NCBI GenBank assembly: GCA_963809485.1 | Contig: CAWEJX010000021.1 | Coordinates: 50,894-114,893 of the forward strand | DNA: 64,000 nt | Origin: an uncultured Acidobacteriota bacterium | GTDB lineage: Bacteria; Acidobacteriota; UBA6911 | Reading direction: 5' to 3' | Shown here: positions 1 through 64,000 of the stretch, in pieces | How positions within the stretch are numbered: position 1 is the first letter of the stretch | How the letters are laid out: each line of letters begins with the position of its first letter | Notes under the pieces: generated by a model | Database searches by the model: none | Seen by the model: the letters and a program-made list of their open reading frames with translations, nothing else | What the model was told of the DNA's origin: nothing | Position numbers and translations under genes: made by a program

Positions 1-677
1 ATTGGGTCAGCAATTCCATGAGTTTCGTTGCATATTCCGCTTCAGGTTTCATTGCCTGCATTCTCGCCGACTACATTCGAAGACTTGGTTATCCGGCGCG
101 GGCTCATCATGCACTGAGCTATCAAGTTATTGTGCCGCCCATTCTTTTGTGGGCCGGGCTTGGTGAGGTCAGCCGGATGAGCGAATGTGTTGTCCATCCA
201 TTTATGGGTCCAAGGTTCAAGGCTTCTATTGTAACTACGAATTTGCCCATGCTTTGCGATCGGCCAATCGATTTCGGGCTCCAGGACTTTTGCTCGAAAT
301 GCAAAAAATGCGCGCGCCACTGTCCCTCCGGGGCACTGACCGATGGGAATAAAGTCATGTTTAACGGCTACCAACGCTGGCCATCGGACATGAGGAAATG
401 TACATCCATGCGGGTAGGAAATCAGAGAGGAGCCAGCTGCGGCACCTGTATGATTGTGTGTCCCTGGAACAAACCCTATACACCTCTGCATCGAGCGGCC
501 GGATGGACGGTTCGGCGCTCTTCTCTTGCGCGCACTCTTGCCGTCTGGCTTGATGATGCTTTGGGCTATGGACGTCCGGACCGTTTTAAAAAATGGTGGT
601 GGGATCTTGAGGATGAGGCCGGAGATGGAATACTCAAAATTCCCGGTGAAAGGGAAAATGACTTTCTCTCTCTTTAG
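1..677 (+). CDS. RdhA/QueG-like iron-sulfur protein, C-terminal ~220 aa (5' end off window)
   Basis: ORF 18..677 stays open to position 3. It has two ferredoxin-type cluster motifs, CSKCKKCARHCP and CGTCMIVCPWNKP, in the arrangement I associate with reductive dehalogenase / epoxyqueuosine reductase families (from memory). Confidence 0.6.
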   Translation, partial: WVSNSMSFVAYSASGFIACILADYIRRLGYPARAHHALSYQVIVPPILLWAGLGEVSRMSECVVHPFMGPRFKASIVTTNLPMLCDRPIDFGLQDFCSKCKKCARHCPSGALTDGNKVMFNGYQRWPSDMRKCTSMRVGNQRGASCGTCMIVCPWNKPYTPLHRAAGWTVRRSSLARTLAVWLDDALGYGRPDRFKKWWWDLEDEAGDGILKIPGERENDFLSL

Positions 678-862
678 CCGGTACCAAATGATAATGTCAA
701 TTACAGGGTGCGGCCTGGAAGCCAACAGATCCTGGCGGCACTTAAGGCTTAGCGCTAATGCCCGCAAGCGTTTTGAGCTGGTTGCTCGTCTGAATGGCTG
801 GCGCATCCAGAACACAGCCCAATTCAGTTTGAGTATTGACAATGGAGATGGAGGAATGACCG

Positions 863-1561
863 ATGCCGCAGGAGAACTATGATCGCCTGTTGAACCTCGT
901 GAAACAGCGTCGAACGGTTCGCAGATTCAAACCAGATCCTGTGCCGGAAGGGTGCATTGAGAAGATAATCGAAGTCGCGCGCTGGGCGCCTTCCGGGTTT
1001 CACACGCAACCCTGGGAGTTCGTGGTTGTGAAAAAGAAAGAGGTGAAGGAAGCTATAATTAAGGCTCTCGATAAATACGCCCCACCAATTGCGAAACCCG
1101 AATCCTCAGGACCAAGTATCAATATTTCGCGATCAAGCTTCCGGGATGCGCCGGTATTCATCATCGCTTTAACCGACTGGAGGGCCAAAGCAGGATTGCC
1201 CGGCCATCCGAAAGAGATTAATCCGATGGTCTCGAGCGTCTATACCTCCAGCATGGCCAGCGCATTTCTATATCTGCACCTTGCAGCAACGTCTCTGGGT
1301 TTGGCCTCACAATGGTATACGGCCGCGTCACGCCCTGAGGCAGAACTAGAGATCAGAAATATCATTGGCTTTCCGGAAGCCTTGTCCATCTATGACATGA
1401 TGGTCCTTAGCTACCCTGCCGCTCCGCCGAATCCGAAGAAATTAAGAAACCTTGCGGGAATGATCCATTATGACAATTGCGGCCCGCAGGATTTCCGTAC
1501 CGACGAGCAGGTTCTCGTGGATGTTCAAAAGACCTGGGATTGGTGCATGTCCGAACACTAA
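863..1561 (+). CDS. nitroreductase family protein
   Basis: 232 aa with an N-terminal RRTVRRF...ARWAPSGFHTQPWEF signature. GGAGG lies about 7 nt upstream of the ATG. Confidence 0.8.
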   Translation: MPQENYDRLLNLVKQRRTVRRFKPDPVPEGCIEKIIEVARWAPSGFHTQPWEFVVVKKKEVKEAIIKALDKYAPPIAKPESSGPSINISRSSFRDAPVFIIALTDWRAKAGLPGHPKEINPMVSSVYTSSMASAFLYLHLAATSLGLASQWYTAASRPEAELEIRNIIGFPEALSIYDMMVLSYPAAPPNPKKLRNLAGMIHYDNCGPQDFRTDEQVLVDVQKTWDWCMSEH

Positions 1562-1622
1562 ATCAATGCATAAAATTTTATCGAATCTGTCTTTTTCAAA
1601 AGCATAGTTTGAGGAGGAAGGA

Positions 1623-2264
1623 ATGAAGGTACTGGGAATTTCTGGAAGTCCCCGAAAAGATCAATCGACCGATCAACTGGTACAAGCAGTGTTGGCCGGT
1701 GTCGGTCTGGAAACTGAGTTCGTCTCCTTGGCGGGCAAGCGAATCGGTCCCTGCATCGCATGTCTTGGATGCGTTCAGGACAACATCTGCAAGGTAAAGG
1801 ATGATATACAGGAACTGCGGCAAAAGATCGTCGAGGCAAACGCATATGTTATCGGCGGCGCAAATTATTTTTCTATGCTCAACGGTTTGACACACTGCTT
1901 CCTGGAACGTTTCTATCAATTCCGCCATCAGGAAGGCAAGGCGGTGGCTGGAAAACTCGGTGTTGCCGTGGGGATAGGAGGTAGCTCAGGGGACCTGGTT
2001 GTAGAAAACATCAAGACATTTTTCCAGTACAACCAGATTGAATGCATTGGCACAGTATCGGCTCAAGGTCCGGCATCGTGCTTTGTCTGTGGATACGGCG
2101 AGACCTGCAAAGTCGGGGCGATTCAGATGTTCTTCGGACCTGGAACAAAAATAACTCCGGAAATCACACCGAGTCTATCGAAGCAGCCGGCCAAGCTTAC
2201 AGATGCCATGACATTGGGAAATCTTCTCGGAAAGCGCTTGCGTGGTTTCGCCTCCGGCACATAA
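1623..2264 (+). CDS. flavodoxin-fold FMN reductase / iron-sulfur flavoprotein-like protein
   Basis: Starts MKVLGISGSPRK, carries a CIACLGC cysteine motif, and has a GAGGAGGAAGG RBS directly upstream. Confidence 0.7.
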   Translation: MKVLGISGSPRKDQSTDQLVQAVLAGVGLETEFVSLAGKRIGPCIACLGCVQDNICKVKDDIQELRQKIVEANAYVIGGANYFSMLNGLTHCFLERFYQFRHQEGKAVAGKLGVAVGIGGSSGDLVVENIKTFFQYNQIECIGTVSAQGPASCFVCGYGETCKVGAIQMFFGPGTKITPEITPSLSKQPAKLTDAMTLGNLLGKRLRGFASGT

Positions 2265-2521
2265 ACCGTCGACACGTGGTCTGTACATAATATCGATTGT
2301 TAGCCACAAACATGCAGCAGGTTCAGACATCGCTGAAATACCGAAGATAATCGGCGCTTGCCGATACCGCGCAAGTGTTCAGTGGGATGAATTTGTGCAA
2401 CCGATCAGATAGTCGGTCGTTCTTTGGAGGTGCTCTATGAAGCCAAATGCAGGCAATGTCGCCCGGGAAAAGTGAGTAAGCGCCACTAATCAAGAGAATG
2501 AGCTTTCGCCAAGTTTGACTA

Positions 2522-3052
2522 TCAGGATTGAGCGCCTTTCAGATATTGCCTCTGAATAATGCCAAGGTGATACCGTTCGTGGCCCAGCATCATGTATCCC
2601 AGAGCACGGACTGAAAATAAGAAATCGGAGACTTTCCCTGCCCTGTCCCACGCCTCTGGAGGGAGATGCCGGAGCATTGATACATGAGATCGGCGGATCA
2701 GCGAGAACTCGTCCAATAGCTCTCCAATGCTATATCGGCCAAAACCACCGTTTCTGACGTACAGCTCTTGATCTGCGAGCTGCAATATTGCTTCATCGCC
2801 CCGGGCAAAACAGAGCAGCCGGTAGCCCAAAATGCGTTCCGTATCCACAATGTGGCCCACGACTTGCCGGATTGTCCACTTTCCGGGCGCATAGCGGGTG
2901 TCCGCCGTAGCCTCACTGATTGCGCCGAAGAGGGCCCCTGTCTCTTCAATCTGCTTAGCCAAAGCCTTTGGCAGGTCAGCTTCAGGCACAAGGTCGATGT
3001 ATCTGCTGTAGCGGGGGTTGTACTCTGAAGCAGCTGGACGCCGTTTATTCAT
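2522..3052 (-). CDS. DinB family protein
   Basis: ORF 2522..3076. An internal ATG at 3052 (MNKRRPAASEYN...) has an AAGGAA upstream. The WTIRQVVGHIVDTERI and HERYHLG histidine motifs are typical of the DinB_2 fold. Confidence 0.65.
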   Translation of the reverse strand: MNKRRPAASEYNPRYSRYIDLVPEADLPKALAKQIEETGALFGAISEATADTRYAPGKWTIRQVVGHIVDTERILGYRLLCFARGDEAILQLADQELYVRNGGFGRYSIGELLDEFSLIRRSHVSMLRHLPPEAWDRAGKVSDFLFSVRALGYMMLGHERYHLGIIQRQYLKGAQS

Positions 3053-3226
3053 AGTATTCCTTTCAAAAATCCACAAAGCGGGCAGGCAGCAATACGGTCT
3101 TGATTATTGCAGGATGGCGAAACAAACAGGAGTTGCTGATGAAATCCCCCAATGCAACCGATCTTCGCGGCTTCTTGCAGGGAGGGCCCGGAATCAATTA
3201 GGCAGCTTATTCCGGCTATCCTTTGC

Positions 3227-5310
3227 CTAGCCCGAGTTTACCACCCGTAGGCGGCAAAATTCCATTTTGATCAGCATTGAAGCCCCTGCAAGCAACATAT
3301 TATGTATGACCTAACTATAATCCATTTATACCTCCACGACGACCGCCTGGCATTGCCGCCAGCCACGCAGTAATATTGTCGCAAAGCACTGAACTATTTC
3401 CTAAGAATATCTTTCTGTAATGCCTAATTTATCAAGACATCCGCATTTCTTTGATACTATATATTGGGCCTTCAGGCAATCTGCACAACAATATCTTGAC
3501 ATCACGAGTAAAATATTGTATGACCTAACCATGGCAAGCTTGACCAAGAAGTTCATCAAGGGAAGGCCCTACTACTACCTGCGGGAGTGCCGCCGTGTGG
3601 GCGGCAAGCCCAAAATCGTCTGGCAGGAATATATCGGCACGCCCCAACAGCTGACCCTGAGGCTCACCAACCCCAGACCCCAGGAAATCATCGTCCGGGA
3701 ATTTGGCGCTTCCGCCGCAACCTTCGATATGGCCCAAAAACTGGAGGTCGTTTCCATTATTGACCGTCACGTCCCCAAGGAGGGGAACCAGGGGCCTTCG
3801 GTCGGCGAGTATCTGCTGGTTGCTTGCCTCAACCGTTGCATGGCGCCCTGCAGCAAGGCGAAAACCGGCGAATGGTATGACAAAACCGTACTTCCCCGCC
3901 TGCTTGGCATCAAGAGTTCCCAGCTTTCCAGCCAGCGCTTCTGGGACAATATGAATCGGGTCAATCAACCGGAAATCGGCAAGATCGAGGCGGATATCTC
4001 CGCAGTCGCGGTATCCCGATTCGGCCTGGACCTGAAATGCCTGCTTTTTGATGCCACCAACTTTTTCACCTTTATCGACAGCTTCAACGATCGGGCGAAA
4101 CTGCCGCAGCGCGGCCATGGTAAAGAAGGGCGGGACAATTTGCGCATTATCGGCTTGGCCCTTTTGGTCACCTCCGACGGCGACGTCCCTCTGTTTCATT
4201 GCACTTACGCGGGCAACCAGCACGACTCGGTGACATTCTCCAGCGTAGCCGAGGATTTGGCTGACCGCTGCCGGAAGCTGTCCGAGGGTGTCTGTGACAT
4301 TACGCTCGTCTTCGACAAGGGGAATAACTCCAAGGAGAACCTGGATGCCGTCAACGCCGGGCCCTACCACTTCGTCGGATCTCTGGTTCCCAGCCAGCAT
4401 CCGCAACTCCTGCGCATCTCTCGAGACGAGATGCATCGATTGGACAAAAGCCTGCTGCCTTCCGTCTGGAGCTACCGAACGCAAAAAGAGGTCTTTGGGA
4501 TCCGGCGTACCGTCTTGGTCACATACAACCGCGAGCTTTACCGGGCACAGGTCAAGACTCTGAGGCGCGAAATCGCAAAACGCCGGCGCAAACTGCAGCA
4601 ACTGCAGCTGTCTCTCCAACGCCATAGCGGTCCGAACTCCCGAGGGAAGAAACCCACGCTGCAGGGAAGCCGCAACCGCGTTCAAAGTATTCTTGCAGGC
4701 CGCCACATGACCCAACTCTTTTCTGCCAAAGTGATCCTGGGCAAGGATCAGATCCCTCGGCTCCGATGGGCTTTCAGAGATCGAGAATGGGATCGATTGG
4801 ATCGAACCCTTCTGGGCAAAACAATCCTGTTCACGGATCGGGAAGAATGGACCGACGAACAGATCGTGTTGGCCTATCGGAGCCAATCTCACGTGGAAGC
4901 AGCATTCCGCCGCATGAAAGATCCCCGGTTCCTTGCCTTCCGTCCCACGCATCATTGGACCGATCAAAAGCTCCGAGTCCATGCTTTTTATTGCGTGCTG
5001 GCTTTAATGATAACGAGCCTGCTATGCCGCAAGCTCGCACAAGCTGGGATCCGCATGAGCATTGCGCGCATGATGGAACGGCTGAAAGACATCAATGAAG
5101 TGGTGAATCTATATCCAACCCCAAAGGGTGCGGAACCGCGCATGCAAGTCGACCTGTCACAACAGGACGCGGAACAAGCCGCCATTCTGAAAGCCCTCGA
5201 TCTGGCTCGGTACGTCTCAAATTAGGTCATACGTTTCGGGATCACTCGCAGCCGCTTCAATACTGATCAAAATGGAATTTTGCCGCCTACAGGTGGTAAA
5301 CTCGGGCTAG
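3227..5310 (+). mobile_element. IS1634-family insertion sequence, apparently intact
   Basis: The 48-bp terminal inverted repeats 3227..3274 and 5263..5310 match at 47 of 48 positions by eye. They enclose a single long transposase ORF. CTAG sits at both outer tips. Confidence 0.8.
3531..5225 (+). CDS. IS1634 family (IS4-like DDE) transposase
   Basis: ORF 3420..5225; likely start MASLTKKFIKGRPYYYLRECRRVGGKPKIVWQEYIG, an N terminus typical of IS1634 transposases. TTGACA-N17-TATGAC lies upstream. Confidence 0.8.
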   Translation: MASLTKKFIKGRPYYYLRECRRVGGKPKIVWQEYIGTPQQLTLRLTNPRPQEIIVREFGASAATFDMAQKLEVVSIIDRHVPKEGNQGPSVGEYLLVACLNRCMAPCSKAKTGEWYDKTVLPRLLGIKSSQLSSQRFWDNMNRVNQPEIGKIEADISAVAVSRFGLDLKCLLFDATNFFTFIDSFNDRAKLPQRGHGKEGRDNLRIIGLALLVTSDGDVPLFHCTYAGNQHDSVTFSSVAEDLADRCRKLSEGVCDITLVFDKGNNSKENLDAVNAGPYHFVGSLVPSQHPQLLRISRDEMHRLDKSLLPSVWSYRTQKEVFGIRRTVLVTYNRELYRAQVKTLRREIAKRRRKLQQLQLSLQRHSGPNSRGKKPTLQGSRNRVQSILAGRHMTQLFSAKVILGKDQIPRLRWAFRDREWDRLDRTLLGKTILFTDREEWTDEQIVLAYRSQSHVEAAFRRMKDPRFLAFRPTHHWTDQKLRVHAFYCVLALMITSLLCRKLAQAGIRMSIARMMERLKDINEVVNLYPTPKGAEPRMQVDLSQQDAEQAAILKALDLARYVSN

Positions 5311-5393
5311 AATTAGGATTGTAATACCGAAGCCTCGTTTTAACGTGGAATTCCTTTGAATATCCCGAAGACCCAGCAGGCTAGTCCATGATT

Positions 5394-6581
5394 TTAATTT
5401 TTGCCTGTTCTGTCGAGCGTATCGTAGAGCGGCTGCGCCGGGAATGCCTGGGCGAGTTCGCCGGATACCGTAACGGCCAGCACACGGATCTTTTCGTTAT
5501 TCGGCAGCCTGAGCGTCTTTACGCCTGCCATCAGGTCCAGCTCATAGGCAAACAAATACGAGTAGGCATACGCTTCGTTCGCGCCGTCCGACGTATGCCG
5601 ATGGGATGCGAACCATGCCACCGGGGTACGTTTGATATAACCCGGTGTGAGGCTTTCGTACTCCTGGACAGTCAGTTTGAATCCCGGCTGTTCGTATGGA
5701 AAAGTGTATTTCGCCTCTTTCATAACACGCTTGTCCCACTGACCGATGTAGCCGCTCCAATCCTGTACTGTCAACTCAAATGTTTTCTCGCCTGTGTAAA
5801 AAACGCCTTTCTGATCCCCGTCGGCGGCGGCCAGCAAAAACAGGCGCGTGAATTTCCCGTCGGGCAACGCGATGATCTGCCCGCGCGCGACGACGGCATT
5901 GCGTTCCAAAGCGGGCGCAAGCCGGAAGCGGATTCCGCCGAATACCAGATCGGATGGAAGCATCTCGGCCGGAAAAGTGCGGCCAGCATCGTCAAAACCG
6001 CCATTTGATTTTGTAGCGTCAAGGCCGGCAGTGGCCTGGTCGCAAGCCAAGACGACCGGCTGAAAGTGCGGCATCGTGAGTTTTGCATCCGTCCTCGCCA
6101 ATTTGACGGCGAATGTGCGCACCTGATAAGGCGTGAAGCTCAAAATCAGCTCGCCGCTATCCACCGATGCTGTGCCCAACGGCTGTTCCTGGCCGTTCAC
6201 TTCGCGCGCAGATCCTATGGGCGCTGCAAAGGCGAGGCGCAAGTTCTGCTGATGCCTGCCATCAGGTTCGACCAAACGGACAATAATATCGTCGCTTCCT
6301 TCAGCCTTTTTGATCGCCAGAACGCGCACGCGAGGGCTGCTAAGATTCAGAAGCGAGAAGCTTTTGCCGAGCGCGCCCTCATGGCTCGCAGTAGTGAACG
6401 CAATCAGCGGCTGCTCGAGCCGCCACGCCTGCCAGTCGCTCTGCTCGCGTCGCCAATCACCGGTGTGTCCCGCCAGTCCGTATAGAATTTCATGCCGCCC
6501 CCAGTCCTGAGTGGCCATCCCGGAAGCAATGGCCCTGACAGCGCTGGTTAGAACGCCTGCGAACTGGTTCAGCGCCAGCAC
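5394..6581 (-). pseudogene. C-terminal remnant of a GH38 alpha-mannosidase-like protein (catalytic N-terminal part absent)
   Basis: The 395 aa match GH38 C-terminal domains (ILYGLAGHTGDW..., IVRLVEPDGR..., FTPYQVRTFAVKL) plus an extra C-terminal domain. Only ~120 bp separate it from the upstream kinase gene, so about 600 aa of a normal GH38 enzyme are missing. Confidence 0.55.
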
Positions 6582-6702
6582 TTCGTCGTTCCAGGAATAT
6601 TCCTAAGCTTTTGGGATGCTGGTGCCACTCAGGGTGTTGCTTTAATGCTTTGGGAAATCTTGGTTGCTACGAGAACGCCACTGCGGGATCTATGACTTCC
6701 CC

Positions 6703-9384
6703 TTACTTGACCGGGACCCGTTGCTTCAGTTCTTCAAACCAGTTGAGGACGATGGTGATCCTTGGTCGTACAACTTCCTCCGCAGAGGAGGCAGCCCTAG
6801 GCTGTTTTATCATCAGGAATCGTTTGCCATCCGGATGAATGTCCCAAGGGGTTCCTGTATATAGGCCATAGCCAAGATTCTCGTTCTTAAAAAGCATTTT
6901 GGGAGTCTGGAAGCCGAGGGTAGGCTCGGTTTCCACCACCACTGCCATTATGTGATTATCTTCACTTAAATAAAATAATTGCCGCCCATCCGGCGACCAT
7001 AGCGGGCTGGTCCCGCCTTGAGTGGAGGCCGACCATTTTCCGCCGGTCACATCCGGAAATGGACGCACATAGATCTCATTCCGGCCGGACTCGTTGGATG
7101 TATAGGCTATCCATCGGCTATTAGGTGAGATTTTAGGCTGAGTCTCTCCATACTCTGATTGCAGGAGCGGCTTTTTCCAGTGATCCTTTTCCATTGATAG
7201 CATACTAATATCCAAATTCGTCCACGTGACCACTTCCTGCATCAGCAGGGTTTTTCCGTCGTTTGCCCATGAGAATGGGTGCAACTGCCCGTCGGGTGCA
7301 GAAATGACTTTCTCGGCCTCCCCAGTGCCGTCGGCGGCTTTCAGAAACACGCCGTTGGGACTTGCTCCAGCAGTATCGGCCCAATAGGCAATCCATTTGC
7401 CGTCCGGGCTCCAAATGGGCAACATCTCCCGAGTTTTTTCAAAGGTCAGCTTTGTAAGATTCTTGCGTGCAGTGTCCCAGATCCAAATATCCTCATTAGG
7501 AGTATTCCCGACCGAGACAGCCACCCGCTTCCCATCGGGCGAAATCTTGGGATATGCATAAAAATTCGGCGGTGTTCCGAGGGATTCTTCCTTTCCTTCT
7601 TTATCAACCCATACCAGAGTTCGCCTTCCCGCTGGCCCTGCTCCGGTTCGAGGCGGCGTCGGGATATAAACAAGCGTTCCCGATTCGGAAATGTCGGCAA
7701 AGGATACATCATCAAGCAGAGGAACCGGTTCGCCTGCGACCCCTAGTCTGTCAAGATTAAAGGGAATGGCATAAACAGTGGTGATATCGGGCGGCTGATA
7801 AATGAGGTATCCATTTGGAAGATATTGGACAACCTCGCCCGGCAACAGCTCTTTCTGCCCTCCTGATTTTAGCTGCCGAACCATTATTCTTGGTTTCTGA
7901 AAGCCAACATTATATGCGGTGTACAGCAGCGATTTCCCATCCTGCAAAATTTGCGGAGACACAAGATTATCGGATCCTGTTTTGACAAGTGACTCCGGTG
8001 TCCCACCGCCGGCGGGAATTCGCATAATGCCGTTTGGAATCGCGCCAAATACAATCATGTCATCCGCACCCCAACTCGCGCCTGCCATTCCCACCCCGCC
8101 AACGTCACACAATGAAACCGGAGCGCCCCCATTGATCGATATTTTTTTCAATTGCCGATCATCGACAGAGAAGTATCCGATCCATTTGCCGTCGGGGGAG
8201 AAGAACGGCTGCCTTGTATCTCCCTCGCTTCCGGCAATAGGCCTGGAGGTTAATTCGTTTACCGAACGTAGGAACAGTCCCTTTGATGTACTGTAAACGA
8301 ATTGCATGCCGTCCGGCGACACGGCAAGAGGCCGACCGGTGAGTTGCTGGCCATCCGGCAGTTCGTGGTCGAAACGGATAACCTGCCGTGATTCGGGTGC
8401 TCTCCTGTTCCAGATAACCAATCCCACGAGGATCGATGCAATGGCAACTGCGGCAGCAATTCCTAGCATTGAATGGGATCTTCTCCGCGTTTCTGCCATT
8501 CCTAAGGGCTGTGCGAATACGCCGCTAGGATCAGCCAAAACCTTCTGAGCGTCTATCCGAACGTCTGAGATGTCATGATATCGGTCCCTTAATTCTTTCT
8601 TTAGGCAGCGTTCCAATACTTCCCGCAAACGGCCGTGCAGATTCGCCGGAAGGCTGTTCCACTCCGGTTCTGAACGGATGACTGCTGCAAGAGTGTCGGT
8701 CACATCCTTGCCCGAGAACGCCGCACGTCCTGTCACCATCTCGAACAAAACACAGCCAAACGCCCAGATGTCCGTCCGCTTGTCCACGGACTTCCCTCTG
8801 GCCTGTTCTGGGGACATATAGGCCGCCGTGCCAAGAATTACGCCTTGCATGGTGGCCATGTCGCTCAGCGTAGGGGAATTGGATAGATTCAGCTCCACTT
8901 GTTCCCCAGTAAATGCCTTCGCCAATCCAAAGTCCAACACCTTCACTTTTCCTTCAGGCGTGACTTTGATATTGGCAGGCTTGAGGTCGCGGTGGATCAC
9001 TCCCTTTTCGTGCGCAGCTTCGAGAGCCTCCGCGATCTGCAACGCGAGTTTCAGGGATTCTTCAACGGGGACCGGACCCGCTTTTATCCGATCCGCAAGC
9101 GTATCGCCTTCAACCAATTCAAGGATGAGGAAGTTGGTTCTGCCGGATTCCTCCAAGCCATAGATGGCGGCGATGTTCGGGTGATTCAGGGAGGCAAGGA
9201 GTTTCGCTTCACGCTGGAACCGAGCGACACGGTCGGCGTCCTTGGCAAACTCTTCCGGCAGCACCTTGATCGCCACGTCCCGGCCGAGCCTGCTATCTTT
9301 CGCCCGGTAAACCTCGCCCATGCCGCCTTTGCCGATTTTTTCCACAATGCTGTAGTGCGAAAGGCTTTGACCGATTTCGGGCAT
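6703..9384 (-). CDS. Ser/Thr protein kinase with TM segment and TolB/PD40-like beta-propeller C-terminal region
   Basis: 893 aa. Kinase motifs present: GKGGMGEVYRAKD, HRDLKPANI, DFGLAK, SPEQ. A hydrophobic segment (IAAAVAIASILVGLVIW) is followed by repeated SPDGK/WSPDG propeller motifs. Confidence 0.85.
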   Translation of the reverse strand: MPEIGQSLSHYSIVEKIGKGGMGEVYRAKDSRLGRDVAIKVLPEEFAKDADRVARFQREAKLLASLNHPNIAAIYGLEESGRTNFLILELVEGDTLADRIKAGPVPVEESLKLALQIAEALEAAHEKGVIHRDLKPANIKVTPEGKVKVLDFGLAKAFTGEQVELNLSNSPTLSDMATMQGVILGTAAYMSPEQARGKSVDKRTDIWAFGCVLFEMVTGRAAFSGKDVTDTLAAVIRSEPEWNSLPANLHGRLREVLERCLKKELRDRYHDISDVRIDAQKVLADPSGVFAQPLGMAETRRRSHSMLGIAAAVAIASILVGLVIWNRRAPESRQVIRFDHELPDGQQLTGRPLAVSPDGMQFVYSTSKGLFLRSVNELTSRPIAGSEGDTRQPFFSPDGKWIGYFSVDDRQLKKISINGGAPVSLCDVGGVGMAGASWGADDMIVFGAIPNGIMRIPAGGGTPESLVKTGSDNLVSPQILQDGKSLLYTAYNVGFQKPRIMVRQLKSGGQKELLPGEVVQYLPNGYLIYQPPDITTVYAIPFNLDRLGVAGEPVPLLDDVSFADISESGTLVYIPTPPRTGAGPAGRRTLVWVDKEGKEESLGTPPNFYAYPKISPDGKRVAVSVGNTPNEDIWIWDTARKNLTKLTFEKTREMLPIWSPDGKWIAYWADTAGASPNGVFLKAADGTGEAEKVISAPDGQLHPFSWANDGKTLLMQEVVTWTNLDISMLSMEKDHWKKPLLQSEYGETQPKISPNSRWIAYTSNESGRNEIYVRPFPDVTGGKWSASTQGGTSPLWSPDGRQLFYLSEDNHIMAVVVETEPTLGFQTPKMLFKNENLGYGLYTGTPWDIHPDGKRFLMIKQPRAASSAEEVVRPRITIVLNWFEELKQRVPVK

Positions 9385-9645
9385 GTGTCCCTCTGCCGAA
9401 AGAAAGACCTACCTGCTGCCTGGCTGTGCGTTGGAAACTCTGGGGACATTATATGCGGCCAGGGCTGGTGGGAGAAAGGGAAATACTGGTGGGGTGTCTC
9501 CTCTCGCGCTAAGGATATAACGGATTGGCTGCCGCTCCAGCTTAAGGGCCGTCTATCCGAGCTCCGGTGCGCCTGGTTTCACGCATCGAACCGTTGCGGA
9601 TAACATATAATGTGCAATCTTCGATGCTTTGGGGCTATTTGCAGG

Positions 9646-9942
9646 TCAGTGCTGTCCAAATTGGCCCATTGGAAGCAGAGGGCTCATTGAAAGCATTCAA
9701 CTTGTGGCTCATGAAGTGCCCCTGCAAGGACGAGGTTGGCACCAAGCCCCGGTAGGGGCGGAAAGAAAATAGCCAGGGATGAGCGGAGCGAATCCCTGGT
9801 TCCTATGGCGAAGAAAAGAGCCCTGGGAAGGGCGAAAGACTATATGTTATCACGCCCTTCCAGGGCTCTCCTCTTGCCGATTCTCACCAGGGGTTCGCTC
9901 CGCTCACCCCTGGCTATTTTCTGATCGCCCCTTGCGGGGCTT
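9646..9942 (+). repeat. ~295-nt hairpin-rich repeat, copy 1 (inverted partner at 17843..18137)
   Basis: Nearly identical to the reverse complement of 17843..18137. It contains a 30-bp outer stem (agccagggatgagcggagcgaatccctggt / accaggggttcgctccgctcacccctggct) around an inner imperfect hairpin, then a short GC hairpin. Confidence 0.8.
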
Positions 9943-10308
9943 GCTCAAAAAACCTGTTTCGCGACAGTCCTCCATGCGCCCGGGGCGCACCCAAGTGCAT
10001 GAAAATCGGCTTCGCCGACGCTCAGTTGGGTGAACGAATGGTGTAATTGATCCATCGCGGCCGCTATTTTCGGAGCAGAAACGAGCCAATAGCCGTAAAA
10101 CAGTGGCAGGGTGGACTTTAAACAGTCGTGCTGCATCCGCTGCCGTTTTGTTCCCTTTCAGAATCATTGGCCTAATTTCAGATTGCTGCTGATGGGTCAA
10201 CTTAAATCGTCGTCCACCTACGCGTCCTTCTCGACGCGCAGCCTCCAAACCCGCTTTCGTTCGTTCGCGTAGCATTGCCCGCTCAAATTCTGCAAATGCT
10301 CCAACCAT
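9904..10308 (-). pseudogene. serine recombinase (resolvase/invertase) C-terminal remnant
   Basis: Only the AEFERAMLRERTKAGLEAARREGRVGGRR...HTH (AADAARLFKVHPATVLRLL) part is present, at roughly 10078..10308. The catalytic N-terminal domain is missing, and the ORF tail runs into the adjacent repeat. Confidence 0.6.
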
Positions 10309-10567
10309 CTACATCATCATCCTTCCTGCCGGCGTCGTGGTATCGATCGCCTCCGTCAAACTGCGGAAACCTGCTTGCGCTGGACGAGTGGGAAAAAAGC
10401 GGAAACATATTTTCACAAAATTCCCTCCAGTTGAGGCGCGCAGGACTGAAACGGAAATATGGTGGAAATAGTTTTCCATTTATGAAGGACCTATCCTCAA
10501 CAATTCTGCAATTTAGGCGGGAAATCGGTTTGACCGACATTGAAAACGAAATCAAGGCAGGCGTCGC

Positions 10568-10652
10568 TAGTAAAGAATGCTTTACTTTTATCGCTTATTA
10601 GTAAAGAATCCTTTCCCAGTAAGTCAACCTTAGTAAAGTGACCTTTCCCAGG
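10568..10652 (+). promoter_or_regulatory. three direct ~21-bp repeats upstream of fic (iteron/operator-like)
   Basis: The units are tagtaaagaatgctttac (10568), tagtaaagaatcctttcccag (10599) and tagtaaagtgacctttcccag (10631), spaced 31-32 bp. The array ends 9 nt before the fic ATG, and the last unit overlaps the AGGAGG RBS. Confidence 0.5.
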
Positions 10653-10660
10653 AGGCCATT

Positions 10661-11830
10661 ATGGCAAGAGTCGTCGGGACCTATGAGCAAACCAGCACTG
10701 CGGGTGAAACTGTAAATGCCTTTGTGCCGGCGCCACTTCCTCCAGGCAATCCTCCCCTCGATATGAACGCTGAACTCTCGGGATTATTGCAGTGTGCTGA
10801 AGCGGGTATTTCCAGGTTGAAGGTTGCAGGGTCGATGGTCCCGTCTCTGGATTGGCTTCTCTATTCTTTTGTTCGCAAAGAAGCTGTGGTTTCTTCCCAG
10901 ATAGAGGGTACGCAATCAACCCTGGTGGACTTGCTTATGTACGAAGCCGCCGGGAAGGAAGACGCCATCGACGATGGCGATGTCATACAAGTCCGCAACT
11001 ACGTCGACGCTCTTCATTACGCGCGCAAGCAGATGCGCAGCAAAAATGGACTGCCATTGTCCATACGACTCCTCAATGAGGCTCATCGGCGTTTACTGAA
11101 GAACGTTCCCGGTACCGATAGGGCTCCGGGAGAAATCAGGCGGAGCCAGAACTGGCTCGGCGGGACTCGTCCTGGCAATGCAGTATTCGTACCCCCGCCC
11201 CCCTATTTGTTGGGCGGTTTACTCGGCTCTCTGGGAAAATATATCCACGGTGAAGATTCCCTGCATCCATTGGTTAGAGCAGGGCTGTCGCATGTACAAT
11301 TCGAAACGATACATCCTTATCTGGATGGGAACGGCCGCATCGGCAGGCTCCTGATTACATTGCTCCTGGAGCATTGGAGGATTTTGGATTCCCCCCTGCT
11401 CTATTTGAGTCTTTATTTCAAACGCCACCGTGCCGAGTATTACCGCCGGCTGGATGCCGTTCGGACCGATGGTGATTTTGAAGGCTGGGTGAAGTATTTC
11501 CTGGAAGGAGTGGCCGTCATCGCCGACGAAACCGTACTGACAACACAGAAGCTTTTTACCCGGATCGGTGCAGACCGGACCAAAGTACTTTCGGGTGGCT
11601 CTACCTCTGTGGCCGGCATTCGTCTGTTTGAGCTATTGCCCGCTCATCCGATTATCACCGTGGCCGGAGCTGTAAAGTTGCTGGGGACGACAAAGCCAAC
11701 TGCTACCAAAGCCGTAACAGGGCTCGTTGACGCTGGGGTCCTGGTTGAAACGACCGGCCGCCGTCGGGATCGCGCTTTCAGCTACGAGGATTATCTAAAC
11801 CTTCTGCGCGCCGAAACGGAACCGCTTTAA
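10661..11830 (+). CDS. Fic family protein (AMPylase-type Fic/DOC domain with C-terminal wHTH)
   Basis: Fic motif HPYLDGNGRIGRLL, an N-terminal inhibitory-type motif SSQIEGT, and a strong RBS. Confidence 0.9.
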   Translation: MARVVGTYEQTSTAGETVNAFVPAPLPPGNPPLDMNAELSGLLQCAEAGISRLKVAGSMVPSLDWLLYSFVRKEAVVSSQIEGTQSTLVDLLMYEAAGKEDAIDDGDVIQVRNYVDALHYARKQMRSKNGLPLSIRLLNEAHRRLLKNVPGTDRAPGEIRRSQNWLGGTRPGNAVFVPPPPYLLGGLLGSLGKYIHGEDSLHPLVRAGLSHVQFETIHPYLDGNGRIGRLLITLLLEHWRILDSPLLYLSLYFKRHRAEYYRRLDAVRTDGDFEGWVKYFLEGVAVIADETVLTTQKLFTRIGADRTKVLSGGSTSVAGIRLFELLPAHPIITVAGAVKLLGTTKPTATKAVTGLVDAGVLVETTGRRRDRAFSYEDYLNLLRAETEPL

Positions 11831-11890
11831 AGGCGAGTTCCAATGCAGGAATAAAAGCACACATTCCTGCCGCGCTTCCCCACGGGTCCT

Positions 11891-12334
11891 TTGATCCAAT
11901 TTGGAAGTACTCATTCAACTTCCGCTAATGTTACTGAAATCAGCAAACCCGATCTCATCACGATGAAAATATGCGCCTGGCGGGAAGCTGACAAAGAAGA
12001 TATCGAGGCGCTCGGAATTTCCAAGGAGGATCTGACGATTATCAATGCCAACCTGGCGCATGTCGAAAAACATAGCTCCGACCGGGCGCATAAAGCGCAC
12101 CTTGTTCTATCTGAACTGGGTGTCCAGGAATTGATAATTTTGAAGGCCGACGAAGTAATAAGCCTTGCCGAATTGATTCAGTACTATCGTCAGCATAAAA
12201 AGAAAGAAGCTTCCATTGAAGAAATTCGCAATTGGAAACAGGAAATCGAAAAAGGGATTAAGCCCTCTTCCTTAGCTCAATCCATTTTTGAAGGCAAACA
12301 AAAAGAGGATTCTTCAATTTATGGAGAAATTTAG
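11891..12334 (+). CDS. hypothetical protein (possibly a nucleotidyltransferase-like fragment)
   Basis: TTG-started 147-aa ORF. The segment DLITMKICAWREADKEDIEAL weakly recalls the C-terminal parts of MNT/AbiEii-type nucleotidyltransferases. Its stop lies 1 nt before the next ATG. Confidence 0.35.
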   Translation: MIQFGSTHSTSANVTEISKPDLITMKICAWREADKEDIEALGISKEDLTIINANLAHVEKHSSDRAHKAHLVLSELGVQELIILKADEVISLAELIQYYRQHKKKEASIEEIRNWKQEIEKGIKPSSLAQSIFEGKQKEDSSIYGEI

Positions 12335-12335
12335 C

Positions 12336-13043
12336 ATGAACAGCGAACCCTTATTTTCAATGTGGGCAAGGCTTGGGGTGAACTTCCCTGCCTTTAAGCC
12401 GACCAAAGAGGAACCGCTTGTCGAGGACCTCATTGCTCAGACATCGCTCATCGGGAGATATGAGCCCCGCCTCATCGAAGGTATGGCCGGATGGCTGCAG
12501 AAACATGGGGATTTGGTTAACACCTCTCTTATGCGGAGGCATATTGAGATCGGCGATTCCGCCGTGATCGGTTTGGTGTTCGATGCTATAACCGGTAAAG
12601 AGACCGCCAAGCTGAAGCAGCTTACAAAATATTGCCGCCCCAAAAAGAAAGCAGAAATGCTTTTCTTTGCGACGGAATCGTCCCCGACGATGAAAGCGCA
12701 GGCTGTCGAGCACGAAACCGAAATTAACCGGAAATGGAATCTGCTTTATGTGAGTTTGCGAGTTAAGACGGATGCTGTTTTCGACCGCAAAGTGGTTCTG
12801 AAGAGAAATCCAAACCTTGCCCGCAGATCTCTATTCGGAGTCGTAATGCGTACGGAGATCCTGAATTTTCTACTACAGAAAGGATCAAGTTTTCCGGCGG
12901 AAATATCAAAGGCACTGGGCTATCGATATCACAGGGTTATTTCCGACCCGTTTCGCGCAGAACACGCCTCCACATGTCCAGAGAGAATACCCCCATGGTC
13001 CAGTGATCGGTCTCAATCCGAAGGCGTCCGTGTTCGCGAATGA
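12336..13043 (+). CDS. hypothetical protein, possible wHTH near the C terminus; 3' end overlaps a convergent gene
   Basis: Starts MNSEPLFSMW one nt after the upstream stop. The last ~35 codons are antisense to methyltransferase 12937..13638, which suggests the native 3' end has been replaced. Confidence 0.4.
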   Translation: MNSEPLFSMWARLGVNFPAFKPTKEEPLVEDLIAQTSLIGRYEPRLIEGMAGWLQKHGDLVNTSLMRRHIEIGDSAVIGLVFDAITGKETAKLKQLTKYCRPKKKAEMLFFATESSPTMKAQAVEHETEINRKWNLLYVSLRVKTDAVFDRKVVLKRNPNLARRSLFGVVMRTEILNFLLQKGSSFPAEISKALGYRYHRVISDPFRAEHASTCPERIPPWSSDRSQSEGVRVRE

Positions 13044-13638
13044 GATACAGGATCGTCGTTTCGTACTGCTCATCCGTGGGGTCGGGGTCATACACGTTCT
13101 CGATGAAGACAACGTCCACTCCCTCCCGCGTGGCCGGGGTGGTGCTGGTCTTGTTTTGCTGGAACGTCTCGGTCGTCACGTCCGGAGTAGCAACCAGGAT
13201 GCCGCCAGGGTTCAGATGGGCGTGTGCGGTGCGGAACGCTGCCACAAAGTCTGTCCGGCACCTCATGTGTGAGATCGCGTCGTCCATGAGCACGGCATCA
13301 AAAGTCCTGCCGAGTCTGCACGTCCGCATATCGTCCTGGACAAACGTGCACTCGGGATTCAGTTCCTTCGCCTGCGCAAGCATGGCGGCACTTAGATCGA
13401 CACCGGTGACGTTGAACTGCCGCTTCAGGTTCAGGACGGTCTTCCCGCCCCCGCACCCTATGTCCAGCAATGTGGTTGCCGGGCGCCTGGCGTGCTGACG
13501 GATCAGACCCGTGACGTGTTGGCAGTAGTGCGCGTATTCAGTGGCGGCATTGCCCCACATAGGCCAAAGCCACGCCAAGTCCGTATAGAGCCGGCAGGTA
13601 TCTTGCATCTCTCTTCTCATGCCGAACGCCTGAGTCAT
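12937..13638 (-). CDS. class I SAM-dependent methyltransferase
   Basis: ORF 12937..13773. The plausible start is MTQAFGMRRE at 13638, because the upstream part of the ORF is repeat sequence. SAM motif LLDIGCGGG. Confidence 0.75.
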   Translation of the reverse strand: MTQAFGMRREMQDTCRLYTDLAWLWPMWGNAATEYAHYCQHVTGLIRQHARRPATTLLDIGCGGGKTVLNLKRQFNVTGVDLSAAMLAQAKELNPECTFVQDDMRTCRLGRTFDAVLMDDAISHMRCRTDFVAAFRTAHAHLNPGGILVATPDVTTETFQQNKTSTTPATREGVDVVFIENVYDPDPTDEQYETTILYLIREHGRLRIETDHWTMGVFSLDMWRRVLRETGRK

Positions 13639-13641
13639 GTG

Positions 13642-13831
13642 CCTCCGGCAAAGCCGAAAGCTTGAAAGATTTGAACCGCTCAAAGCGGTTGGACTAGTTA
13701 CGCCGGTCTTGAACGCTGACTTACGCCGACCCTCGCCCAACAAATCGGCGTTTGTCAGCGCTTTTATCAGCATTTCTCAGCGTTTCAAAACACGAAGCTG
13801 TCAAACTCTTTTGAGTCCCCCGGCAGAGCCG
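13642..13831 (+). repeat. ~200-bp multi-hairpin repeat family, copy A (short form, 10-nt internal deletion)
   Basis: Shares the following with the copies at 29958, 39156, 44499, 45707 (reverse) and 58143 (reverse): cctccggcaaagccg..ggaaccgctcaaagcggttgga..gaacgctgac..cgccgaacaaatcggcg..tgtcagcgcttttatcagcgtttctcagcgttt..ctgtcaaactctttgagtcccccggcagagccg. Confidence 0.85.
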
Positions 13832-13859
13832 TGGACGATCCGCCGGATGCGCCGACGCA

Positions 13860-14606
13860 TCACCGCGGCATCAGCGCGAACACACCCCAGCCCAGGTATT
13901 CACGCGTGTAAGCGGCGTAGCGCTCGGGTTCCGAGGTCAGTTTGGCTCGAACATCTTTCGCGAACTCGTCGCCGGGGTTGGCTTCAAGCCATCGGCGCAT
14001 GGTGAGCCATTTGGCCGCCTCGTATCTGTCCCAGCCGTCCTGGTCAGCCAAAACCATTTCAACGACGTCGTAGCCAAGGCGGCCGAAAGACGCGAGAAGC
14101 TCCGGAAGCATGAGATAGTCGGAGATTGAGTTGGCAAGACATCCCTTGGCAACCTCTTCCGTCGGCGGTAACTGCCGCCAGTAGGGCTCGCCGATGAGGA
14201 TGATCCCTCCTGGGCGCAGGCTCCGCGCCAGAAGCTCGATAGTGCCGGCGACTCCACCGGCGATCCAGGTGGCACCGACACAGGCTGCCACACTGACCTT
14301 CTCGTCAGAGACATAGCCGGCAGCATCGCCATGGATGAACTTGACTTGATCGGCGACGCCGAGTTCTACAGCACGGAGTTTCGCTTGCTCGGTGTACAAC
14401 TGGCTCATGTCGATGCCTGTGCCGATGACGCCGTGATCGCGTGCCCAGGTGCACAGCATCTCCCCCGAACCGCTGCCGAGGTCGAGCACTCGGGCTCCCG
14501 ATTCCAGACGCAGCGCCGCGCCGAGAGTGGCGAGCTTTTCGGGTGTGATCGGGTTGTGGATGCGGTGAGCACTCTCAGTGATGTTGAATATCCGCGGGAT
14601 GTCCAT
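13860..14606 (-). CDS. class I SAM-dependent methyltransferase
   Basis: ORF 13860..14720. The start MDIPRIFNI at 14606 has a GGAG RBS. SAM motif VLDLGSGSGE. Confidence 0.8.
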   Translation of the reverse strand: MDIPRIFNITESAHRIHNPITPEKLATLGAALRLESGARVLDLGSGSGEMLCTWARDHGVIGTGIDMSQLYTEQAKLRAVELGVADQVKFIHGDAAGYVSDEKVSVAACVGATWIAGGVAGTIELLARSLRPGGIILIGEPYWRQLPPTEEVAKGCLANSISDYLMLPELLASFGRLGYDVVEMVLADQDGWDRYEAAKWLTMRRWLEANPGDEFAKDVRAKLTSEPERYAAYTREYLGWGVFALMPR

Positions 14607-14642
14607 TGTGAAAAATCTCCTTACGGGTGTGAATAGATCCGG

Positions 14643-14697
14643 CCAGGTCCTAACCTGGATTATACAGAACTTGAGAAATAATTCGCTAGGTGAATAG
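14643..14697 (-). promoter_or_regulatory. conserved promoter/leader block, copy A (shared with 19183..19237)
   Basis: About 45 of 60 ungapped positions are identical (by eye) to the region upstream of the cupin gene. The block contains a TATAAT (complement of 14659..14664) and the small palindrome ccaggttaggacctgg. Confidence 0.5.
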
Positions 14698-15015
14698 CGC
14701 TGGTGTACCAGGAATCCCAATTGCCTGGATAGCCATTAATATTTGAATCACGCTCAACGATCTCAGCCACTGAAAGACCTCAAATAGGAGTAAAATGTTT
14801 TTGGTAATCCTCAAAGGCAGGGGGATCCGTGAAGTGAGTCACTATCGTTATCCAATCATCGAAGCTGAAGGCGAGCGCATGCGGAAGGCGTTCACCTATA
14901 GCAATTGGCACTTCAGGATCTGTTTGGCGTTGATGATCATTGGAGTATTTTGCATTATATCTTCTCATTCTCGGGCAGGTCTATTGTTCATGGCCGTATC
15001 GGTCTGCATCTATCT

Positions 15016-15645
15016 TTATCCCTTCCAGTGGAAGAATGCTTTGAAGAAGCCTTTGGGGAAATAGAGCTGGGGGGGCACGAATTCTACCCTGGAGTATCCG
15101 ATGTGCCCCATGCAAATTAGTTTTTTCAGCATTGGTGAGATCTCTGCAAACCACAGAGGCACGCCGTTGGAATCCAGTTCGATGCGAACGGTGTCCCCGC
15201 CCACCGCCGCCGTGTAGTAAGGATCCTGATCCATGATCGGACGAGTTGAGTCCAGCCTGGCGTGCGTGATAAGGACGTGATCCGTCTCAAACACAGCCGG
15301 CAGTTGTTCCAGGAAGCATGCCCAATGATCCCAGTCCTCCTTCGGCAGCAACGAGAGAGTTTGTTCCCGGCTCCAGGCCGGCTTGCTGGTGCCGCGAATT
15401 GTCCCGGCGACTCGCCGTTCATGATTTCCGAGCGCGCTGAAAGCATTTGGCAAATCGCGAAAGAAGGCAGCCGCTTTCCAGGAATCTGGGCCACGATCGA
15501 GAAAGTCCCCGACCGTGACTAATGCATCTCGCGCCCCAAAGTTGACAAGATGGCATAGTTCCTGGAACTCCACGTAGCAGCCGTGGATGTCTCCAACAAC
15601 AATCGCACGGTCAAATCCGCCGCATGCATGGCTATACGATTTCAT
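15016..15645 (-). CDS. metallophosphoesterase (PPP-family Ser/Thr phosphatase / ApaH-like)
   Basis: Motifs VVGDIHGC, GDFLDRGPDS and GNHE are present. It lies 43 bp downstream of the ATPase gene on the same strand. Confidence 0.8.
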   Translation of the reverse strand: MKSYSHACGGFDRAIVVGDIHGCYVEFQELCHLVNFGARDALVTVGDFLDRGPDSWKAAAFFRDLPNAFSALGNHERRVAGTIRGTSKPAWSREQTLSLLPKEDWDHWACFLEQLPAVFETDHVLITHARLDSTRPIMDQDPYYTAAVGGDTVRIELDSNGVPLWFAEISPMLKKLICMGHIGYSRVEFVPPQLYFPKGFFKAFFHWKG

Positions 15646-15688
15646 GAACTGAAATTAGTCCCATTTCCAAAAAGCAGAACGAAATCAA

Positions 15689-17020
15689 CTATTCGCTATA
15701 GACAAGAGAAGTAGGTGCGGAGAGCAAAAACTCCTCTAAGGTGACTCCGGTTACTTGCTTTGACCTGAACGGCGATCTGCAAATGACCGTTAGGTGGTCG
15801 CGCGGAAAAATCCTGGAAAACCAGCTGAAGTCCATTGGACTGGCTTTCCCCCTTTTGACTTCAATGAAATCTCTATCAGGAGTTACAAAATCAATCTCGT
15901 GCTCCTTCGAAGCCCAGAAACCTATTGCTTCCGGATTAGACCTCCCTCCAAGGACGCATCGTCGCCATATTTCCTGCGCCACCAGCCATTCCATAAAAAC
16001 TCCTTGTATGTCCGGTAAAAGGTCTTCGAATTCGTGAACATACCTCAGAGAGGACGGGTGAAACGCGATGGCAACTGCCAGGTTGATGAAATTGAACTTG
16101 CAGGGCTTCCGCATAAGTACGGTTCTCTTGTTGGTATCAATCGGCCATGAGGGCATGACCGATAAAAGATCGGAGAGCTGTTCGATGTATCCACTGGCTA
16201 CCGTGTTGTTGGCAAGCCCCCCATCGCGGGCGAGTTTCGCAAATCCGACGGTGTTACCGCCGTTGTTCATGATGACGTGCAACAACCGGATTAAAGACAG
16301 CCTTTTTCTTCCGGATGAAACGACTTCTCCCAAAACCCAGTCGCGCACGATCTGGATAAAATATTCAGGAAGCCGCTCAAATTGACATATGTCATTGCAG
16401 GCAACCGGGGAACCTCCGGTCAGCAGATATGCGATCCAGGATTTCTCTCCATGAATCTCTTGAGCATTCAAATTGAATTCCCTATAGGAGATTGGAAGGA
16501 AAATATATTCATTCTTTGACAATTTTCCTTTCCTGCCGGGAAGCTTCTCCGAGCCGTGGCGAAGATCGGACGCCGTTGAACCGGTCGTGATGATGAGGAC
16601 ATCCCTAAAAAGTCCCCGGTCGATCACCCGCTTTACGGCTTTTTCCCAGGCCGGTACGGCCGTTATCTCATCGATAAATAGTCGCTTGATTCCGACGTCT
16701 CTGGAATAGGAGGCATACAGGTTGGTCAATTCCAGATCCAGTTCATCCGCAGAGGCAATTTCGTCGCCATTTAAATAATAGGAAGAACCTTTCCCGAATT
16801 CCTCTGCCGACTGTCGCAGGTTCATGTCGAGCCACGTGCTCTTGCCGTATTGGCGTGGTCCACGGATGATGATAAGCCCCGGTTCTGTCGGAAGTTCGTT
16901 CAGCCCGAATTCGAAACGAAACTGATGAGCTTTGGATTCCAATTCAATGATCCGAGGCCACATGTCATCGCGATCGATGTTTCCTTGCGCCAGCAGCTGA
17001 TTGATTGTCTTAACGTCCAT
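15689..17020 (-). CDS. AAA-family ATPase with DUF4143-like C-terminal domain
   Basis: 443 aa with Walker A GPRQYGKST and Walker B-like LFIDEIT. The C-terminal HEIDFV...IEVKRGK segment is typical of AAA_14/DUF4143 proteins (from memory). Confidence 0.75.
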   Translation of the reverse strand: MDVKTINQLLAQGNIDRDDMWPRIIELESKAHQFRFEFGLNELPTEPGLIIIRGPRQYGKSTWLDMNLRQSAEEFGKGSSYYLNGDEIASADELDLELTNLYASYSRDVGIKRLFIDEITAVPAWEKAVKRVIDRGLFRDVLIITTGSTASDLRHGSEKLPGRKGKLSKNEYIFLPISYREFNLNAQEIHGEKSWIAYLLTGGSPVACNDICQFERLPEYFIQIVRDWVLGEVVSSGRKRLSLIRLLHVIMNNGGNTVGFAKLARDGGLANNTVASGYIEQLSDLLSVMPSWPIDTNKRTVLMRKPCKFNFINLAVAIAFHPSSLRYVHEFEDLLPDIQGVFMEWLVAQEIWRRCVLGGRSNPEAIGFWASKEHEIDFVTPDRDFIEVKRGKASPMDFSWFSRIFPRDHLTVICRSPFRSKQVTGVTLEEFLLSAPTSLVYSE

Positions 17021-17034
17021 AGCGTTAATATACC

Positions 17035-17051
17035 TAACGTTTCAAACGTTA
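17035..17051 (-). promoter_or_regulatory. palindromic operator-like site upstream of the ATPase gene
   Basis: taacgtttcaaacgtta lies 15 nt upstream of the ATG. The same palindrome is conserved upstream of the deleted paralog at 23138..23154. Confidence 0.45.
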
Positions 17052-17073
17052 GCAACTGGATATCCTTTTAGCC

Positions 17074-17655
17074 GTGCTTCATCGTATTTTTATCGTTTTC
17101 CGTTTCCCGAGGGCGGATCAGATTATCGGGATCAACATTCACGGTTTTTTCTCGAGCGTCCCGGAAGATCCTGATCTTTATTCAATGCGGTGCGACGGTT
17201 TGAGCACTCCGAGCGAAGTGATGAACTACGCGCCGCGCCCCGAGCAGCTTTCGACGCGCGACGAGGCCATCAAGGCGGCGCTGCATTATCCGGCTGGACT
17301 CAACGCCGCGAAGACTTTCGCCGACGTGAAGGCGCCCTTTACTGCGGATGCCTATCGTTACGAAAACGGCCAGGCGATGGCAGGTCCCGACTGCAAGTTC
17401 GCCCCCGGCTGCCAGAACATCTCGACGCAATCGCTCGCGATCTTCAATCGCCTCGGTGAGGTGCAAACGCGCGTCATCGCCGTCGATGAGCGCATGGGCA
17501 TCGTCTGGCTGCGCATGGCTTGGGGCGTGCGCGAGCGCGGCGGTGACCAGCTCATAGTGTGGGAGACATTCAAGCTCTACGACGGCAAAATCCACGCTGT
17601 GGAGGCGTTCATGAGAATACTGCCGGTGGACAAGCGCAACGGAGGGTGGGAGTAG
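17074..17655 (+). CDS. hypothetical protein, NTF2-like C terminus; possibly a 5'-truncated fragment
   Basis: GTG-started ORF. It is visibly more GC-rich than its neighbours. The C-terminal part (IVWLRMAWGV...LIVWETFKLYDGKIHAVEAF) looks NTF2/SnoaL-like. Confidence 0.35.
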   Translation: MLHRIFIVFRFPRADQIIGINIHGFFSSVPEDPDLYSMRCDGLSTPSEVMNYAPRPEQLSTRDEAIKAALHYPAGLNAAKTFADVKAPFTADAYRYENGQAMAGPDCKFAPGCQNISTQSLAIFNRLGEVQTRVIAVDERMGIVWLRMAWGVRERGGDQLIVWETFKLYDGKIHAVEAFMRILPVDKRNGGWE

Positions 17656-17842
17656 CAGTAATTTCTCAGATCGGGGGAGTTACTGGAATTTCATGTCTCC
17701 GGAAGTTCGGCTGTATGTCCAAGTGAAAACATCATTCTTATGTCCCGGGACGCCTCTCGGCAGTGTTATAATTTGCGCATGGATTCTCCAAATCTCAAGG
17801 CATATAAGAACTCACTCTTGTCCAAATTAGCTTTCGATTTCT

Positions 17843-18137
17843 AAGGGCCGGAGGCCCGGCAGATAACAGCCAGGGGTGAGCGCAGCGAACCCCTGGTAGG
17901 AATTGGCAATAGAAAGAGCCCTGGAATGCGTGATAGGATATAGTCTTTCGCCCTTCCCAGGGCTCTTTTCTTCGCCATAGGAACCAGGGATTCGCTCCGC
18001 TCATCCCTGGCTATTCTCTTTCCGCCCCTACCGGGGCTTGGTGCCAACCTCGTCCTTGCAGGGGCACTTCATGAGCCACAAGTTGAATGCTTTCAATGAG
18101 CCCTCTGTTTCCAATGGGCCAATTTGGACAGCACTGA
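17843..18137 (-). repeat. ~295-nt hairpin-rich repeat, copy 2 (inverted relative to 9646..9942)
   Basis: The reverse complement matches copy 1 with only 2 differences over roughly the first 195 nt (by eye). The 3' hairpin arm is more diverged, and the element ends in a different short GC hairpin (gggcctccggccc). Confidence 0.8.
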
Positions 18138-18320
18138 TTCTGATAGTACCCTGCTGCATATTCGCCCTCCCATTTGAGTAATTTCCTCCCACATTTTCCG
18201 ACTTGTGCCATTCACAATGTGAGCAGAAACTCTTCTTCACGATCCTGCTTCAAATGCCGCAATGTCCGGTCCGCCCAAACACCTTAATGGCAGCGCATGA
18301 CTCACCAAAGATCAGGGTAT

Positions 18321-18704
18321 TTATATCCAACGCTTTACTGCCGCGGCCGTATCGCCCGGCACTGTATTGAAGCACAGCTTTGCTTGAGGTGCGTGCTCAT
18401 GCACCACGTTGATTAACTTCTCAAACAGTATGAAGTTGCTTGGGTTCGCTCGTACACCTGCCCCGATCAGGATGCAATCGAAGCGCTTCTGCTCGAGTAC
18501 GTTTTGAACAACTGCCTCGGCAGTTTCGCCAAAGTCGGTCAAACACATTTGCACACTGTACCCAAGACGAGTCAATTCGTCCTCAGAGGATTTGAGACCG
18601 GCCAGTACCTTCGTTGCATTCATGCCCGGCGCGTAGCCCGGTTGTGTGAAATCAATCAGTGCTGGATCCAGACCGATCACAAGTACACTTTTCTCACCTG
18701 TCAT
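18321..18704 (-). CDS. hypothetical protein (small Rossmann-like)
   Basis: Clean 127-aa ORF starting MTGEKSVLVIGLDPALIDF. I recognised no family. Confidence 0.55.
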   Translation of the reverse strand: MTGEKSVLVIGLDPALIDFTQPGYAPGMNATKVLAGLKSSEDELTRLGYSVQMCLTDFGETAEAVVQNVLEQKRFDCILIGAGVRANPSNFILFEKLINVVHEHAPQAKLCFNTVPGDTAAAVKRWI

Positions 18705-18817
18705 AGCTGCCTCCCAATGTTGTGGCTAACCGGCGCGCAAAAGTAGGCGAAACCGACTGAAGCGCGTCCGGTTGACCCGCGTGTTAGGCCCGACCGCGTT
18801 AGAAGTCGGGCCTGAGC

Positions 18818-19162
18818 TTACTCTTGCCTGACTATATCGACCGAGATCTCCACTGCCGGAATCGTCCCTCTGTTCTCAAGCCAGTGTGTGGTGTTCCTAT
18901 CCTCGGGCCAGCCCACGCCCAGCCCATAGTCCGTAGCGACTCCATTCCGATGGTCAGTGATCGTTCCTTGCAGTATGTAGACGGTGCCTGGTCTGTCTTT
19001 ATGGTCGTGAATCGGGCCGAAGACGCCTCCAGGTTCGATGGTCACCATACGCATTCGAAGTTGGCGCCCTGCCATGCCCTCGATCTCAGGGCCAAGGTCA
19101 ACCGCTGCAAGTAGCTTCACCGTAAGACCTTTCGTCTCCGGTGCCACCTGTTCGTTGCTCAT
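18818..19162 (-). CDS. cupin domain protein
   Basis: ORF 18818..19318. The start MSNEQVAPE at 19162 has an AGGAGAG RBS. Cupin-like motif: GGVFGPIHDHKDRPGTVYILQG. Confidence 0.7.
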   Translation of the reverse strand: MSNEQVAPETKGLTVKLLAAVDLGPEIEGMAGRQLRMRMVTIEPGGVFGPIHDHKDRPGTVYILQGTITDHRNGVATDYGLGVGWPEDRNTTHWLENRGTIPAVEISVDIVRQE

Positions 19163-19182
19163 CGCGCTCTCCTCTCTGTACT

Positions 19183-19237
19183 TCCAGGGCCTAACTGAAA
19201 TTATACAGAACCTGCAAAATAATACGCTGGGTGAACA
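19183..19237 (-). promoter_or_regulatory. conserved promoter/leader block, copy B (shared with 14643..14697)
   Basis: Same block as upstream of methyltransferase 13860..14606. TATAAT is the complement of 19200..19205. Confidence 0.5.
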
Positions 19238-19625
19238 GTGGCAACGCGCACGCTTAACCCCGCGCCCGGTCCACGGCAAATCAATCCAGAGTTTTAGATC
19301 CCCCTCCCCATCGGCCATCAGTCATTGTCATCTTCCGGTTGTGGCATTGCCGGCAGAGTGCCTGCCAGTTGGATTGATCCCAGAAGAGATATGAATCGCG
19401 GCGGTCTTGATCGCTTCCTTGAGGGAAGCATTCAGCCGCGAGGTGTCGCCGGAGATTTCGAAAAAGAGGCGTCCGATTGGCATTTAGAAGTTTCTCAACA
19501 TTGGTATTATGGCATTTTCTTTATTGAAATCGCTGAATCCGCCTCTAGAATTTGCGTTAGCACACAAGGTCGAACGTGGGAACCGTAATTCGATGGTCTA
19601 ACCACATTTCCAGGAGTGCACCGCC

Positions 19626-20426
19626 ATGCCCAGAATCAAAGCCGGACCGATAAGCATCAACTATGAAATCGCTGGCAAAGGAGAGCCTCTTTTACTCATC
19701 ATGGGATTCATGTCGCCCGGAGCGGCGTGGCTTCCTGCGCTGCCAATGCTGGGGATGTTCCAGTGTGTCTATTTCGATAACCGAGGCACTGGCCTCACGG
19801 ATAAGCCGGAGGGGATTTACACAATAGAGCAGATGGCCGACGACGCCGGCAATTTGCTTAAAGCGTTAAACATGCCTAAAGCAAAAGTCTACGGCGTTTC
19901 GATGGGTGGGATGATCGCACAGGAACTTGTGCTGCGTCACCCGGATCAGGTCGAAAAGGTTGTGCTTGGATGCACGATGCCCGGGGGGCCGAATTCCAGA
20001 ATGCCCCCGCCTGAAATCGGACAGAAGCTGATGGAAAGCACAAAAATGATGGCGCTGGACCCGGACAAAAGCCTCGACGCCATAATATCGCTATGCTTCC
20101 CGAGAGACTTCGTCAGGACTCATCCGGAAATCAAAACACTGCTGATGGAGGGGAAGTCCGTGGCTCCTCCAACACCTCCCGAGACCGCCGATCGCACTAT
20201 GCCTGGGCTTATGACTTTCAACGCCTATGATCGACTATCGGAGATAAAATGCCCCGTTTTGATTGTTCATGGGGACCAGGACATGCTGATCCCGGTCGAG
20301 AACGCCAATATCATTAAAGAGCGGATTCCCCAGGCCGAGCTATTCATCATCCCGGGTGCGGGTCACATGTTTTGGTTTATTGATCCGGTAGGGATACATC
20401 AACGTATTGTGGAATTCCTAAAATAG
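19626..20426 (+). CDS. alpha/beta hydrolase
   Basis: 266 aa with nucleophile elbow GVSMGG and a C-terminal GAGHM histidine motif. Confidence 0.85.
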   Translation: MPRIKAGPISINYEIAGKGEPLLLIMGFMSPGAAWLPALPMLGMFQCVYFDNRGTGLTDKPEGIYTIEQMADDAGNLLKALNMPKAKVYGVSMGGMIAQELVLRHPDQVEKVVLGCTMPGGPNSRMPPPEIGQKLMESTKMMALDPDKSLDAIISLCFPRDFVRTHPEIKTLLMEGKSVAPPTPPETADRTMPGLMTFNAYDRLSEIKCPVLIVHGDQDMLIPVENANIIKERIPQAELFIIPGAGHMFWFIDPVGIHQRIVEFLK

Positions 20427-20612
20427 AAGCCTCCAGTGCCTGATCCGGGCAACTGCCGAGGATTTCTCATGCTTTAGGCCGAGATCGGCCAGTTTCCCCT
20501 GCTCCTCGAGTGTTACGAGCCGAATGAAAACGGATCCGCCCCATTCCGGGACTTCCACTTCCTGCAGTGTTGGCGATGCGGCGAGTATCTGTTCTTTGGT
20601 CAATTGGCTCAT
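20418..20612 (-). CDS. phage tail assembly chaperone-like small protein (possibly truncated)
   Basis: MSQLTKEQILAASPTLQEVEVPEWGGSVFIRLVTLEEQ resembles the N termini of phage tail chaperones (from memory). The 3' end overlaps the hydrolase stop. Confidence 0.35.
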   Translation of the reverse strand: MSQLTKEQILAASPTLQEVEVPEWGGSVFIRLVTLEEQGKLADLGLKHEKSSAVARIRHWRLLF

Positions 20613-20614
20613 GT

Positions 20615-20854
20615 CTAGCTCCAGGTCACCGGCCCGGTGATGCGAAGTGTCACATTGAGTTCGAGAGCGGAAGCAACCGGCGCGGTCGGCTGGATGTTTG
20701 CCACATAAGCAGCAAAGCTGGCCTTGGTTGCCCCGGTATCAGGGAACAGAAGCTCGAAATTCCGCAGCTTCCCCTCCTCATAATCCTTGAGCAGACCGTT
20801 GGTTGAAAACCCCTGCGTCTCGTCATCCGGCAGGAAGTTGCACTTGTATGTCAA
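20615..20854 (-). CDS. phage major tail protein-like C-terminal fragment
   Basis: ...FPDTGATKASFAAYVANIQPTAPVASALELNVTLRITGPVTWS matches the C-terminal pattern of TP901-1/phi13-type major tail proteins (from memory). The N-terminal half is absent. Confidence 0.4.
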   Translation of the reverse strand: MTYKCNFLPDDETQGFSTNGLLKDYEEGKLRNFELLFPDTGATKASFAAYVANIQPTAPVASALELNVTLRITGPVTWS

Positions 20855-21156
20855 CCCTTCCCGGCGCAGGAAGTAACCGTTTGATCGTTTTCATGAGCCA
20901 AACGATGCATTGACCGATAGATTCCGTAAAACGCGTCCTGCTCGGCAACTGTGAGATTTCCGCGACCATAGAAGAATTTGAAGGCGTATTCACGATCAAT
21001 TGGAGGCACAGGAATCGGCAGGACATGATGCAGGGCATTCGAGTTCGCTACAATTTGTACTTTCGCGATGCTCACTCGAAGGGCCGAAAGTACTGACCAT
21101 AACCTTGTGATTACATCGTTCAGCTGAACGGAAGTATTTTTTGTAAGGGTAAGCAA
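20851..21156 (-). CDS. hypothetical protein
   Basis: 101-aa ORF overlapping the downstream ORF by 4 bp. No family recognised. Confidence 0.35.
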   Translation of the reverse strand: MLTLTKNTSVQLNDVITRLWSVLSALRVSIAKVQIVANSNALHHVLPIPVPPIDREYAFKFFYGRGNLTVAEQDAFYGIYRSMHRLAHENDQTVTSCAGKG

Positions 21157-21158
21157 GG

Positions 21159-21401
21159 CTAGGGTTTCAAGTTGCAGGCCTGCTGTCGGAAGCTGGTATT
21201 AATCTCGTCGATCCCACGAAATTTAGTGTTACCTGGAATCATGCGGTGCAAGCCCCGGGCAGTCAGTGTTGCATATAGAAAATCTTTGCCAGCTGCCTTG
21301 TCTTCTGTAATCCAAGCCCGACCTATTTCCACGAATACCCGCACTTTTTGCAGGCCCATCTCTTTTTCAAGAACGGCAGTGGGATACCCGTCAGCAGCCA
21401 T
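21159..21401 (-). CDS. hypothetical protein (uncertain)
   Basis: 80-aa ORF that ends 2 nt before the next ORF. Its 5' part overlaps the 3' end of 21323..21850. Confidence 0.25.
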   Translation of the reverse strand: MAADGYPTAVLEKEMGLQKVRVFVEIGRAWITEDKAAGKDFLYATLTARGLHRMIPGNTKFRGIDEINTSFRQQACNLKP

Positions 21402-21850
21402 GATAGGAACGCGAACTTGCGCGAAAATACTTCATACCCAAGCTCGGATGAGCCGCATTTCGGGCAGACCGGGCCCTCTTTTTCCGATCCATCCTCAGGC
21501 ACAGGCTTCTGCGCAAGTATCTCCCTGGCCCTTTCTGCGTCCTCTTCCCTGACCTGCAGCTTGACGCCGCCGATCGCATTGGAAAAGAGCCAGTTCGCGG
21601 AGACCGTGCTTTCGTCCAGCGTGAAGACTTCTATGCCGTCCGCCTCAAGCTTTGCCCTTGCAAGATCAACATCGATTATATTAATTAGGTTTGCGACCGT
21701 TACGAACTTTTCCGTCCTATTGGCAGCAACAGGCCCGGGTTCTTCATGTGGCTCGGGAGGCAATTCAGGCATAAGATCAACATCGCACTTAGCGCAACTT
21801 GTAAACCCTTCCCTGTATTCTTCCTTGCATTTCGGGCACCACATAATCAA
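21323..21850 (-). CDS. DUF2007-like protein with two zinc-ribbon motifs
   Basis: CPKC...CAKC at the N terminus and CPKC...CKKC at the C terminus, with a central FVTVANLINIIDVDLARAKLEADGIEVF segment typical of DUF2007 (from memory). Confidence 0.65.
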   Translation of the reverse strand: MIMWCPKCKEEYREGFTSCAKCDVDLMPELPPEPHEEPGPVAANRTEKFVTVANLINIIDVDLARAKLEADGIEVFTLDESTVSANWLFSNAIGGVKLQVREEDAERAREILAQKPVPEDGSEKEGPVCPKCGSSELGYEVFSRKFAFLSWLLTGIPLPFLKKRWACKKCGYSWK

Positions 21851-22114
21851 TTTTTACCTGTCATTGCGGGCAAGCCCTCAGCAGCACCTCTACCTCATGG
21901 CGCAGGTGCCGCCGCCGAGCTTTGTCTTGTAATGTTTCCTATTATACGGCAGCTTCATAAGGATTTCGGCACTCTGATCCGGCCCCTTTTGGAACTTTGA
22001 TTTGGCCCCGTCTAAGTTGCAGATAATTATCATCTTCCCGAATTTTTTTGATTGTGCATTTTTCAGGGTTTAGTGATTAATTAGGGAGAGGAGATCACCT
22101 GAAAGGAATCCAGA

Positions 22115-22315
22115 GTGAAGGTGCCCGTGATAATCGGAAGTCCACGCGGGGAGCACGGAAACACGCAGATTCCGGTCAAGGAATTCCTGGAGGGGGCAAA
22201 AGAGGCCGGCGGCAGGACTGAGATTGTCTTTTTGAAGAAAAAAAGTTCGAGCAATGCAATGTTCGTCAAACACGTCAACGCCCATTATGAAAAGCTGGGC
22301 CTGACGAAGATATAA
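22115..22315 (+). pseudogene. possible N-terminal fragment of a flavodoxin-fold FMN reductase
   Basis: MKVPVIIGSPRGEHGNTQ...EIVFL parallels the N terminus of 1623..2264, then diverges and stops after 66 codons. Confidence 0.3.
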
Positions 22316-22356
22316 CACCCGACCTGGAGCCCGAATCCGGCAGTAAAATTTGGGAT

Positions 22357-22905
22357 ATGAACCTTGGAGTCTATTTATCACGAATCGTTGCGATGATGGC
22401 TTGCCTGTCGATTTTATTCGGGCAGGCGATCTCCCAAACACAGGCCGCCGAGACCTACGGATATCCTGGTATTGAGAAAGGAGCTTCCCCTATGTCTACC
22501 GAGGCGAACAAAGCGCTGATCCGGCGCGTCTATGAACTCAGCACGCAAAAGGATGTAGCCAAATTGTTTGAATTGTATGATCCCGGATATATTGAGCATT
22601 TGCGCAACGGCGATCAGTCTCTGGAACAACTGAAGGCCGGGATTCCGGCAATTTTTGCGGCATTCCCGGATATTAGATTTTCGGTTGAGGACATGGTGGC
22701 GGAGGGGGATAAGGTCGCTTATCGAGTCACGATAACGGGAACACACACCGGCGGTCCGTATATGGGAGTTGCCCCGAGCGGCAAAAAGATTGAAATGAGG
22801 AACACTTCCATCAAAAGGATTGCCCATGGCAGATTGGCGGAATCGTGGGGCACCCTCGATACCATAAGTGCGATGCGGCAGCTCGGCTTGATTCCCGACA
22901 GGTAA
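22357..22905 (+). CDS. ester cyclase (SnoaL-like) with signal peptide
   Basis: N-terminal hydrophobic leader; the ANKALIRRVYE...YIEH...FPDIRFSVEDMVAEGDKVAYRVTITGTHTG pattern. Confidence 0.75.
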   Translation: MNLGVYLSRIVAMMACLSILFGQAISQTQAAETYGYPGIEKGASPMSTEANKALIRRVYELSTQKDVAKLFELYDPGYIEHLRNGDQSLEQLKAGIPAIFAAFPDIRFSVEDMVAEGDKVAYRVTITGTHTGGPYMGVAPSGKKIEMRNTSIKRIAHGRLAESWGTLDTISAMRQLGLIPDR

Positions 22906-23137
22906 GCACAAGTATTTCAGTGGTTCGAAGGTGGAGGAGTGCCTCCAGATCCGCTCTCGATGGTTTTCGATCATGGCAGGCCGGCGGCCAGTTCCGAACG
23001 TATCGGGACGCGCAATGAGAGCGTGTCGTTGTCACCCTCGATCCAGTCGCCGGCGCCTCCCTCGCTGTCGGATCTGATCACCGCCTTTGCGCATTACAAC
23101 CAGTCCTTGCCTTAATTTTATAGGGCTATCCCGCTGC

Positions 23138-23154
23138 TAACGTTTTAAACGTTA
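23138..23154 (+). promoter_or_regulatory. palindromic operator-like site (paralog of 17035..17051)
   Basis: taacgttttaaacgtta lies 14 nt upstream of ATG 23169. The flanking gctaacg...tatattaacgctATGGACGTTAAGACAAT is conserved with the intact ATPase gene. Confidence 0.45.
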
Positions 23155-23168
23155 ACTATATTAACGCT

Positions 23169-23655
23169 ATGGACGTTAAGACAATAAATCACCTCCTGGC
23201 CGGTTGAGAGTAATAAGAAAACCCTCCTCATGCGGAAGCCCTGCAAGTTCCATTTCATCAACCTGGCAGCGGCCATCGCCTTTCATCCATCATCGCTGAA
23301 ATATGTTCACAGGTTCGAAAGTCTTTCACTGGGCATACAAGGAGTTTTCATGGAATGGCTGGTGGCTCAGGAAATCTGGCGGCGAAGGGTCCTCGGAGGG
23401 AGTTCAAATCCCGAAGCGTTAGGTTGCTGGGGCTCGAAGGAGCACGAAATTGATTTTGTAACTCCCGATAAAGACTTCATTGAAATTAAAAGAGGAAAGG
23501 CCGGCCCTATCGACCTCGGTTGGTTTTCCAAGGTTTTCCCGCGCGACCATTTAACGGTAATTTGCAGCTCCCCGTTCACGTCCAGGCAGGGGATCCGAGT
23601 CCCAATGGAGCAATTTTTGCTTTCTGCGCCTACTTCACTGGAATATAGCGAATAA
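23169..23655 (+). pseudogene. internally deleted paralog of the DUF4143 ATPase gene
   Basis: MDVKTINHLLAG then a stop. Homology resumes out of frame at ...NKKTLLMRKPCKFHF and runs to the same C terminus (SAPTSLEYSE) as 15689..17020. About 280 codons are missing. Confidence 0.75.
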
Positions 23656-23823
23656 ACTCTTTGCCATTTTATTCACGCTATATAGGAATGATGGAAACGT
23701 TCTTTCCGAGCGACACTGCCTCCGGCAACCCAATCGGCCACATTTCCCGTCTTTGGATATGGCGGCTGGCCAATACTGAAATATTTACATTCATTCCCCA
23801 AAGGCAGAAGGACATCGTCCCGG

Positions 23824-24846
23824 CTAGCTCTGAGGAGCCCGGGGTTTCGCCTGTTCCATTGCGATTTTGTTGATTTGACTCAATGCCTGGGCACCGGAAG
23901 CTCCCTCGATGGCTTTGACGGCGATGTCCTGCACTTGCTTTTTCGCCTCCTCAACCTGGACATGGAGATTTGCTATCTCAGCGGCCTGGCGATCCACTGT
24001 ATCCTTTAACGACTGAATCTGAAGCTCGGCGACCCTTTTTTCGGCGTCGCTGTCCTTCTTCAGCAAAAGTGTCTGCTGTTCGTATCTCTGTTCTGCGCTT
24101 TTCGAAGCGGCATTGACGGCGGCATCGATTTCCTTCTTGAGGCGCAGGGGAAAATCCTCGACCTCTTTTCTAAGCTGCGCCCATTCCGCTTCTCTTTCCT
24201 TCAACGCCGCTTCCCGCTGCTGCCAGCTCTTCTCGAGGTTCTCTTGTTTTTCTTTGTCTTTCTTTTCCAGCAGTCGAATTTCCTCGTCATATTTGTCTTG
24301 AGCCTTTTTTCGTTCGAGAGCCTTCCGGTATTCGTATTCCTCGATTTCCCGCTGGCGCTGCTTCTTGAGGTTGTCTTCTGTTTCTTTTTGCTCCCGAGCC
24401 CGCGTCAGTTCTTCTTCTTCCCAGGCTGCGCGACGGGAATTGATTTCATTTTCAAGCTCCGCCTTTTCCTCGTTATATCGCTGCAGCATATTGTCCAGTG
24501 AGGTGGCGGCAATATCGATCCTATGCAGACGTTCCAGTTCTTTCTGTTCGAGGGCTACTGCTTCCCGGATTGTTGTCAGCTTTTCCACTTCTGAGACAAG
24601 TTTGCCGGAAAGGTCCGATAGCGATCTGGAAATTTCAAGCCCGATGCCCGATATCTTTTGGATGACGCCATCGACGGACAACCCTTCCACCGCCTGACGG
24701 ATTTCCTGATCGCGCAACCGGTCAAGTTCTTCGGTCTTGGGATTGGATGCCGCCCGTTTAACCTGCTCTTCGCGGACCATGCCTTCAAATTCCTTTTCCA
24801 CTTCAGCCTTCGTGGTTTTCTTTCGGCTTGGTGTAACTTTCGCCAT
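23824..24846 (-). CDS. E/K/R-rich coiled-coil protein, function unknown
   Basis: ORF 23824..24882. The start MAKVTPSRKK at 24846 has a GGGAGG RBS. Long charged heptad-like stretches throughout. Confidence 0.65.
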   Translation of the reverse strand: MAKVTPSRKKTTKAEVEKEFEGMVREEQVKRAASNPKTEELDRLRDQEIRQAVEGLSVDGVIQKISGIGLEISRSLSDLSGKLVSEVEKLTTIREAVALEQKELERLHRIDIAATSLDNMLQRYNEEKAELENEINSRRAAWEEEELTRAREQKETEDNLKKQRQREIEEYEYRKALERKKAQDKYDEEIRLLEKKDKEKQENLEKSWQQREAALKEREAEWAQLRKEVEDFPLRLKKEIDAAVNAASKSAEQRYEQQTLLLKKDSDAEKRVAELQIQSLKDTVDRQAAEIANLHVQVEEAKKQVQDIAVKAIEGASGAQALSQINKIAMEQAKPRAPQS

Positions 24847-25399
24847 AGCGTCCTCCCTTGGTGAATTGCGTATATGTGCCAAAGACTACTCGCCCGAACT
24901 GGAAAATTTCAACAATTATTCAACGGCAAGGATCATCGAGGCGCCGATCATCGTCATCTGCGGCGGCTGTTCATGCAACATCTTTGGGTTAGCTTTTTCC
25001 ATGGTTGGATACGCCGGGTAGGCGGCAAAAAGCGCCGGCACTCTGTGCCGCATAACCCCGAGCGGTGTGAATCTGACCCTATCGGGGCAGTGGTTTGTCC
25101 GCGATGATCCATGCCGTTCCAGCAGGCCGCATGGAGCTGATTGATTATGTTTGCGAAAACCAGGAAGTTTTCAGGAGCACCAAGGCTTTCTAATGAAGAA
25201 GGCACCAATCGCAAGTTGTTCGTGCGGGTTGCCATCTCTTCAACGGCGCGCAAGGCAGCGCGCTGTGCTTTCGAAATACCTGCAATCCCGCAATTGGCTT
25301 CAGTCATTTCCATGTTGATAAATACAGCCAACTATTAGTAAATAATCAGAATCCGGGGCTAAAAATCCATCACCCGAAACAATTGAGGGAGGATGCAAC

Positions 25400-25996
25400 A
25401 TGTCCAGTAATCAACTCACAATCAGTGGTACCGCCAGAATCATCCTAGTGTTTGCCGTGGCCGCGACAGTCCTGCTCATTCCATTGACGCAGCCGGTGTT
25501 GGCTCAGCAGGTCACCATGGAAACTTTGCTCGACCGCGTCCAGATTGAGGATCTCCTGACGCGCTATTATTACGATCTCTCGCGCAGCAACGCCCATGAA
25601 CTATCCGAGTATTTCACTGCAGATGCCTTGCTTGACGTCGATGGCACGGTTGCCAAGGGCCGCGCAGAAATTGCCAAGCTGTATCAGAACCCGGCACCGG
25701 ACCCGAAACAACCGGCACCAGCGCCGGCTCGTCGTATGCAAATGCTACTTACCAACCCGATCATCTCAATCAAGGGCAGCACGGCGACGGCACATGTGAT
25801 CTGGACCGGTGTGATGAATGAGGGGATCGGCAAACTACCCCAGGTCGTCGAGCAGGGCCGTGAGGATACCGAGCTGGTCAAACAAAACGGCAAGTGGCTC
25901 ATCAAGCGCCGCTATATCTCCACCGACGGACGTATGCCGAACCGCTTCGATAAAAACTACAAACCTCGCGAGAACCCTTTGGAACAATCGAAGTAG
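25400..25996 (+). CDS. secreted NTF2/SnoaL_4-like protein
   Basis: Signal-like N terminus and a LLDRVQIEDLLTRYYYDLS motif. Confidence 0.7.
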   Translation: MSSNQLTISGTARIILVFAVAATVLLIPLTQPVLAQQVTMETLLDRVQIEDLLTRYYYDLSRSNAHELSEYFTADALLDVDGTVAKGRAEIAKLYQNPAPDPKQPAPAPARRMQMLLTNPIISIKGSTATAHVIWTGVMNEGIGKLPQVVEQGREDTELVKQNGKWLIKRRYISTDGRMPNRFDKNYKPRENPLEQSK

Positions 25997-26213
25997 TAGC
26001 ATCGCTATGGAAATTGCACGTTCTCGAAAAGGGAGGGTAGGGACAGCGTATAACGGCAGGGTTTACTGTAAGGATACGGCAAGCCGGCGCCCTGGCCCTG
26101 TCCCATTCTCTTCGACAGAGATCAGGAAATTTCCGAGATTGGCGCAGCCATGGATCGGTCACCCGGTTGAGCAGTCGCAAAACCGGACATGGGACTACGA
26201 CCGGACAGCCAGA

Positions 26214-26708
26214 TCATTCCGTGAAAACCGTCAGCTTGCGCGACTGAATCAGCCACTTGCCGTTGCGACGGACGAGACGGTCTTCGGAGCGACCCATCGC
26301 GGCTGCAATCATCCTGCCGTCCGCCTCGCGATGCACAGTCTGCCAGTAAGACTGGTGTAAGGCCTCGCCGGGTTTCGGGAACGTGATGCGAACGTTGCTG
26401 ATCACGTGATACAGATTCGACGCCGGCAGCCCCTTCGCCTTGTTGTCGTCGCGGCGCCCGATGAGGCCCGTGACGATCTTGCGAATCTCCGCGTGACCTT
26501 TGCTGAGGATGCCGTTCGAATCGATGACGGCATCTTCGGTAAACACGGCGACATAGCCTTCCGGATCGAGTGAATCCACTGCCCACACGTAACGCGCCAT
26601 CACGTCCTCGACCGCGATGCGGTCTTCATAGGCGCCAAGATTTCCCTGCGCAGTAACGTGCAGGGGCGCGATAAGTATGGCGACTAAAGCGCCGAGGTGC
26701 AGTCGCAT
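26214..26708 (-). CDS. secreted NTF2/SnoaL_4-like protein
   Basis: ORF 26214..26759. The start MRLHLGALVAILIAPLHVTAQG at 26708 has a GGAGG RBS. Motif IAVEDVMARYVWAVDS. Confidence 0.7.
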   Translation of the reverse strand: MRLHLGALVAILIAPLHVTAQGNLGAYEDRIAVEDVMARYVWAVDSLDPEGYVAVFTEDAVIDSNGILSKGHAEIRKIVTGLIGRRDDNKAKGLPASNLYHVISNVRITFPKPGEALHQSYWQTVHREADGRMIAAAMGRSEDRLVRRNGKWLIQSRKLTVFTE

Positions 26709-27022
26709 AGCTTGTGCCTCCAATTTCGAAATTGGGGTGCGAAATTGGGGTCGGACCACGATAACTTCTTGTCGATATTGGGGATATCTCGGTTTTTGGA
26801 GCAGAAATGACCCCTCAAATTTTTATCCCAAACGCGCAAATCCGGGCGCGCCAGGAGTCAGCGCCGTAGAATCGTCTGCAATGCTTCCCCGGATCCGTGA
26901 TGCAGGGTGGGATCCGGTGGATCCAGTCAAGCGGATCTGATGCATACATGCAATCGATTTCAGATCCCAGATTGATTGCTTTCTGCAACCTGGAATCTGA
27001 AATCGTATTTTCCGTGACGGAA

Positions 27023-27733
27023 CTATTTTGCCGGAGGAGGCATTTTGCTTTGGATCCTTGGCTTCCCTTTCTCAGAGGATCCGTCCGATTCGATAAAGAT
27101 ATATTTGTCCCGCATATTTTCAGGCACCAGATTCCTGAAAGGCGTTTCAACAGACTTCGGTGAGTACTGGGTGTCGATAAATAGGAACGGCCGGGTCACT
27201 TTCGTCACCCGGAACGGGCAGTGGATGAAATTGCCGGGTATGTATATCAGCGCGGGCTTGTTCACCACGTGCTTCTCCATCTCCGGACCCATATAAACTT
27301 CGAACTCCGCACCTAATTCATGCGGATGATCCGGGTCCGTGCCCAGCGCTACAACCACTTCGGGATCTCGATGTTTATGCGGACCATGGCCGGCAATTTT
27401 CGTGGCCGATTCTCCCATCAACATCGCGGAGAAGAAATGGCTTCCCTCGATAATGTCGTCATCGCAAAAAACCAGAAACCTGTTTTTTAGTGCGCCGTAT
27501 CCGATCTCCAGTTCTTCCGGTTTCAACTCCGACGTGAAATATTTTCGGTACTTCAATTCTCCCGGCGCCGAGGCCTGAACCCGCGGATTGGGCGCGGCAA
27601 TCAGCCCGCCGCCAGACTGTGTCATCGCCGAGTGGATCGCGCCGGCAGCGATAGCTCCTGCAGCTCCTGCGGCGATTTCCTTTACGAATCCTCTACGCGT
27701 AGTATTTTGGGGATCGATCCTGATCAGACTCAT
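27023..27733 (-). CDS. Tat-signal protein, cupin-like C-terminal half
   Basis: TRRGFVKEIAAGAAGAIAAGA looks like a twin-arginine leader. The His-rich segment GHGPHKHRDPE...HPHE follows. Confidence 0.6.
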   Translation of the reverse strand: MSLIRIDPQNTTRRGFVKEIAAGAAGAIAAGAIHSAMTQSGGGLIAAPNPRVQASAPGELKYRKYFTSELKPEELEIGYGALKNRFLVFCDDDIIEGSHFFSAMLMGESATKIAGHGPHKHRDPEVVVALGTDPDHPHELGAEFEVYMGPEMEKHVVNKPALIYIPGNFIHCPFRVTKVTRPFLFIDTQYSPKSVETPFRNLVPENMRDKYIFIESDGSSEKGKPRIQSKMPPPAK

Positions 27734-27851
27734 GTCGGTTTCTCCCTGAATGCTTCCCGGATTTGCGGTCCGGAAGGCTAGGAAGTTGAAGCTGCCATTT
27801 TGGCCAAAACTTCCCAGCCTTTTGTGAAATCAGCCGGATCCGCGGTTGCTT

Positions 27852-29168
27852 CTAATAGACCCCGTATTCCATTACGGCTTCGGTCATGGCGCGCAGATTG
27901 TCCGGATTGCCCTTATCGATGCTGGCGCCTCCCGTCAGAATGAAACCGCCCCCTTCCCCGCAGACCTCGATCAGCCTGCGGCAATATTCTTTCACTTCCT
28001 TGGGAGTGCCCGTGATCATCAGAGAGGCGGGAATATTTCCGGAAAGACATGCCGTGTCGCCCAGAATTTTTTTCGCCCGGAACATATCCGTGCGGTCGAA
28101 ATACCATATGACTTTGCCCCGCGGCAGGTCTTTGATGATTTCGAGCCGGTTGTTGTAAGCTCCTTCTGCGAACAGCAGCGGCACGGCACCTTCTTCAATC
28201 AGCCCCAGAATCACCTCTCTGAATGTGGGCCAGTAGAACTTCTCATATTGTTTGCTGGACATGAACGTGTCGTCCCCTTTGTGAAGCGCAAAGAAGACGA
28301 TCGGCACGCCAGACATTTTGATCCCGTCCAGGCCGACGTCGATGTTCATTTTGACGATTTTATCCATCGCCTGCAGCACCTTCTCCGGCTGGCGATAAAT
28401 ATCCAGAAGGATGCCCTTCGTCCCGCGGAGGGTGTCCGCCAATATGTCAAAGGGGGCATGAGATTGGCCTCCGAAAAAGCTCGGATACCCCGCGGCCCTC
28501 ACCTCCTGGCCGAACTTCATGGCCGGTCCCATGGACTTTTCCGTCTCGAGCCCGTAATCAATGATGGCCTGATAGGCCGCCCGGACGTGGGGCATAACAG
28601 CCGGTCCCACGAAACGGTTCGCCATCCCGAGCATGTAAGGAATCGGCTGGAATTCCGCGAAAGGCGCCAGGGCCCCGATGCTTCGCGGCAGGTAGCGCCG
28701 GAAACACCAGTCGCTGAGATCGTCCAGAAACATATCGTACTCATCCTCTTTCATGTATTCGCCTTCCACGAACTGCGGCATCGAGGCATCGTCAGGCAGT
28801 CCGTGGCCCGGCCACTTCATGTTCAGCGGATTGAGTATCTCGGAAGCTCTTGCCGAACCGGCCATTCCGCCGCTGAACACATCGGATTCAAACTCATTGA
28901 AAAACCTCCGGTAAGCCTGGACGGCACGCTCAGGGTCGTGCATGGCTTCTTTTAATGTCATCCCGGAATAGTACAGCGGAAAAGTTCCTGCCGGCAGAAT
29001 GTAGGGCACTCGGTCGGGCTTTTCGAGTTTAATGACCTTGATAAATCTTCCGACCCTTGTCTGATAATCCTGTTTTGCCTTATCGTCTTTGAACGTCACA
29101 TTTTGGGGATTCAGCCATTGCTCGAATCTTTTTTCACGTTTTTGTTCCGGAGTCATTTTCTGTTCCAT
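27852..29168 (-). CDS. uroporphyrinogen decarboxylase (URO-D) family protein, MtaA/CmuA-like
   Basis: ORF 27852..29303. The start MEQKMTPEQ at 29168 has a GGGAG RBS. The overall URO-D-family pattern is a call from memory. Confidence 0.7.
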   Translation of the reverse strand: MEQKMTPEQKREKRFEQWLNPQNVTFKDDKAKQDYQTRVGRFIKVIKLEKPDRVPYILPAGTFPLYYSGMTLKEAMHDPERAVQAYRRFFNEFESDVFSGGMAGSARASEILNPLNMKWPGHGLPDDASMPQFVEGEYMKEDEYDMFLDDLSDWCFRRYLPRSIGALAPFAEFQPIPYMLGMANRFVGPAVMPHVRAAYQAIIDYGLETEKSMGPAMKFGQEVRAAGYPSFFGGQSHAPFDILADTLRGTKGILLDIYRQPEKVLQAMDKIVKMNIDVGLDGIKMSGVPIVFFALHKGDDTFMSSKQYEKFYWPTFREVILGLIEEGAVPLLFAEGAYNNRLEIIKDLPRGKVIWYFDRTDMFRAKKILGDTACLSGNIPASLMITGTPKEVKEYCRRLIEVCGEGGGFILTGGASIDKGNPDNLRAMTEAVMEYGVY

Positions 29169-29342
29169 TTTCACGCTCCCGTGTGGTCGGTTCGTAATAA
29201 GATAGCTTTGCCGATTGATGTGCGTGATTATACAGGCAATTCCTGCAATAAAGTAGAACTGTTCCCGGAGCCCTAAATGGGATTTTCGATTATGGCAAAC
29301 CAAAGGGAAACGGTGCCAGGCACTCCGTTCCCTCGGCAGGGT

Positions 29343-29906
29343 TCAAAGGCCTGCAGCTTTTGCCAGAACCATCGAGTGTTCTCTCCAAATACTGGGCGTG
29401 GCGGCCGTTTTGAAACCCATGGCCGAAGCCAGCGAAATTGTTCGTGAAAATTCCTGCCGGGTAACGTGCCCCCTGGGTTCTGAAATGAGCAGGCATCCAT
29501 TCTGTTTCAGTAACCTGTGGATTTCCTGCAGAATCCGCTCCTGATCCGGAACTTCGTGGACGACCGCGAATGCCAGCACAAAGTCGGCGGAGCCTGACAT
29601 ATCCTCCATATTCAGGGAATCCTTTTGCGCGCGCCTCGTTACGATCCTATCGAGCACGCCGGCCTTTTGCGCTCGTTTTATTAAGGAAGCCAGCATCTTC
29701 TCCTGCAGGTCGACGCAGACAACTTTGCCTTTGTTGCCGACCAGGACCGCCATGGGAAGGCTGAAATATCCCATACCGCTGCCGATATCGGCGACGGTCA
29801 TCCCGTAAGCGACATAGGAACGCAATATTTCCCCGGGATCGTGTATCAGCTTTCGTATAGGGTTCGCCAGCAAATATCCGAGCCACCAGGGACAGACTCT
29901 ACTCAT
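29343..29906 (-). CDS. class I SAM-dependent methyltransferase
   Basis: ORF 29343..30176. The plausible start is MSRVCPWWLGY at 29906, since upstream is repeat sequence. SAM motif VADIGSGMGY. Confidence 0.75.
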   Translation of the reverse strand: MSRVCPWWLGYLLANPIRKLIHDPGEILRSYVAYGMTVADIGSGMGYFSLPMAVLVGNKGKVVCVDLQEKMLASLIKRAQKAGVLDRIVTRRAQKDSLNMEDMSGSADFVLAFAVVHEVPDQERILQEIHRLLKQNGCLLISEPRGHVTRQEFSRTISLASAMGFKTAATPSIWREHSMVLAKAAGL

Positions 29907-29957
29907 AATTTCGCTCCAGCAAACACCCGCAGTATCGCGGGAATATGGAGTCAGGTA

Positions 29958-30350
29958 CCTCCGGCAAAGCCGGAGACTTGAAAGATTGGAACCGCTCAAA
30001 GCGGTTGGACTAGTTACGCCGGTCTTGAACGCTGACTTACGCGGGCAAAAGCCGATGAGGCGCCTCCGATCCCCGCAGGGGCCAGCGCTCCGCGCTGGAC
30101 AGTTTTCTGCGGCGGCACTGTGGCAAGCGCCGTGCGGCAAGGAGATGAAGGGTATGAGAAACCGGGCGTTTGCCACAGTGCCGCCGCAGAAAACTCCATC
30201 GGAAGCGCCTCATCGGCTTTTGCTCGCCGACCTTCGCCGAACAAATCGGCATTTGTCAGCGCTTTTATCAGCGTTTCTCAGCGTTTCAAAATACGGAGCT
30301 GTCAAACCCTTTGAGTCCCCCGGCAGAGCCGGAGGTTTACCAATGTAATT
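29958..30350 (+). repeat. ~200-bp repeat family, copy B (long form with ~175-bp nested palindromic insert)
   Basis: Same ends as copy A. The insert at 30046..30230 has 25-bp outer and 31-bp inner inverted arms. The copy ends in gtttaccaatgtaattattggtaaac. Confidence 0.85.
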
Positions 30351-30372
30351 ATTGGTAAACGGAATAAAGGGC

Positions 30373-31173
30373 TTATTTCAAAGCTGTTGCCTGAAAAAAG
30401 GTATAGCAGAATGTGCCGTCTTCGAGTGTAGATCTGTTCAAGTCCGCGATGCCTTTGTTCCACGATGTTTCGTCGATGAGGCCGGCGGAGAGAGCCTCTT
30501 CTTTTACCCCTTCGACCATGGCAATGAATGTTCTTCTGGTAAATCCCTCAACCAGATCCGGACGGCTCGCGTCGACATAAACCATCCGGGGCGCAACGTG
30601 TACCTCCCTGAATCCCGATCCAGCCAGCAACGGGTACAGCCGGCGCCCGATCAGGGAGTCGCCATGCTTGCGGGCCTGCAACTCGATCAGACACCGGACC
30701 GCCCGGTCGGCAGCATTGCTTCTGGGATGGCAGTAGTAGGATCCATGGTCCCCTTCTATGACATTGATCGAACCGCCATCCGCCAATACACCTCTCAGCA
30801 CGGACAGAGCCATTTCCGGTTTGCGCAAATGCTCCAGCAGGAAGCACACGAACAGGTGGTCGTATGCCCCGGCTTCATAGGGGAGATTGTAGACATCCGC
30901 TATTTCGAATCGCGCGTTCGACAATCCCGCCTGATCCAGCCTCTCGCGGGCCTTCATGATGGATTCGCCCGATGCATCAAAAGATGTGAAAAGGGAATCG
31001 GGATTATTCCGGGCCAGATGCATCGTTTGTGCGCCGACTCCGCAGCCGGCCTCGAGCACCCGGCTTCCTTTGGGAAACCTCACGCTTGCATGCAGGAGTT
31101 CCGCCAGCATATCTGCCTGATCCGTCAACCTGCCAGCTTCAATCTCAGAATATCCATGAACGTATCTCCCCAT
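30373..31173 (-). CDS. SAM-dependent methyltransferase (Methyltransf_11-like)
   Basis: 266 aa with motif VLEAGCGVGAQT. Confidence 0.8.
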   Translation of the reverse strand: MGRYVHGYSEIEAGRLTDQADMLAELLHASVRFPKGSRVLEAGCGVGAQTMHLARNNPDSLFTSFDASGESIMKARERLDQAGLSNARFEIADVYNLPYEAGAYDHLFVCFLLEHLRKPEMALSVLRGVLADGGSINVIEGDHGSYYCHPRSNAADRAVRCLIELQARKHGDSLIGRRLYPLLAGSGFREVHVAPRMVYVDASRPDLVEGFTRRTFIAMVEGVKEEALSAGLIDETSWNKGIADLNRSTLEDGTFCYTFFQATALK

Positions 31174-31463
31174 CGCATCCGTCTCCTTTTATGCAGGACA
31201 TTGTAACAGGATCATCAGGAAGCCTCTCGAAAACCTAAGACACCGGGATAAGCATTGTGCGCAAAACGGCCCAATGATAATATCCTGATTATGCATAAAT
31301 ATACATAGCTGCTAAATATTATGCATTATCCATTATGATGCGACGTTATGAAAGCGAATACTGCAGCATTCAAAACCACACAAGATTCCCTGCGCACTGC
31401 ACAGGATGGTTTTCGTAGCTTTGCGCCCCTATTGTTATGACTTCTGGCCAGGGAGGAATTGAT

Positions 31464-32189
31464 ATGACCGTTTATGGCAAAGATTTCGCTGCGCTGTATA
31501 ACGATAAATTTAGATTCTGGGGACCTAAGATGTGGCCCTTTCTTTCCCAGGCAGTGGCGAAACACAATCCGGAAGCGAAAACATGGTTAGACCTATGCTG
31601 TGGGACCGGCTCGCTCTTAAGTCTGGTCTGCGATGCCGGGTTCGATACGGTTGGAGTGGACCGTTCCTCATGCCAATTGAAGTATGCAAAGCAAAATGCC
31701 CCTCGAGCGAGACTGGTTCTTGCCGACATCCGCGAATTATCTCTTGGCGGAAAAGTCGATGTTGTCACCTGCATGTTCGACAGTCTGAATTACTTAACAA
31801 GCTCAAAGGATTTGAAAAGGGTATTCCGTTCCATTTATCGTCATTTGAACAGCCACGGGCTTTTTATGTTTGATATGAACACCTTCGAGGGATTGCAGGA
31901 TACCTGGTGCGGGACTTCCGCGATTCGCGAAACGAACCGGTTAACCCTTGTTGAGACTTCTTTTGACGCTAAGAAGGCATTAGGCAGGTGTTTGCTCACC
32001 GGGTTTATTCAGCAAGGGCGAGTATTTCGCCGGTTTGTAGAAACGCATATCGAGCGTGGATATCATGCCGCTGAGATTGAGGCTTTGCTGGAGCAATCGG
32101 GATTTGAATTTAACAAGTTCGATGGTAATTATTTAACCCGGCCGAAAATCAGGTCATCCCGGCTTCTATACCTCTGCACTGTTGTATAG
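31464..32189 (+). CDS. class I SAM-dependent methyltransferase
   Basis: ORF 31437..32189. ATG 31464 has a GGGAGG RBS. Motif WLDLCCGTGS. Confidence 0.8.
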   Translation: MTVYGKDFAALYNDKFRFWGPKMWPFLSQAVAKHNPEAKTWLDLCCGTGSLLSLVCDAGFDTVGVDRSSCQLKYAKQNAPRARLVLADIRELSLGGKVDVVTCMFDSLNYLTSSKDLKRVFRSIYRHLNSHGLFMFDMNTFEGLQDTWCGTSAIRETNRLTLVETSFDAKKALGRCLLTGFIQQGRVFRRFVETHIERGYHAAEIEALLEQSGFEFNKFDGNYLTRPKIRSSRLLYLCTVV

Positions 32190-32479
32190 GGGGCATCGGG
32201 AGTCTTTACGGCAACCTTTCCCGCGGAGTCAAAATCGTATATATTGGCCTTCCCGCTAACCAAAAATTCTTCCTCGACATAACCAAGCCTGGAAAGATCC
32301 TGAGGCACGATTGTCCTGGCAACTGCGCAAAAAGGGTAAGATTTTTCGGTAACTGTTAGAGGACCGGCAACCGAGGGTATCGATGCCGCGCCATAGATAG
32401 ACGTGGGACAGATGAAAAAAGAGAAGACAAGGACAAAGAAGAACCTTTTCCCGGCTGAACTGAGGGATCGGATTGACAT
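32129..32479 (-). pseudogene. N-terminal fragment of a secreted alpha/beta-hydrolase-domain-like protein
   Basis: MSIRSLSSAGKRFFFVLVFSFFI signal, then ...LGYVEEEFLVSGKANIYD, which I recall from the N terminus of ~480-aa proteins. The ORF ends after ~116 aa and overlaps the convergent methyltransferase. Confidence 0.35.
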
Positions 32480-32636
32480 ATTGACTCCATCTTTTTGTAT
32501 TGAATTTGTTTGCCGGAATCTTACCACAAAAAGTAACCTGGGATCCTGAATGCGTCGGTAACCCCCCTGCGGTTTCCCGGTGTTACCTGTGTGGCATAAT
32601 ATGTGGCGAGCCTGTATTCTAACTGTTTTGAAAACC

Positions 32637-34673
32637 ATGACGAGGTGCTGCATGTATCTTCTGCGACTGATTTCAATAGCGGCGCTCCTTCCGCTGGCGG
32701 CATGCGCCCAAACCGCGTCCCAGACCGGCATCCAGTCGGCAGACATCAACCGAAGCGTCAGTCCGTGTGTCGACTTCTATGATTATGCGAACGGGGCCTG
32801 GCGCGAGCAAAATCCCATTCCGGCCTCCATGGACCGGTGGAGCCGCCGCTGGCAGGCCGGGGAGAACAACAAGGAACAGCTCAGAACCATTCTCGAGGAG
32901 GTATCGCAAAAAACCGGCTGGCCCGCAGGCAGCATCGAGCAGCTGATCGGAGACCATTACGCCTCGTGCATGAGCGAAACTCGCATCAATGAATTGGGCA
33001 TCAAGCCTCTCGAGCCGATGCTGCGCCGGATTGACGCAATCCGGAGCTTTGCCGATGTGCAGCGCGTCATCGGCGAGCTGCATGCGATGGGCGTGTTCGT
33101 CCCCTTCGGGCTGTTCGGCCAGTCCGATAATCACAATCCCGGCGAGGTGATCGCCTATGTGTCCGCAGGCGGGCTCGGGTTGCCGGACCGTGACTACTAT
33201 CTGAAACCGGAGCCGCGTTTTCGGGAGGCACGGGAGCGCTATGTCCACCACGTCGGCCGCATGTTCATGCTGGCAGGATCCGCGGCAGCGCAGGCAAAAG
33301 CAGCCGCGGACACCGTGTTCGCGGTCGAGAAAGGCCTCGCTCAGGCGTCTCTCGACAACGTTGCCCTGCGCGATCCCCAGGCCACCGACCACAAAACCAG
33401 CTTCGACAGCCTGAGGAAAATGACGCCGGCGTTCGATTGGGACGCCTACTTCTCCGGAGCGCAGCTTCCCAAGGCGGACCTCAACGTGGATCAGCCCAAA
33501 TTCATGGCCGAACTCCAGCGTCAGTTCGCGAAAACACCTCCGGCCCATTGGAAGGTATATCTGAAATGGCATCTGCTGGCTGCGGCCGCGCCCTGGCTTT
33601 CGCAGCCGTTCGTCGACGAGTCGTTCGATTTCAACGACAGGTATCTGAAGGGCCTCCAGGAGAAAAAACCGAGGTGGAAACGGTGCGTCGAGAACACCGA
33701 CGAACTGCTCGGCGAGGCGCTCGGCCCGAAGTACGTCGAACGCTATTTCCCGCCGGCGGCGAAAGCCCGGGCCCAGGAAATGGCGCAAAACCTTCTGGCG
33801 GCGATGAAAGACACCATCAACGGGCTCGCATGGATGAGCCCGGCCACCAAACAGAAAGCTCTGGAGAAGCTGGCTACGTTCAATCCCAAGATCGGCTATC
33901 CCGACAAATGGAAGGATTACGGCAAGGTCAGGATCACGCGCGCGTCGTTTTGGGATAACTTCATTGAAGGCAACCGGTTTAATATCGAGGACAACCATTC
34001 GCAGATCGGCAAGCCGGTTGACCGCGGCCGCTGGGACATGACGCCGCCCACCTCGAATGCATACTACAATCCGCTGTTGAATGAGATCGTGTTTCCCGCG
34101 GGAATACTTCAGCCGCCGGCCTTCGACATCAATGCGGCCGACGCGGTGAATTACGGCGCCATCGGCGTGGTGATCGGCCACGAGATCAGCCACGGTTTCG
34201 ACGATCAGGGCGCCCAATACGACGCCCAGGGGCGCCTGGAGAACTGGTGGACCGCCGAAGACCTGAAAAATTTCCGGGCGCGCGGCGAGTGCGTGGCGGA
34301 CCAGTTCGAAAATTATTACATTGAGCCCGGCATCCATCACAACGGCAAGCTGGTGCTGGGCGAAGCCATCGGCGATCTGGCCGGCGTTAAAATTGCGTCC
34401 CTGGCATTTCAGAAAGCCCGTCAAAAGAGTCCGGCGCCCGACCTTGACGGCTTCAACCCGATGCAGCAGTTCTACATCGCCTGGGGACAGTTCCGCGGCG
34501 ACGCGACCCGTCCCGAGACCCAGAGGTTGATGGTGCAGGGCGATCCCCACCCGGTGGCCAAGTACCGGGTTATTGGGCCCGTTTCGAATCTGCCGCAATT
34601 CCAGGAAGCATTTCAGTGCAGGGACGTCGCTCCCATGGTGCGCCCTCCTGCAAAGCGCTGCGAAGTGTGGTGA
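32637..34673 (+). CDS. M13 family metallopeptidase (neprilysin/PepO-like) lipoprotein
   Basis: Lipobox-like LLPLAACAQ, zinc motif HEISHGFDD, and a downstream GEAIGDLAG motif. Confidence 0.9.
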   Translation: MTRCCMYLLRLISIAALLPLAACAQTASQTGIQSADINRSVSPCVDFYDYANGAWREQNPIPASMDRWSRRWQAGENNKEQLRTILEEVSQKTGWPAGSIEQLIGDHYASCMSETRINELGIKPLEPMLRRIDAIRSFADVQRVIGELHAMGVFVPFGLFGQSDNHNPGEVIAYVSAGGLGLPDRDYYLKPEPRFREARERYVHHVGRMFMLAGSAAAQAKAAADTVFAVEKGLAQASLDNVALRDPQATDHKTSFDSLRKMTPAFDWDAYFSGAQLPKADLNVDQPKFMAELQRQFAKTPPAHWKVYLKWHLLAAAAPWLSQPFVDESFDFNDRYLKGLQEKKPRWKRCVENTDELLGEALGPKYVERYFPPAAKARAQEMAQNLLAAMKDTINGLAWMSPATKQKALEKLATFNPKIGYPDKWKDYGKVRITRASFWDNFIEGNRFNIEDNHSQIGKPVDRGRWDMTPPTSNAYYNPLLNEIVFPAGILQPPAFDINAADAVNYGAIGVVIGHEISHGFDDQGAQYDAQGRLENWWTAEDLKNFRARGECVADQFENYYIEPGIHHNGKLVLGEAIGDLAGVKIASLAFQKARQKSPAPDLDGFNPMQQFYIAWGQFRGDATRPETQRLMVQGDPHPVAKYRVIGPVSNLPQFQEAFQCRDVAPMVRPPAKRCEVW

Positions 34674-34702
34674 AAAGCCTGGAAGCAAAGGGGAATCGAG
34701 AA

Positions 34703-35641
34703 ATGTCTTTACCCTCACTAACCGTGGTTCTGGTGACTCAGAATGCGCAGAATAGAATTCCGCGGGTGCTGGACGCCCTGGCCAAACAAACCGTTGCCGC
34801 CGAATTGGAAGTCTTCATTGTGTACATTGCTCCGGCACACCCGGCGCCTGTATCGCCCGACGGGCTTCGTGTCATCCCGGTCGATCAAAGCAACATCATC
34901 AATATGGGGCAGGCCCGCGCCGAGGCAGTACGACGCGCCAACGCCCTCTGGATTGCGTTCCTCGAGGACCACACCCTCCCAAGCCCCGGCTGGGCGCAAG
35001 CGGTTTGCGAAGCCTTCCGCGAAGATCCGGAAGCCGATGCCATCTCCTACTCTTTTACCAACGGCAGCCCGGATACATATTTCTACCGATCGGTCTTCAT
35101 GGCGGAGTATGGCGCCCTCGCCCATCCGTTGCGCGAAGGGATGGCGCCGGCCATGGCCGCAAATAATGTTGCCTACCGCCGCGATACGCTGCGGAAGATG
35201 AGCGATGATCTCGATTCCCTGCTCGAGATCGACTACTTTCTGCAAAAAGCACTGGGCAGCGGCTTCCGCACTGCGACCGCGCCGCGCGCGCTCCTCGCGC
35301 ACCAGACGAACAGGCATGCGGGAGATCTGCTGCGAGGCCATTTTATCTATGCGCAGCTTTTTGCGCTCCGGCGCCTGCAGTTTGAAAACTGGAGTCTTCC
35401 CAAAAGGCTCGCGGGTGCAGCCGCGGTGCCGGTCCTTGTGCCGCTGCTGAGAATCAAAAGGCTCTTTCAGGCAGTTTCCGGAGGGCCGAATGTCTCCCGC
35501 ACGATGGCAGGGCTGCCCGTAATCCTGCTCCTCTACTGTGCCGGCGCGCTTGGCGAGGCATGGGGTTTGCTGCATCGACAGGCGGATCCCGAAAAGCGGC
35601 TCATTTGGCTGGAACTGGCATCGGAGAGAATTTCGGGATGA
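34703..35641 (+). CDS. glycosyltransferase family 2
   Basis: LTVVLVTQNAQNRIPRVLDALAKQT is a GT2-type N terminus. The stop overlaps the next start (ATGA). Confidence 0.75.
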   Translation: MSLPSLTVVLVTQNAQNRIPRVLDALAKQTVAAELEVFIVYIAPAHPAPVSPDGLRVIPVDQSNIINMGQARAEAVRRANALWIAFLEDHTLPSPGWAQAVCEAFREDPEADAISYSFTNGSPDTYFYRSVFMAEYGALAHPLREGMAPAMAANNVAYRRDTLRKMSDDLDSLLEIDYFLQKALGSGFRTATAPRALLAHQTNRHAGDLLRGHFIYAQLFALRRLQFENWSLPKRLAGAAAVPVLVPLLRIKRLFQAVSGGPNVSRTMAGLPVILLLYCAGALGEAWGLLHRQADPEKRLIWLELASERISG

Positions 35642-36552
35642 TTGAGCCTCAGAGTCCTTTTGTATCAGTCATAATCCCGGGCTACTATTCCGCAGGTACG
35701 CTGGCCGAATGTCTGGACGCACTGCGCGGACAGATCTATCGCAGGTTTGAGGTTATCCTGATCAACTCTTCTCAGGAGACCGGCACGCAGGCCCTGGTTT
35801 GCGCACGCTATCCCGAGGTGCTTTTTGTGCAGCAGCCGCAGCGCCTGCTCCCGCATGCGGCGCGCAACCGCGGCGCGGCCCTTGCCCGCGGCGATCTGCT
35901 TGTGTTTACCGATCCGGATTGCAGCGCAGATCCGCATTGGCTCGAGCGCCTGGTTCTGGCCTTTTCCGAAAACCGGCAAGCGCTGGTTGGGGCAATGGAT
36001 ATTGCCCGCCCTGATCTTTGGGAGAAGGCCATTCACCTAGTGAAATTTCACTGGTTGTTGCCGAGTCTGGATGCCCGGGTCAAATCGTGCGCGCCGACAT
36101 CGAATGCCGCTTACGGCCGTCGGCTTTGGGAAAAAATAGGGCCCTTCCCAGGCGAATATTTTGCCGGCGACGGAATCCTGAGCTATCGCGCGGCGATGGC
36201 CGGCCATGCGCCGCGGTTCGTTCCTTCCGCCATCGTCCGGCACCGGCACCTAAATTCGGCAATGGAGCTGGCTCGACAGCGATTCTCGCGCGGCCGTGAT
36301 TTTGCCCGTGCCCAGCAGCGCGAAATGGCGCCGCCCGGATTATACGACTGGATGCGCCTGATTTTCAGCTGGGCTTCTCTCCCGATTTTGATGGCGCGCG
36401 CCGCAGGCGACGCCTGCCGCAGCGGATGGGCGCGGCCGTTTCTGTTGACGCTTCCCGTTCAGGTAATGGGCCACGGCATGTGGGCGCTGGGAGAAAGCTG
36501 CGGCGCTTTGGCAGCAGCATTCACACGAATTTTGTCATCCGGTGAAAAATGA
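35638..36552 (+). CDS. glycosyltransferase family 2
   Basis: FVSVIIPGYYSAGTLAECLDALRGQ... and LVFTDPDC motifs, with ATGA overlaps at both ends. Confidence 0.8.
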   Translation: MIEPQSPFVSVIIPGYYSAGTLAECLDALRGQIYRRFEVILINSSQETGTQALVCARYPEVLFVQQPQRLLPHAARNRGAALARGDLLVFTDPDCSADPHWLERLVLAFSENRQALVGAMDIARPDLWEKAIHLVKFHWLLPSLDARVKSCAPTSNAAYGRRLWEKIGPFPGEYFAGDGILSYRAAMAGHAPRFVPSAIVRHRHLNSAMELARQRFSRGRDFARAQQREMAPPGLYDWMRLIFSWASLPILMARAAGDACRSGWARPFLLTLPVQVMGHGMWALGESCGALAAAFTRILSSGEK

Positions 36553-37793
36553 AGATATGCATGATCACAAGTTTTTTTGGTCGGCATAGCTTCGGCGGCG
36601 ATTCGGTTTATATCGAACGGCTGAGCCGGGCGCTTTTACGCCGCGGCCATGAAGTGCGAGTCGTTTACAGTTCCGGCGCTTTCGAACTCGCGCGGGGTTC
36701 CCAGCCTCAGCGCAACTATGAGGCTCCGCCGGAACTCTTCATTCATGACATCGGGGCCGGGATCAGGGGCAAAATTGCCGCTTTATGGAATCATCAGACC
36801 GGCGGTTCGGGCTTGAGACTGCAGCCTCTGGGGGCCTGGCTGGAAAACCACTCATTCGACTTGATCCACCTGCACAATGTATCCCTGCTCGGAGGCAGGG
36901 CTTTGCCATCTATGCTGAAGCGGCAGGCGCAGGCGGTAAAATTCGTGACCGCACACGATTATTGGTGGATCTGCCCGCAGAACCTTTTATGGAAATATGG
37001 CCGCAGGGTTTGTGATGCCTGCGCCTGCAAATCCTGCGCTCTGATTTCCCGCCGCCCTCCTCAGCTGTGGCGCCGCCGGGAGTGGTTTAACCGGGCCCTG
37101 TCTCTCACCGACGCGGTTCTGTTCCCCAGCCGGCTTGCGATGGAGCTTTACCGAAGCCGCGGCCTCAGGCACCCGACACAGTATGTCCTGCCGGGGCTCC
37201 TGGCGAACGACTGGAGGGCGGCTCCTCATCCGGACGATGCGTCCACAGGCGGTCCAGACCGCCCGTATTTTACATGCGCCGGGCGCCTGGTCATGGAGAA
37301 AGGATTCCAGACCCTCATTCCCCTAATGCAGCAATTCCCGGATATGGATTTGCGCATTGCCGGAAGCGGACCGGCGGAGCGTGTACTGAAGCGGCTTGCG
37401 CGCTCCCTGCCCAATGTAAAATTCGAGGGTTTGCTGAACCATGATCAGCTTCGTCTGCTGTTTCTTCACGCCCGGGCCATCCTGGTGCCTTCACTGTTCC
37501 CCGAGACCTTCGGCCTGGTTGCCGCCGAGGCAATGAGTCTTGGCATTCCGGTGATCGCCCGAAACCGAGGTGCGCTGCCGGAACTCATTGCCGCTGCCTC
37601 GGGCGGATGGCTGTTCGACGGAGAGGATCAGCTTGGAGAACGGATGCGGCGCATTGCATCCGGCGGGGACTTCGCCGGCAGGCCAAGCCGGTTGGGATCT
37701 GCTCAAATACCATGCGTGTGGTTTGAAGAAGATCATACGGAAGCGTATCTCAGGCTATATGCGACGCTTCGCGGGGAGGCTGCAACGGCATGA
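36549..37793 (+). CDS. glycosyltransferase family 4 (GT-B fold)
   Basis: The N terminus has GGDSVYIERLSRAL. The C terminus has ETFGLVAAEAMSLGIPVIA, an E-x7-E type motif. Confidence 0.8.
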   Translation: MKICMITSFFGRHSFGGDSVYIERLSRALLRRGHEVRVVYSSGAFELARGSQPQRNYEAPPELFIHDIGAGIRGKIAALWNHQTGGSGLRLQPLGAWLENHSFDLIHLHNVSLLGGRALPSMLKRQAQAVKFVTAHDYWWICPQNLLWKYGRRVCDACACKSCALISRRPPQLWRRREWFNRALSLTDAVLFPSRLAMELYRSRGLRHPTQYVLPGLLANDWRAAPHPDDASTGGPDRPYFTCAGRLVMEKGFQTLIPLMQQFPDMDLRIAGSGPAERVLKRLARSLPNVKFEGLLNHDQLRLLFLHARAILVPSLFPETFGLVAAEAMSLGIPVIARNRGALPELIAAASGGWLFDGEDQLGERMRRIASGGDFAGRPSRLGSAQIPCVWFEEDHTEAYLRLYATLRGEAATA

Positions 37794-38704
37794 GCTTACG
37801 CGCCATCTATCTCAAGGCGCTTGGACGGATGCCGGTGCTGTGGCGCCGCCGGCTGGAGATGTTGCCGCTGCACGTTTTTCGGTCCCAGCATGAGCGTGAA
37901 TGCCGCCGTGCGTGGCGTTCGGGGCCTCCCTATCGCCCATCTCACAAGCGGATCCTGATTGACATTACTTTCGACTGCAACCTGGGATGTGTGGACTGCA
38001 ACCGCTCCGCCGGCCACAGCCAGGCGCCATCCCCCGATTACATGACGACGGACCAGATACACAGATTTGTGGCCGAAAGCCTGGCGCAGAACCGCCAATG
38101 GGAAGCAATTCAGATCGAAGGAGGAGAACCGACGCTCCATCCGCAGTTCGAAGAGATCATAGAAATTCTGGACCAATACCGGCGCCGGCATCTGGCCTCG
38201 GCGTGGATTCAAATCAATACCAACGGCTATCCAGGTCCCCGGCAAGGTCTGCTTTCACGCCTGCCGCCCGGAATCGATGTTTACTCCTCGAATAAGAAGG
38301 GGCCGCTGCAGGCGCTGCACTGCGCATTCAACGTTGCGCCCATAGATCTGCCGGAATATTCCGGAATGGACTACTCAGAGGGATGCTTCCAGCCGGCCCA
38401 ATACGGGCTGGGTCTGAACCGATACGGATATTACCCGCATCCGGCATGCGGCTGCATCGACCGCGTATTCGGTTTCGACATAGGGCGCAAAACACTCCCT
38501 TCGGTTCGGGATGATCTGCGCGATCAGTTCGCGCGGCTGTGCGGCTATTGCGGCTGTTTCCGCCGTTTCAGCCGCCGGGTCCGGCATGAATATGATCTGC
38601 ATCCAACGTCCGCGGAAATCGCATTTCGCGGGCAAATTTCCGACAGCTGGCGCGATGCGTACCGCCGCTACCGGGAGTTCCCGCCCCATCTCAGTTTGTA
38701 TTGA
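37790..38704 (+). CDS. radical SAM protein
   Basis: CNLGCVDCN is a CxxxCxxC motif. There are additional C-terminal cysteines (CGCIDRVF, CGYCGCF). An ATGA overlap joins it to the upstream GT4 gene. Confidence 0.75.
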   Translation: MSLRAIYLKALGRMPVLWRRRLEMLPLHVFRSQHERECRRAWRSGPPYRPSHKRILIDITFDCNLGCVDCNRSAGHSQAPSPDYMTTDQIHRFVAESLAQNRQWEAIQIEGGEPTLHPQFEEIIEILDQYRRRHLASAWIQINTNGYPGPRQGLLSRLPPGIDVYSSNKKGPLQALHCAFNVAPIDLPEYSGMDYSEGCFQPAQYGLGLNRYGYYPHPACGCIDRVFGFDIGRKTLPSVRDDLRDQFARLCGYCGCFRRFSRRVRHEYDLHPTSAEIAFRGQISDSWRDAYRRYREFPPHLSLY

Positions 38705-38839
38705 TTTTTCCGTATCCGCTGCGTCGCGATCATCCGTGCGAGGCTGTTCTGCCGATATGGGCAAAAGAGTCGCGGGCAGCCGGCTTGGATAAATTGCACC
38801 CGTGATATATTGGACTCCAAGCCCTCCTAAGGAACCTGA

Positions 38840-39097
38840 ATGGGGATGGAATTTTTGGGCGACAAAAATAGATTCTGCAAATGGTATTTGAAGCGCATCA
38901 CGGTAATTCTGGCTTTGTTTTTTGTGCTGGGACCCGTAGGGCTGCCGCTGCTTTACCGCAGCCCCCATTTTGGCAAGGCATCCAAAATAATCCTGACCGT
39001 TGCTGTAGTTGTTTATACAGCCTATCTTACCTACGCATCATGGGAGTTGATACGGTTGCTTTGGGACATAATCGGAACCCTGCAGCAACAGCCCTAA
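38840..39097 (+). CDS. small membrane protein (2 predicted TM segments)
   Basis: 85-aa ORF with hydrophobic segments ITVILALFFVLGPVGLPLL and IILTVAVVVYTAYLTY, and AAGGAA upstream. Confidence 0.4.
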   Translation: MGMEFLGDKNRFCKWYLKRITVILALFFVLGPVGLPLLYRSPHFGKASKIILTVAVVVYTAYLTYASWELIRLLWDIIGTLQQQP

Positions 39098-39155
39098 CCC
39101 AATGGGGGATCCACCGGCCGTGCCGGTGAAGCAGTATCAGTTTGACAGTCAGGCA

Positions 39156-39365
39156 CCTCCGGCAAAGCCGGAGGCTTGAACGATTGGAACCGCTCAAAGC
39201 GGTTGGAGGAGTTACGCTGGTCTTGAACGCTGACCTGGGCGGGCAAAAGCCGACTCTCGCCGAACAAATTGGTGTTTGTCAGCGCTTTTGTCAGCGTATC
39301 TCAGCGTTTCAAAATACGGAGCTGTCAAACTCTATGAGTCCCCGGGCAGAGCCGGGTTTACCAAT
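39156..39365 (+). repeat. ~200-bp repeat family, copy C
   Basis: Full-length short form ending in ...cgggcagagccgggtttaccaat. Confidence 0.85.
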
Positions 39366-39405
39366 AGAATTTCCGGAGCATGCCTTTTCCCCGGCAACCA
39401 AACCT

Positions 39406-39438
39406 GAATACCGAATTTCGAATGTCGAACCGCAGAAG
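39406..39438 (-). repeat. ~35-nt motif family (ttctgcggttcgacattcgaa.t.cg.tattc), copy 1
   Basis: The reverse complement, cttctgcggttcgacattcgaaattcggtattc, matches 45899..45939 and 62682..62722. Confidence 0.75.
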
Positions 39439-39705
39439 TTTAGGCCGGCCTTCGAAATTCATCATTTGTTATTCAATATTGTGCGGTTCCAATAGCTTTA
39501 AATATATCTATAGCCCATGAAACTTATTTAATTTCACATCGGTTGCAGTCAAACCCCTTTGAGGGGCCAGCAGGCATAAAGCCTCCGTCTCTGCCGAGCG
39601 ATATTTGCTCCGAAAACGGGTCGCACCGGGAGCGGCCGCCTGTCCTTTCAGTCCCTGAATAGCTCTTGACCCAATACCTTATTATCCATTATACTATGCA
39701 TTACC

Positions 39706-40110
39706 ATGTACCGAAACGAGGAAGTGGAGAATAAGGTTACTCAGCTGCGCAAAGGAATCCTGGAACTGGCGATTCTTTCGGCGCTCTATCGGGATACTCA
39801 TTACGGGTACTCGCTGGTGCGCAAGATGACTGAAGCCGGGACGCTCGAGATGAAGGAAGGAACCATATATCCAATTCTCTCCCGCCTGGCCAAAGAAGGA
39901 CTGGTACGCACCGAATGGGTGGAATCCAGGCAAGGCCCCCCGCGCAAATACTATTCTCTGACGGCAGCCGGCCGGGTCATGTGCGAAGGGCTTGCGGACG
40001 AATTCAGCCGCCTTGTGAAACTGGTACGGGCGGCAGGCCATGATAGGAGCTTTGAATCTGAACACGCATCCGACAAGAAAAACATAAATCCGAGGCAAGA
40101 CAATGAGTGA
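39706..40110 (+). CDS. PadR family transcriptional regulator
   Basis: LRKGILELAILSAL...YGYSLV...EGTIYPILSRLAKEGLV signature. TTGACC-N18-TATACT lies upstream. Confidence 0.85.
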   Translation: MYRNEEVENKVTQLRKGILELAILSALYRDTHYGYSLVRKMTEAGTLEMKEGTIYPILSRLAKEGLVRTEWVESRQGPPRKYYSLTAAGRVMCEGLADEFSRLVKLVRAAGHDRSFESEHASDKKNINPRQDNE

Positions 40111-40834
40111 CGAACTGCCGCCAACCGCAGCAAAAATTGCGGAGGATTATCTGGATCGCCTATCGGGCCGTTTGAGGGGCATGCCCCTGAATGACCGGCG
40201 CGAATTGCTGGATGAGATCCGATCGCATATCTACGATTCCTACATGAACGAAGGCGCAGGCGATGAAGTTGAGCGTATTCTCAGCGTCCTGAGGAGGTTT
40301 GGCGATCCGGCCGACATTCTTTCCAGCCGGATGCCGCAGGCAGTCGGGCGCCTGGGCAAAGGCAAAAAGGCGCCGCTGTATATCCTGGCCGGATTTCTGA
40401 TAGCGCTGTTCGGAGTTCCTCTGGGGCTGGGGGCCATCGCGCTGCTGATGGGATTAATGACCGCCCTTCTGGCACTGTTGATAGCATTCTACGGGGCCGG
40501 GGTATCGCTGGTGGTCAGCGGATTCTTCGCATTTGTGATCTGTCTCATCGCCGCCACATCGCCGGAGCTTTTAACCCTCATCAACAATGTTGCGGGTACG
40601 GAGATCGTAAGTTTCGGGCCATTTGCGCATGATCCGCAATTGGCCGGTATTCTGGGCCTGATAGCTTCCCTGCTTGTGGTAGGGCTGGGATTGCTGATGC
40701 TATGGTCGGGGAAATATATCTGGCGCGGATTCCGCTTTGTCGGCCTTCTCATCCTCCAGAACATAAAAAAAGCATTCGAGCGCCTGGTCCAATCAAGACC
40801 GAAGCATGCCGGAATGAACTCCGGGCTCCCCTGA
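40103..40834 (+). CDS. DUF1700/HAAS-like membrane protein (PadR partner)
   Basis: Overlaps the padR stop. YLDRLSGRLRGMPLNDRRELLDEIRSHI is followed by multiple TM segments. Confidence 0.6.
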   Translation: MSDELPPTAAKIAEDYLDRLSGRLRGMPLNDRRELLDEIRSHIYDSYMNEGAGDEVERILSVLRRFGDPADILSSRMPQAVGRLGKGKKAPLYILAGFLIALFGVPLGLGAIALLMGLMTALLALLIAFYGAGVSLVVSGFFAFVICLIAATSPELLTLINNVAGTEIVSFGPFAHDPQLAGILGLIASLLVVGLGLLMLWSGKYIWRGFRFVGLLILQNIKKAFERLVQSRPKHAGMNSGLP

Positions 40835-40875
40835 CTTGATTTCGCGATCAGCGAATATCCGGTTATAGCTTAATC

Positions 40876-40897
40876 GGACGGGTCTGGAGACCCGTCC
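40876..40897. terminator. perfect 9-bp GC-rich hairpin between convergent genes
   Basis: ggacgggtc-tgga-gacccgtcc. There is no clear U-tract on either strand, so intrinsic-terminator function is uncertain. Confidence 0.4.
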
Positions 40898-41044
40898 TCA
40901 CGAAAATAAACTCAACTCCGGATTGCGCGGCTTCACGATACGCTGCCATCAACAAGATCTGCTCGTCGAGGAAAGCCGCCGGGATGCCGAGCCAATCCAT
41001 CGGGTTTGCCTTTTCGGCAACCCGTTCCGGAAAACGGACCGGAT

Positions 41045-41824
41045 TTATTGCTTCTTCTTCCCTTTCGGCGGTTCGCTGTACGGTTGGTAGCTCGCGTCCG
41101 CCCGATCGATGTCCTCCTTCGATAGTTCGTGCGCCGAATCAAGAAAATCACTCAGCCGCGCGGCCCAGCCGTCAAAGGCTTCCTTCGCCGCAGCAGATTT
41201 TTCCTCACGGGAGAAATTCTCCGATCCCACCACCGCGCCCGCGCCCAGGTTGTGCTGGTCTACCGCCGCAGCGATTTGTTCGCCTGTTACCGAATCTACC
41301 ATCTCCATTTCAACACCCACTTTGCCTATATCGACTGCGCGCTCAAGCGCATCGCCTCCGGCATTGCCGCCGGCTGTTTCGCCGGCCACATCGACACCAA
41401 TGAGCGCTGTGCGCAGCCGCAGAACCAGCGGTCCTGGTTCCTGAACGACCGGGAAACGATCGCTGATCACCTTGGTAATGGCATGTTGAAAGTATGCAGC
41501 GACTGCCTTGCGTCCCCGGTCCGGCATCTTGGAGGGATCGGCGTTCGAGGCAAGGTAGAGTTCCACGGGTTCGATAATCACCGCGAAATACTGGTGAATA
41601 TTCTGCGTATCATCCTGTTTCACGTACGACAGAGTATTTTCAAAAGCCGGATTCGGCTTGAGATTATCGTAATTGCTCAGGAATCCTGCGAACTTCGCGC
41701 CCGGCTCAAGCTTCTTCACCGCTGCCGGCTCCGGCTTCCTGGCACACCCTGCGATCATTCCCAAAAGCAGCAGGATCAGGCTTCCCAGCACGAGGCTTTC
41801 GATCTTGGTTCGCTTTTTTAGCAT
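41045..41824 (-). CDS. lipoprotein (DUF3313-like)
   Basis: Lipobox LLLGMIAGC. The family call is from memory. Confidence 0.55.
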   Translation of the reverse strand: MLKKRTKIESLVLGSLILLLLGMIAGCARKPEPAAVKKLEPGAKFAGFLSNYDNLKPNPAFENTLSYVKQDDTQNIHQYFAVIIEPVELYLASNADPSKMPDRGRKAVAAYFQHAITKVISDRFPVVQEPGPLVLRLRTALIGVDVAGETAGGNAGGDALERAVDIGKVGVEMEMVDSVTGEQIAAAVDQHNLGAGAVVGSENFSREEKSAAAKEAFDGWAARLSDFLDSAHELSKEDIDRADASYQPYSEPPKGKKKQ

Positions 41825-41881
41825 GATACCTCCTAAATAATAACCTTAACACCCGAATGCATCAGGCTTGGCGGATTCAGC

Positions 41882-42724
41882 CTATTTCTCAGTCGAGCTT
41901 TGCACACGCAAAAGATTGATGACCTTGAATACGCCTCGCACGGAATTGGTTTGGATATAGGCCATGTCGGAATCAGCCTTGTTTATCACCGTGCCCAGCA
42001 GGACCACCTGGCCATTTTTCACAATAATTCTTATATCCGAACCTGTTCTCCAAAAATATTTGGAAAGTTGTCGCTGCAAGGCTGCCCTGGTTGCCGCGCG
42101 GATTTCCATGTCAAATCGGCCCACGGGCAGCACCTCGACGTTGTTGATGACCGTTTCCACACCGGGGACGCGTTTCACCATGTTGTAGGCATCGTTTCGA
42201 TTGCTTGGCCTCACGGTCCAGCCGGTCAGAATCACATCAACTCCCGATAGGCTGAAAGAGACGAAATCGTAGGTGGTGATATAGGGCATCATCGCCAATT
42301 CGTGGCGGACCTTTTCCCAGGTTTGGGGGTCCGCCTTTGTCCGGCTGTCCTCATCCAGCAGCCTGCGGTCCGGATCACCCGCCGGAATGGAAGCAGCCTC
42401 TATCGCTTTTACGTTTTCGAGCTTCATGCTTCCAGACTTGGCCTTAATCTCCCCCGACGCCTCAGCAAGTTGGCCCACAAGCGGTCTGAGCAGTTTCTGC
42501 TTGTTCACTCCAAAGACCATATTGTTATTCAGCTGGACCAGGACCAAATCAGCATCTTCCTTGCTTGTGCGTTGACTGCATTCGATGCGGGAGGGCGTGA
42601 TGGAACCGATCATGAGACGAGCGCACGGGTCCGTATCCACGTATGCCCGGAAGGTCGATATCTCCTCCGCCCAGACTACACATTGACACCAAAAGACAAC
42701 TGTCATTATCAGCGCAATTTTCAT
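41882..42724 (-). CDS. BON domain-containing secreted protein
   Basis: ORF 41882..42775; the start MKIALIMTVVFW is at 42724. There are two BON-like segments (AYNMVKRVPGVETVINNVEV and AYIQTNSVRGVFKVINLLRV). Confidence 0.7.
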   Translation of the reverse strand: MKIALIMTVVFWCQCVVWAEEISTFRAYVDTDPCARLMIGSITPSRIECSQRTSKEDADLVLVQLNNNMVFGVNKQKLLRPLVGQLAEASGEIKAKSGSMKLENVKAIEAASIPAGDPDRRLLDEDSRTKADPQTWEKVRHELAMMPYITTYDFVSFSLSGVDVILTGWTVRPSNRNDAYNMVKRVPGVETVINNVEVLPVGRFDMEIRAATRAALQRQLSKYFWRTGSDIRIIVKNGQVVLLGTVINKADSDMAYIQTNSVRGVFKVINLLRVQSSTEK

Positions 42725-43037
42725 TGTCAGCTCTCCTTTTGCGGTTCGCCTCTCAGCGGAGTGTCCCAACGGCATCCAATGCGGCCGGCCACTTACGGCT
42801 AGAGAACAAAGAATGCGATCCGCATGATCTCTTCAGCGTTCAATGTCGCACTTCAGTGGTTCAAACGCCTATTTCCACACGTTACATCATCAGTAGAATC
42901 GAAAAGAAGCTGTAAGAATTGACAGGCCCCTCGAATAAGGGGATGGGCCGAGCACTCCCCCGATTTTATGTGCCTGGAATAATGCCAATCCGCCAGAAAA
43001 ACCGGGAATTACGTGGCCTGGGCCCCTATTTTCTTCA

Positions 43038-44144
43038 TCAGGGGACAAGCGTCGCAGTAAAGGTTATGTTTTCCCAAATATAGTCTATTTTGGGTGCCGC
43101 CGCAGCCATGGTCCCCGTAAACACTGATTGTCCTAAAGTAAATGCTCCGGTGGATCTGACATACCAGAACCATTCACCATCGTCATCCGTGATCGAGCCA
43201 CTGTTAGCATGCAAATGCAGCTCCCCATCGGCAATCTGCCCGGAAATGGCAAACAAAGACCACTCAAATTCTCCGAACTCCCTCCATTCCAGGTACCCCT
43301 TCACAAAAAAGCCTTCGGTCGACAGAACCATATAGCGAGCTTCATCAAGCGTGCCGCTCGTCAAGTCAACCAGATAAGTCCGGGTTGTTGAATCAAGCGG
43401 GAGGGAAGCAAACTGCGAGCCGGTTTGTATCAATGCCACGCCGCTGACGGGAACATCCGATTCGATATCGACACGGCCCCGGCCAAGTGTCACGTCAGTG
43501 AAGATTTCACGCAGATACCGCGCAAGATGCTCCCTGTTTTGGAGAGTCTTGGGTTGCTCAGTGCGCACCTGAGCTCCTCCCGCATTATATAGCCTGAACT
43601 TGAGATGGGCCGTTCTGCCCCTGGCATCTGTGTTGGCGAATGCAAAGCTCACCGAGTTGAAATCCTCAAAGGGGATGGTTGTGACCAGGAATTGATTTGA
43701 TGGGAGCACCCCAATGCTGTCCGTTATCGTTGCACCGTTTTTGACAAACCAGGTCAAATTGCCTTCAATTAAATTGTCCATATCTGTGTCATCGGCTACT
43801 GCCATGACATACCCAATCTCGGTTACATCGGAAGGCGAGGTGATTTTATAGGTTGCAGTTGTTTTGGAGTCGATCGAGACTGCGAGGGATCCCCCGCTCA
43901 GTTGAATGCCGTTGACATAGGGATTCCAGGCCGAACCCACCCCCCCATAAAAATGGAAAACTCCCTGCCATTGCTGGGCGCCCGGGTTTGTGACCGTTAT
44001 CTGTGTTTCCCATATACCGCCCGCTGCGAGTTGCGCAAAAACCAGGTCTTTAAAGGGAAGATGGTTGGGTTGGCTGATCTGCCCAAAGGCAACCCCCGCA
44101 CATAGTAGAATTGCGGGGATCCATGCGATTGTCACTTTTCTCAT
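43038..44144 (-). CDS. secreted hypothetical protein
   Basis: ORF 43038..44291. The start MRKVTIAWIPAILLCAGVAFGQ at 44144 has a GGAGG RBS. No family recognised. Confidence 0.55.
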   Translation of the reverse strand: MRKVTIAWIPAILLCAGVAFGQISQPNHLPFKDLVFAQLAAGGIWETQITVTNPGAQQWQGVFHFYGGVGSAWNPYVNGIQLSGGSLAVSIDSKTTATYKITSPSDVTEIGYVMAVADDTDMDNLIEGNLTWFVKNGATITDSIGVLPSNQFLVTTIPFEDFNSVSFAFANTDARGRTAHLKFRLYNAGGAQVRTEQPKTLQNREHLARYLREIFTDVTLGRGRVDIESDVPVSGVALIQTGSQFASLPLDSTTRTYLVDLTSGTLDEARYMVLSTEGFFVKGYLEWREFGEFEWSLFAISGQIADGELHLHANSGSITDDDGEWFWYVRSTGAFTLGQSVFTGTMAAAAPKIDYIWENITFTATLVP

Positions 44145-44498
44145 GTGAACCTCCGATGCAAAAATTCCGCCTGTGAAAGGCATCAAGAAAAAGTTTTGTG
44201 ATTCCCGGAAAACTCTCCCAGCCGGCCGATTCTCCCTTTTAATCAGGAGTAGTTCTGTTAAAGCAAGGCGCATGGACTGCGAGTCTCGCAATCTGCCTTT
44301 TTCGGAACCAGTCGGAAATATTTAATTTGGCCGACATTATAGAACAGAGGAAGGGGATAGGCTACGCAATTCCTCAATCCAAATGCTTGGGATTATGCCC
44401 ATCTTTCCGGGAAAGCAGGGTTCTTCCGGCGAAGCCGGATGCTTTACAGTTGCCGGCCCCTTAAAGGGACTTGATCGCAACCGATGAAAAGTCAGGTG

Positions 44499-44696
44499 CC
44501 TCCGGCAAAGCAGGAGGCTTGAAAGATTTGAACCGCTCAAAGCGGTTGGAGGAGTTACGCCGGTCTTGAACGCTGACTTACGCGGGCAAAAGCCGACTCT
44601 CGCCGAACAAATCGGCGTTTGTCAGCGCTTTTATCAGCGCTTCTCAGCGTTTAAAATACGGAGCTGTCAAACTCTTTGAGTCCCCCGGCAGAGCCG
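44499..44696 (+). repeat. ~200-bp repeat family, copy D
   Basis: Full-length short form, very close to the consensus of copies B and C. Confidence 0.85.
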
Positions 44697-44751
44697 CCAT
44701 ATCTCCCATTGGATTGGGAATCATGCAGCCTGTTCCCCTGTTGCCGTCGCC

Positions 44752-45177
44752 TTATGGATCAGGCAGCATATCGTCCTCGGATGCGAGTCTTTCCATTGCG
44801 GCCTTCCAGTCCTCGGCGCATACCTTCAGCTGTACGCTTGGAGGGAGCCCTTCAGCCGGCGGCGTGTCTTCCTGGAAGATCCAGGCCTTCAGGCCCTCTC
44901 CCTCAAGAATCAGACGATCGGCTTCGGCATCGAGATGGCTGACATATTCGGCAATCGTGATCAGGTCCAAACCTGCGGTTTCGCTGATAGCACTCTCCGG
45001 GCCCACGGTATATTGCAGGTCCTTGCCCGAGGAAATGCCGCGTTCACTGAGAATGGTCCCCACAATCTCAAAAACCTCCGGCTGCCACCGATTTTCATCG
45101 TGTTCCAAAAGGATGGAGATCAGTTCCTCGTTGCTCAGCCGTTCCATATGCTGCCGTATATCATTCACTTTGGTCAT
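44752..45177 (-). CDS. DUF2007-like protein
   Basis: ORF 44752..45513; the plausible start is MTKVNDIRQHMERLS at 45177. The C-terminal part (LDLITIAEYVSHLDAEADRLILEGEGLKAWI) looks DUF2007-like. Confidence 0.5.
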   Translation of the reverse strand: MTKVNDIRQHMERLSNEELISILLEHDENRWQPEVFEIVGTILSERGISSGKDLQYTVGPESAISETAGLDLITIAEYVSHLDAEADRLILEGEGLKAWIFQEDTPPAEGLPPSVQLKVCAEDWKAAMERLASEDDMLPDP

Positions 45178-45706
45178 CCTACCCCCCCTTCCCATGCAGC
45201 CGTCTTGTGCCGGCCTTTCGTATAGTGTACAACATGGTGCAATAATGCTGTGATGCACCCCAAATCCATATCTGGCAACAGGCCCACTGCGGGAATGGGG
45301 GGATTTGGGAGGACTTAGGAAGATTTCTCGGTGGATGTGCTCGATTGCATTGCCTGGATTCCTGACAATAACCAGCTTTATGTTTGGCGCCGGTGAGGAC
45401 ACCGGCGGGTTGATTATGTTGCCGGATTCCGGTTGCGCCGACTTGCAGGATGTTTCTATCCCGGCCTCGGCAATCGGCCTCCCCAGTTCAGGCGCCGTAG
45501 TCAAGACAGCCACGCTGGTATCAGCGACAGCCGCTCACAACGTCAACGGTGAGTTCTGCACCGTAATCGGGAGCTCTTAATCCGGCGAGTTTAACGAAAT
45601 CCGGCATGGGAACGGAAAATAAGGCTGATAGTTACACCTGCACTTCAAGGACCCAATGAGGATCTCCCGGTAACGGTTTACATTATGAATACACTGGTAC
45701 CTTCTC

Positions 45707-45875
45707 AGCTCTGCCGGGGGACTCACGGAGTTTGACAGTTCCAGGATCGTTGAACGCCGACGTACACTGACAAAACACTGACGAACGCTGATTCCTGAGG
45801 CAACGGCCGGCGGCTAGAGGCAGTGTAGCTCATCCAACCGCTTTGAGCAGAAAACAATCAAGTTTCCGGCTCTGT
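45707..45875 (-). repeat. ~200-bp repeat family, copy E (diverged)
   Basis: The reverse complement retains cctccgacagagccgg, ctcaaagcggttgga and ctgtcaaactccgtgagtcccccggcagagc, but the central part is diverged. Confidence 0.6.
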
Positions 45876-45898
45876 CGGAGGCAGTCGACTGTCGAAGT

Positions 45899-45939
45899 CT
45901 TCTGCGGTTCGACATTCGAAGTTCGATATTCAATATTTC
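45899..45939 (+). repeat. ~35-nt motif family, copy 2
   Basis: cttctgcggttcgacattcgaagttcgatattcaatatttc. Confidence 0.75.
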
Positions 45940-46040
45940 TTATCTTCCGCTTGCAGTCAGAACAGCGGGTAAAACGCGTGCTCCAGTACTTGCCAAACGG
46001 AAACGGCCACACCGGCAGAGCCCGGGGATCTCCCGATGGA

Positions 46041-46611
46041 TCAGTAGAGCTTAAAGAACAATGTCCTCCCGCGCCCGGTGGCGCCTCCTGTATCCGGATC
46101 GAATACCATCATGGGTTTACTGTCTTTGCGATCTACCGCAAACGCAACCCATCCTTCGACGGAACTAGCCCGGTTTGATCTTGCCGACCAAAGCAGGCTG
46201 GGGCACTGTTACCGATACCCTCGGGTATTCGGTCAAATCCGACGCCAGGGCGACCCACTGAAGCGGAGCGTCGCCGAGATCAAAGAGGAGGGTGTCGGTG
46301 ACGGCTCTCCCTTTAAAATCGAATTTGATGCGGGCCAGGATGTATTCAAAACCCTCGGCCGGCGCAGCGTTGCCCGCGCTGGCCGCTTTCAGCCGGTTCA
46401 TTGCTTCCGCGCCGCGAACCGCCTCAAGAACGGTGATGGTGATATCGTAAATGTTCGCATAGACGGACCCGAGTTCCACCATGGAACGCACGGGCGCGCC
46501 GATCGCGGCCGGGTTGGTCGATGAATTATCCTGCGCTATTGCGGGATGGAGAGATGCTGCAGCCATCGACAGCAATAGGGCGGTACAAAGCACAGCAGAT
46601 TTGTTTTTCAT
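46041..46611 (-). pseudogene. secreted DUF4352-like protein interrupted by one frameshift
   Basis: ORF 46165..46611 (MKNKSAVLCTALLL...) stops at TAG 46165. The +1 frame continues SSVEGWVAFAVDRKDSKPMMVFDPDTGGATGRGRTLFFKLY to 46041. The shift is at the run aaaccgggcta. Confidence 0.55.
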
Positions 46612-46624
46612 GCGATCTCTACTC

Positions 46625-48406
46625 CTATCTCCATTGATCCACGGAAGCGCTGCCCGCGTAACCGAAATCCCCGCCAGACCAGAAGGTGTTTGTTCCTCCT
46701 CCGGTGACCACAATCTCGATTGAAGTGGTGGGTTCGTTGGTATCCTTCGACGCTATGAATGCGGCATTCCTTGTTACACGGCCGCTCCTGGTGTAGCGGG
46801 ACGCGGGGACAACCGCTCCCTGGCCCTGCTTCAGCCAGCCGGCGTATGGTTCCACTCCCGACTGGGCCTGCTTCAGCTCATTCGGATGCTGGGACCAGTA
46901 CAACCACCCCGGTGTGCCCGTTTTTTCAGCAAGCCATTTGGCGAAGGCTTCCTTGGTGGGATGGCCGTTGGAAGCCACATCCGCCGCGACAATAGGATCG
47001 AGAACAAGCGTGGCCTGAGAGGTGCCGAAGGAGAAGAAATGCTCCAGCCATCCGCGGATGACCTCGTGTTGCGGCAGCGGCGAATACCAGGCGATGTCGC
47101 TCATACTCCATCCGCTGAAGAGGCTGACAGCGCTATCCGATTTCTTGAATCCTTTCTGCACATGCAGCGGATTCCAGCCGGCAGGCAATCCATCTTCCGT
47201 CTCCGGGAAACAGAGGTTGCCGTAATTCAGGGGATTCCCCTGGCTGCCCAGGTAGGTTTCACCGGGTTTCCCCGAGCCCCCGAGGTTTTTGGAGATCAGC
47301 GTCCAGCACCGGCCGATGGAAGAATTGGCGCGGCTCATTGGTCCAAGAGCGCCGATCCCCGTGTTCATATCGATCTCCTTGACCACGGGACCATTCACCA
47401 CGACCATTCTGGCGAAAGAGGAAGTGGAGCTGAACAGCGAAGTGAGCCCTTTGGATGCGATAGCCAGGATGGTTGGAAAATATTCCGGCTTCGCGCCCGC
47501 CATCACCGCATTCACGGCGACCATTTCAACGGTGTAATACCAGGCCTCGTGTGGAGGGGAGGGCCGCATCTGGCCGACCCATTCATCCGGCTTGCGGCTC
47601 GTGGCTTTCAGCATTTCTGCAACCTTCTTCTCGGTTGGCAGGATGACTGGATTCCCGTCCGTAAAGTTCTGTGCATGGAATAATGCCATGAGCTTGTCGG
47701 CGGTATTGGGTTCCAGAAGCCTGGGCCGCGGATCTCTTTTGAGAAATCCCGCTTTGCTGTCTTCGGCCGAAAGCTGCTTTGTCAATCCCTCGTAGATTTC
47801 ATCGAGCATGGGCTTGCCGGTCTCCGGATCATTGCCCGCGATATACTTGCGGCACAGGTCGGCCGGCCGGTCCGTGATCGGGTGAGGCGTGTAGGTAATC
47901 CGCATATTGGGGATTCCCTTTTTATACGAGATCGTGGTTACGAGCTCCTTGAACCTCTGCGTGATCATCGGTACGGAAGGAACGCCCATTCTTTCCAAGG
48001 TCACTGCATGGCCGACGACCGCCGGCGAGCAGCTGCTTCAATGCCCCAGCAAAACGATGGCGGCGGCATTTTTTGCTTTGATTTCCTTCCACAAGTTCGG
48101 GTCGTCATCCATGTAACCCGCGATCTTATCCCGCAGCACCCATGTGGTCTTGGGATATTTGGCTTGCAGCGCAGCAAACAGCTCGTTAACAAAAGGTTTT
48201 GTGTTCGGATACTTGGTATCCACGATGTACACGGTCCTGCCGTCCAGCGTTGCCGGACGCGTCGCCATGGGAATCTTGCGTATTTCAGGCTGAATGCCCC
48301 GCGGATTCATCACGACAATTTTTTCTTCATCCGCCGCCCATCCGAACGATGAAGCGAACGTCGCAATCAGCACAGCTATCAGAATGCCAGCCGCCTTAAT
48401 TTTCAT
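46625..48406 (-). CDS. candidate selenoprotein: UxxC redox domain fused to a large domain of unknown function (in-frame UGA at 48040..48038)
   Basis: ORFs 48038..48406 and 46625..48004 are in the same frame with no stop between them other than the TGA. The junction reads ...AAIVLLGH-U-SSCSPAVVGH.... The downstream ORF has no credible start or RBS. Confidence 0.6.
48004..48032 (-). promoter_or_regulatory. possible SECIS-like hairpin downstream of the UGA
   Basis: mRNA CUGC-UC-GCCG-[GCGGUCGU]-CGGC-CAU-GCAG starts 5 nt after the UGA. The pairing was drawn by hand only. Confidence 0.3.
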
Positions 48407-48713
48407 GAAAACTCCCCTCCCGCACAGAACAGATGGAAACTACAGATTTCATACCGGCACCGGATCAAATTCCGCTCTTAGCAATAAAGTTCCGGTTTCC
48501 CTAACATATCCTTTTTCCCTATACAGACTCAATACTCTTGTTGGATCACGAGCATCATTCACCCCATAGCCTTGTTAACGAACGGCTGCCAATTCGTTCT
48601 GACAAAGCTTCCCTCCCGGGAGATCAAAGATGCCTTCGATTCGAATCTCGAGTAATATTAAGCAGGCGGGCTACAATGCGTTATAATATACATAGGGAGC
48701 TAACCGTAAAACC

Positions 48714-50145
48714 GTGAAATCACGCTCGATTCGCATTCTGCTATCACTTGCAGGTCTAGCGGCGCTGACGTTTGCGGCACACAACATTTTTCAGGTGAAC
48801 GCAACAACGGCGGGTTTCGGATACCTGTTGGTTGTGCTCGTGGTCGCAAGCAGCTGGGGATTTATCGAGGCATCCATTACCTCCATCGCGGCGACCCTCG
48901 CATTTAACTTTTTTTTCTTCCCTCCGGTTGGCACCTTCAACATTGCGGATGCCCACAATTGGGTGGCTTTGTTCAGCTTTCTTGTCACCTCGCTGATTGC
49001 CAGCCGACTGTCGACCAAGGCGAAAATGAAGGCTTTGGATGCGATCGAGCGACAGCAGGATATCGAGAGGCTTTATGCATTCAGCCGTGCCCTTCTTCTG
49101 ATAGATAACTCAGAACCGTTTGGAGCCCAACTCATCCGAAAACTGGCGGATATTTTCCAGCTGAACGCAGCGGCCCTTTACGATCGTCGATCCGGAAATT
49201 TCTTCCGTGCAGGATCATCGGAGTCTTGAAGTCCATGGATGCCCAGCTGCGTGAAACGGCATTGGACAACATCCCCGATTCAAACATCCAGCCGAACTAC
49301 TTGCTGACGCCTGTAAGGTTGGGCACCGATCCGATCGCTAGTCTCGCCGTTCAGGGTCCAAGGATGTCCGATTCCGTTCTGCAAGGCATCGCGAATCTTG
49401 TAGCCATAGGCCTGGAACGGGCAAGATCCCAGGATCTTGCCCAGCAGATAGAGGCAGCGCGACAAAGCGAACAATTGCGAACCACGCTCATCGACGCCAT
49501 GGCTCACGAGTTCAAGACTCCTCTCACATCCATAAAGGCCGCGACTACAGGGCTCCTCGCAAATCCGCGGACAGCTGACGGAAAGCCAGGTAGAGCTGCT
49601 CGATATTGCCGACGAGGACGCGGACCATTTGAAGGAACTCATCGATGACACGGTAGACATGGCACGCCTGGACACGGCTCATATAGAAATCAATCCCGAA
49701 ATTTCGGATATACTGGAGATTGTCCATGAGGTGGTTCATTCGCTGAGAACCGAACTCGAAGGGCGTCTTCTGGAAATATCTCCTGATGAAGGGAATCCGG
49801 AAAAGCGCTTTTGATCGGCGGCTGTTGAGGCTGGCAATAAAACAGTTGATTGACAATGCCGCGAAATATTCCCCGGCAGGCACGCCCCTGGAAATTCGAG
49901 TGCAACAGGATGAGAACACAATTAGTGTGGATGTCACCGATCATGGGAAAGGAATACCTGAGCGGGAACAGAAACGCATTTTTGAGCGGTTTTTCAGAAG
50001 TCCCTCCATACGGCAGCAGATACCGGGCTCCGGCCTCGGACTGAGTATTGCCCACAGCATATTGCAGGCCCATCATGGAGATTTGACCGTAACGAGCCAA
50101 CCCGGCAGGACAACATTTCATTTGACCCTGCCGGCAGAAATATAA
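48714..50145 (+). pseudogene. sensor histidine kinase (KdpD C-terminal type: DUF4118 TM domain, HisKA, HATPase_c) broken by at least 3 frameshifts
   Basis: The pieces 48714..49229, 49226..49648, 49629..49814 and 49786..50145 are in frames 0/2/0/1 and read as one protein. Features: H-box AMAHEFKTPLTSI, N-box IDNAAKYSP, G-box GSGLGLSIA. Confidence 0.75.
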
Positions 50146-50157
50146 AGGAGAATCCGG

Positions 50158-50856
50158 TTGAGCGCAGGTCGCATTCTGGTAATTGACGACGAACCTCAGA
50201 TCCGGCGTCTGATGCGGACGACACTGATCGGTGCCGGATACGAAGTGGAGGATGCCAGGACGGGAGAAGAAGGTCTCGAAAAGGTGAACACCTACCATCC
50301 GGATCTCGTGCTGCTGGATATCAATATGCCGGGGATGGGGGGCTTTCTAACCTGCGAAGCCCTGCGGGAAGACAAAAATATCGCCATTATTATGCTCACC
50401 GTGCGGGATTCCGAGGCGGACAAGGTTGCGGCGCTGGATGCCGGCGCCGATGATTTTGTCACAAAGCCTTTCAGCACTCCGGAGCTGCTGGCCCGGATAC
50501 GTGCGGCCCTCCGGCGGGTGCCGTCGCCTCAGGCATCTCCTGAAAAAATCCAGATAGGCCGTCTTGTCATTGATTTCACGGCCAGAACCGTTTCCAAAGG
50601 AGACAGACCCGTTCATCTGACGCCCAAAGAACTGGATTTGCTCCGATACTTTACGTTGCATCCAAATCACGTGATTTCACATCGGGAGCTTCTGCAGGCA
50701 GTTTGGGGCCCCGATTACGGCAATCAGGTTGATTATCTCCGGGTGTTCATCAAGAATCTGCGAAAGAAGATTGAACTCAATCCCGATAGCCCCGAATACA
50801 TCCTGACCGAACCTTGGGTGGGCTACCGGTTCAACAGTCCCCCCCAATCTTCATAA
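50158..50856 (+). CDS. kdpE: OmpR-family response regulator, KdpE-like by sequence and context
   Basis: Receiver domain (ILVIDDEPQIRR...DLVLLDINMPGMGG) plus a winged-helix output (TEPWVGYRF). It lies between the kinase and kdpFABC. Confidence 0.75.
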   Translation: MSAGRILVIDDEPQIRRLMRTTLIGAGYEVEDARTGEEGLEKVNTYHPDLVLLDINMPGMGGFLTCEALREDKNIAIIMLTVRDSEADKVAALDAGADDFVTKPFSTPELLARIRAALRRVPSPQASPEKIQIGRLVIDFTARTVSKGDRPVHLTPKELDLLRYFTLHPNHVISHRELLQAVWGPDYGNQVDYLRVFIKNLRKKIELNPDSPEYILTEPWVGYRFNSPPQSS

Positions 50857-50945
50857 AATCTTCACGGATTATCCATAGCTTTTTCCGGGCATCTCTACGG
50901 GATCTTCATGCTGTCTGGCGTATGCTTTTTGCGGAGCGAAAAGCA

Positions 50946-51029
50946 ATGCTTGATCTTTTCTATCTTGCGGTCGGCTGCATGGTCTTAGCGATTTTCTGGG
51001 CTTTGGCGAAAGCTTGCGACAAGCTCTAG
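50946..51029 (+). CDS. 27-aa hydrophobic peptide ORF upstream of kdpF (speculative)
   Basis: MLDLFYLAVGCMVLAIFWALAKACDKL has one TM-like segment. It ends 11 nt before kdpF. Confidence 0.2.
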   Translation: MLDLFYLAVGCMVLAIFWALAKACDKL

Positions 51030-51040
51030 GGAGAAATGCC

Positions 51041-51124
51041 ATGGATTGCCTCATTACCGGTCTTGCCTCTGCTGGTCTCTTTATCTACCTGCTGTATGCG
51101 CTCCTGAAACCTGAGCGCTTTTAA
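51041..51124 (+). CDS. kdpF: K+-transporting ATPase subunit F
   Basis: MDCLITGLASAGLFIYLLYALLKPERF is 27 aa with the typical KdpF C-terminal YLLYALLxPExF pattern. It sits immediately upstream of kdpA. Confidence 0.7.
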   Translation: MDCLITGLASAGLFIYLLYALLKPERF

Positions 51125-51134
51125 GGAGGATGCC

Positions 51135-52902
51135 ATGACTGGCCAGGGTGTGCTCCAGATAATGGTTTATTGTGTTGTTCTTCTTGCCCTGACGAAGCCT
51201 CTCGGCGCTTACATGGCACGGGTATACGGAGGAGAGAGAACATTCCTGCATCCAGTCCTCCATCGCCTGGAACGATTGGTATACGCCCTGGCTGGAGTTA
51301 AGGATAAGACGGAGCAGCGCTGGACCCAGTATGCAGCCTCACTCCTGGCATTCAGCATGGTTTGCTTCGTCCTGACTTATTTGATCCAGCGTTTTCAGGG
51401 ACTATTGCCACTGAACCCCGCGGGGTTCGGATCGAGGCAGGCTACGCCGGACCTGGCTTTCAACACAGCCGTCAGCTTCATGACGAACACAAACTGGCAA
51501 TCCTATCGGGGGCGAGACGACCTTGAGTTATTTTGTCCAGATGGCTGCATTGACGGTACAGAATTTTGCATCGGCCGCTGCTGGAATGTGCGTCGCAATA
51601 GCCCTGATCAGGGGTTTTGTTCGGCGGCAGCAGAACACCATCGGGAACTTCTGGGTCGACCTTGTGCGAGGAATTGTTTATATCCTTTTGCCACTCGCTT
51701 TGATCGGAGCTCTTTTTCTCTGCTCCCAGGGTGTGGTTCAAAACTTCAATGCGTTCACAACCGCTAGGACACTTGAAGGCAGCATCCAAACAATTGCGCA
51801 GGGGCCCGCGGCTTCCCAGGTTTCCATCAAGCAGTTGGGTACAAATGGGGGCGGCTTTTTCAACGCCAACTCCGCTCATCCTTATGAGAACCCGACTCCC
51901 CTCGCCAATTTCGTGGAAACTCTATTCATTCTATTGATACCCGCCGGGCTGGTTTACACCTTCGGAATCATGGTAGGAGACACCCGCCAGGGATGGGCTC
52001 TTTATGCTGCAATGAGTCTTTTGTTTCTTGCCGGCGTTTTCATCTGTTACCCGGCCGAACAATCGGGCAATGCCAATCTACCCGCATTGGGGGTTCAAAA
52101 CGATCCCGCCTACTTGCAGCCCGGCGGCAATATGGAGGGCAAGGAGGTGCGCTTCGGCATCGCCCCCTCGGCGCTTTGGGCGGTAGCAACCACGGCGGCA
52201 AGCAATGGCAGCATCAACAGCATGCTGGACAGTTTTACGCCACTCGGCGGATTGATCCCGCTGTTCAACATTCAAACGGGCGAAGTCATCTTTGGCGGCG
52301 CCGGAGCAGGTCTATATGGAATGCTCCTGTTCGCCATTCTTGCCGTCTTCATTGCGGGCCTCATGGTCGGACGCACGCCGGAATATCTTGGCAAAAAGAT
52401 CGAAGGCAAGGAAGTCAAAATGGCAATGCTCGCTCTGATTGCTTGCGCCGTCGGAATTCTTGTATTTACCGCGATCAGCGCACAAATCGACTTTGCCAAA
52501 AACAGTTACTGGAACAGCCCGGGAGCGGCCGCGGAGAACTTGTCGAATAGCGGCCCGCACGGACTTTCGGAAATGCTCTATGCCTACTCGAGCGCTACCG
52601 GCAATAATGGCAGCGCTTTCGCCGGACTGAATTCAAATACTCCCTGGTACAACCTGACTACGGGTCTGGCAATGCTCATCGGGCGCTTTCTCGTAATTAT
52701 CCCGATGCTGGCAATAGCCGGAAACCTGGCAATGAAAAAAGCCGTGCCCGCAACAAGCGGGACAATTCCAACCCATGGCCCACTCTTCGTCGGTCTGCTG
52801 GTGGGCACCGTGGTCATTGTAGGAGCGTTGACTTTCTTCCCGGCTCTCTCTCTGACACCCATTGTTGAGCATTTGCTGATGAATAGCGGTCATCTTTTCT
52901 AA
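51135..52902 (+). pseudogene. kdpA: K+-transporting ATPase subunit A, one frameshift
   Basis: 51135..51767 and 51523..52902 together read as KdpA (...[16 protein letters not shown] / [15 protein letters not shown]...). The shift is at the run tatcgggggcgag near 51505..51520. Confidence 0.85.
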
Positions 52903-52927
52903 TCGATCTCCAAATGGGGATGAAATA

Positions 52928-55060
52928 ATGGCTACCAGGACTGCCACTCCAAGACCCAAACAGCTGGTTCCTCAGAATGAACCTGCTTCACTGCTTCCCG
53001 AAAAGCTTGTCAGATCACGGCCGCTCTTTGATACTGAGATCGTGATGCGTGCCATCCGTGCATCCTTTCTGAAACTGAATCCGGTCACCCTGGTGAGGAA
53101 TCCAGTGATCTTCGTGGCTGAAGTCGGCGCTGCCCTGATCACAATGTTCCTGATTCGTGATTTCATCACAGGCGGTTCGGGAATCGGGTTCTCATTCCAG
53201 ATCTCCCTATGGCTCTGGTTCACGGTGCTGTTTGCCAACTTTGCTGAGGCAATGGCCGAAGCACGCGGAAAGGCTCAGGCTGACGCTCTCCGGAAAACAA
53301 AAACGGATGCGCCGGCAAAGAAGTTGGGATCCGGTGGGAAGGTATTGCAAGTCCCCAGTTCCGCATTGCGAGCCGGGGATGTGGTGCTCTGCGAGGCGGG
53401 CGACCTGATTCCGGGAGACGGAGAGGTGATCGAAGGTATCGCAACGGTTGATGAATCCGTGATTACGGGTGAAAGTGCACCCGTCATTCGCGAATCGGGA
53501 GGTGACCGCAGCGCCGTGACCGGCGGCACCAAGGTGCTATCGGACAAGATCAAAGTCCGTATTACCTCAAATCCGGGAGAAACGTTTCTGGATCGCATGA
53601 TTGCACTGGTCGAGGGCGCGGAGCGGCAGAAGACTCCCAATGAAATCGCCCTGAATATCCTGATCGCGGGCCTGACTCTGATATTCCTGCTGGCGGTTGT
53701 TACGCTCCAGCCTTATGCGGTTTTCAGCGTTGCGCAATCAGGCAGGGGAACGGTTCCGAGCGTGACTGTTCTGGTTTCTTTGCTTGTCTGTCTGATACCT
53801 ACGACCATCGGGGGGCTTTTATCCGCCATCGGCATCGCCGGCATGGACCGGGTCATGCAGCACAACGTGCTGGCGCTTAGCGGCAAGGCGGTTGAAGCTG
53901 CGGGAGATGTCAACTCTCTCCTGCTGGACAAAACCGGGACCATTACGCTCGGGAATCGGCAGGCTGTTGAGTTTCTTTCCCGTTAACGGCATCAGCGCAG
54001 CCGAACTGGCGGATGCCGCTCAATTGTCCAGCCTGGCTGACGAGACGCCCGAAGGCCGTTCCATCGTTGTGCTTGCGAAAGAGAAATATGGCCTTCGGGG
54101 CCGGCATATTCCCGGAAGATGACGCGAATTCATCCCCTTCTCTGCCTTTACGCGCATGAGCGGTGTCGATTTCGAAGGGTCGCCGCCTTCGGAAAGGAGC
54201 CACGGATGCAATCTGCAAATATGTGCGCGAAAACGGGGGACAGGTCGCCGGCGATATCCAGGAAATGAGCGATCGAATTGCGCGCAATGGAGGAACCCCG
54301 CTTGCCGTGGCCGACGGAAAACGGTTGCTTGGGATCATCCATTTGAAAGATATCGTGAAGGGCGGAATGAAGGAACGGATCAGCTCAACTGCGACGCATG
54401 GGCATTCGCACGGTCATGATTACCGGCGACAATCCGCTCACCGCGGCCGCAATCGCAGGCGAGGCCGGCGTGGATGATTTTATTGCGCAGGCAACACCAA
54501 AAGCCAAGCTCGATTACATCAAAAAAGAGCAGGCAGCCGGCCGGCTTGTCGCGATGACGGGGGATGGCACCAACGATGCCCCGGCTTTGGCGCAGGCCGA
54601 CGTCGGGCTCGCGATGAATACCGGCACAATGGCTGCGAAGGAAGCAGGCAATATGGTGGATCTGGACAGCAATCCGACCAAGCTTATCGAGGTTGTTGCC
54701 ATCGGGAAGCAGTTGCTGATTACCCGTGGTGCTCTGACTACTTTTTCCATCGCCAACGATATTGCCAAGTATTTCGCAATCATTCCCGCCATGTTCATGA
54801 CGACCTATCCGGCCCTCAGCGCACTAAACATAATGGGGTTGCACACTCCGCAGAGCGCGGTACTTTCAGCAGTGATCTTCAACGCGCTGATCATCATCGC
54901 GCTGGTTCCGCTTGCGCTGCGCGGGGTGAAGTATCGTCCCGTCGATGCCGCCGGCCTGCTGCGCCGGAACCTGCTGATCTATGGGCTGGGCGGAATCATC
55001 GCTCCTTTCCCTGGAATTTGGCTTATTGATCAAATCGTTCATGCGCTGGGCTGGGCCTGA
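52928..55060 (+). pseudogene. kdpB: K+-transporting P-type ATPase subunit B, about five indels
   Basis: The pieces 52928..53986 (DKTGTIT), 53892..54122, 54156..54419/54163..54477 and 54398..55060 ([18 protein letters not shown]) read as one KdpB once single-nt shifts are allowed near 53975, 54115, 54135, 54180 and 54385. Confidence 0.85.
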
Positions 55061-55071
55061 TTGGAGAAGAT

Positions 55072-55704
55072 ATGCTAAAGCAATTGGTCCCCGGATTCCG
55101 AATTGCTCTGGTTTTGACAATCCTCACGGGCGTGCTTTATCCCGGCATCGTGACCGGGCTTTGCCAATTGCTTTTTCGCCAGCAGGCAAATGGAAGTCTG
55201 ATTGTGAAGGATGGCCGTGTTGCTGGTTCCAGCCTCATCGGCCAGAACTTCACCCGGCCGGAATATTTCCATCCGCGTCCTTCTGCGGCAGGCAGCGATG
55301 GATATGATGCTTCATCCTCCGGAGGATCGAATCTGGGTCCGACCAGCCGGAAACTGATCGATCGTATCAAGCGCGATATTGAGGTGTTCCGCAAAGAGAA
55401 TCCCGAATATCAGGGCCCGATTCCGGCTGATATCGTGACCGCATCCGGCAGTGGCCTGGATCCCCACATCAGTCCGGCATCCGCTCAGGCACAGGCGCTT
55501 CGAGTCGCAAAGGCCCGCGGAGTGTCGGCAGATCAGGTGAACCGGCTGATCGCGCAAAATATCGAAGCCCCAACGCTGGGATTCCTCGGGGATGCGCGGG
55601 TGAACGTATTGAAGCTTAACCTTGCGCTTGACCGCATTTCCCATCGTCCGGCGCTTCCGTTGCAGGGCTATAATCCTATTTATGAGCCGCAAAATTCGAC
55701 GTAA
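55072..55704 (+). CDS. kdpC: K+-transporting ATPase subunit C
   Basis: 210 aa, intact, with a typical KdpC N-terminal TM segment and the [14 protein letters not shown] motif. Confidence 0.85.
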
Positions 55705-56768
55705 GACACCCGATGAATTGCTGCATGAATTGCAGCCCGAAAGCTCAGGCGCGAAAGGTCACCTGAAGATATTCCTCGGATATGCATCGGGCGTCGGCAA
55801 ATCATTCCGGATGCTCGATGAAGCGCGCCGGCGCAAAGAGAGAGGGCAGGACGTTGTGGTGGGGGCAGTTCAGCCGGAAGGTCTCGCCGGAAGTTCAGAA
55901 GCTATTGGATAGGCTTGAGATCGTGCCCCTGATAAAATATCCCGTCGGGCATATCCATGGATATCGACGGCATCATGACGGCGACATCCTGCCGTCTGTG
56001 TCATCGATGGCCTCGCCTTTAACAATCCTCCGGGACTCCGCAATCCAACCCGCTGGCAGGATGCACGGGATCTGGTGAATGCCGGAATAAAGGTTCTCGG
56101 GTCCATCAACATTCAATACGTGGAAGAATTGTGCCAGACGGTGGAAGAACATAACCGGCAAACATGTGACTGAAACCGTGCCTGTATCCTTCATAAAGAG
56201 CGCCGACGAAATTGAAATCGTGGATGCTCCGCCAGAAGAGCCGATCGAGAGATCGCCGGAGCAACAGACGAAGACAGAGGTTCGCCAGCAACAGCTTTCT
56301 GTTTTGCGGGAATTGGCCCTCGTTCTGGCGGCAGATGTTGTCGATTGCCAGCTGAGCGATTATCTGGAGAAGCACGGAATAAGGCAAAGCTTCGGAGCAC
56401 AGGAAAGAATTCTTGTCTGCATCACCCCGCGCGCGAATGCCAGGGAGATGATCGAAACTGCCCGAATGATTGCGGAAAAATTCCATGCGGAAATGACTGT
56501 GGCCTATGTGAAACAGGCGGAGCTTTCAGAAGAAGATCAAGCGGCGCTTGAAGAAAAACTTGCGCTGGCAAGGTCGGCAAAAGCACAGATAGAAATTCTG
56601 GAAGGAGAGGATGCGGTAGAGGCGATACTCCATTATGCAAATTCCCATGCCATTACGCAGCTCTTCGTCGGGCACACTCAGAGCACAAGAAAATGGCCCT
56701 GGAGTGATCCGGTCGAGAAACTGATCCGTCGATCGCATGGTATGGATCTGCGCATCTTTCCACAGTGA
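55682..56768 (+). pseudogene. KdpD N-terminal sensor domain + Usp domain protein, paralog 1, several frameshifts
   Basis: [14 protein letters not shown]...LKIFLGYASGVGKSFRML (P-loop-like), then the pieces 55782..56078 and 56166..56768 in other frames. The start overlaps the kdpC end. Confidence 0.7.
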
Positions 56769-56781
56769 GTCAACGGCATCC

Positions 56782-57895
56782 ATGACGAATACAGATCGTG
56801 GGAAGCTGAAACTTTACATGGGATATGCGGCGGGCGTCGGAAAGACCTACAGGATGCTCGAAGATGCCCAGGCGCTTAAGGCTCAAGGTGTAGATGTCGT
56901 CATCGGCTATTTTGAACCTCATGGCCGTGCAGGCCACGATTGAAAAAACCGAAGGACTGGAGACCGTTCCAAGGGCAAAAGTACATTATCGAGGATCGGT
57001 GTTTGAGGAGATGGATACGGACGCCATCCTGGATCGGCGTCCCCTCTTATGCCTGGTCGACGAGTTTGCCCATACCAATGTTCCAGGATCTTCCCGCACT
57101 AAACGCTGGGAGGATATTGAAATATTGCGCGACGCCGGAATCGATATCTGGACGACTATGAACATACAGCACCTGGAAAGCCTGAATGATCAGGTCCGGC
57201 AGATCGCGGGAATCCGGGTGCGGGAAACTGTTCCGGATTGGGTTGTGCAACAGGCCGACGAGGTCGTCATTATCGATCTCTCACCCCGGGCGCTCCTGCA
57301 TCGCCTGGAAAGGGGAGTGATTTACGGCCGGGAAAATGTGGAACGCGCCCTGCAGAACTTCTTCCGTGAATCCACGCTGGTGGCCCTCCGGGAATTGGCG
57401 CTGCGCGAAACCGCCCTCGAGATAAAGCAACGCGTGATCAAGGATGAAGCCGCAACGATCCCGAAGTCCTCCGATCCGAATCAGGCTGGAAATCACAAAA
57501 TTCTGCTGTTTTTGACTGCAGATCCGAGCACCGCAATGCTGATCCGCCGTGCCAGGCGTGTCGGAGATTTCCTGGGGGCCGAATGCTTTGCCGTGGCAGT
57601 AAACACTACAGCTGATTTGAACCGGATGACAAATTCGAACCGGGAAGCCATCGAGCGGCATGTGAATTTTGCGCGCAATATGCGGATTGAAACCCGAATA
57701 CTCGAGGGAAATGATCCGGCCCAAACACTGATAGATTTTGCGCATGAGAATCATATAACGCAGATCTTTATCTCACGCTCCCGAAAGGCATCCCAGGCTG
57801 TTTTTTCACAGCGGGGATTGCTGCAGAAGATCGTTCGCCTGGCCAGGGATATGCAGATTGTCATCGTCTCCGAGCGGGAATCCGCAACAGAGTGA
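56782..57895 (+). pseudogene. KdpD N-terminal sensor domain + Usp domain protein, paralog 2, one frameshift
   Basis: MTNTDRGKLKLYMGYAAGVGKTYRML...GYFEPHGR, then a shift near 56927 into 56894..57895 (...LVDEFAHTN...NIQHLESLND... plus Usp). Confidence 0.75.
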
Positions 57896-58015
57896 CCCGC
57901 CGAAAGCATATTTTCCTGGACCTTTGCATCCGCAGTCAGCGTTCGCCGGCGCATTTTCAGCCTGTTTCGGCATTTGAGTCGTGGAGCGGTCCAACCCCAT
58001 AAGCCGCCGGCTGGT

Positions 58016-58141
58016 TCAATCGCCTCTGTACTCGAGCAGATCGCCCGGCTGGCATTCAAGCTCGCGGCAAAGCGCCGCCAGTGTGGAGAAACGGATAGCG
58101 CGCGCTTTATTGGTTTTGAGAATGGTAAATCTGGCTGCGTT
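58016..58141 (-). pseudogene. C-terminal ~40 codons of a small XRE/HTH_26-like regulator, 5' part replaced by a repeat element
   Basis: The minus-strand frame reads ...NAARFTILKTNKARAIRFSTLAALCRELECQPGDLLEYRGD then a stop at 58018..58016. Upstream it runs directly into the 3' end of repeat copy F, with no start codon. Confidence 0.5.
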
Positions 58142-58142
58142 G

Positions 58143-58312
58143 CATAATTACATTGGTAAACCCCCGGCTCTCCCGGGGGACTCAAAGAGTTTGACAGCTC
58201 CATATTTTGAAACGCCGAGAAACGCTGACAAAAGCGCTGACAAACGCCGATTTGTTCGGCGAGGGTCGGCGAGCAAAAGCCGGTGAGGCGCTTCCGATGG
58301 AGTTTTCTGCGG
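58143..58312 (-). repeat. ~200-bp repeat family, copy F (long-form type, 5'-truncated)
   Basis: The reverse complement matches the right half of copy B, including one arm of the nested insert (ccgcagaaaactccatcggaagcgcctca.cggcttttgctcgccgacc) and the gtttaccaatgtaatta tail. Confidence 0.8.
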
Positions 58313-58402
58313 TATATTCCCGATATCCGTATCGGATAAGCACAACCGGCAATTTCCGGCAGCGCCGGTGGATTGCCGATTCACCTATTCAAGGAGCGGC
58401 CT

Positions 58403-59089
58403 TTGCCCAACGGGATCGGCACATTGAATGAGAAGCCGCTGCACGCAGCCTTGAAGCAGTGGTATGCACAGCCTGAAGATCTGATAGAGGTTCCCGTAGA
58501 CGGATTCACGGTGGATATCGTCCGGGGCGATCTGCTGATTGAAATACAGACGCGCAACCTGTCGACCATCCGGCACAAGCTGACAACCCTGGCGGCGCAA
58601 CACCGTTTGCGGCTGGTTTACCCGATGGCGCGAGACCGCTGGATTGTGCGCCAGTCCGGGAACGGCCGTCGGACGCTCGGCCGGCGCAGGTCACCCAAGC
58701 GCGGCGCTTTTGAACTTGTATTTGAGGAGTTGGTGAGCATCGCGGGACTGCTTGCCCATCCCAACTTTTCGCTCCAGCTGGTGCTTATTCAGGAGGAGCA
58801 AGTCCGGCGCCGGGACACCTCCGGCAGCTGGCGGCGAAAGGGGTGGGCCATGCACGAGCGGCGGCTGATCGAGGTTGTAGATCAACGGCTGTTCGAAACG
58901 CCCCAGGACATGCTGGCGTTCATCCCAGACGCCCTGGCGGAGCCCTTCACCACGGCGGACCTCGCCGAAGCAATCGGCCATCCCGTCTGGTTCGCGCAAA
59001 AGATGGCTTATTGCCTGCGTACAATGGGAGCCATCGCCTTTGTTGGCAAACGCGGCCGAAGCATGCTTTACATTCGGGCAGCCGCGTGA
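58403..59089 (+). CDS. conserved hypothetical protein, possibly PD-(D/E)xK nuclease-fold
   Basis: ORF 58373..59089. TTG 58403 is preceded by AAGGAG. GTLNEKPLHAALKQWY...VDGFTVDIVRGDLLIEIQT resembles a restriction-endonuclease-like core (inference). Confidence 0.5.
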   Translation: MPNGIGTLNEKPLHAALKQWYAQPEDLIEVPVDGFTVDIVRGDLLIEIQTRNLSTIRHKLTTLAAQHRLRLVYPMARDRWIVRQSGNGRRTLGRRRSPKRGAFELVFEELVSIAGLLAHPNFSLQLVLIQEEQVRRRDTSGSWRRKGWAMHERRLIEVVDQRLFETPQDMLAFIPDALAEPFTTADLAEAIGHPVWFAQKMAYCLRTMGAIAFVGKRGRSMLYIRAAA

Positions 59090-59194
59090 CATTTTGCTTC
59101 AATGGCTGAAGGATAGTTATTGTCTGCCGAAAATGATAAAAAAGGCGCGAGCGCTCATTGCATTGGAGCGGACTCGTCAATATAGGGAAAGACA

Positions 59195-59371
59195 ATGCTC
59201 GGCGATGATGAGATTATGGCGATCGGCTTAACATTTTTGCTTTGGCTTTCGGCGCTCGTGCTCTTCGTGTTTCGAAGGCGCCGGACAGCAGGAGTGATCG
59301 CCGCGATCGCCATCGCGGCGACGATGGCCACGCTGCTCCTTTTGCGCGCAGGAACGGGCCACAGGGGCTGA
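59195..59371 (+). CDS. 58-aa two-TM membrane peptide (speculative; below ORF-track cutoff)
   Basis: My own translation: MLGDDEIMAIGLTFLLWLSALVLFVFRRRRTAGVIAAIAIAATMATLLLLRAGTGHRG. Confidence 0.25.
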   Translation: MLGDDEIMAIGLTFLLWLSALVLFVFRRRRTAGVIAAIAIAATMATLLLLRAGTGHRG

Positions 59372-59490
59372 CATGCTTGGTGCGGTCTGAAGCGTACCAA
59401 CAGCGAGGGATCGAAGCTTTATGCCGGGTCGCCGCACGATCGAGCGCCCCAAACACCCGGTTCGAGTCAAGTCACAAAGGATTCTGAAGT

Positions 59491-59652
59491 ATGAAAAACC
59501 TTGATCAGTCGTTGGGCCGGTTATTGTGGCGGTTTTTTGCTGTACTCGCGTTTCTGGCGTTCGCGGGGTGTGCGGTATTCGGCGCAATTGTTTTGCGCGC
59601 CGGGCATTTTCCGGGAATCCTGGTATGGCTGCTGGGCGCGCTGTTTCTCTAG
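59491..59652 (+). CDS. 53-aa two-TM membrane peptide (speculative; below ORF-track cutoff)
   Basis: My own translation: MKNLDQSLGRLLWRFFAVLAFLAFAGCAVFGAIVLRAGHFPGILVWLLGALFL. Confidence 0.25.
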   Translation: MKNLDQSLGRLLWRFFAVLAFLAFAGCAVFGAIVLRAGHFPGILVWLLGALFL

Positions 59653-59931
59653 CTCGGCCGCCGGGCCTGGCGCGAAAAGGCGGGTCTGGGTGAATCGCTG
59701 AACCGGGACTTCGCGCCCATGGCCAGGAGCAGCCGGAAGTCTCCCGGCGACGGTGAAAAGCCGCGCGCGCGAATGGGTCGGTAATCCGCCGGAATCCGGT
59801 GCCTGCAGAAACATGCAGCGCCGGCATTCGCGGGCAGAGACGCTGACAAACATTGATTCCGGGGGTGAAGGTCAGCGTCATAAACCGACAGGGCACTAAC
59901 GATGGAGCGCTCTGCGGCCCCTCGAACCGGA

Positions 59932-60897
59932 TCAGCCGATCTCTTCGATTTCTTCCGGGCTTAGCCTGAAATCCGCGGCGCCGATGACGCCATCCACCTG
60001 AGAAGGGCGGCGCACTCCGACGATTGCCCCGGTGACTGCCGGATGCCGCAGCGTCCAGGCGACTGCAACTTCACCCGGCGAACGCCCATGCCTCAGACCG
60101 ATCCTGCGGAGCTTTTCGACCAGCAGCAGATTCTGCGTCAGCTTCGGTTCCCGGAAATCCGGATTTTGCCGGCGCCAGTCATCCTGGGGCAGCGATTCAA
60201 TGCGTTCGCGCGTCATTGCGCCTGTAAGCAATCCCGATTGCATCGGAGAATAAACGATGACCCCGATATTGTGCGACGCGCAATAGGGCAGGATTTCATT
60301 CTCGATCCCGCGCGATACTATTGAATAGGGGGGTTGAAGAGAACTGATCGGCGCGATCGAACGAATGCGCTCCATTTGGGCAACGCTGAAGTTGGACACC
60401 CCGATATGCTGGACCTTCCCTGCTCTTTTCATGTCCGCCAAAGTGCTCCACGCCTCTTCAATGCCGGGGGCGGACCCGCCTTCCGGAGCAAATGAAAAAT
60501 CGGGCCAGTGAATCTGGTAGAGATCGATTGCTTCCGCGCGCAGCCGTTTGAGGCTTGCCTCGAGTTCCTTCCGCAGTGAAGCCGGTTCGAGGTTATGGGC
60601 AATTCTCCCCTTCTCATCCCATACGAGGCTGCATTTGGTAAAAACCAGGGGTTTTCGGGATGGCGGAATTTCGGCCAGGGCTCTCGCGACAATCTCTTCC
60701 GAATGCCCCAATCCGTAAGCGGCTGCCGTGTCAATCCAGTTAATACCAAGGTCCAGGGCACGGTGGATTGCGGCAATGGACTCCCCGTCATCCTGCGGCC
60801 CCCATGCGAAGGCCCATCCGCCGCCCCCCATCGCCCATGCCCCAAGGCCAATGGAAGTGATTTTGTATCCGGTATTACCCAACAATCGATTTTCCAT
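59932..60897 (-). CDS. aldo/keto reductase
   Basis: 321 aa with the LGLGAWAMGG, DTAAAYG and LYQIHWPD motifs. Confidence 0.9.
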   Translation of the reverse strand: MENRLLGNTGYKITSIGLGAWAMGGGGWAFAWGPQDDGESIAAIHRALDLGINWIDTAAAYGLGHSEEIVARALAEIPPSRKPLVFTKCSLVWDEKGRIAHNLEPASLRKELEASLKRLRAEAIDLYQIHWPDFSFAPEGGSAPGIEEAWSTLADMKRAGKVQHIGVSNFSVAQMERIRSIAPISSLQPPYSIVSRGIENEILPYCASHNIGVIVYSPMQSGLLTGAMTRERIESLPQDDWRRQNPDFREPKLTQNLLLVEKLRRIGLRHGRSPGEVAVAWTLRHPAVTGAIVGVRRPSQVDGVIGAADFRLSPEEIEEIG

Positions 60898-61204
60898 TTT
60901 TCCTCCGCTGGTGAAACAAAGGAAGGATCGTCCTCAATTTCCTCTCACGCGAAACAGTATAAATGGGCAGACAATGAAAATGAATGATATCCCTCTGACG
61001 GCAACTCTGAGCGATTTGGATGCGTTAACAAAATAAATCGAGCAAGGAATAATTTATCGGTGGCGCGGCAGACTCCCTATCCACGCATCAAAGCTGAAAC
61101 TGATTGTCCCATCTGGTATGATTTTGGCATCGCTCCTGTAGTGACCGACCTTAATCCATACCGTGGGAGCCACGGAATCTGATTTCAAGCAGGGGAAACA
61201 AACC

Positions 61205-61924
61205 ATGGGGAAAAAATTTAGCAATATCGATCGCCGGGCCTTCATAAACAGTGCGGCACTGTGCCTGGCAGGCTCCGCCGCCCCTCCTGTCCGGCAGCTT
61301 TATGCCGGCCAGCTTCAGCCGACACCGCGTCAGACAGAAGGGCCTTTTTATCCGGATAAAATGCCGCCGGATACCGACAACGATCTTCTGATTATCAACG
61401 ACAGATCTGCTACCGCGGCCGGCGCGATCACGTATCTGTCCGGGCGCGTCCTTGACATACGCGGCGAGCCGGTACGCAATGCCGTCGTCGAAATCTGGCA
61501 GTGCGACAACAACGGCAGGTACATGCACATGGGGGACAATAATCCGGGAACCCGGGACATGAATTTTCAGGGGTTTGGCCGTTTCACAACCGGTCCGACC
61601 GGGGAATATTTCTTTCGTACCATCAAGCCGGTGCCCTATCCGGGACGCACACCCCATATACACCTCCTCGTCCGGGTGGGCGGAAAGCGCATGCTGACCA
61701 CGCAGGTTTACATCAAGGGTTTTCCCCAGAACGAACGCGACTTCCTTTACCGCAGCCTCAGCGCGCCGCAACTGGCTTCGGCGGATTTCAAACCCCTCGC
61801 AGGCTCGGCACAGGGTGAACTGACTGCGCATTTTGATGTTGTGCTCAGCCCGGCGCCGGAAGACCCCAGAGAAGACCGGATGCGAGATATGGATCGTCCG
61901 CAGGGAATGGGACGACGCGGATAA
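61205..61924 (+). CDS. intradiol ring-cleavage dioxygenase-like protein with Tat-type signal
   Basis: ORF 61163..61924; the start MGKKFSNIDRRAFINSAALCLAG is at 61205. Protocatechuate-dioxygenase-like pattern: EIWQCDNNGRY...GRTPHIH. Confidence 0.7.
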   Translation: MGKKFSNIDRRAFINSAALCLAGSAAPPVRQLYAGQLQPTPRQTEGPFYPDKMPPDTDNDLLIINDRSATAAGAITYLSGRVLDIRGEPVRNAVVEIWQCDNNGRYMHMGDNNPGTRDMNFQGFGRFTTGPTGEYFFRTIKPVPYPGRTPHIHLLVRVGGKRMLTTQVYIKGFPQNERDFLYRSLSAPQLASADFKPLAGSAQGELTAHFDVVLSPAPEDPREDRMRDMDRPQGMGRRG

Positions 61925-61964
61925 GAAGCGTGGGCCGCGGACTCCGGTTTTGGGAAGCAAGAAG

Positions 61965-62558
61965 ATGGAGTGTGCCACGATGCCGACACAACCTGCCAAA
62001 CTGACGTTTCACCCTGTCACGCCAAACGCCTGGAAGGACTTTGAGAAGCTGTTCGGTCCGAACGGCGCCTGCGCCGGATGCTGGTGCATGTGGTGGCGAT
62101 TATCGCGCGCGGAGTTCAGCAAAAGGCACTACGCAGGAAACAAGCGCGCCATGAAGAAGATTATCGTAACAGGTCAGGAACCGGGCATCCTTGCATACGC
62201 CGGGGATGAACCGGTTGGCTGGTGTGCTGTCGCGCCGCGCGAAGCCTATCCCTCGCTGGAGCGCTCCACCGTCCTGCAACGGGTAGACGATCAGCCTGTG
62301 TGGTCCATCACGTGCTTCTACGTGGCTCGCAGCTATCGCAAGCGAGGTGTGGCGCGGCAGCTGCTTGAGGCTGCCGTCAAGTTTGCCGCCAAGCGCGGGG
62401 CAATAATTGTCGAAGGGTATCCCATTGATTCGGGCAATCAAAAGAAAAACCCCATATCCATCTTTACCGGTCTGGCCACAACCTTCGCGCAGAGTGGTTT
62501 CGCGGAGGTCGCGCGCCGCTCGCCCGGTCGTCCCATCATGCGCTATTTCATCAGGTGA
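61965..62558 (+). CDS. GNAT family N-acetyltransferase
   Basis: ORF 61833..62558 with a plausible start at MECATMPTQ. Acetyl-CoA motif region: VARSYRKRGVARQLLEAAV. Confidence 0.65.
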   Translation: MECATMPTQPAKLTFHPVTPNAWKDFEKLFGPNGACAGCWCMWWRLSRAEFSKRHYAGNKRAMKKIIVTGQEPGILAYAGDEPVGWCAVAPREAYPSLERSTVLQRVDDQPVWSITCFYVARSYRKRGVARQLLEAAVKFAAKRGAIIVEGYPIDSGNQKKNPISIFTGLATTFAQSGFAEVARRSPGRPIMRYFIR

Positions 62559-62681
62559 TCGATCTTAAGCCGACAACCTCGAGCAAAACCCGAAAACGCC
62601 CGGGGCTCCAAGCCTCATCTTGGCAGCGGCGCGCCCATCGCGCCAATATCACGGCCTGCATTTCCCGCAGGATTTTCCCGG

Positions 62682-62722
62682 ATTCTGCGGTTCGACATTC
62701 GAAATCCGATATTCAGAATTTC
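62682..62722 (+). repeat. ~35-nt motif family, copy 3
   Basis: attctgcggttcgacattcgaaatccgatattcagaatttc. Confidence 0.75.
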
Positions 62723-62831
62723 GCTGTGCCTATATTCCTGGTTGCTGTCAGAGCACCGGGGAAAAGGCATGTTCCGGCTCATGTCAAATGGATGCTGCCT
62801 CGCCGGCAGAGCCGATAGATTTCGCGAGCGA

Positions 62832-63773
62832 TTATGCCATCCTTTTTTCTTCGGTCTCGATCAACGCCACGAACACGTCTTCGAGCGAAGGCTGGATTTT
62901 TTCGATCCGCTGGATTTCTATGCCTTCGGCCTCGAGGCGCGTGCGGATGGTTTCCAGGCCGGCCTCGAGCTCATCCGCCGTCACGTGCAACCCCCCGCCG
63001 AACACCGCCACATCTCCGACACCGGGGGCCGTTTCCAGCGCCCGCATCGTTTCCAGCGGCGCCGAAGTGTCGAGCCGGATCAGCGTGCGGCTGCTCAGGT
63101 TTGCGCGCAATTCCGATGGAGCGCCCAGCGCAATCACGCGCCCCCGGTACATCAGTGCCAGGCGGTGACAGTACTCGGCTTCATCCATGTAATGCGTGCT
63201 GACGAAAATGGTGTGGCCGGTGCGGGCCATTTCGCGGATGAGGTCCCAGAATGCCGAGCGCGCTATGGGATCGACTCCGGAAGTGGGTTCGTCCAGAAAG
63301 AGGATGGGCGGATCATGCAGGATGGCGCAACCCAGCGCCAGGCGCTGTTTCCAGCCGCCCGACAGAGTGCGGGTCATGGAATCGCGGCGCTCGGCCAGCC
63401 CGGCCATTTCCAGCACATATTTCTTGCGTTCCCCGCGGCGCTCCCGGGCCACGCCGTACATCCCGGCGAAAAAGTCGATGTTCTGCTCCACCGTGAGGTC
63501 GTCATAAAGAGAGAACTTCTGCGACATGTAGCCGATGTTGCGGCGGACTTCCTCGGGATTCTGCGCCACATCCACGTTGCCCACCAGGGCCCGCCCGGAC
63601 GTGGGGGTCAGCAGGCCGCAAAGCATCCGGATGGTCGTGGATTTCCCCGCCCCGTTCGGCCCCAGGAAACCAAAAATTTCCCCCTTCCCTATCCGCAGGG
63701 AAACCCGGTCCACCGCCACGAAAGCGCCGAAGGTTTTGACCAGTTCATCGGTTTCCACAGCCCAGCCGTTCAT
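62832..63773 (-). CDS. ABC transporter ATP-binding protein
   Basis: ORF 62832..63872; start MNGWAVETDEL at 63773. Walker A GPNGAGKST, signature LSGGWKQRL, Walker B ILFLDEPTSG. Confidence 0.9.
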   Translation of the reverse strand: MNGWAVETDELVKTFGAFVAVDRVSLRIGKGEIFGFLGPNGAGKSTTIRMLCGLLTPTSGRALVGNVDVAQNPEEVRRNIGYMSQKFSLYDDLTVEQNIDFFAGMYGVARERRGERKKYVLEMAGLAERRDSMTRTLSGGWKQRLALGCAILHDPPILFLDEPTSGVDPIARSAFWDLIREMARTGHTIFVSTHYMDEAEYCHRLALMYRGRVIALGAPSELRANLSSRTLIRLDTSAPLETMRALETAPGVGDVAVFGGGLHVTADELEAGLETIRTRLEAEGIEIQRIEKIQPSLEDVFVALIETEEKRMA

Positions 63774-64000
63774 GGCGCCTCCCGGGCTCTGGCCGCGCGC
63801 ACGGTCTCGACGAATACGGCCTCCAGGCTGAGACCGCCCAAGTCGCGTTTCAGCGCTTCCGGGGCATCGCAACGGATCAGTTGGCCCCGGTACATCAGTC
63901 CCACGCGATTGCAGCGTTCGGCTTCGTCGAGATAAGCCGTGGTCATCAGGATTGTGATTCCTTCCTTCAGCAACTGGTAAAGGATGGTCCAGAAATCGCG
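63770..64000 (-). CDS. ABC transporter ATP-binding protein, C-terminal part (5' end off window)
   Basis: ...ILMTTAYLDEAERCNRVGLMYRGQLI.... The stop overlaps the downstream start (ATGA), a tandem-ATPase arrangement. Confidence 0.7.
   Translation of the reverse strand, partial: RDFWTILYQLLKEGITILMTTAYLDEAERCNRVGLMYRGQLIRCDAPEALKRDLGGLSLEAVFVETVRAARAREAP

Follow-up and report, generated by a model that had tools for sequence, protein, structure and literature searches.

A probable IS4-family-derived MITE carrying a REPIN-like doublet in the genome of an uncultured Acidobacteriota bacterium

Introduction

The closest described systems to the repeat considered here are the bacterial MITEs, the IS4 family of insertion sequences and the REP sequences that accompany Y1 transposases. 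Elements of the IS4Sa subgroup are 1150-1750 bp long, have ends of the form CA------T and generate direct repeats of 8-10 bp (Table 1, PMC2266710). REPs of other bacteria are reported to influence termination and mRNA stability, and Y1 transposases with long inverted repeats on either side are described for Acidobacteria (PMC3733652).

A stretch of 64,000 nucleotides (the window) from the genome of an uncultured Acidobacteriota bacterium was analyzed and compared with 30 genomes of the genus; this genome, which carries both of the copies discussed below, is referred to as the window genome, and G006 (of the same genus), G009, G012, G015 and G016 are labels of compared genomes. A preliminary description of the window had noted a nested hairpin at 9646-9942, and had offered three readings of it: it could resemble a MITE, form one end of a larger mobile unit or encode a structured RNA. 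The repeat is very probably a non-autonomous MITE derived from the IS4 family, with the REPIN-like doublet inside it a passenger from another mobile system. The element is ordinary gene-less mobile DNA rather than a new RNA gene, and only its chimeric architecture is mildly novel.

Results

Copies, ends and target duplications

The preliminary description had reported two inverted copies, and the inverted arms were indeed found (9646-9923 and 17860-18137, 278 nt, 92% complementary), but the element is not confined to these two. The window genome contains five long copies (A to E), one short copy of 143 bp (F) and fragments, and all of its MITE copies are intergenic; copies A and B correspond to the copies 1 and 2 described previously. 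G006 holds approximately 16 or more copies, with at least 13 full-length matches and 61 end matches there versus three for a reversed control pattern. The MITE was found in two of the 30 genomes of the genus. It has no coding capacity, as the only ORFs that overlap it are translations of the palindrome, just as had been noted. Size forms of 139-145, 210 and 314-325 bp occur; the canonical length is approximately 325 bp, as represented in full by copy B (17813-18136, minus strand).

The TIRs CAGTGCTGTCCAAATT / CACTCTTGTCCAAATT are found in four long copies of the window genome, in short copy F and in the G006 copies. Perfect 9-bp duplications flank 12 of the 13 G006 copies for which both ends were located (for example ATGAAAAAT, GAAAAAAAT, ATATTCAAT and AGGCCGGAT), and copy F has the perfect duplication TTTTCATAT. 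The duplications of copies E and D are degenerate (8/9 and 7/9 matching positions, respectively), and the flanks of copies A, B and C contain no target duplication. Clean empty sites were found in the window genome for at least three of the G006 insertions (L046, L052 and L054). The filled site at L046 reads ...gcAGTGGCAAC[324 bp]AGTGGCAACacg... and its empty counterpart in the window genome (C12:75192-75272) reads ...gcAGTGGCAACacg...; each empty site contains one copy of the 9-bp target, with one or two substitutions at L052 and L054. Alignments to the window genome were likewise obtained for the joined flanks of three further G006 insertions (L040, L042 and L049), at a divergence too high for the target to be read.

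The short forms of 139-145 bp, which lack the whole palindrome, are also flanked by perfect duplications and have transposed. These and the 210-bp form would be internal deletion derivatives that still transposed after the deletion.

The IS4-family partner

A 1530-bp IS with matching ends was found intact, with 9-bp duplications, in G015 and G009. The two copies in G015 are identical, with the duplications ACTCCAGAT and TGTTTGTAT and the ends CATATCTGTCCAAATTAGCT / CACTGCTGTCCAAATTAGCT. Its 393-aa transposase (L089 1632-2813 in G015) matches the IS4-family model NF033592 at 265 bits (cut-off 115), contains the domains DUF4372 and DDE_Tnp_1 (PF01609, 96.6 bits) and has the motif YKDRWAVELFFKAVK, i.e., Y(2)R(3)E(6)K. 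An IS end in G006 is identical to the right end of the MITE over 22 of 22 nt. The ends CAGTGCTGT, CACTCTTGT and CATATCTGT, together with the 9-bp repeat, have the IS4-family feature of 5'-CA ends and direct repeats of approximately 8-13 bp. The partner fits an IS4Sa-like element, a putative subgroup placement made by end consensus and repeat length only. Intact partner transposase genes are absent from the window genome and from G006, in both of which just fragments with stop codons are found, and the link to the partner therefore rests on congeners. The MITE-like option of the preliminary description was thus borne out by the TIRs, by target duplications of 9 bp, by orthologous sites that are empty and by an IS4-family IS with the same ends.

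Two other relationships were considered and rejected. An IS1-family IS has its own ends (GGTGCTTCTGCC... / ...GGAAGGACC, seven copies aligned), which are unrelated to the MITE. Nor does the MITE interior, beyond the ends of approximately 20 nt, appear to be a deleted IS: when the 120-nt left part of the MITE was globally aligned with the right end of the G015 IS, the score was 68, versus 65 +/- 6 for shuffles. Two incidental resemblances were seen. A sequence that resembles the MITE end, CACTGCTGTCCAAATTAGCG, occurs at C16:25541, and a gene for a 354-aa transposase of the IS1 family (NF033558, E = 1e-18) follows it after 170 bp. The short motif GAGGTTG is the sole one shared by the left part of the MITE and the G015 IS at comparable positions relative to the end.

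The MITE would be mobilized by an IS4-type DDE transposase, supplied in trans, that recognizes the 16-22-bp TIRs (CAGTGCTGTCCAAATTGGCC... / ...AGCTAATTTGGACAAGAGTG). Cut-and-paste transposition of the unit of approximately 325 bp, with a 9-bp staggered cut at the target, would yield the 9-bp duplication. As the window genome lacks both an intact IS4 partner and a RAYT gene flanked by the MITE-type REP unit, its MITE copies are most likely immobile relics.

Copies A and B

Copy B (17813-18136) is intact, and copy A (9647-9943) is without its right end. The boundaries given in the preliminary description required adjustment: the element starts not at 9646 and 18137 but at 9647 and 18136 (CAGTG...), and copy B ends not at 17843 but at 17813, with the right TIR ...AATTTGGACAAGAGTG. 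That the two copies have just two differences across their first 190 nt or so was confirmed. The uncompensated changes in the 3' arm had been taken for decay of copy B; instead, it is copy A that has the foreign arm. The 3' arm of copy B, the canonical form, matches those of three other copies in the window genome and 12 in G006.

Copy B is a complete 324-bp MITE (17813..18136, minus strand) that can be aligned over its entire length with copies C, D and E and with the 12 copies from G006. It has both TIRs, the neighboring ORFs end at 17655 (+) and 18321 (-), and its flanks, TATCAGAAT and AGTTCTTAT, show no target duplication. The left TIR (18121..18136, minus strand, CAGTGCTGTCCAAATT) equals the IRR of the G015 IS4-family element (CACTGCTGTCCAAATTAGCT) except at position 3, and the right TIR (17813..17828, plus strand, reading inward CACTCTTGTCCAAATT) is identical at 22 of 22 nt to the G006 IS end CACTCTTGTCCAAATTAGCTTT. 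Between them lies the REPIN-like doublet (17868..18012, unstranded), with inverted REP cores (HpB) at 17868-17896 (-) and 17984-18012 (+); these correspond to the pattern matches C21:68761-68789(-) and C21:68877-68905(+).

The genuine MITE part of copy A (9647..9853, plus strand) has two differences from copy B. It is comprised of the left inverted repeat (9647-9662), a unique subterminal part of approximately 85 nt, the central loop and the left REP unit, which contains HpC' (9746-9759), an ATAG tag (9769-9772), HpB' (9773-9799, with a core pattern match at C21:60664-60692(-)) and HpA' (9820-9833). The 3' arm (9854..9943, plus strand) is a REP unit of a different lineage, with HpA at 9854-9866, HpB at 9887-9913 and HpC at 9927-9940, and no right inverted repeat follows it, the left one being the only one that copy A retains. 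This arm is 79-80% identical to the 3' arms of copies B to E, 94% identical to a solo unit at C19:30898-30987 and 86-87% identical to C15:201472-201560. Together with the sequence that follows it (9854-10085), the arm is homologous to C15:201472-201702 (85%), a block that includes an unrelated dispersed repeat of approximately 135 nt (GTTTCGCGACAGTCC...GGAGCAGAAAC; 9950..10085, unstranded) that abuts copy A. The dispersed repeat has seven copies in the window genome (89-98% identity), each adjoining a REP-type hairpin cluster. Beyond it, a resolvase remnant (10086..10308, minus strand) borders the rearranged side of copy A; in the ORF at 9904-10308 (-), residues 1-29 alone match the last 29 positions of the Pfam Resolvase model PF00239.

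Copy A would be a 3'-truncated recombinant with a 3' arm from another repeat lineage. Its right end was probably lost via recombination between the inner REP unit of the MITE and a resident REP unit attached to the other repeat.

The inner palindrome and the Y1 transposases

The palindrome of copy A has 89-nt arms (9743-9831 and 9855-9943) that are 80% complementary and separated by a 23-nt spacer; the 30-bp outer stem, with one A.C mismatch and one G.U pair, is as previously described. The palindrome of approximately 180 nt is a REPIN-like doublet, a module in its own right that the preliminary description had not recognized, and is composed of two inverted REP units of approximately 95 nt, each with three hairpins: HpA (GCCC-loop-GGGC), HpB ((G/A)TAG-CCRGGGG-N13-CCCCYGG) and the GC hairpin HpC. 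HpB is a 27-nt palindrome whose tag is ATAG in the MITE-borne and most of the dispersed copies, and GTAG in two units beside a gene in G012. It covaries across genomes, with pair 3-25 being AT in 82 and GC in 10 cases, and pair 7-21 GC in 86 and AT in 8.

REP cores number 60 in G012, 53 in G006 and 13 in the window genome (none with a control pattern); for a REPIN population, a range of 13-60 units in a genome is modest. Doublets are also found in G012 and G015.

The G012 gene with GTAG-tagged neighbors is that genome's only Y1 transposase gene (L149 1408-1854(-)), and it lies between inverted full units at 1329-1358(-) and 1946-1974(+). The same arrangement is seen in a Phycisphaerae MAG, where inverted units (2921-2949(-) and 3530-3558(+)) lie on either side of a Y1 gene (L119 2990-3442(-)). 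None of the four Y1 genes of the window genome, nor the three of G006, is flanked by a MITE-type REP unit. The RAYT-like gene of the window genome (C15:225537-225983, 50% identical) has another kind of REP on its flanks, built to the same architecture. The G012, Phycisphaerae and window-genome proteins all pass only the IS200/IS605 model NF033573 (56-78 bits, cut-off 55). Against the RayT model NF047646 (cut-off 80) the Phycisphaerae and window-genome proteins score 20.9 and 21.6 bits, respectively, and the G012 protein gives no match; for this reason they are described here as RAYT-like or TIRYT-like, rather than as RayT. The REP unit belongs to a mobile system other than that of the MITE ends, and is presumably copied by the single-copy Y1/HUH (RAYT-like) transposase that it flanks.

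An alternative is that the palindrome arose inside the MITE by inverted duplication, with the similar units elsewhere descending from the MITE. This would be consistent with the location of 10 of the 13 REP cores of the window genome inside MITE copies, and with the existence of the palindrome-free short forms. However, the units are distributed far more widely (at least seven genomes of the genus, other families of the class and Planctomycetota MAGs) than the MITE itself, and they flank Y1 genes in both G012 and the Phycisphaerae MAG. In G015 the same doublet lies within a different repeat of approximately 370 bp with unrelated ends, and the short MITE forms keep the outer hairpin of the left unit, HpC', as deletion derivatives would. 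An origin by inverted duplication is very unlikely in light of these observations, and acquisition of the doublet as a passenger, through insertion into a MITE or through capture as the MITE arose, is preferred.

The region between copies A and B

The inverted copies could also be the ends of a composite transposon of approximately 8.5 kb (9647-18136), with the outward-facing left inverted repeats as its termini. Both of these repeats are intact, and the segment enclosed by the copies is a patchwork of accessory genes (for Fic, methyltransferases and an AAA ATPase, with the resolvase remnant). However, the outer flanks, TTTGCAGGT to the left of copy A and ATTCTGATA to the right of copy B (plus strand), do not form a 9-bp duplication, and they are joined in none of the 30 genomes of the genus. 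The homologues of the left flank, in G016 and G009, match it precisely up to the boundary of the MITE and are followed by sequence that is absent from the window genome (the downstream sequence of G016 has no counterpart here), and the right flank has no homologue in the genomes of the genus. The inner side of copy A is moreover a recombinant junction with another repeat block, which suggests rearrangement instead of composite transposition. The composite transposon was rejected on these grounds and is left with very little probability; the option of the preliminary description that the hairpin was the end of a larger unit is likewise not supported.

The structured-RNA question

In the remaining reading, the hairpin is the functional product of a duplicated non-coding RNA gene or cis-regulatory RNA, such as a bidirectional terminator or an sRNA. 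The predicted fold is very stable (MFE -179.4 kcal/mol versus -108.6 +/- 5.5 for shuffles, z = -12.8), two pairs of HpB covary across genomes, one terminator-like hairpin with a T-tract is present at each of 9833-9820(-) and 17950-17963(+), and the effects of REPs reported elsewhere on termination and mRNA stability (PMC3733652) would be compatible with such a role. However, the opposite strand folds equally well (-179.6 kcal/mol, z = -14.1), as expected for a DNA palindrome, and compensation is almost absent from the MITE copies: across the 15 long ones, breaking changes affect 28 of the 100 consensus pairs and double-sided changes affect three. The HpB covariation is equally expected for an ssDNA hairpin recognized by a Y1 transposase. 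No Rfam family reached its gathering threshold anywhere in the window; with the limit relaxed to E<=1, the strongest hits were to generic hairpins of miRNA precursors, with only a third of the score required for gathering, led by a plant miRNA hairpin model with 39 bits versus a gathering score of 124. Terminator and promoter scans gave no excess above shuffles, and no tRNA or tmRNA was found within the window. The palindrome-free forms of 139-145 bp transposed with perfect duplications, and the TIRs, 9-bp duplications, empty sites and matching IS explain the copies by transposition. The structured-RNA option of the preliminary description is not supported by these results and is very unlikely.

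Discussion

What might have been taken for a new structured RNA is replaced by a documented mobile element with defined boundaries, ends, a 9-bp duplication and an IS4-family partner. The 8-kb accessory segment is not the interior of a composite transposon delimited by the two copies in the window, and the spurious ORFs that automatic gene callers draw across these palindromes are now explained.

The REP doublet in a DDE-type MITE is a small, concrete case of modular exchange among bacterial repeat families. Similar modularity is seen in the doublet within the 370-bp G015 repeat and in the REP units that abut the 135-nt repeat of the window genome. The inner REPIN could be a hitch-hiker, i.e., a normally Y1-dependent repeat that lies between IS4-type ends and owes its spread to a DDE transposase, both to and inside genomes that have no transposase of its own; we regard this as a speculative and rather unlikely proposition. 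In a stronger version, the palindrome may be retained for the benefit of the MITE, e.g., by pairing its ends through a cruciform or hairpin, or by insulating neighboring genes as a two-way terminator. REP/Y1-transposase systems are usually considered to be vertically inherited. That near-identical REP cores occur in MAGs of both Acidobacteriota and Planctomycetota is a hint that such systems may spread horizontally.

The MITE resembles bacterial MITEs such as Nezha, Correia/NEMIS, RUP and MITEAba12 (PMC3733652, PMC6382973, PMC10969869) in its size (143-325 bp), lack of genes, TIRs and fixed-length duplication. It is also like them in being intergenic, in folding into a long hairpin and in its probable mobilization in trans by an IS with matching ends. 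It differs in having an IS4Sa-like parent from uncultured Acidobacteriota, and an interior that is a REP doublet rather than a deleted IS. None of the named MITE families, compared outside ISfinder, matches the present element. Relative to IS4Sa (De Palmenaer, Siguier and Mahillon 2008, PMC2266710), the CA------T ends are shared, the 9-bp duplication falls within 8-10 bp and the 1530-bp partner within 1150-1750 bp, the YREK motif is present and NF033592 is passed.

The doublet has the organization of REPINs and their RAYTs (Bertels and Rainey 2011, PMC3116915; PMC3337134): two inverted REPs with a spacer that form one long hairpin, units inverted around a single-copy Y1/HUH gene and tens of dispersed copies per genome. 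Here, however, the units are approximately 95 nt long with three hairpins, whereas known REPs are approximately 25-35 nt; copies number in the tens, not hundreds; NF047646, the RayT model, is not passed by the transposases; and the doublet lies inside a DDE-type MITE in a genome without the cognate transposase.

The GTAG-tagged REPs of Di Nocera, De Gregorio and Rocco 2013 (PMC3733652) share with these units a palindrome that follows a GTAG-type tag (here ATAG in most dispersed copies) and an occurrence as monomers, dimers and clusters, and the TIRtron/TIRYT systems share Y1 transposases between long inverted repeats. The motif GGGGWSAS given there is fitted by GGGGTGAG in part of the present copies; the species and sequences differ. 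A MITE of Porphyromonas gingivalis (PMC4596501) is likewise occupied by a repeat of another kind, rather than by an IS remnant; its cargo is a tandem minisatellite, whereas that of the element described here is an inverted REP doublet.

Copies and boundaries of the element

The preliminary description reported an inverted repeat in two copies, and window positions 9646-9923 and 17860-18137 are inverted copies of each other, 92% complementary over 278 nt. Within the first lies a palindrome whose 89-nt arms (9743-9831 and 9855-9943; 80% complementary) are separated by a 23-nt spacer. The first description of the small hairpins and of the 30-bp outer stem, with its single A.C mismatch and single G.U pair, was confirmed. 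A count across the whole genome of the Acidobacteriota bacterium (the own genome; a 6.04-Mb assembly of 21 contigs, 55.6% G+C, with the window at C21:50894-114893) revealed further copies, all copies being intergenic: the long copies A (from C21:60540, window 9647), B (C21:68706-69029, minus strand, window 17813-18136), C (C7:187307-187626), D (C21:167271-167593) and E (C20:1273772-1274093), the short copy F (C7:173756-173898; 143 bp), and several fragments. The end first proposed for the element was about 45 nt short: an alignment of the five long copies showed that this additional stretch is common to B, C, D and E, which terminate in ...GCCGGGCCTCCGGCCCTTAGAAATCGAAAGCTAATTTGGACAAGAGTG. The element ends are the inverted repeats CAGTGCTGTCCAAATTGGCC and CACTCTTGTCCAAATTAGCT, the right one of which is missing from copy A.

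The palindrome is a REPIN-like doublet, an inverted pair of REP units of about 95 nt with three hairpins each. HpA (GCCC-loop-GGGC) is followed by a spacer of about 20 nt, HpB (CCRGGGG-N13-CCCCYGG) by CTATTTTC, and HpC is a GC hairpin; when the other strand is read, ATAG precedes HpB. A further multi-hairpin repeat family (D1/D2, I3-I5) occupies window positions 13633-13831, 29949-30352, 39147-39356, 44490-44698 and 58144-58312.

Evidence for transposition

Copy F carries a perfect 9-bp duplication, TTTTCATAT, on both sides; the duplication matches at 8/9 positions for E and 7/9 for D, and no target duplication was found at A, B or C. The congener MAG CAYYTC01 (Acidobacteriota; G006) holds at least 13 full-length copies with 81-97% identity, its sequence matched the end pattern 61 times (versus 3 with the reversed control), and perfect 9-bp duplications were present in 12 of the 13 copies with both ends located. 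The unoccupied sites of three G006 insertions (L046, L052 and L054) are present in the own genome with a single 9-bp target. For L046, the occupied site reads ...ctgcAGTGGCAAC[324 bp]AGTGGCAACacgtg... and the empty site (own genome, C12:75192-75272) reads ...ctgcAGTGGCAACacgtg...; for L040, L042 and L049 the joined flanks could be aligned in the own genome, at a divergence too great for a clean reading of the target. Judged from these sequences, the element is a transposon.

Perfect duplications were found in all size classes (314-325 bp, 210 bp and 139-145 bp). The 210-bp form has a deletion between two CCAGGG direct repeats in the palindrome arms. As the short forms retain the counterpart of HpC in the left unit, their origin as deletion derivatives of the long form is favoured over insertion into a short form, although the direction is not proven. 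One G006 copy (L044, G006:C78:14952-15654) contains a nested insertion of about 115 bp, which is bounded by inverted repeats of its own (TACGGGGCGTCATAA and TACGTAGCGTCATAA), shows a TA duplication and looks like an IS630/Tc1-type MITE within the MITE.

The IS4-family partner

One end in G006 (G006:C12:1-166) runs into an RBS and the start of an ORF, not into MITE sequence. With this stretch as query across the genus, a complete insertion sequence of 1530 bp was recovered in two identical copies from the MAG CAVYJF01 (G015), with ends CATATCTGTCCAAATTAGCT and CACTGCTGTCCAAATTAGCT and 9-bp duplications ACTCCAGAT and TGTTTGTAT. Its 393-aa transposase scored 265 bits on the NCBIfam model for IS4 family transposases (NF033592; cut-off 115), comprises the Pfam domains DUF4372 and DDE_Tnp_1, and displays the Y(2)R(3)E(6)K motif as YKDRWAVELFFKAVK. 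With its CA------T ends and 9-bp repeat, the insertion sequence resembles subgroup IS4Sa, which accommodates both features (Table 1 of PMC2266710). The right end of the MITE is identical to the G006 insertion-sequence end at 22/22 nt; past about 20 nt, no derivation of the MITE interior from the insertion sequence was detectable. Intact copies of the partner were found in G015 (three) and the congener G009 (one), and none in the own genome or G006, which hold just fragments with stop codons; the ends of the own-genome relic have diverged too. The MITE is now orphaned in its own genome.

The inverted repeats, 9-bp duplications, empty sites and an IS4-family insertion sequence with matching ends bear out the initial suggestion of a MITE-like element: it is a real, multi-copy, once-mobile IS4-family MITE carrying a REPIN-like doublet.

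An IS1-family insertion sequence, which adjoins a look-alike end on C16, was rejected as the partner because its own ends are different. This insertion sequence (ends GGTGCTTCTGCCGTCGACTGTTG and GGTCCTTCCGYCAYCTACTGTTG, 354-aa transposase) has about seven copies in the own genome (C16:25828-26889, C20:4516-5568, C20:518144-519127, C20:1045862-1046914, C7:194452-195438 and others), two of them apparently frameshifted. Another insertion sequence, at window 3218-5319, has 75-nt inverted ends (88% complementary) unrelated to those of the MITE, and a 601-aa DDE_Tnp_1 transposase.

Alternative interpretations

A structured RNA had also been proposed. Folded as RNA, copy 1 reached -179.4 kcal/mol, versus -108.6 +/- 5.5 for shuffles (z = -12.8), and its opposite strand reached -179.6 (z = -14.1); such equal folding of both strands is expected of a DNA palindrome. 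Two covarying pairs with G.T intermediates were observed in the HpB stem among 104 cores (the pattern around HpB) from five genomes: pair 3-25 (A-T 82 / G-C 10) and pair 7-21 (G-C 86 / A-T 8). This covariation shows selection on a hairpin, and a Y1 transposase recognising a hairpin in single-stranded DNA accounts for it no less well than an RNA. Across the MITE family, the consensus fold of 15 long copies has 100 pairs, with breaking changes in 28 and a double-sided change in 3, which is a pattern of neutral decay. An Rfam search of the window returned nothing meaningful, and terminator-like and promoter-like sites showed no excess over shuffles. The Rfam result, the like folding of both strands and the broken pairs argue against a structured RNA.

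The proposal that the element is the end of a larger mobile unit, with A and B bounding a composite transposon, is not supported, as their outer flanks share no duplication and no relative was found in which those flanks are joined.

Copy A as a probable recombinant

The few differences first noted between the 5' parts of the two copies amount to 2 positions over the left ~205 nt of A and B. The 3' arm of A has about 80% identity to its counterpart in B-E, 94% to a solo unit at C19:30898-30987 and 86-87% to C15:201472-201560. The C15 homology extends to window 10085 via a separate dispersed repeat of about 135 nt (window 9950-10085; C8:357218-357350, C6:26609-26740, C8:88669-88804, C12:59174-59312, C20:4057-4182 and C15:201568-201702). 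Its seven own-genome copies (89-98% identity) run GTTTCGCGACAG...GGAGCAGAAAC (also given as GTTTCGCGACAGTCC...TATTTTCGGAGCAGAAAC), with TA after the right end in five. A REP-type hairpin cluster always adjoins the left side, with three different REP types represented among these clusters; the repeat may be another MITE or a REP-targeting element. Beyond the repeat beside copy A lies a resolvase remnant. The simplest reading of copy A is a recombinant, in which the inner REP unit of the MITE would have recombined with a resident REP unit joined to the ~135-nt repeat, an event that would also have removed any duplication and the right-hand inverted repeat.

At window 9346-9646, about 260 nt upstream of a Ser/Thr kinase gene (6703-9384, minus strand) are 76% conserved in the congeners G016 and G009, with up to 13 partial matches in a third, G010, and this homology stops exactly at the MITE boundary. 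This region is possibly a leader, either dispersed or linked to paralogues.

The REP unit as a separate module

Palindrome-only or single-arm matches were found in many MITE-less genomes of the genus and in other families of the class. When the arm-core pattern was scanned across one genome per species, it was found in MAGs of Acidobacteriota and of Phycisphaerae/Phycisphaerales and Gemmatales (Planctomycetota); a Dehalococcoidia chromosome gave one isolated core match without the surrounding unit. Near-identical cores occur in Acidobacteriota and Planctomycetota MAGs (L106, Gemmatales JBBRUN01; L100-L141, Phycisphaerae DATKPA01), and the loop variant TGGAGCGAAGCGGAA is common to the Gemmatales doublet (L106) and G015. 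Either horizontal transfer of a REP/Y1-transposase system or mis-binning could account for this cross-phylum sharing.

Ten of the 13 cores in the own genome lie within MITE copies, and its four Y1 genes all lack flanking units of the MITE-borne type. G006 has 53 cores, roughly half inside MITE copies (by contig position), the remainder being a distinct free subtype, GCTTCGCT. The doublet also lies within a different G015 repeat of about 370 bp (L056-L065, e.g. G015:C7:660159-660745), whose ends (...ATTAGGGTAAACCGCCGCC... and ...CCACCCGCTCTGCGGGTGGAGTGTTCATT) are unrelated to those of the MITE; as these have subterminal hairpins and lack inverted repeats, the repeat resembles a PATE of the IS200/IS605 type. 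Two distinct non-autonomous elements thus carry the doublet.

The 150-aa Y1/HUH transposase gene of a Phycisphaerae MAG lies between two inverted units, as does the only Y1 transposase gene of the complete chromosome OY761556.1 (G012, same genus), where the tag is GTAG; that chromosome contains 60 cores (versus 0 control matches), many as inverted pairs. These two transposases and one from the own genome are 48-50% identical to one another. The general IS200/IS605 model was the sole model passed by all three: the Phycisphaerae and own-genome proteins failed the NCBI RayT model (about 21 bits versus 80) and the G012 protein had no match to it, and they are therefore termed RAYT-like. Arrays of another REP, CCCGGCCTTGAAAGGCCGGGCTAAAATCAT, flank the own-genome RAYT-like gene (C15:225537-225983; L143, 1309-2396); this REP shares the three-hairpin layout of the MITE-borne unit and differs from it in sequence. 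The inverted flanking units are about 98 nt, with four tandem copies upstream, and this resident family runs CCGTCGCTCACGCGACGG ... CCCGGCCTTGAAAGGCCGGGCTAAAATCAT ... GGCCGCTACGCGGCC.

No name for the MITE family was found in the sources checked, and its kind is already known; the chimeric architecture, a REPIN-like doublet inside an IS4-family MITE, is a modest novelty. By their layout, the units around Y1 genes constitute a REP/REPIN-RAYT arrangement (PMC3116915), and they are close to the TIRtron/TIRYT elements reported for Acidobacteria by Di Nocera et al. (PMC3733652).

Follow-up and report, generated by a model that had tools for sequence, protein, structure and literature searches.

Accessory genes enclosed by two inverted copies of a small element recall two kinds of described system. 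In composite transposons, a cargo is bounded by two MITEs or insertion sequences, as is reportedly the case of the MITE-flanked integrons of Acinetobacter and of the integron mobilisation units. In the Hin/Gin/Cin/Pin systems, a serine invertase flips a segment between crossover sites of about 26 bp. The repeats themselves can be compared with two types of small element. Known bacterial MITEs, such as Correia/NEMIS in Neisseria, RUP in Streptococcus pneumoniae and Nezha in cyanobacteria, are short and non-coding, have terminal inverted repeats, a fixed-length target-site duplication and strong internal secondary structure, occur as many scattered intergenic copies and receive nested insertions (PMC3733652). 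The REP, REPIN and BIME sequences are mobilised by RAYT tyrosine transposases and, in the case of the GTAG type, consist of a tag next to a palindrome (PMC3116915, PMC3733652).

The window analysed here, a stretch of 64,000 nucleotides from an uncultured Acidobacteriota bacterium, has two inverted repeats that face each other at 9646-18137 with about 8 kb of genes and gene fragments between them. A previous interpretation, made from the sequence only, proposed either a unit resembling a composite transposon or an invertible segment once under the control of an invertase. Neither proposal agrees with the results below. It is likely that the arms are separate MITE copies lying in a variable, defence-island-like stretch, and that the 7.9 kb between them was built piecemeal and neither moves nor flips as a unit.

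The inverted repeats and their family

The inverted repeat pair is real and far above chance: its arms (9646-9923 and 17860-18137, 278 nt each) are 92% identical without gaps and 94.6% identical with one gap (92-95% overall), the BLAST comparison of one arm with the other gives an E-value of 1e-121, and the longest identical run is 91 nt. The sequence-only reading, which had described repeats of about 295 nt with their 5' parts outward, was right in this respect. Each copy contains a near-perfect hairpin of about 200 nt (predicted minimum free energy of -187 kcal/mol, z-score of -13.5), whose arms in copy 1 (9743-9831 and 9855-9943) are 80% complementary.

Both repeats belong, as separate copies, to a non-coding MITE family of about 324 bp, which is scattered in Acidobacteriota genomes. 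The family element is bounded by CAGTGCTGTCCAAATTGG...AATTTGGACAAGAGTG, with ends CAGTG...GAGTG and imperfect terminal inverted repeats of about 18 nt, which match at 14 of 18 positions (CAGTGCTGTCCAAATTGG versus CACTCTTGTCCAAATTAG). Complete copies measure 314-325 bp, or 438 bp where a nested insert is present, and are crossed only by chance ORFs of 60-70 amino acids. The Acidobacteriota MAG CAYYTC01 holds at least six further copies on six different contigs, five of which are near-identical (87-97%) and one a variant (80-82%); these six and the two copies in the window are lower bounds. The copies of this related MAG are solitary (one per 8-kb stretch examined) and lie in unrelated intergenic contexts with duplications of their own: perfect 9-bp target-site duplications flank four of the six (ATGAAAAAT, ATATTCAAT, ATGCCGCCG and ATTTTTTGT), and a fifth copy has one that matches at 7 of 9 positions. 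The copy of locus L083, which carries a nested insertion, has no target-site duplication.

The element is therefore short and non-coding, has terminal inverted repeats and a fixed 9-bp duplication, and occurs in dispersed copies, like the bacterial MITEs mentioned above. It differs from typical ones by its interior, which consists of REP-like hairpins in an inverted doublet and not of a deleted transposase gene. Its insertion generates the 9-bp duplication, and it is presumably mobilised in trans by a DDE transposase; CAG-type ends with duplications of 8-10 bp resemble those of the ISAs1 family in ISfinder, and an ISAs1-like element is a candidate partner. No autonomous partner with matching ends was found in about 1.5 Mb of compared loci or in viral contigs, and the MITE had no match in the plasmid collection searched. 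The IS1634-family element that the window also holds (3227-5310) was ruled out as a partner, its 66-nt ends being unrelated. A literature search returned no description of this family in Acidobacteriota. With its defined ends and 9-bp duplication, the present family could aid the annotation of repeat-rich Acidobacteriota genomes and explain contig breaks.

The two copies in the window are not equally preserved. Their outer 5' ends are both intact, with the terminal sequence CAGTGCTGTCCAAATTGGCC, and are identical over 20 nt. Copy 2 is of full length, which makes it longer than previously thought, and its 20-nt termini (17812-17831 and 18118-18137) are 80% complementary. Copy 1 leaves the family consensus after position 9921 or so: it is truncated or altered at its 3' side, where it lacks the terminal 50 nt or so including the 3' inverted repeat, meaning that its inner end is missing. 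Copy 2 is flanked by TATCAGAAT and AGTTCTTAT, with no target-site duplication. The outer flanks of the pair on the + strand, TTTGCAGGT (before 9647) and ATTCTGATA (after 18136), have no common duplication of either 9 bp or 7 bp, as the sequence-only reading had already noticed. Since neither copy has a duplication, the borders of the MITEs must have been rearranged in some way; if this happened after insertion, it would explain why copy 1 has lost its inner end and why copy 2 lacks a duplication.

Genes and gene fragments between the arms

The inventory of genes between the arms (Table 1) is the one given by the sequence-only reading, whose description of a mosaic accessory segment made of intact and broken modules also holds: the modules vary in GC content between 0.43 and 0.62, four of the genes can be shown to be broken, and the fic cassette has sharp homology borders. 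In composition, the segment as a whole does not stand out from the remainder of the window. The tetranucleotide analysis that had been proposed as a check gives z-scores of -0.7 to +0.7 for it, with no island signature, and the sole outlier within the window is the 33-39 kb region. A scan of the segment for promoters and terminators gave no more hits than shuffled sequence did.

Table 1. Features of the segment and its two arms (window coordinates)
Feature	Position	Strand	Remarks
MITE copy 1	9647-9943	+	5' end intact (CAGTGCTGTCCAAATTGG); 5' part of ~97 nt, palindrome of ~200 nt
Spacer between MITE copy 1 and invertase-homologous DNA	9944-10080		137 nt; 99% identical in L213
Pin-like serine invertase remnant	~10081-10380	-	Residues 83-182 of 186; 88% identity to P0264
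Cassette junction	10381-10390		Invertase homology stops; window-L213 identity falls from 99-100% to ~85%
fic leader	10560-10660	+	Three direct repeats of ~30 nt (10567-10658), type TAGTAAAG...CTTT(A/C)C
fic, intact	10661-11830	+	Fic_N, Fic and C-terminal HTH-like region
DUF6036-like ORF	11891-12334	+	491-nt deletion at ~11939 relative to a 179-aa gene in L213
Hypothetical ORF overlapping the DUF6036-like ORF	12288-13043	+	L213 homology ends at ~12946
Class-I SAM methyltransferase 1	12937-13773	-	Start probably near 13638
Dispersed repeat of a second family, ~208 nt	13633-13831	+	At least six copies in the window
Class-I SAM methyltransferase 2	13860-14720	-	Probable start 14606
Calcineurin-like metallophosphoesterase	15016-15645	-	Weak ApaH/PrpE-like matches
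AAA_14 + DUF4143 ATPase	15689-17020	-	Matches PADLOC candidate family PDC-S01
GC-rich (0.62) 5'-truncated gene	17190-17655	+	Only C-terminal ~150 aa present, family length ~300 aa; 3' end intact
MITE copy 2	17813-18136	-	Full length, 324 nt; both terminal inverted repeats

A contig of a second genome, L213, is collinear with positions 9676-12946 in the same orientation, and homology is lost at the latter position. The two sequences are 99-100% identical up to about 10385, including the junction between copy 1 and the invertase remnant, and about 85-90% identical beyond. The drop in identity coincides with the break of the invertase gene (about 10380-10385). Such a sharp switch inside the segment indicates a history that proceeded cassette by cassette and not block by block.

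In the invertase remnant, residues 1-82 with the catalytic serine are missing, and an in-frame stop (10309-10311) takes the place of Q106. The sequence-only reading correctly described a serine recombinase without its catalytic domain; it is not accurate that this remnant abuts copy 1, from which the spacer separates it. The presence of a Pin-like invertase sequence 137 nt inside copy 1, close to an inverted repeat, would suit the reading that the locus is the relic of a Hin/Gin-type switch, in which the recombinase, now truncated, once flipped the segment via sites within the repeats. Unlike in the Hin/Gin/Cin/Pin segments, however, the invertase has no catalytic domain. The arms, too, are not short crossover sites but 278-nt copies of a transposable element with the hallmarks of transposition. 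Moreover, the point where the invertase is broken lies towards fic, at the cassette junction, and not at the repeat, and such invertases are very common: 3913 homologs are found at E ≤ 1e-5, and among the 120 that were listed many bear the name of Pin-like invertases. Such genes often occur in mobile and defence regions. It is thus extremely improbable that the segment was ever such a switch.

The product of fic matches the SoFic model of PADLOC with an E-value of 1e-106 over positions 5-359 of 361, and scores 146.7 bits against the NCBIfam equivalog, the cut-off of which is 550. Homology to the fic loci of other Acidobacteriota covers exactly 10560-11829, with 86% identity at the DNA level, and fic is kept together with its repeat-bearing leader as a recurring cassette. 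The neighbours of this cassette differ between genomes (AbiEi/AbiEii, HepT, HNH or type III restriction-modification genes), and those seen in the window are absent around it elsewhere. The leader repeats are probably an operator array, and this conserved three-repeat leader, which accompanies fic, is a testable candidate operator for autoregulation.

The genes downstream of fic show further traces of remodelling. The DUF6036-like ORF is shortened by comparison with L213, and the second of the two overlapping ORFs has, as proposed earlier, a replaced 3' end: its last 100 nt or so differ from the L213 gene and reach into the 3' end of methyltransferase 1, which is convergent with it. The ORF of this methyltransferase runs, in its 5' part, into the 208-nt repeat. 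A 55-nt repeat at methyltransferase 2 (14643-14697) also occurs upstream of a cupin gene (19184-19238). The ATPase has a paralog with an internal deletion, in inverted orientation, at 23124-23654. The ORF that holds the GC-rich gene fragment spans 17074-17655 in full.

Does the segment move or invert as a unit?

The geometry of the locus would suit a MITE-bounded composite transposon, in which a transposase acting at the outer 5' ends once moved, or can still move, the entire 8.5 kb, defence genes included. Two inverted copies of a small element do surround accessory or defence-type genes; the same terminal sequence is intact at both outer ends, which the inverted arrangement makes equivalent. 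Unlike composite transposons, the pair has no flanking duplication, one of the copies is incomplete and the interior is a mosaic, uneven in GC content and in divergence from L213, with the switch from 100% to 85% identity inside the block. In addition, fic is found elsewhere without the MITEs or the neighbours that it has here, and every other family copy seen is solitary. The same bounded unit was not found at another locus or in another genome, among close relatives that are sparsely covered: L213 corresponds to the left part only, with mosaic identity. It is therefore very unlikely that the block has moved, or can move, as a composite transposon.

A different possibility is that the 9.9-17.8 kb segment inverts now and then by RecA-dependent recombination between the 278-nt arms, which would give two isomers, with or without a phenotype. 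The identity of the arms makes this possible in principle, as a perfect run of 91 nt is long enough for RecA-mediated homologous recombination. If a simple inversion had separated the halves of the original duplications, the sequence that flanks copy 1 on its 5' side would recur on the 3' side of copy 2; the two flanks are in fact different (TTTGCAGGT versus AGTTCTTAT), although this negative result is a weak test given that copy 1 has lost its inner end. L213, which is about 10% diverged inside the segment, is oriented as the window is at the junction with copy 1, and there is no gene or promoter layout suggestive of a switch. Occasional inversion therefore appears unlikely.

More generally, we see little chance that the inverted MITE pair still works, be it through a transposase or through recombination between the arms, so as to move or flip a defence cassette made of SoFic, the PDC-S01-like ATPase with its phosphoesterase, and the methyltransferases. 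If it did, the locus would be an Acidobacteriota defence island that is bounded by MITEs and able to move or invert.

The reading that we favour, separate MITE copies around an interior assembled piecemeal, would involve the following steps. A stretch of the host Acidobacteriota chromosome rich in small repeats and insertion sequences would have received the two MITE copies by independent insertions. The 7.9 kb between them would arise by insertion, deletion and allele replacement of single cassettes: SoFic with its own leader, the truncated DUF6036 pair, the two methyltransferases, the ATPase-phosphoesterase pair, and the remnants of the invertase and of other genes. The independence of the two MITE insertions cannot be proved, because searches of metagenome contigs and protein look-ups found no empty site and no close relative of the whole region. 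In a scan of metagenome contigs with the hydrolase, the best relatives are 67% identical and have no synteny, and the closest relatives of the kinase (85% and 78% at the amino acid level) have only the kinase gene in common with the window. Exact-protein look-ups returned no match for Fic, the ATPase, the 127-amino-acid protein and the cupin, and one 4-kb Logan contig for the hydrolase. The 8-kb segment itself is of little consequence, other than as an example of a defence-island-like region that is rebuilt cassette by cassette while MITEs gather at its edges.

REP-like hairpins and the Acido-Lenti-1 motif

The inverted doublet inside the MITE is that of a three-hairpin REP-like module, with three different hairpins per arm. 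The middle hairpin consists of [AG]TAG followed by CCAGGG-TGAGCGGAGCGAA-CCCTGG, the ATAG/GTAG tag being 5' of the stem. Its 21-nt core was found in more than 118 stretches across many phyla, most of them with a GTAG tag, and the variable stem positions form Watson-Crick pairs in 113 of 129 matches, counted over 118 stretches. The tag and palindrome have the form seen in GTAG-type REPs (PMC3116915, PMC3733652). Elsewhere, the 21-nt core belongs to classical GTAG REPs, often arranged as inverted doublets, and the 89-nt arms of the MITE are a REPIN-like inverted doublet too. The movement of RAYT-type elements, by IS200/IS605-type HUH transposition, should yield neither terminal inverted repeats nor duplications. 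The whole MITE bears terminal inverted repeats and a 9-bp duplication, unlike REPs and REPINs, which does not fit a RAYT-type insertion of the element as a whole. The inner palindrome with its REP (GGGRTGAGCGGAGCGAAYCCC) may be a captured REPIN.

Rfam searches at gathering thresholds and a tRNA scan found nothing. All eight MITE copies tested match Acido-Lenti-1 (RF01687) at the same position of the element, with scores of 27.0-30.3 bits that all lie below the gathering score of 37 bits. The microRNA and snoRNA matches returned by the permissive Rfam search were dismissed as generic matches to long hairpins, far below thresholds. The Acido-Lenti-1 match spans the REP hairpin of the right arm, CTAT, a linker and the GGGCCTCCGGCCC hairpin. 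The seed sequences of Acido-Lenti-1 agree with the MITE in phylum and in this layout, namely a hairpin, CUAC/CUAU, a linker and another hairpin (Weinberg et al. 2010, PMC2864571). Here, unlike in a free-standing sRNA gene, the motif lies within a transposable repeat, and some candidate sRNA motifs may thus be pieces of mobile repeats.

The inverted repeats and their family

The inverted repeat pair first seen from the sequence is borne out: its arms of 278 nt are 92% identical without gaps and 94.6% with one gap (E 1e-121), and their longest common perfect run is 91 nt. Each copy has a 5′ part of ~97 nt followed by a near-perfect palindrome of ~200 nt, each arm of which contains three small hairpins (GCCCCGGTAGGGGC, CCAGGGATGAGCGGAGCGAATCCCTGG and GCCCTGGGAAGGGC). 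The folding energy of the repeat is ~−185 kcal/mol on both strands (z ~−14). Neither Rfam at curated thresholds nor a tRNA scan gave a match in the repeat region.

The core of the middle hairpin, GGGRTGAGCGGAGCGAAYCCC (21 nt), was the query for a scan of a genome collection, which returned more than 118 stretches at the least. Among those listed, six (a lower bound) contain the whole element, on six contigs of the Acidobacteriota MAG CAYYTC01, with one copy in each 8-kb stretch and 80–97% identity to the window copies. The alignment defines the ends of the family (CAGTGCTGTCCAAATTGG ... AATTTGGACAAGAGTG) and shows imperfect terminal inverted repeats; complete copies measure 314–325 bp, so the size of ~295 nt proposed earlier is too short. 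Perfect 9-bp direct repeats surround four of the six CAYYTC01 copies (ATGAAAAAT, ATATTCAAT, ATGCCGCCG and ATTTTTTGT), the fifth has a flanking repeat with 7/9 matches, and the sixth, in stretch L083, has no flanking duplication and contains a nested insert of ~115–130 nt. All lie in intergenic settings unrelated to one another. Shared ends, terminal inverted repeats, 9-bp duplications and dispersed copies are the defining features of a miniature inverted-repeat transposable element (MITE), to which the repeats therefore correspond. In the window, copy 2 is a complete element, and copy 1 diverges from the family past ~9921; its final ~50 nt, and with them the 3′ inverted repeat, are missing.

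Target duplications of 9 bp are indicative of a DDE transposase working in trans. No autonomous partner was found among the loci compared or in viral contigs, and the IS1634-family element of the window was ruled out because its ends are unrelated. This insertion sequence is apparently intact, with a 601-aa transposase (NCBIfam, 283 bits) and terminal inverted repeats of 66 nt which are 92% identical to each other. The insert in the L083 copy (~7033–7160 of that stretch) is bounded by terminal inverted repeats distinct from those of the MITE (TACGGGGCGTCATAA... / ...TTATGACGCTACGTA) and is probably a second, tiny MITE family.

Features of the segment and its surroundings, in window coordinates
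Feature	Position	Strand	Remark
Inverted repeat arms	9646-9923 / 17860-18137		
MITE copy 1	9647-~9943		
MITE copy 2	17813-18136	-	
Palindrome arms, copy 1	9743-9831 / 9855-9943		80% complementary
21-nt core GGGRTGAGCGGAGCGAAYCCC	9782-9802		and three other arms
Acido-Lenti-1 sub-threshold match	17844-17874	-	also in CAYYTC01 stretches L077, L033, L086, L081, L083, L094
IS1634-family element	3227-5310		transposase 3420-5225
Ser/Thr kinase	6703-9384		left of copy 1
Invertase remnant	~10081-10380	-	
fic leader repeats	10567-10658		
fic	10661-11830		
GC-rich ORF	17074-17655		GC 0.62
ATPase paralog	23124-23654		inverted
55-nt repeat	14643-14697; 19184-19238		
~208-nt repeat copies	13633-13831; 29949-30055 + 30226-30331; 39147-39354; 44490-44696; 45708-45793; 58144-58312		
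Compositional outlier	33000-39000		GC ~0.60

REP-like hairpins and Acido-Lenti-1

In the 118 stretches listed, the 21-nt core is mostly that of classical GTAG-tagged REPs (GTAGGTTGGGGTGAGCGGAGCGAACCCCAAC), often in inverted doublets; such REPs and their connection to RAYT transposases have been described (PMC3733652). Among the taxa with listed matches are Proteobacteria, Planctomycetota, Verrucomicrobiota, Actinomycetota and Methanomicrobiales. Co-variation is seen in the variable stem pair, which is Watson–Crick in 113 of the 129 matches in these stretches, and the phyla share one loop sequence. The three-hairpin module also occurs, differently arranged, in other Acidobacteriota and in Planctomycetota.

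In a permissive Rfam search, every MITE copy matches Acido-Lenti-1 (RF01687) at the same place with 27–30 bits, below the gathering score of 37. The MITE has the same layout as the Acido-Lenti-1 seeds, hairpin–CUAC–linker–hairpin (PMC2864571). When reverse-complemented, the published seeds resemble pairs of GTAG-tagged REPs, so this candidate sRNA may be part of mobile repeats and not a free-standing RNA gene. A REPIN-like doublet would have been incorporated into a transposon with terminal repeats, which would then have been amplified.

Modules between the repeats

The sequence-only reading described the ~7.9 kb between the copies as a mosaic accessory segment, and this is supported by module GC contents of 0.43 to 0.62, by broken genes and by a fic cassette which has other neighbours elsewhere. 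Every item in its list of inner genes was recovered, with one correction: the invertase remnant does lack the catalytic domain, but 137 nt separate it from copy 1. It corresponds to residues 83–182 of a 186-aa Pin-like invertase (88% identity), with a stop codon at the position of Q106; residues 1–82, with the catalytic serine, are missing. That the segment was an invertase switch, of which this is the relic, is extremely improbable.

L213, a 3.9-kb ENA contig from another genome, is collinear with 9676–12946 in the same orientation and stops within copy 1. Identity between the two is 99–100% over the stretch that begins in the MITE and ends at ~10385, and 78–94% (~85%) past there. This switch (~10381–10385) lies within ~5 bases of where the invertase remnant breaks off on its 5′ side, and it marks a recombination junction. 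At position 11939, L213 carries 491 nt extra, and its DUF6036 gene is intact with 179 aa, which indicates that the 147-aa ORF of the window is a deletion derivative. Homology to L213 ends at 12946, hence the 251-aa ORF has had its 3′ end replaced.

The intact fic gene has a match to SoFic among the PADLOC models (E 1e-106). Many metagenome contigs of Acidobacteriota encode relatives with 90–92% protein identity; the genes beside these are for AbiEi/AbiEii, HepT, a second Fic, HNH or type III restriction-modification. The DNA homology of other fic loci covers exactly 10560–11829, from the leader through the stop codon, so leader and fic form a discrete cassette. The 100-nt leader has three ~30-nt direct repeats immediately upstream of the start codon, each with a TAGTAAAG...CTTT(A/C)C half-palindrome, which are kept together with fic in at least 10 other contigs. 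These repeats may be an operator array on which the HTH-like C-terminus of Fic would act.

Both methyltransferases are class-I SAM enzymes; between their genes lies one member of a ~208-nt repeat family. The ATPase (AAA_14 + DUF4143), which matches the PADLOC candidate family PDC-S01, is followed by a metallophosphoesterase. The GC-rich ORF aligns, from residue ~38 on, with the C-terminal half of ~300-aa homologs, and is thus truncated at its 5′ side. Outside the segment, an ATPase paralog is internally deleted: matches to 15690–16152 (81%) and 16989–17065 (88%) are fused directly.

Origin of the pair and surroundings

As already noted from the sequence, there is no target-site duplication around the pair, which makes an old composite-transposon event very unlikely. 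Copy 2 taken by itself lacks a duplication too, as its two flanks differ (TATCAGAAT / AGTTCTTAT). Sporadic RecA-mediated inversion between the arms is also unlikely: the signature expected of simple inversion, identity of the copy 1 5′ flank with the copy 2 3′ flank, was looked for and is absent, although the loss of the inner end of copy 1 makes this a weak test. With the MITE family dispersed, the data do not bear out the earlier proposal of a composite transposon or of an invertible segment. No empty site or close whole-region relative was found by a metagenome-contig hydrolase scan, among kinase relatives or by exact-protein look-ups.

The 64 kb contain ~9 small-repeat copies and one insertion sequence, so that two family members 8 kb apart are unremarkable. 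The mosaic identity profile with L213 and the independent fic contexts show cassette-wise turnover. This turnover, the lack of a duplication around the pair and the lack of an inversion signature favour what is probably the best explanation: two MITE copies would have inserted into a variable defence-type region, and their borders would have been rearranged later.

With z between −0.7 and +0.7, the segment as a whole does not stand out in a tetranucleotide analysis, suggested earlier as a check. Foreign or special DNA is more plausibly represented by the sole clear compositional outlier of the window, at 33–39 kb (tetranucleotide deviation z ~3). The kinase, which has a TolB/Tricorn-like propeller, has relatives 78–85% identical (L199–L203) whose flanks are unrelated to the window on both sides; this family is highly paralogous, or has itself moved among contexts.

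The ~208-nt repeats are 84–95% identical between copies, are bounded by GC-rich hairpins and enclose three short repeats of the CGCTGA type; an insert of ~170 nt interrupts one copy. They usually lie directly 5′ of a gene in constant relative orientation (two such genes encode class-I SAM methyltransferases), which suggests a mobile repeat bearing a leader or promoter. Methyltransferase 2 and a cupin gene (18818–19318) each have a copy of the 55-nt repeat (80% identity) immediately upstream. The minus strand of this repeat has TATAAT and a small hairpin (CCAGGTTAGGACCTGG), and it may be a promoter or leader in common.

Follow-up and report, generated by a model that had tools for sequence, protein, structure and literature searches.

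Six copies of one repeat family

The stretch of DNA analysed here (the window, 64 kb in length) contains six copies, A to F, of one repeat family; BLASTN with copies D and B as queries recovered all six that the first-pass annotation had described. A 22–23-nt core, CTGTCAAACYC-N2-3-TGAGTCCCC, occurs six times in the window and was absent from 100 dinucleotide-preserving shuffles. Mutual identity is 88–95% among A–D and F, and ~77% for E (BLASTN). The coordinates first given located the copies but left each 8–9 nt too short on the 5′ side, where alignment and profile matches carry conserved sequence on through AGTCAGGTG. The revised positions follow, with the strand first assigned and the window strand that corresponds to the top strand of the element.

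13633 to ~13838; first assigned +, top strand −; copy A
29949 to 30347; first assigned +, top strand −; copy B, long form, 399 nt
39147 to 39368; first assigned +, top strand −; copy C, short form, 222 nt
44490 to ~44714; first assigned +, top strand −; copy D, short form
~45686 to 45890; first assigned −, top strand + (opposite to A–D); copy E, old and diverged (~77%)
58149 to 58312; first assigned −, top strand +; copy F, a half copy

The span first given for copy B (29958–30350) covers the long form, unlike the copies of ~200 nt. Elements measure 170–400 nt, hold no conserved open reading frame (ORF) and differ by indels in the alignment. The extra length of B is a 170-nt internal palindrome (30056–30225). 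As a 405-nt full-length relative of B (82% identity) occurs in another Acidobacteria metagenome-assembled genome (MAG), L037, this palindrome belongs to the family and is no foreign insertion. F (95% identical to B) retains its right part, and the segment is deleted in A, C and D; deletions between internal repeats have turned the long form into short forms in this family. The copies share a non-coding interior that is also present in other Acidobacteriota MAGs, and at least 13 loci with the family motif were found in a related one. Beyond the repeats, no overlap was found between the window and the fetched relative loci. Three tandem ~11-nt units had been reported in the interior; Tandem Repeats Finder gives 2.1 copies of a 12-nt unit, and by eye there are 3–4 imperfect (G/T/C)AAA(A)CGCTGA units.

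All copies had been described as intergenic. No Pfam-supported ORF is interrupted, but copy C lies inside another repeat and a methyltransferase ATG lies inside copy A. Orientation relative to neighbouring genes varies. The GC skew of the + strand is weak (about −0.03) and would place the top strand of A–D on the lagging-strand template, with E and F opposite. An exact-protein look-up of neighbouring genes returned one without a record and two on short contigs only. Short Logan contigs carry the genes neighbouring copies B and C, consistent with the repeats being a likely cause of assembly breaks.

Copy C interrupts an element of a second repeat family, of which an uninterrupted paralogue lies at 62756–62820. 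Comparison with this empty site showed no target duplication; because the paralogue, at another locus, is diverged (~77% identical), the junction is good to ~1 nt. The second family, with at least four fragments in the window, derives from the ISMex34 clade (target CTAA, GCAGTAG..GTTTGAC). Copy D abuts a solo right end of this family; a clean nested insertion of D was rejected, the second-family match being on the right flank only. For copy A, the syntenic spacer between two methyltransferase genes in GCA_040767085 is without the element. The first-pass annotation had reasoned that copies confined to orthologous positions would indicate a conserved regulatory RNA rather than a mobile repeat; because this spacer is empty, that objection falls away.

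The terminal ccggagg of copy A had also been proposed as the sole Shine–Dalgarno sequence of the methyltransferase. This proposal finds no support here: the proposed ATG at 13638 falls within the right end of copy A, only 3 nt from the GGAGG, and homologous methyltransferases start with MRREMQ or MKDTC, which in the window match ATG codons at 13620 or 13608. In relatives, AGGAG lies just upstream of the second ATG. The copy A right end reads CACATGACT where the consensus is CACCTGACT. The ATG inside copy A shows how the end of a transposon can mislead the calling of gene starts.

Anatomy of copy B and state of the other copies

Copy B alone has kept both of its ends complete (left-end profile E = 9e-17; right-end profile E = 1e-19). 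Its parts, read on the − strand of the window from left end to right end, are as follows.

30348 to 30351; −; target tetranucleotide TAAT, abutting the left end and outside the element; predicted by GTAAA
30341 to 30347; −; 7-nt linker TACATTG
30336 to 30340; −; left-end guide GTAAA
30317 to 30335; −; left-end subterminal palindrome IP_L, CCTCCGGC-TCT-GCCGGGGG, with covariation
30299 to 30316; −; left-end second module ACTCAAAGGGTTTGACAG, a small 4-bp hairpin plus GTTTGACAG
30254 to 30287; −; imperfect tandem ~11-nt units (...ACGCTGA...), pairing with inverted TCAGCGTT near the right end
30056 to 30225; −; internal long palindrome of the long form
29990 to 30006; −; right-end inner hairpin AACCGC-TTTGA-GCGGTT, kept in right ends of complete IS200 elements
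29977 to 29981; −; right-end guide TCAAG
29958 to 29976; −; IP_R, TCTCCGGC-TTT-GCCGGAGG
29949 to 29957; −; right-end tail TACC-TGAC-T, with the predicted cleavage tetranucleotide TGAC at 29950–29953

The last T of the tail (29949) belongs either to the element or to the flank, leaving the right boundary uncertain by 1 nt (TGAC or TGACT). On the same strand, IP_L (CCCCCGGC-TCT-GCCGGGGG) and IP_R (CCTCCGGC-TTT-GCCGGAGG) are similar palindromes in direct orientation, while the termini themselves (TACATTGG... and ...CCTGACT) form no inverted repeats. A classical MITE was rejected on these grounds, the termini being no inverted repeats and copy C showing no duplication.

The hairpins listed in the first-pass annotation (ccggca-aag-ccgg, aaccgc-tcaaa-gcggtt and cgccga-acaa-atcggcg) all form in a DNA fold of −43.1 kcal/mol (z = −3.2). 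The long-range pairing proposed for gaacgctgac is present in the same fold, in which gaacgctga pairs with tcagcgtt. Copy B folds to −135.2 kcal/mol (z = −15.4). Both ends show covariation. In the left-end hairpin, 95.7% of cells are paired, against at most 62% with the partners slid, and three pairs of IP_L are changed on both sides. In the right end, 92.3% of cells are paired, against at most 45% with the partners slid, and three pairs of the inner hairpin are changed on both sides.

The remaining copies are in varied states. The right end of copy A is intact (TCAAG, IP_R, CACA-TGAC-T; right-end profile E = 9e-20). Its left end is partial (left-end profile E = 1e-11), with the hairpin kept save one mismatch and the guide, linker and target lost, and copy A is therefore probably immobile. 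Copy C has both ends, its left-end hairpin shortened through a 1-nt change. The right end of copy D is intact save one stem mismatch; the 5′ arm of its left-end hairpin and its guide are degenerate. In copy E the guide and target are no longer recognisable. Copy F consists of the left-end half and part of the long-form palindrome, and a profile search found no right-end module for it. Two further tetranucleotides mark left-end flanks.

39369 to 39372; −; AAAT at the target position, flanking the left end of C
58145 to 58148; +; target TAAT, abutting the left end of F

In four of the six copies, the left or the right end is no longer intact. Judged by the sequence of their ends, B and perhaps C alone may still be mobilisable, A, D, E and F looking decayed or truncated.

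Kinship with TnpA-encoding elements and the guide code

In genomes of Latescibacterota, Desulfosarcina, Geobacteraceae and Holophagaceae, the core motif adjoins a 143-aa ORF that matches Pfam Y1_Tnp (E = 2e-37 and 2e-40) and the solved IS200, IS608 and ISDra2 transposases. A complete element of ~637 nt in L008, with boundaries fixed by four identical copies, matches the window element at both ends. Its left end reads TAAT and then, across the boundary, TAATCGGA-GTAAA-CCCCCGGCTTTGCCGGGGG-ACTCAAAGAGTTTGACAG; its right end reads AACCGCTTTGAGCGGTT...TCAAG-CCTCCGGCTTTGCCGGAGG-TCTCTGACT. In the four identical copies, conserved sequence begins at TAAT and the preceding base is A, T, C or G. Elements of L008, L028, L024 and L044 combine Pfam Y1_Tnp ORFs with the same left and right ends, and 80 further autonomous relatives were fetched. 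In the Holophagaceae (Acidobacteriota) MAG L018, the left end adjoins the tnpA start. The first-pass suggestion of IS200/IS605-derived palindrome-associated elements, mobilised by a Y1 enzyme, is borne out by these matches to both ends of complete TnpA-encoding IS200-type elements. The orientation first assigned to the repeats is antisense to tnpA: their first two hairpins are the right end, and the 3′ module with its tail (tttaccaat gtaatta) represents an IS200 left end in reverse (guide GTAAA, linker, target TAAT).

The left-end module (hairpin plus ACTCAnAGAGTTTGACAG) keeps ~90% identity between genomes that bear the labels Acidobacteriota, ‘delta proteobacteria’ (Syntrophaceae, Geobacteraceae and Desulfosarcina), Latescibacterota, Planctomycetota/Phycisphaerae and Cyanobacteria, its second module being near-invariant across phyla. 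Several unrelated gene-less families carry the same ends. A plasmid database search with the whole element matched the ends alone, in Desulfovibrionales and Rhodanobacter plasmids, where they are unannotated. As had been noted before, the 64-kb window itself encodes no Y1 transposase: tblastn was negative with both the 143-aa TnpA and a 361-aa Y1_Tnp protein of L043. A scan of metagenome contigs for an autonomous element, using an IS-type left end with the family-specific tail, gave no match.

Two named elements place the family more closely. An element with annotated IS200/IS605 tnpA on plasmid pLBX of Leptolyngbya boryana has the same ends, with the same left-end module (TAAT, GTAAA, hairpin, ACTCACAAAGTTTGACAG) and right-end layout. 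ISMex34 of Methylorubrum extorquens, with target CTAA and GCAGTAG..GTTTGAC, represents the sister clade. Both are autonomous, with a 143–144-aa TnpA, whereas the window elements have no ORF; public records annotate only the tnpA genes of the two, not their ends.

The architecture resembles that of IS608 of Helicobacter pylori and of ISDra2. Subterminal hairpins occur on a single strand. At the left end the target tetranucleotide is external to the element; at the right end the cleavage tetranucleotide is internal and lies 3′ of the hairpin, at a distance of 8–9 nt here, against 10 nt in IS608. Each hairpin is preceded 5′ by a guide of 4–5 nt with the same pairing pattern, and a second hairpin follows 3′ of IP_L. 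Unlike IS608 and ISDra2, the window elements have neither tnpA nor tnpB, their target is TAAT rather than TTAC or TTGAT, and the left cleavage site is 12–15 nt from the hairpin rather than 19. Sequence similarity does not go beyond this architecture.

The guide bases predict the tetranucleotides by a code in which the target is comp(g-3) comp(g-4) A comp(g-1), that is, in the register c1–g(−3), c2–g(−4), c4–g(−1). A simple antiparallel register and then a strict position-by-position register were tried and failed for several guide classes. The code reproduces the published IS608 guide/target pairs AAAG/TTAC and GAAT/TCAA (PMC3201880). At left ends it predicts the tetranucleotide in 78 of 101 cases (control mean 7, maximum 15), the rule having been written after inspection of these same ends. 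At right ends it does so in 61 of 68 (control mean 0.24, maximum 2), a test independent of the left-end data; this test and the IS608 values are the only ones independent of the writing of the rule. At least nine guide variants are each paired with their predicted target. TCAAG predicts TGAC at offset 4, with T as the next base in 30 of 31. TAAT abuts the left ends of B and F; among the 44 lineages in which the guide predicts TAAT, 39 have it at this position. In the window, the code is obeyed by the left ends of B and F (GTAAA to TAAT) and by the right ends of A, B and C (TCAAG to TGAC).

Origin and mobility of the repeats

Taken together, the ends shared with TnpA-encoding elements, the co-varying hairpins, the guide rule, the nested position of copy C, the empty syntenic locus, and the lack of a transposase in the window or of an Rfam match lead us to conclude, with high confidence, that all six repeats derive from an IS200-type insertion sequence (IS200/IS605 family) and are non-autonomous palindrome-associated transposable elements (PATEs). 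Their mobilisation probably took place in trans, with the DNA in single-stranded form; the internal palindrome probably has no role other than folding the element so that its two ends meet.

A broader reading would see in the family more than the remains of decay: this IS200 clade would be one promiscuous, currently active system, in which one type of transposase mobilises many cargo-less families, and the interior would be a functional module rather than junk, either a secondary array bound by TnpA or by a host protein, or a fold that boosts mobilisation in trans. In the interior of the Acidobacteriota family, a long palindrome does contain ACGCTGA units in helical phase (~11 nt). This phasing, the ~90% left-end identity across phyla and the several gene-less families allow such a reading, which we nonetheless hold to be unlikely.

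We also considered whether each copy is a separate full-length IS200 that decayed in place, losing tnpA by internal deletion, with no transposition of the short form. That IS605-type elements can become PATEs through loss of their core is documented (PMC3119063), and the present family has clearly undergone deletions between internal repeats. However, all copies share an interior (tandem ACGCTGA units, cgccga hairpin and long palindrome) that bears no visible resemblance to the tnpA region in the complete L008 element, is found in other Acidobacteriota MAGs and belongs to copies that are 88–95% identical. Since independent deletions would not yield an identical interior, decay in place is very improbable.

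Slightly less probable again are two further readings, between which we see little to choose. One is that these are REP- or REPIN-type repeats spread by a domesticated RAYT, the other affinity raised in the first-pass annotation. Both systems share the Y1 HUH family of enzymes, hairpin recognition and a high intergenic copy number, and a 361-aa Y1_Tnp protein is encoded near the syntenic methyltransferase pair in the relative L043. That protein has no counterpart in the window, however, and no IP-like hairpin was found in L043. REPs measure 20–40 nt, with a tetranucleotide head, inverted doublets and a single-copy domesticated enzyme gene flanked by REPs, and none of these features was seen here: we found no GTAG-headed palindromes of 20–40 nt and no inverted REP doublets. 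The window elements are 200–400 nt long, with two different composite ends (~65–75 nt) in direct orientation, and these ends match short single-gene IS200 elements, not RAYT loci, so the REP assignment does not hold.

The other is a structured regulatory RNA family (small RNA (sRNA), attenuator or terminator) retained for its RNA function. The folds are strongly stable, the copies lie between genes, and their GC-rich hairpins could affect read-through. Yet Rfam returned no match in the window at gathering thresholds. A permissive search (E ≤ 1) gave only chance-level matches: the miRNA-like MIR1861 and mir-B6 on the long palindrome, isrG and algC, and, for the L008 left end, STnc490 with a score of 20 bits. 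Between 29.5 and 46.5 kb (copies B–E), no promoter or terminator was called at element ends, site counts equalling the shuffled expectation. Orientation to neighbours varies, the syntenic locus lacks the element and one copy is nested in another repeat. Moreover, the conserved parts are exactly the transposon ends, common to TnpA-encoding elements of other phyla.

That the PATEs carry an omega-RNA to guide a TnpB or IscB nuclease whose gene lies elsewhere is scarcely credible, although omega-RNAs are reported for some PATEs (PMC10055086), given that tnpA is the sole gene in the complete relatives studied closely (L008, ~637 nt; L044 and L045 annotated with tnpA alone), that Rfam gave no HEARO or omega-RNA family match and that the right end is only ~65 nt long.

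Assignment to the PATEs agrees with published examples, as defined in Haloquadratum walsbyi (PMC3119063) and described with mobilisation in trans for bacteria in Geobacillus stearothermophilus (PMC10055086). Those elements are likewise too short for a transposase and have no terminal inverted repeats, with similar palindromes near both ends in direct orientation. Their ends match IS200/IS605 elements, no target is duplicated, a short conserved oligonucleotide abuts the 5′ end, and it is at this end that the palindrome lies further from the terminus. They too are nested in other mobile elements and undergo internal (‘core’) deletions. By contrast, haloarchaeal PATEs come from IS1341/TnpB-type elements and those in the window from a tnpA-only IS200-type parent; the host here is probably an Acidobacteriota bacterium, and the interior is a long palindrome of ~11-nt ACGCTGA units, not fused ends only or an omega-RNA core.

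By analogy with IS608 and ISDra2, for which a peel-and-paste mechanism is described (PMC3201880, PMC5027513), we propose the following cycle. An intact left end comprises, inwards from TAAT outside the element, the 7-nt linker, guide GTAAA, 8-bp IP_L, the small second hairpin and GTTTGACAG; an intact right end comprises the TTTGA-loop inner hairpin, guide TCAAG, 8-bp IP_R and a tail NNNN-TGAC(T), with a non-coding palindrome of 70–240 nt between the ends in place of tnpA. A TnpA dimer from elsewhere in the genome would bind both hairpins while the top strand is single-stranded at the replication fork. Cleavage would follow 3′ of TAAT and 3′ of TGAC, at sites positioned by base contacts with the guides. 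This would release a single-stranded circle, with a predicted junction of ...CCTGAC(T) joined to TACATTGGTAAA..., and leave a predicted empty site of copy B in which ...CCGTTTACCAATAAT is joined to (T)CCATATTCCCGCG.... The circle would finally be pasted 3′ of another TAAT without target duplication.

Identification of the repeats as PATEs accounts for six unannotated repeats, as well as for at least four second-family fragments, in a region that would otherwise resemble structured intergenic RNA. Mobile DNA of this sort is genuine but commonplace in bacteria, and the present view of the family is unchanged. Across a widespread IS200 clade, the loci gathered here put the IS608 guide code to a natural test; with this code, the ends and targets of such elements may be annotated from sequence alone.

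Six related repeats and their folds

The first-pass annotation had described six copies of one repeat family, and BLASTN searches of the window with copies D and B recovered six related stretches. Strands follow that annotation, whose orientation is antisense to tnpA.

A: 13633 to ~13838, +; left guide and target lost
B: 29949 to 30347, +; long form; target, linker, guide, both hairpins and TGAC all intact
C: 39147 to 39368, +; almost intact, with a shortened left hairpin and AAAT at the target position
D: 44490 to ~44714, +; left hairpin arm and guide degenerate
E: ~45686 to 45890, −; diverged and old
F: 58149 to 58312, −; right half missing

A 22–23-nt core, CTGTCAAACYC-N2-3-TGAGTCCCC, occurs six times in the window and not at all in 100 dinucleotide-preserving shuffles. 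Pairwise identity is 88–95% among A–D and F, and ~77% for E (BLASTN). In multiple alignment and profile searches, conservation extends 8–9 nt past the 5′ limits first given, through AGTCAGGTG, and F holds one end module of two. Copy B owes its doubled length to a 170-nt internal palindrome (30056–30225). This long form is genuine, given a 405-nt copy with 82% identity in an Acidobacteria MAG (L037) and the retention of part of the palindrome segment in F. The short forms derive from it by internal deletion, as is to be expected when a long palindrome consists of repeated units; core deletions have been described for palindrome-associated transposable elements (PATEs), which are transposase-less IS200/IS605 derivatives (PMC3119063). 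All hairpins proposed earlier form in DNA folds, with −43.1 kcal/mol (z = −3.2) for D and −135.2 kcal/mol (z = −15.4) for B.

Ends shared with TnpA-encoding IS200 elements

A core-motif scan restricted to one genome per species returned at least 41 loci, those listed coming from genomes labelled Acidobacteriota, ‘delta proteobacteria’ (including Syntrophaceae, Geobacteraceae and Desulfosarcina), Latescibacterota, Planctomycetota/Phycisphaerae and a cyanobacterium. Common to the listed loci are only ~55 nt around the motif, beyond which one side varies by locus group and the other runs into unique flanks. In several loci the motif lies directly upstream of a 143-aa ORF, antisense to the annotated orientation, that matches Pfam Y1_Tnp (‘Transposase IS200 like’; E = 2e-37 and 2e-40) as well as solved IS200-type, IS608 and ISDra2 transposases.

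The boundaries of a complete element (L008) are fixed by four identical copies in its genome, conserved from TAAT (with A, T, C or G before it) to ...TGACT. Its left end reads TAAT, then TAATCGGA-GTAAA-CCCCCGGCTTTGCCGGGGG-ACTCAAAGAGTTTGACAG, followed by a hairpin over the ribosome-binding site and tnpA; its right end reads AACCGCTTTGAGCGGTT-CACGGTTT-TCAAG-CCTCCGGCTTTGCCGGAGG-TCTCTGACT. Both ends are present in the window element: the annotated 3′ module plus tail is the IS200 left end in reverse, the first two hairpins make up the right end, and a non-coding palindrome takes the place of tnpA. On plasmid pLBX of Leptolyngbya boryana, an annotated tnpA has the same ends; those of ISMex34 are related. 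The suggested IS200/IS605-derived, palindrome-associated origin thus finds support at both ends, and the six repeats are very probably IS200-derived non-autonomous elements. As the annotation had remarked, the window lacks a Y1 transposase gene by tblastn with either IS200 TnpA or a 361-aa Y1_Tnp-domain protein.

The latter protein is encoded at L043 (1248–2333), two genes upstream of a methyltransferase pair in synteny with that at copy A; the window has no counterpart of the protein, and no IP-like (subterminal) hairpins lie near its gene. In a Latescibacterota IS200 copy (L040, 3435–5142), tnpA is split after codon 31 by a ~1.2-kb insertion. The L008 left end (1868–1965) gives a weak Rfam match, far below threshold (20 bits; gathering score 56), to STnc490, a Salmonella sRNA whose gene lies at the left end of IS200; the match agrees with an IS200-type architecture.

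Hairpin covariation and the guide code

Across 29 sequences, 95.7% of cells in the left-end hairpin are paired (best slid control ≤62%), with three pairs changed on both sides. For the inner hairpin and subterminal hairpin of the right end, the value is 92.3% across 18 sequences (best slid control ≤45%), with four such pairs. Each IS608 hairpin is preceded on its 5′ side by four bases that pair with the cleavage tetranucleotide (left AAAG/TTAC, right GAAT/TCAA; PMC3201880). We tabulated every left end in a survey including 80 further autonomous relatives from metagenomes, and the tetranucleotide at the target position varies with the bases 5′ of the hairpin.

Left-end guides and their targets
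GTAAA: TAAT
GTAAT: TAAA
GTAAG: TAAC
GAAAA: TTAT
GAAAC: TTAG
GAAAT: TTAA
GCAAT: TGAA
GAGAC: CTAG
GAGAT: CTAA

One rule, target = comp(g-3) comp(g-4) A comp(g-1), fits all nine classes and both published IS608 pairs. At left ends, which had been inspected before the rule was written, 78 of 101 lineages have the predicted tetranucleotide 6–12 nt upstream of their guide, against a mean of 7 and a maximum of 15 when predictions were swapped between guide classes. At right ends, inspected after the rule had been written, it lies 3–5 nt past the hairpin in 61 of 68 lineages (control mean 0.24, maximum 2). Within the window, the rule is obeyed by the left ends of B and F (GTAAA with TAAT) and the right ends of A, B and C (TCAAG with TGAC). 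Because TGAC is followed by T in 30 of 31 cases, the right boundary can be placed only to within 1 nt.

Placement, proposed mechanism and classification

Copy C is nested in a repeat of a second family (host parts 39095–39146 and 39373–39612). Compared with an uninterrupted paralogue at 62756–62820 (...TTTGAC-ATGAG-CCGGAAC...), the filled site (...TTTGAC-(copy C)-CCGGAGC...) has nothing duplicated. Copy A sits between two methyltransferase genes, which in GCA_040767085 are separated by an unrelated 380-nt spacer. The elements thus do not keep to orthologous positions, the pattern that the annotation had named as a sign of a conserved regulatory RNA. One related Acidobacteriota MAG has at least 13 loci with the core motif among the matches listed, indicating high copy number there.

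Copy A had also been proposed to supply the Shine-Dalgarno sequence of the adjacent methyltransferase gene, a proposal that the position of the start does not support. The ATG at 13638 lies within the element's right end, 3 nt from GGAGG (copy A reads CACATGACT; consensus CACCTGACT). Homologues start MRREMQ or MKDTC, corresponding to window ATGs at 13620 or 13608, and in relatives AGGAG immediately precedes the second ATG. The conserved start lies 13 nt beyond the end of the element, and the gene therefore does not rely on copy A for its start. At its other end (12937–13000), this methyltransferase lacks the last ~22 residues of all close homologues (...LRETG then RK-stop, versus ...LRETGFEVHEGRY...); these are not encoded downstream in any frame, and the 3′ end was thus lost in a rearrangement.

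A and B each lie between two same-strand class I SAM-dependent methyltransferase genes, four in all (12937–14720; 29343–31173). The left-end flank of B (30340–30362) is a palindrome, GTTTACCAA-TAATTA-(CA)TTGGTAAAC, that resembles a 13-nt remnant of another left-end tail, placed head to head; such an arrangement is possible because TAATTA gives a TAAT target on both strands.

The window contains other repeats. A probable complete DDE insertion sequence (3218–5319) has a 601-aa ORF (3420–5225; Pfam DDE_Tnp_1, E = 1e-7) between ~75-nt terminal inverted repeats, 88% complementary. Two inverted copies of a ~280-nt repeat (9646–9943 and 17860–18137; 92% identical), unrelated to IS200-type elements, each contain a long internal palindrome (9743–9831 with 9855–9943). 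A 463-nt inverted repeat, 81% identical (15690–16152 versus 23192–23654; also 16989–17070 versus 23119–23200), connects an AAA_14/DUF4143 ATPase gene (15689–17020) with a 141-aa partial paralogue (23230–23655). Upstream of F, a 333-aa KdpD-type ORF (56894–57895) comprises the N-terminal sensor domain alone and may be either naturally short or truncated.

By analogy with IS608 and ISDra2 (PMC3201880, PMC5027513), a TnpA dimer supplied from elsewhere in the genome would bind both hairpins of the top (tnpA-sense) strand at a replication fork and cleave 3′ of TAAT and 3′ of TGAC. A single-stranded circle would form and integrate 3′ of a new TAAT. We suggest that the internal palindrome may act as a folding spacer that draws the ends together. 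GC skew is weak and gives no more than a hint that the top strand of A–D may be on the lagging-strand template, with E and F pointing the other way. Present-day activity of any of the copies is far less certain than their origin.

The window elements lack the defining features of an Rfam RNA family, a classical MITE or a REP/RAYT system. They agree with PATEs in every testable feature (PMC3119063), differing in their unusual palindromic interior; similar gene-less elements have been reported from bacteria as well (PMC10055086). Their host is a probable Acidobacteriota genome.

The second gene-less IS200-type family occurs at 39095–39146 plus 39373–39612 (+), 62680–62830 (−), 45899–46034 (−), 44414–44489 (−) and ~58350–58380, and four of the six first-family copies (C, D, E and F) are in contact with one of its fragments. 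Its left end, CTAA ... GGGAT-CCACCGG-CCGTG-CCGGTGA-GCAGTATCAGTTTGAC, is of the ISMex34-like clade; its right end resembles the Syntrophaceae type. At least two further gene-less families carry these IS200 ends (L001, L010, L012, L017, L023; L004, L014, L019, L022, L034), one of which has a GGGAGGG-rich interior and comes from groundwater ‘Deltaproteobacteria’ MAGs. The other is present in Syntrophaceae and in a ‘Deltaproteobacteria’ MAG from LacPavin; its four copies whose guide is GAAAA have TTAT as target.

As a by-product, the guide code seen across the clade is useful, though it confirms an established mechanism and reveals no new one. The window PATEs are a known kind of element; new are these members, from a tnpA-only IS200-type parent. 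With several gene-less families built on them, the same IS200 ends have lost tnpA many times.

Follow-up and report, generated by a model that had tools for sequence, protein, structure and literature searches.

The window, by which we mean the whole 64-kb stretch of DNA that was analysed, carries on its minus strand an ORF of 122 amino acids (48406..48038) that begins with an ATG and ends ...KNAAAIVLLGH at a TGA codon (48040..48038). Past this TGA the frame stays open down to a TAG at 46627..46625, which gives 594 codons counting both stops and a read-through product of 593 residues followed by the stop. Read through, the junction is ...IVLLGH-U-SSC-SPAVVGHAVTLERMGVPSVPMITQRF, placing the UGA at residue 123 and a U-S-S-C redox motif at residues 123-126 (48029..48040, minus strand). 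The ATG at 48406 lies 5 nt downstream of a Shine-Dalgarno-like GGAGGGGAG (48412..48420, minus strand) that can be read directly from the sequence, and no purine run or ribosome-binding site precedes the GTG at 48004, the start of the downstream ORF as listed. An earlier examination of this DNA, hereafter the sequence-only reading, had described an in-frame UGA joining two ORFs into a protein of ~590 codons, the second ORF beginning only at a GTG with no Shine-Dalgarno-like run; both observations hold and the coordinates are correct. An exact-sequence look-up of the 122-aa ORF found no record. In a six-frame scan of the window, 31 TGAs had 80 or more open codons both before and after them. The one at 48040..48038 is flanked by 134 and 471 open codons and has by far the longest downstream frame, and protein homology or a domain match spanning the TGA was shown for it alone.

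The fused sequence matches the Pfam UGSC domain (PF24696) with 101.6 bits, for a cut-off of 25, over residues 32-187 (47846..48313, minus strand), and since the UGA is residue 123 the domain runs across it. The match to the NCBIfam model NF041046, named “UGSC family (seleno)protein”, is weaker (71.9 bits, E = 5.5e-20) and lies below the curated cut-off of 125, as does that of a cultured Cys-containing long form which NCBI names a UGSC family protein (P0271). PF24696 also matches all 13 N-terminal domains tested. The assignment of the N-terminal part to the UGSC family in the sequence-only reading is therefore borne out by the Pfam match. Like the family, the window protein has a U/C-x-x-C motif after a strand ending in GH or GL, with Sec and Cys alternating at one codon; the window reads GH-U-SSC, and the corresponding alignment columns in relatives show U-S-T-C, U-G-G-C, U-D-G-C, U-P-G-C or C-S-T-C. 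It differs from the family in having U-S-S-C in place of U-G-S-C, a signal peptide, and a C-terminal domain of ~370 aa that lies outside both models, besides its score under the NF041046 cut-off. The presence of such an extra domain had been correctly anticipated, but not its size of ~460 aa: the UGSC domain extends ~65 residues past the UGA, to residue 187, which leaves ~370-380 aa for the C-terminal domain.

The codon at the junction was followed in the genomes of other species. When one genome was scanned for each GTDB species, at least 590 relatives were found, of which the best 80 loci were kept, and the codon count covers 81 related loci (L001-L082, with L063 lacking an alignment across the junction). 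Of 82 related loci, 81 have tblastn alignments that span the junction; in L063 the match does not begin until query residue 117. At the codon aligned with the window's TGA, 77 gene copies have TGA, 13 have TGC or TGT, and one (L072) has a different codon. Tandem paralogues occur frequently, L018 having three copies. Of the 90 copies with TGA or a Cys codon, 87 retain the Cys three residues further on, which is missing from two distant paralogues of ~29% identity (L012 and L060) and from L072. These loci span at least 10 phyla and include Acidobacteriota, Thermodesulfobacteriota, Chloroflexota/Dehalococcoidales and Alpha-, Beta- and Gammaproteobacteria, as well as Actinomycetota, Verrucomicrobiota, Latescibacterota, Methylomirabilota and Bacillota. 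L083 (GCA_964474425.1), a syntenic and nearly identical contig, has the same TGA, and so do the two contigs of ~7.4 Mb from which L001 and L002 come. A search for Cys-containing homologues aligned across the junction had been suggested as a check, and the 13 copies with TGC or TGT are indeed continuous ORFs, which places the UGA at the first position of a U-x-x-C redox motif within what the comparison indicates is one gene. An in-frame UGA that aligns with Cys, with coding conservation on both sides, is the pattern expected of a bacterial selenoprotein gene.

Just 3' of the UGA lies a SECIS-like hairpin (48003..48033, minus strand). Its lower stem has five pairs, GCUGC/GCAGU (48033..48029 with 48007..48003), and its upper stem six, GCCGGC/GUCGGC (48026..48021 with 48016..48011), closed by a 4-nt apical loop GGUC (48020..48017) whose first base lies 20 nt downstream of the UGA's U. 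The sequence-only reading had already pointed to a hairpin at this place, although with an 8-nt loop; the hairpin is there, and the loop is the shorter GGUC. The folding energy is ordinary for a G+C-rich composition (z = 0.24 against shuffled sequence) and so does not distinguish the hairpin from the shuffles, for which reason the evidence was drawn from relatives instead. A covariance-model scan had been recommended, and no relevant Rfam match to the hairpin was found when the junction was scanned at E values up to 10.

The hairpin recurs downstream of the 77 UGAs, with the upper stem at nt 15-20 / 25-30 and the loop at nt 21-24. Of 74 aligned Sec forms, 48 have the loop GGUC and 16, an acidobacterial clade, have GACC. 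The stems of different clades differ in a compensatory manner (CCGGC/GUCGG, CCCCAC/GUGGGG, CCCGAC/GUCGGG, CCGGAG/CUCCGG, CGCGGC/GCCGCG), double changes are seen at four of the six stem pairs, and RNAalifold independently predicts the same apical pairs. In the 74 Sec sequences 82.4% of the cells are paired, as against 70.8% after column shuffling (0 of 500 shuffles as high) and 23-66% when the register is slid. In the 13 Cys forms the hairpin is mostly missing, with only 45% pairing, compared with 82% in the Sec forms, and the mean local folding energy is -9.7 kcal/mol for Sec and -4.2 kcal/mol for Cys (p = 1.6e-5, a value that ignores relatedness); the sequences being mutually related and all protein-coding, the shuffle and Mann-Whitney figures overstate their independence. 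Variation in the window and three relatives is low over the hairpin, where 3 of 38 columns are variable from the UGA through its end, compared with 28 of 70 upstream and 24 of 63 downstream. The third codon positions follow the same trend, being variable in 3 of 12 cases over the hairpin, 16 of 24 upstream and 16 of 21 downstream. Covariation, the contrast between Sec and Cys forms and these frozen synonymous sites favour the earlier suggestion of a bacterial SECIS, and a hairpin that lies shortly after the UGA at a fixed spacing, its apical loop being conserved, has the features expected of one. The SECIS of Escherichia coli fdhF is likewise a hairpin immediately downstream of the UGA within the coding sequence, with a GGUC loop and a similar spacing. 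Compared with this fdhF type, the window loop also starts with G and has its G-U ~21-23 nt from the UGA, but the lower stem and any bulge vary between UGSC clades and one acidobacterial clade uses GACC.

The fused sequence retrieved 4,480 homologous proteins from the database, and the best 120, which were inspected, are all fragments of 393-460 aa starting just past the stop, meaning that automatic gene callers split every close relative at the same place. By comparison, a search with the Cys form of Rhodobacterales HKCCE4037 yielded 120 full-length proteins of 540-572 aa, and the Cys forms are single ORFs of ~550 aa. Full-length relatives measure 535-667 aa and align from the N-terminal domain to a C-terminal D-x-W-R. 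Among 15 that were examined, five (P0132, P0136, P0141, P0146 and P0212) have CxxC at the UxxC position, as CSTC, CPGC or CGSC, and several others (P0121, P0124, P0130 and P0138) lack both redox residues and keep the C-terminal domain.

Taken together, the open frame, the Pfam domain across the TGA and the homologues aligned end to end indicate that 48406..46625 on the minus strand is one complete gene, encoding a 593-residue UGSC-family long-form selenoprotein whose UGA is decoded by means of the downstream SECIS, a reading to which we give a probability of roughly 0.9. The continuity of the gene is established by the alignments; the insertion of selenocysteine at the UGA we infer from the aligned codons in related loci and from the same TGA in L083. 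Three other explanations are each contradicted by the comparative data. If the locus held two genuine genes, the UGA would be the real stop of a 122-aa secreted protein and a ~459-aa protein would start at GTG 48004. Database records do have this form, the 120 closest hits being such fragments and the annotations of L001 and L083 listing genes of 122 aa and 426/453 aa. The sequence-only reading had noted that homologues consistently encoded as two genes would count against a selenoprotein, but the split is confined to automatic gene calls. The continuous Cys ORFs and the GTG without a ribosome-binding site speak against two genes, as do the 11 codons between stop and GTG, which are strongly conserved both as protein and as RNA; moreover, since the Pfam match runs across the stop, each piece would carry only half a UGSC domain. 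We consider a pair of separate genes very unlikely.

A pseudogene, or an assembly error that corrupted TGC or TGT to TGA, is hardly credible. It is true that the window holds broken genes, as the KdpD-like kinase, KdpA and the small gene downstream are split by frameshifts, but these are intact in L083, so that the frameshifts appear to be defects specific to the window assembly, whereas the TGA is not: it is shared by L083, by the two large contigs behind L001 and L002 and by 77 copies across phyla. In addition, the TGA is not a frameshift but follows an in-frame substitution pattern that co-occurs with the conserved hairpin. A further possibility is that the UGA is translated otherwise than as selenocysteine, by general read-through or by reassignment to Trp or Gly. 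No tRNA-Sec was found in the 64-kb window with ARAGORN, no SelA, SelB or SelD was detected in it by motif searches or by Pfam scans of 20 further ORFs, and a scan of the whole window with Rfam at gathering thresholds gave nothing relevant, which speaks for such decoding. Against it, the homologues carry Cys and neither Trp nor Gly at the aligned codon, the residue is the first of a CxxC-type motif, and the hairpin is specific to the TGA forms and sits at SECIS spacing, making non-Sec decoding highly improbable. The selenoprotein reading is consequently retained below.

The sequence-only reading had also regarded the fusion of the UGSC part to a further domain as unusual, a view that the searches overturn. 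In addition to the at least 590 hits in GTDB species genomes, 3,591 clusters were obtained when representatives at 50% identity were searched exhaustively, and the long two-domain form is, judging from these sequences, the standard architecture of a very large protein set. The NCBI and UniRef name “UGSC family (seleno)protein” is already attached to long Cys forms of Phaeobacter italicus, Neorhizobium galegae, Microbacterium album, Ramlibacter, Roseomonas and Agromyces, those of Phaeobacter, Neorhizobium, Microbacterium and Ramlibacter being from cultured bacteria. The listing of the window gene as two ORFs is thus a routine annotation split of a known family, and no new kind of protein. UGSC-containing proteins, as named by Zhang and Gladyshev, were among the most abundant marine selenoproteins in the Global Ocean Sampling data, with 255 Sec and 21 Cys forms (2008, PMC2398784), and their function is listed as unknown in the literature, reviews up to 2026 included (PMC1976440; PMC13188914). 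A fusion between UGSC and a domain called “Unknown_1” was reported in 2008 (PMC2398784, Fig. S1A). By its description, this fusion resembles the window protein in combining UGSC with a conserved domain of unknown function. “Unknown_1” was found alone in some organisms, and the type of C-terminal domain present in the window likewise occurs without UGSC.

This C-terminal domain (residues 225-593; 46628..47734, minus strand) is marked in the alignment by the motifs TDGxPxxxPTE, VExVAxNAVMAG, VNGP, ANxxIGR, ENEE..P.W, VVGG and the C-terminal D-x-W-R; its invariant residues are polar or belong to glycine/proline motifs, and it has no conserved cysteine. The region (residues ~225-593) has no match in Pfam-A or NCBIfam, and nothing was found among PDB sequences either by a single-sequence search with a fragment or by a profile search with the whole protein. 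Structures were predicted with AlphaFold for a full-length Cys homologue (P0132) and for the C-terminal domain of the window protein itself. The P0132 model (pLDDT 93.9, pTM 0.93) shows an alpha/beta N-terminal domain, a disordered linker at 200-209 and a compact C-terminal domain, and the model of the window's own C-terminal domain is of similar quality (pLDDT 93.5, pTM 0.92). Foldseek searches of the PDB with the two-domain and C-terminal models gave no hit at E <= 0.001. Hits to a Toblerone-fold hydrolase and to CyuA were rejected (E >= 0.8, TM <= 0.2), and the best hit of the C-terminal domain has E = 0.8 and TM <= 0.2. The domain also occurs as a tandem pair lacking UGSC, in proteins of ~710 aa, and together with the relatives devoid of the redox pair these tandem proteins suggest that its activity may be independent of the Sec/Cys couple, so that the module carrying this couple could have an accessory and not a catalytic role.

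In the P0132 model, strand 100-106 is followed by CSTC and then by helix 111-125, so that the equivalents of U123-S-S-C126 are predicted to sit in a turn between a beta-strand and a helix, which agrees with the earlier placement of the motif directly after a hydrophobic strand. The name thiol-disulfide oxidoreductase, carried by P0009 and one UniRef entry, implies a thioredoxin fold, but no thioredoxin-fold entry occurs among the 50 Foldseek matches listed for the Cys-homologue model, and no thioredoxin-family Pfam profile hits the window protein or the N-terminal domains scanned, which leaves this database label unsupported by fold. The Foldseek hits of the N-terminal domain model were weak throughout and fell on alpha/beta domains of the Rossmann-like, SIS and flavodoxin-like kinds, and its profile retrieved from PDB sequences only an insignificant match to the FtsZ glycine loop.

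The protein begins with a predicted Sec-type signal peptide, MKIKAAGILIAVLIATFASSFGWA (48335..48406, minus strand), for which cleavage after GWA can be proposed from sequence features and from the leaders of relatives; L003, L005 and L006 share it. The N-termini sort the family into three groups, with a Sec-type leader, a twin-arginine leader or no leader. The clade of the window has Sec-type leaders, such as MKIK...FGWA|AD, and twin-arginine leaders of the form MK[IV]NRRKLLSLLG.SPALLAG occur in 18 genes at about 14 acidobacterial loci. Forms of proteobacterial, actinobacterial and chloroflexal origin begin right at a conserved ITVLNPxG and so appear cytoplasmic. The window member would accordingly be an exported protein. 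Its leader had been pointed out as an oddity, but leaders of the Sec or twin-arginine type occur throughout the Acidobacteriota/Desulfobacterota branch. A leader is uncommon on a selenoprotein, although there is a precedent in the Tat-exported formate dehydrogenase-N.

The gene directly downstream (46044..46611, minus strand) codes for a small secreted protein of 189 aa in relatives, and is interrupted in the window by a frameshift near 46166. This neighbour is intact in L083 and recurs in nine other loci, eight of them with leader-bearing forms; in the ninth, L012, the main copy is leaderless. Of 81 loci, 27 have a gene for a thioredoxin-reductase-like protein (a Pyr_redox_2 protein containing a CASC motif) no more than 4 kb away, always next to leaderless forms; it shares their strand in 25 cases and is on the opposite one in L056 and L057. 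No thioredoxin-reductase-like gene was identified in the window, and no reductant for the exported form is evident.

These features suggest how the protein could be made and act. The SECIS hairpin would recruit SelB carrying Sec-tRNA, and the UGA at 48040..48038 would then be read as selenocysteine. The product would comprise the Sec-type signal peptide, the alpha/beta UGSC domain, a short flexible linker and the ~370-residue C-terminal domain. U123 and C126 may form a selenenylsulfide/selenol-thiol redox couple acting on whatever substrate or partner the C-terminal domain holds, and in the cytoplasmic relatives the adjacent thioredoxin-reductase-like flavoprotein could recharge this couple. 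More speculatively, and with rather little confidence on our part, the long UGSC proteins could be widespread unstudied Sec/Cys-dependent enzymes in which a redox module is joined to a domain of undescribed fold that binds the substrate. The Acidobacteriota/Desulfobacterota members, the window protein among them, would then be periplasmic selenoenzymes exported by Sec or Tat, rather like a periplasmic version of the substrate-specific selenoprotein B of glycine and proline reductases.

The likeness to selenoprotein B of the GrdB/PrdB type lies in the UxxC selenoprotein motif (Table 2, PMC2398784), and the window protein differs in being apparently exported. Residues 106-179 align with positions 329-397 of the GrdB model TIGR01917 at E = 0.14 and 11 bits, which is not significant (cut-off 602), and the GRDB profile PF07355 gave no hit in Pfam scans of the window protein and of the N-terminal domains; an identity with GrdB or PrdB is rejected on these grounds. 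No GrdA-, GrdE- or PrdA-like partner was found in the window. The grd operons include a thioredoxin reductase, and many cytoplasmic long forms of UGSC likewise adjoin a TrxB-like gene.

Since all 120 closest database proteins are truncated in the branch of the window, the gene exemplifies a systematic annotation error, and UGSC long forms should be annotated as single selenoprotein genes, for the finding of which the conserved GGUC hairpin provides a simple marker. Abundant among the bacteria of soil, sediment and water, the family offers several leads, namely a C-terminal domain with a confident predicted structure, no solved relative and no Pfam model, a genetic link of the cytoplasmic members to a thioredoxin-reductase-like flavoprotein, and one large branch that appears to be exported. 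The picture of selenocysteine decoding is unchanged by these results.

Two minor observations concern the rest of the window. A kdp two-component and transporter cluster lies upstream of the selenoprotein gene, in the opposite direction. A second same-frame TGA junction, at 29345, was examined and rejected as a read-through candidate, because the ORF on one side is a complete SAM-methyltransferase and the one on the other belongs to the URO-D family, which makes them two genes.

The C-terminal domain of the UGSC long forms is not confined to them. Among the homologues retrieved in a search of 50%-identity cluster representatives, four proteins of about 710 aa (P0207, P0210, P0231 and P0260) are made up of two tandem copies of this domain; they lack a UGSC domain and match no Pfam or NCBIfam family. 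The existence of such tandem pairs indicates that the domain is an independent evolutionary unit.

At 27 of the related loci from GTDB species genomes, a gene coding for a thioredoxin-reductase-like flavoprotein (Pyr_redox_2, with a CASC motif) adjoins a leaderless UGSC long form, on the same strand in 25 of them (for example L041, 2965-3903; L048, 2959-3900; L073, 2975-3919; L023, 5648-6580; and L035, 5669-6592). These loci belong to Proteobacteria, Chloroflexota and Actinomycetota and, in a single genome, to Thermodesulfobacteriota. No such gene was identified beside the leader-bearing UGSC forms, and none is present in the window.

Some loci harbor more than one UGSC long-form paralogue (L005, L015, L017, L018, L024, L040, L056 and L062), in most cases arranged head to tail. 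The three copies of L018 carry the codons TGC, TGC and TGA, so that selenocysteine and cysteine forms coexist in one array. Twin-arginine leaders (MK[IV]NRRKLLSLLG.SPALLAG) were observed at the N-termini of acidobacterial (Acidiferrales/Terriglobia) UGSC long forms, at L007, L008, L015, L017, L018, L021, L024, L026-L028, L030, L039, L044 and L079. The members of this branch would, by prediction, be Tat-exported selenoproteins; the apical loop of their SECIS hairpin is GACC, not GGUC.

Three genes near the selenoprotein gene are frameshifted in the window: a KdpD-like sensor kinase (48714..50145, plus strand), now in three ORFs, KdpA (51135..52902, plus strand), now in two, and, downstream of the selenoprotein gene, a gene coding for a small secreted protein (46044..46611, minus strand), which displays an apparent 2-nt deletion near 46166. 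Their counterparts in L083, a near-identical syntenic contig, are unbroken (488, 588 and 189 aa, respectively). The frameshifts stem from indel errors in the assembly or else from decay specific to the strain.

A second same-frame TGA junction of the window (29343..29345, minus strand) has a SAM-methyltransferase ORF of 277 aa on one side and a URO-D-family ORF of 483 aa on the other. Recoding was rejected here, since each side harbors a complete domain of its own and no sign of recoding was found, and the two ORFs were judged to be adjacent genes. Finally, the presence of a DDE transposase (3420..5225, plus strand), a Fic/DOC protein (10661..11830, plus strand) and an AAA_14/DUF4143 ATPase (15689..17020, minus strand) suggests, within the first third of the window, a region rich in mobile elements or defence genes that has no relation to the selenoprotein.
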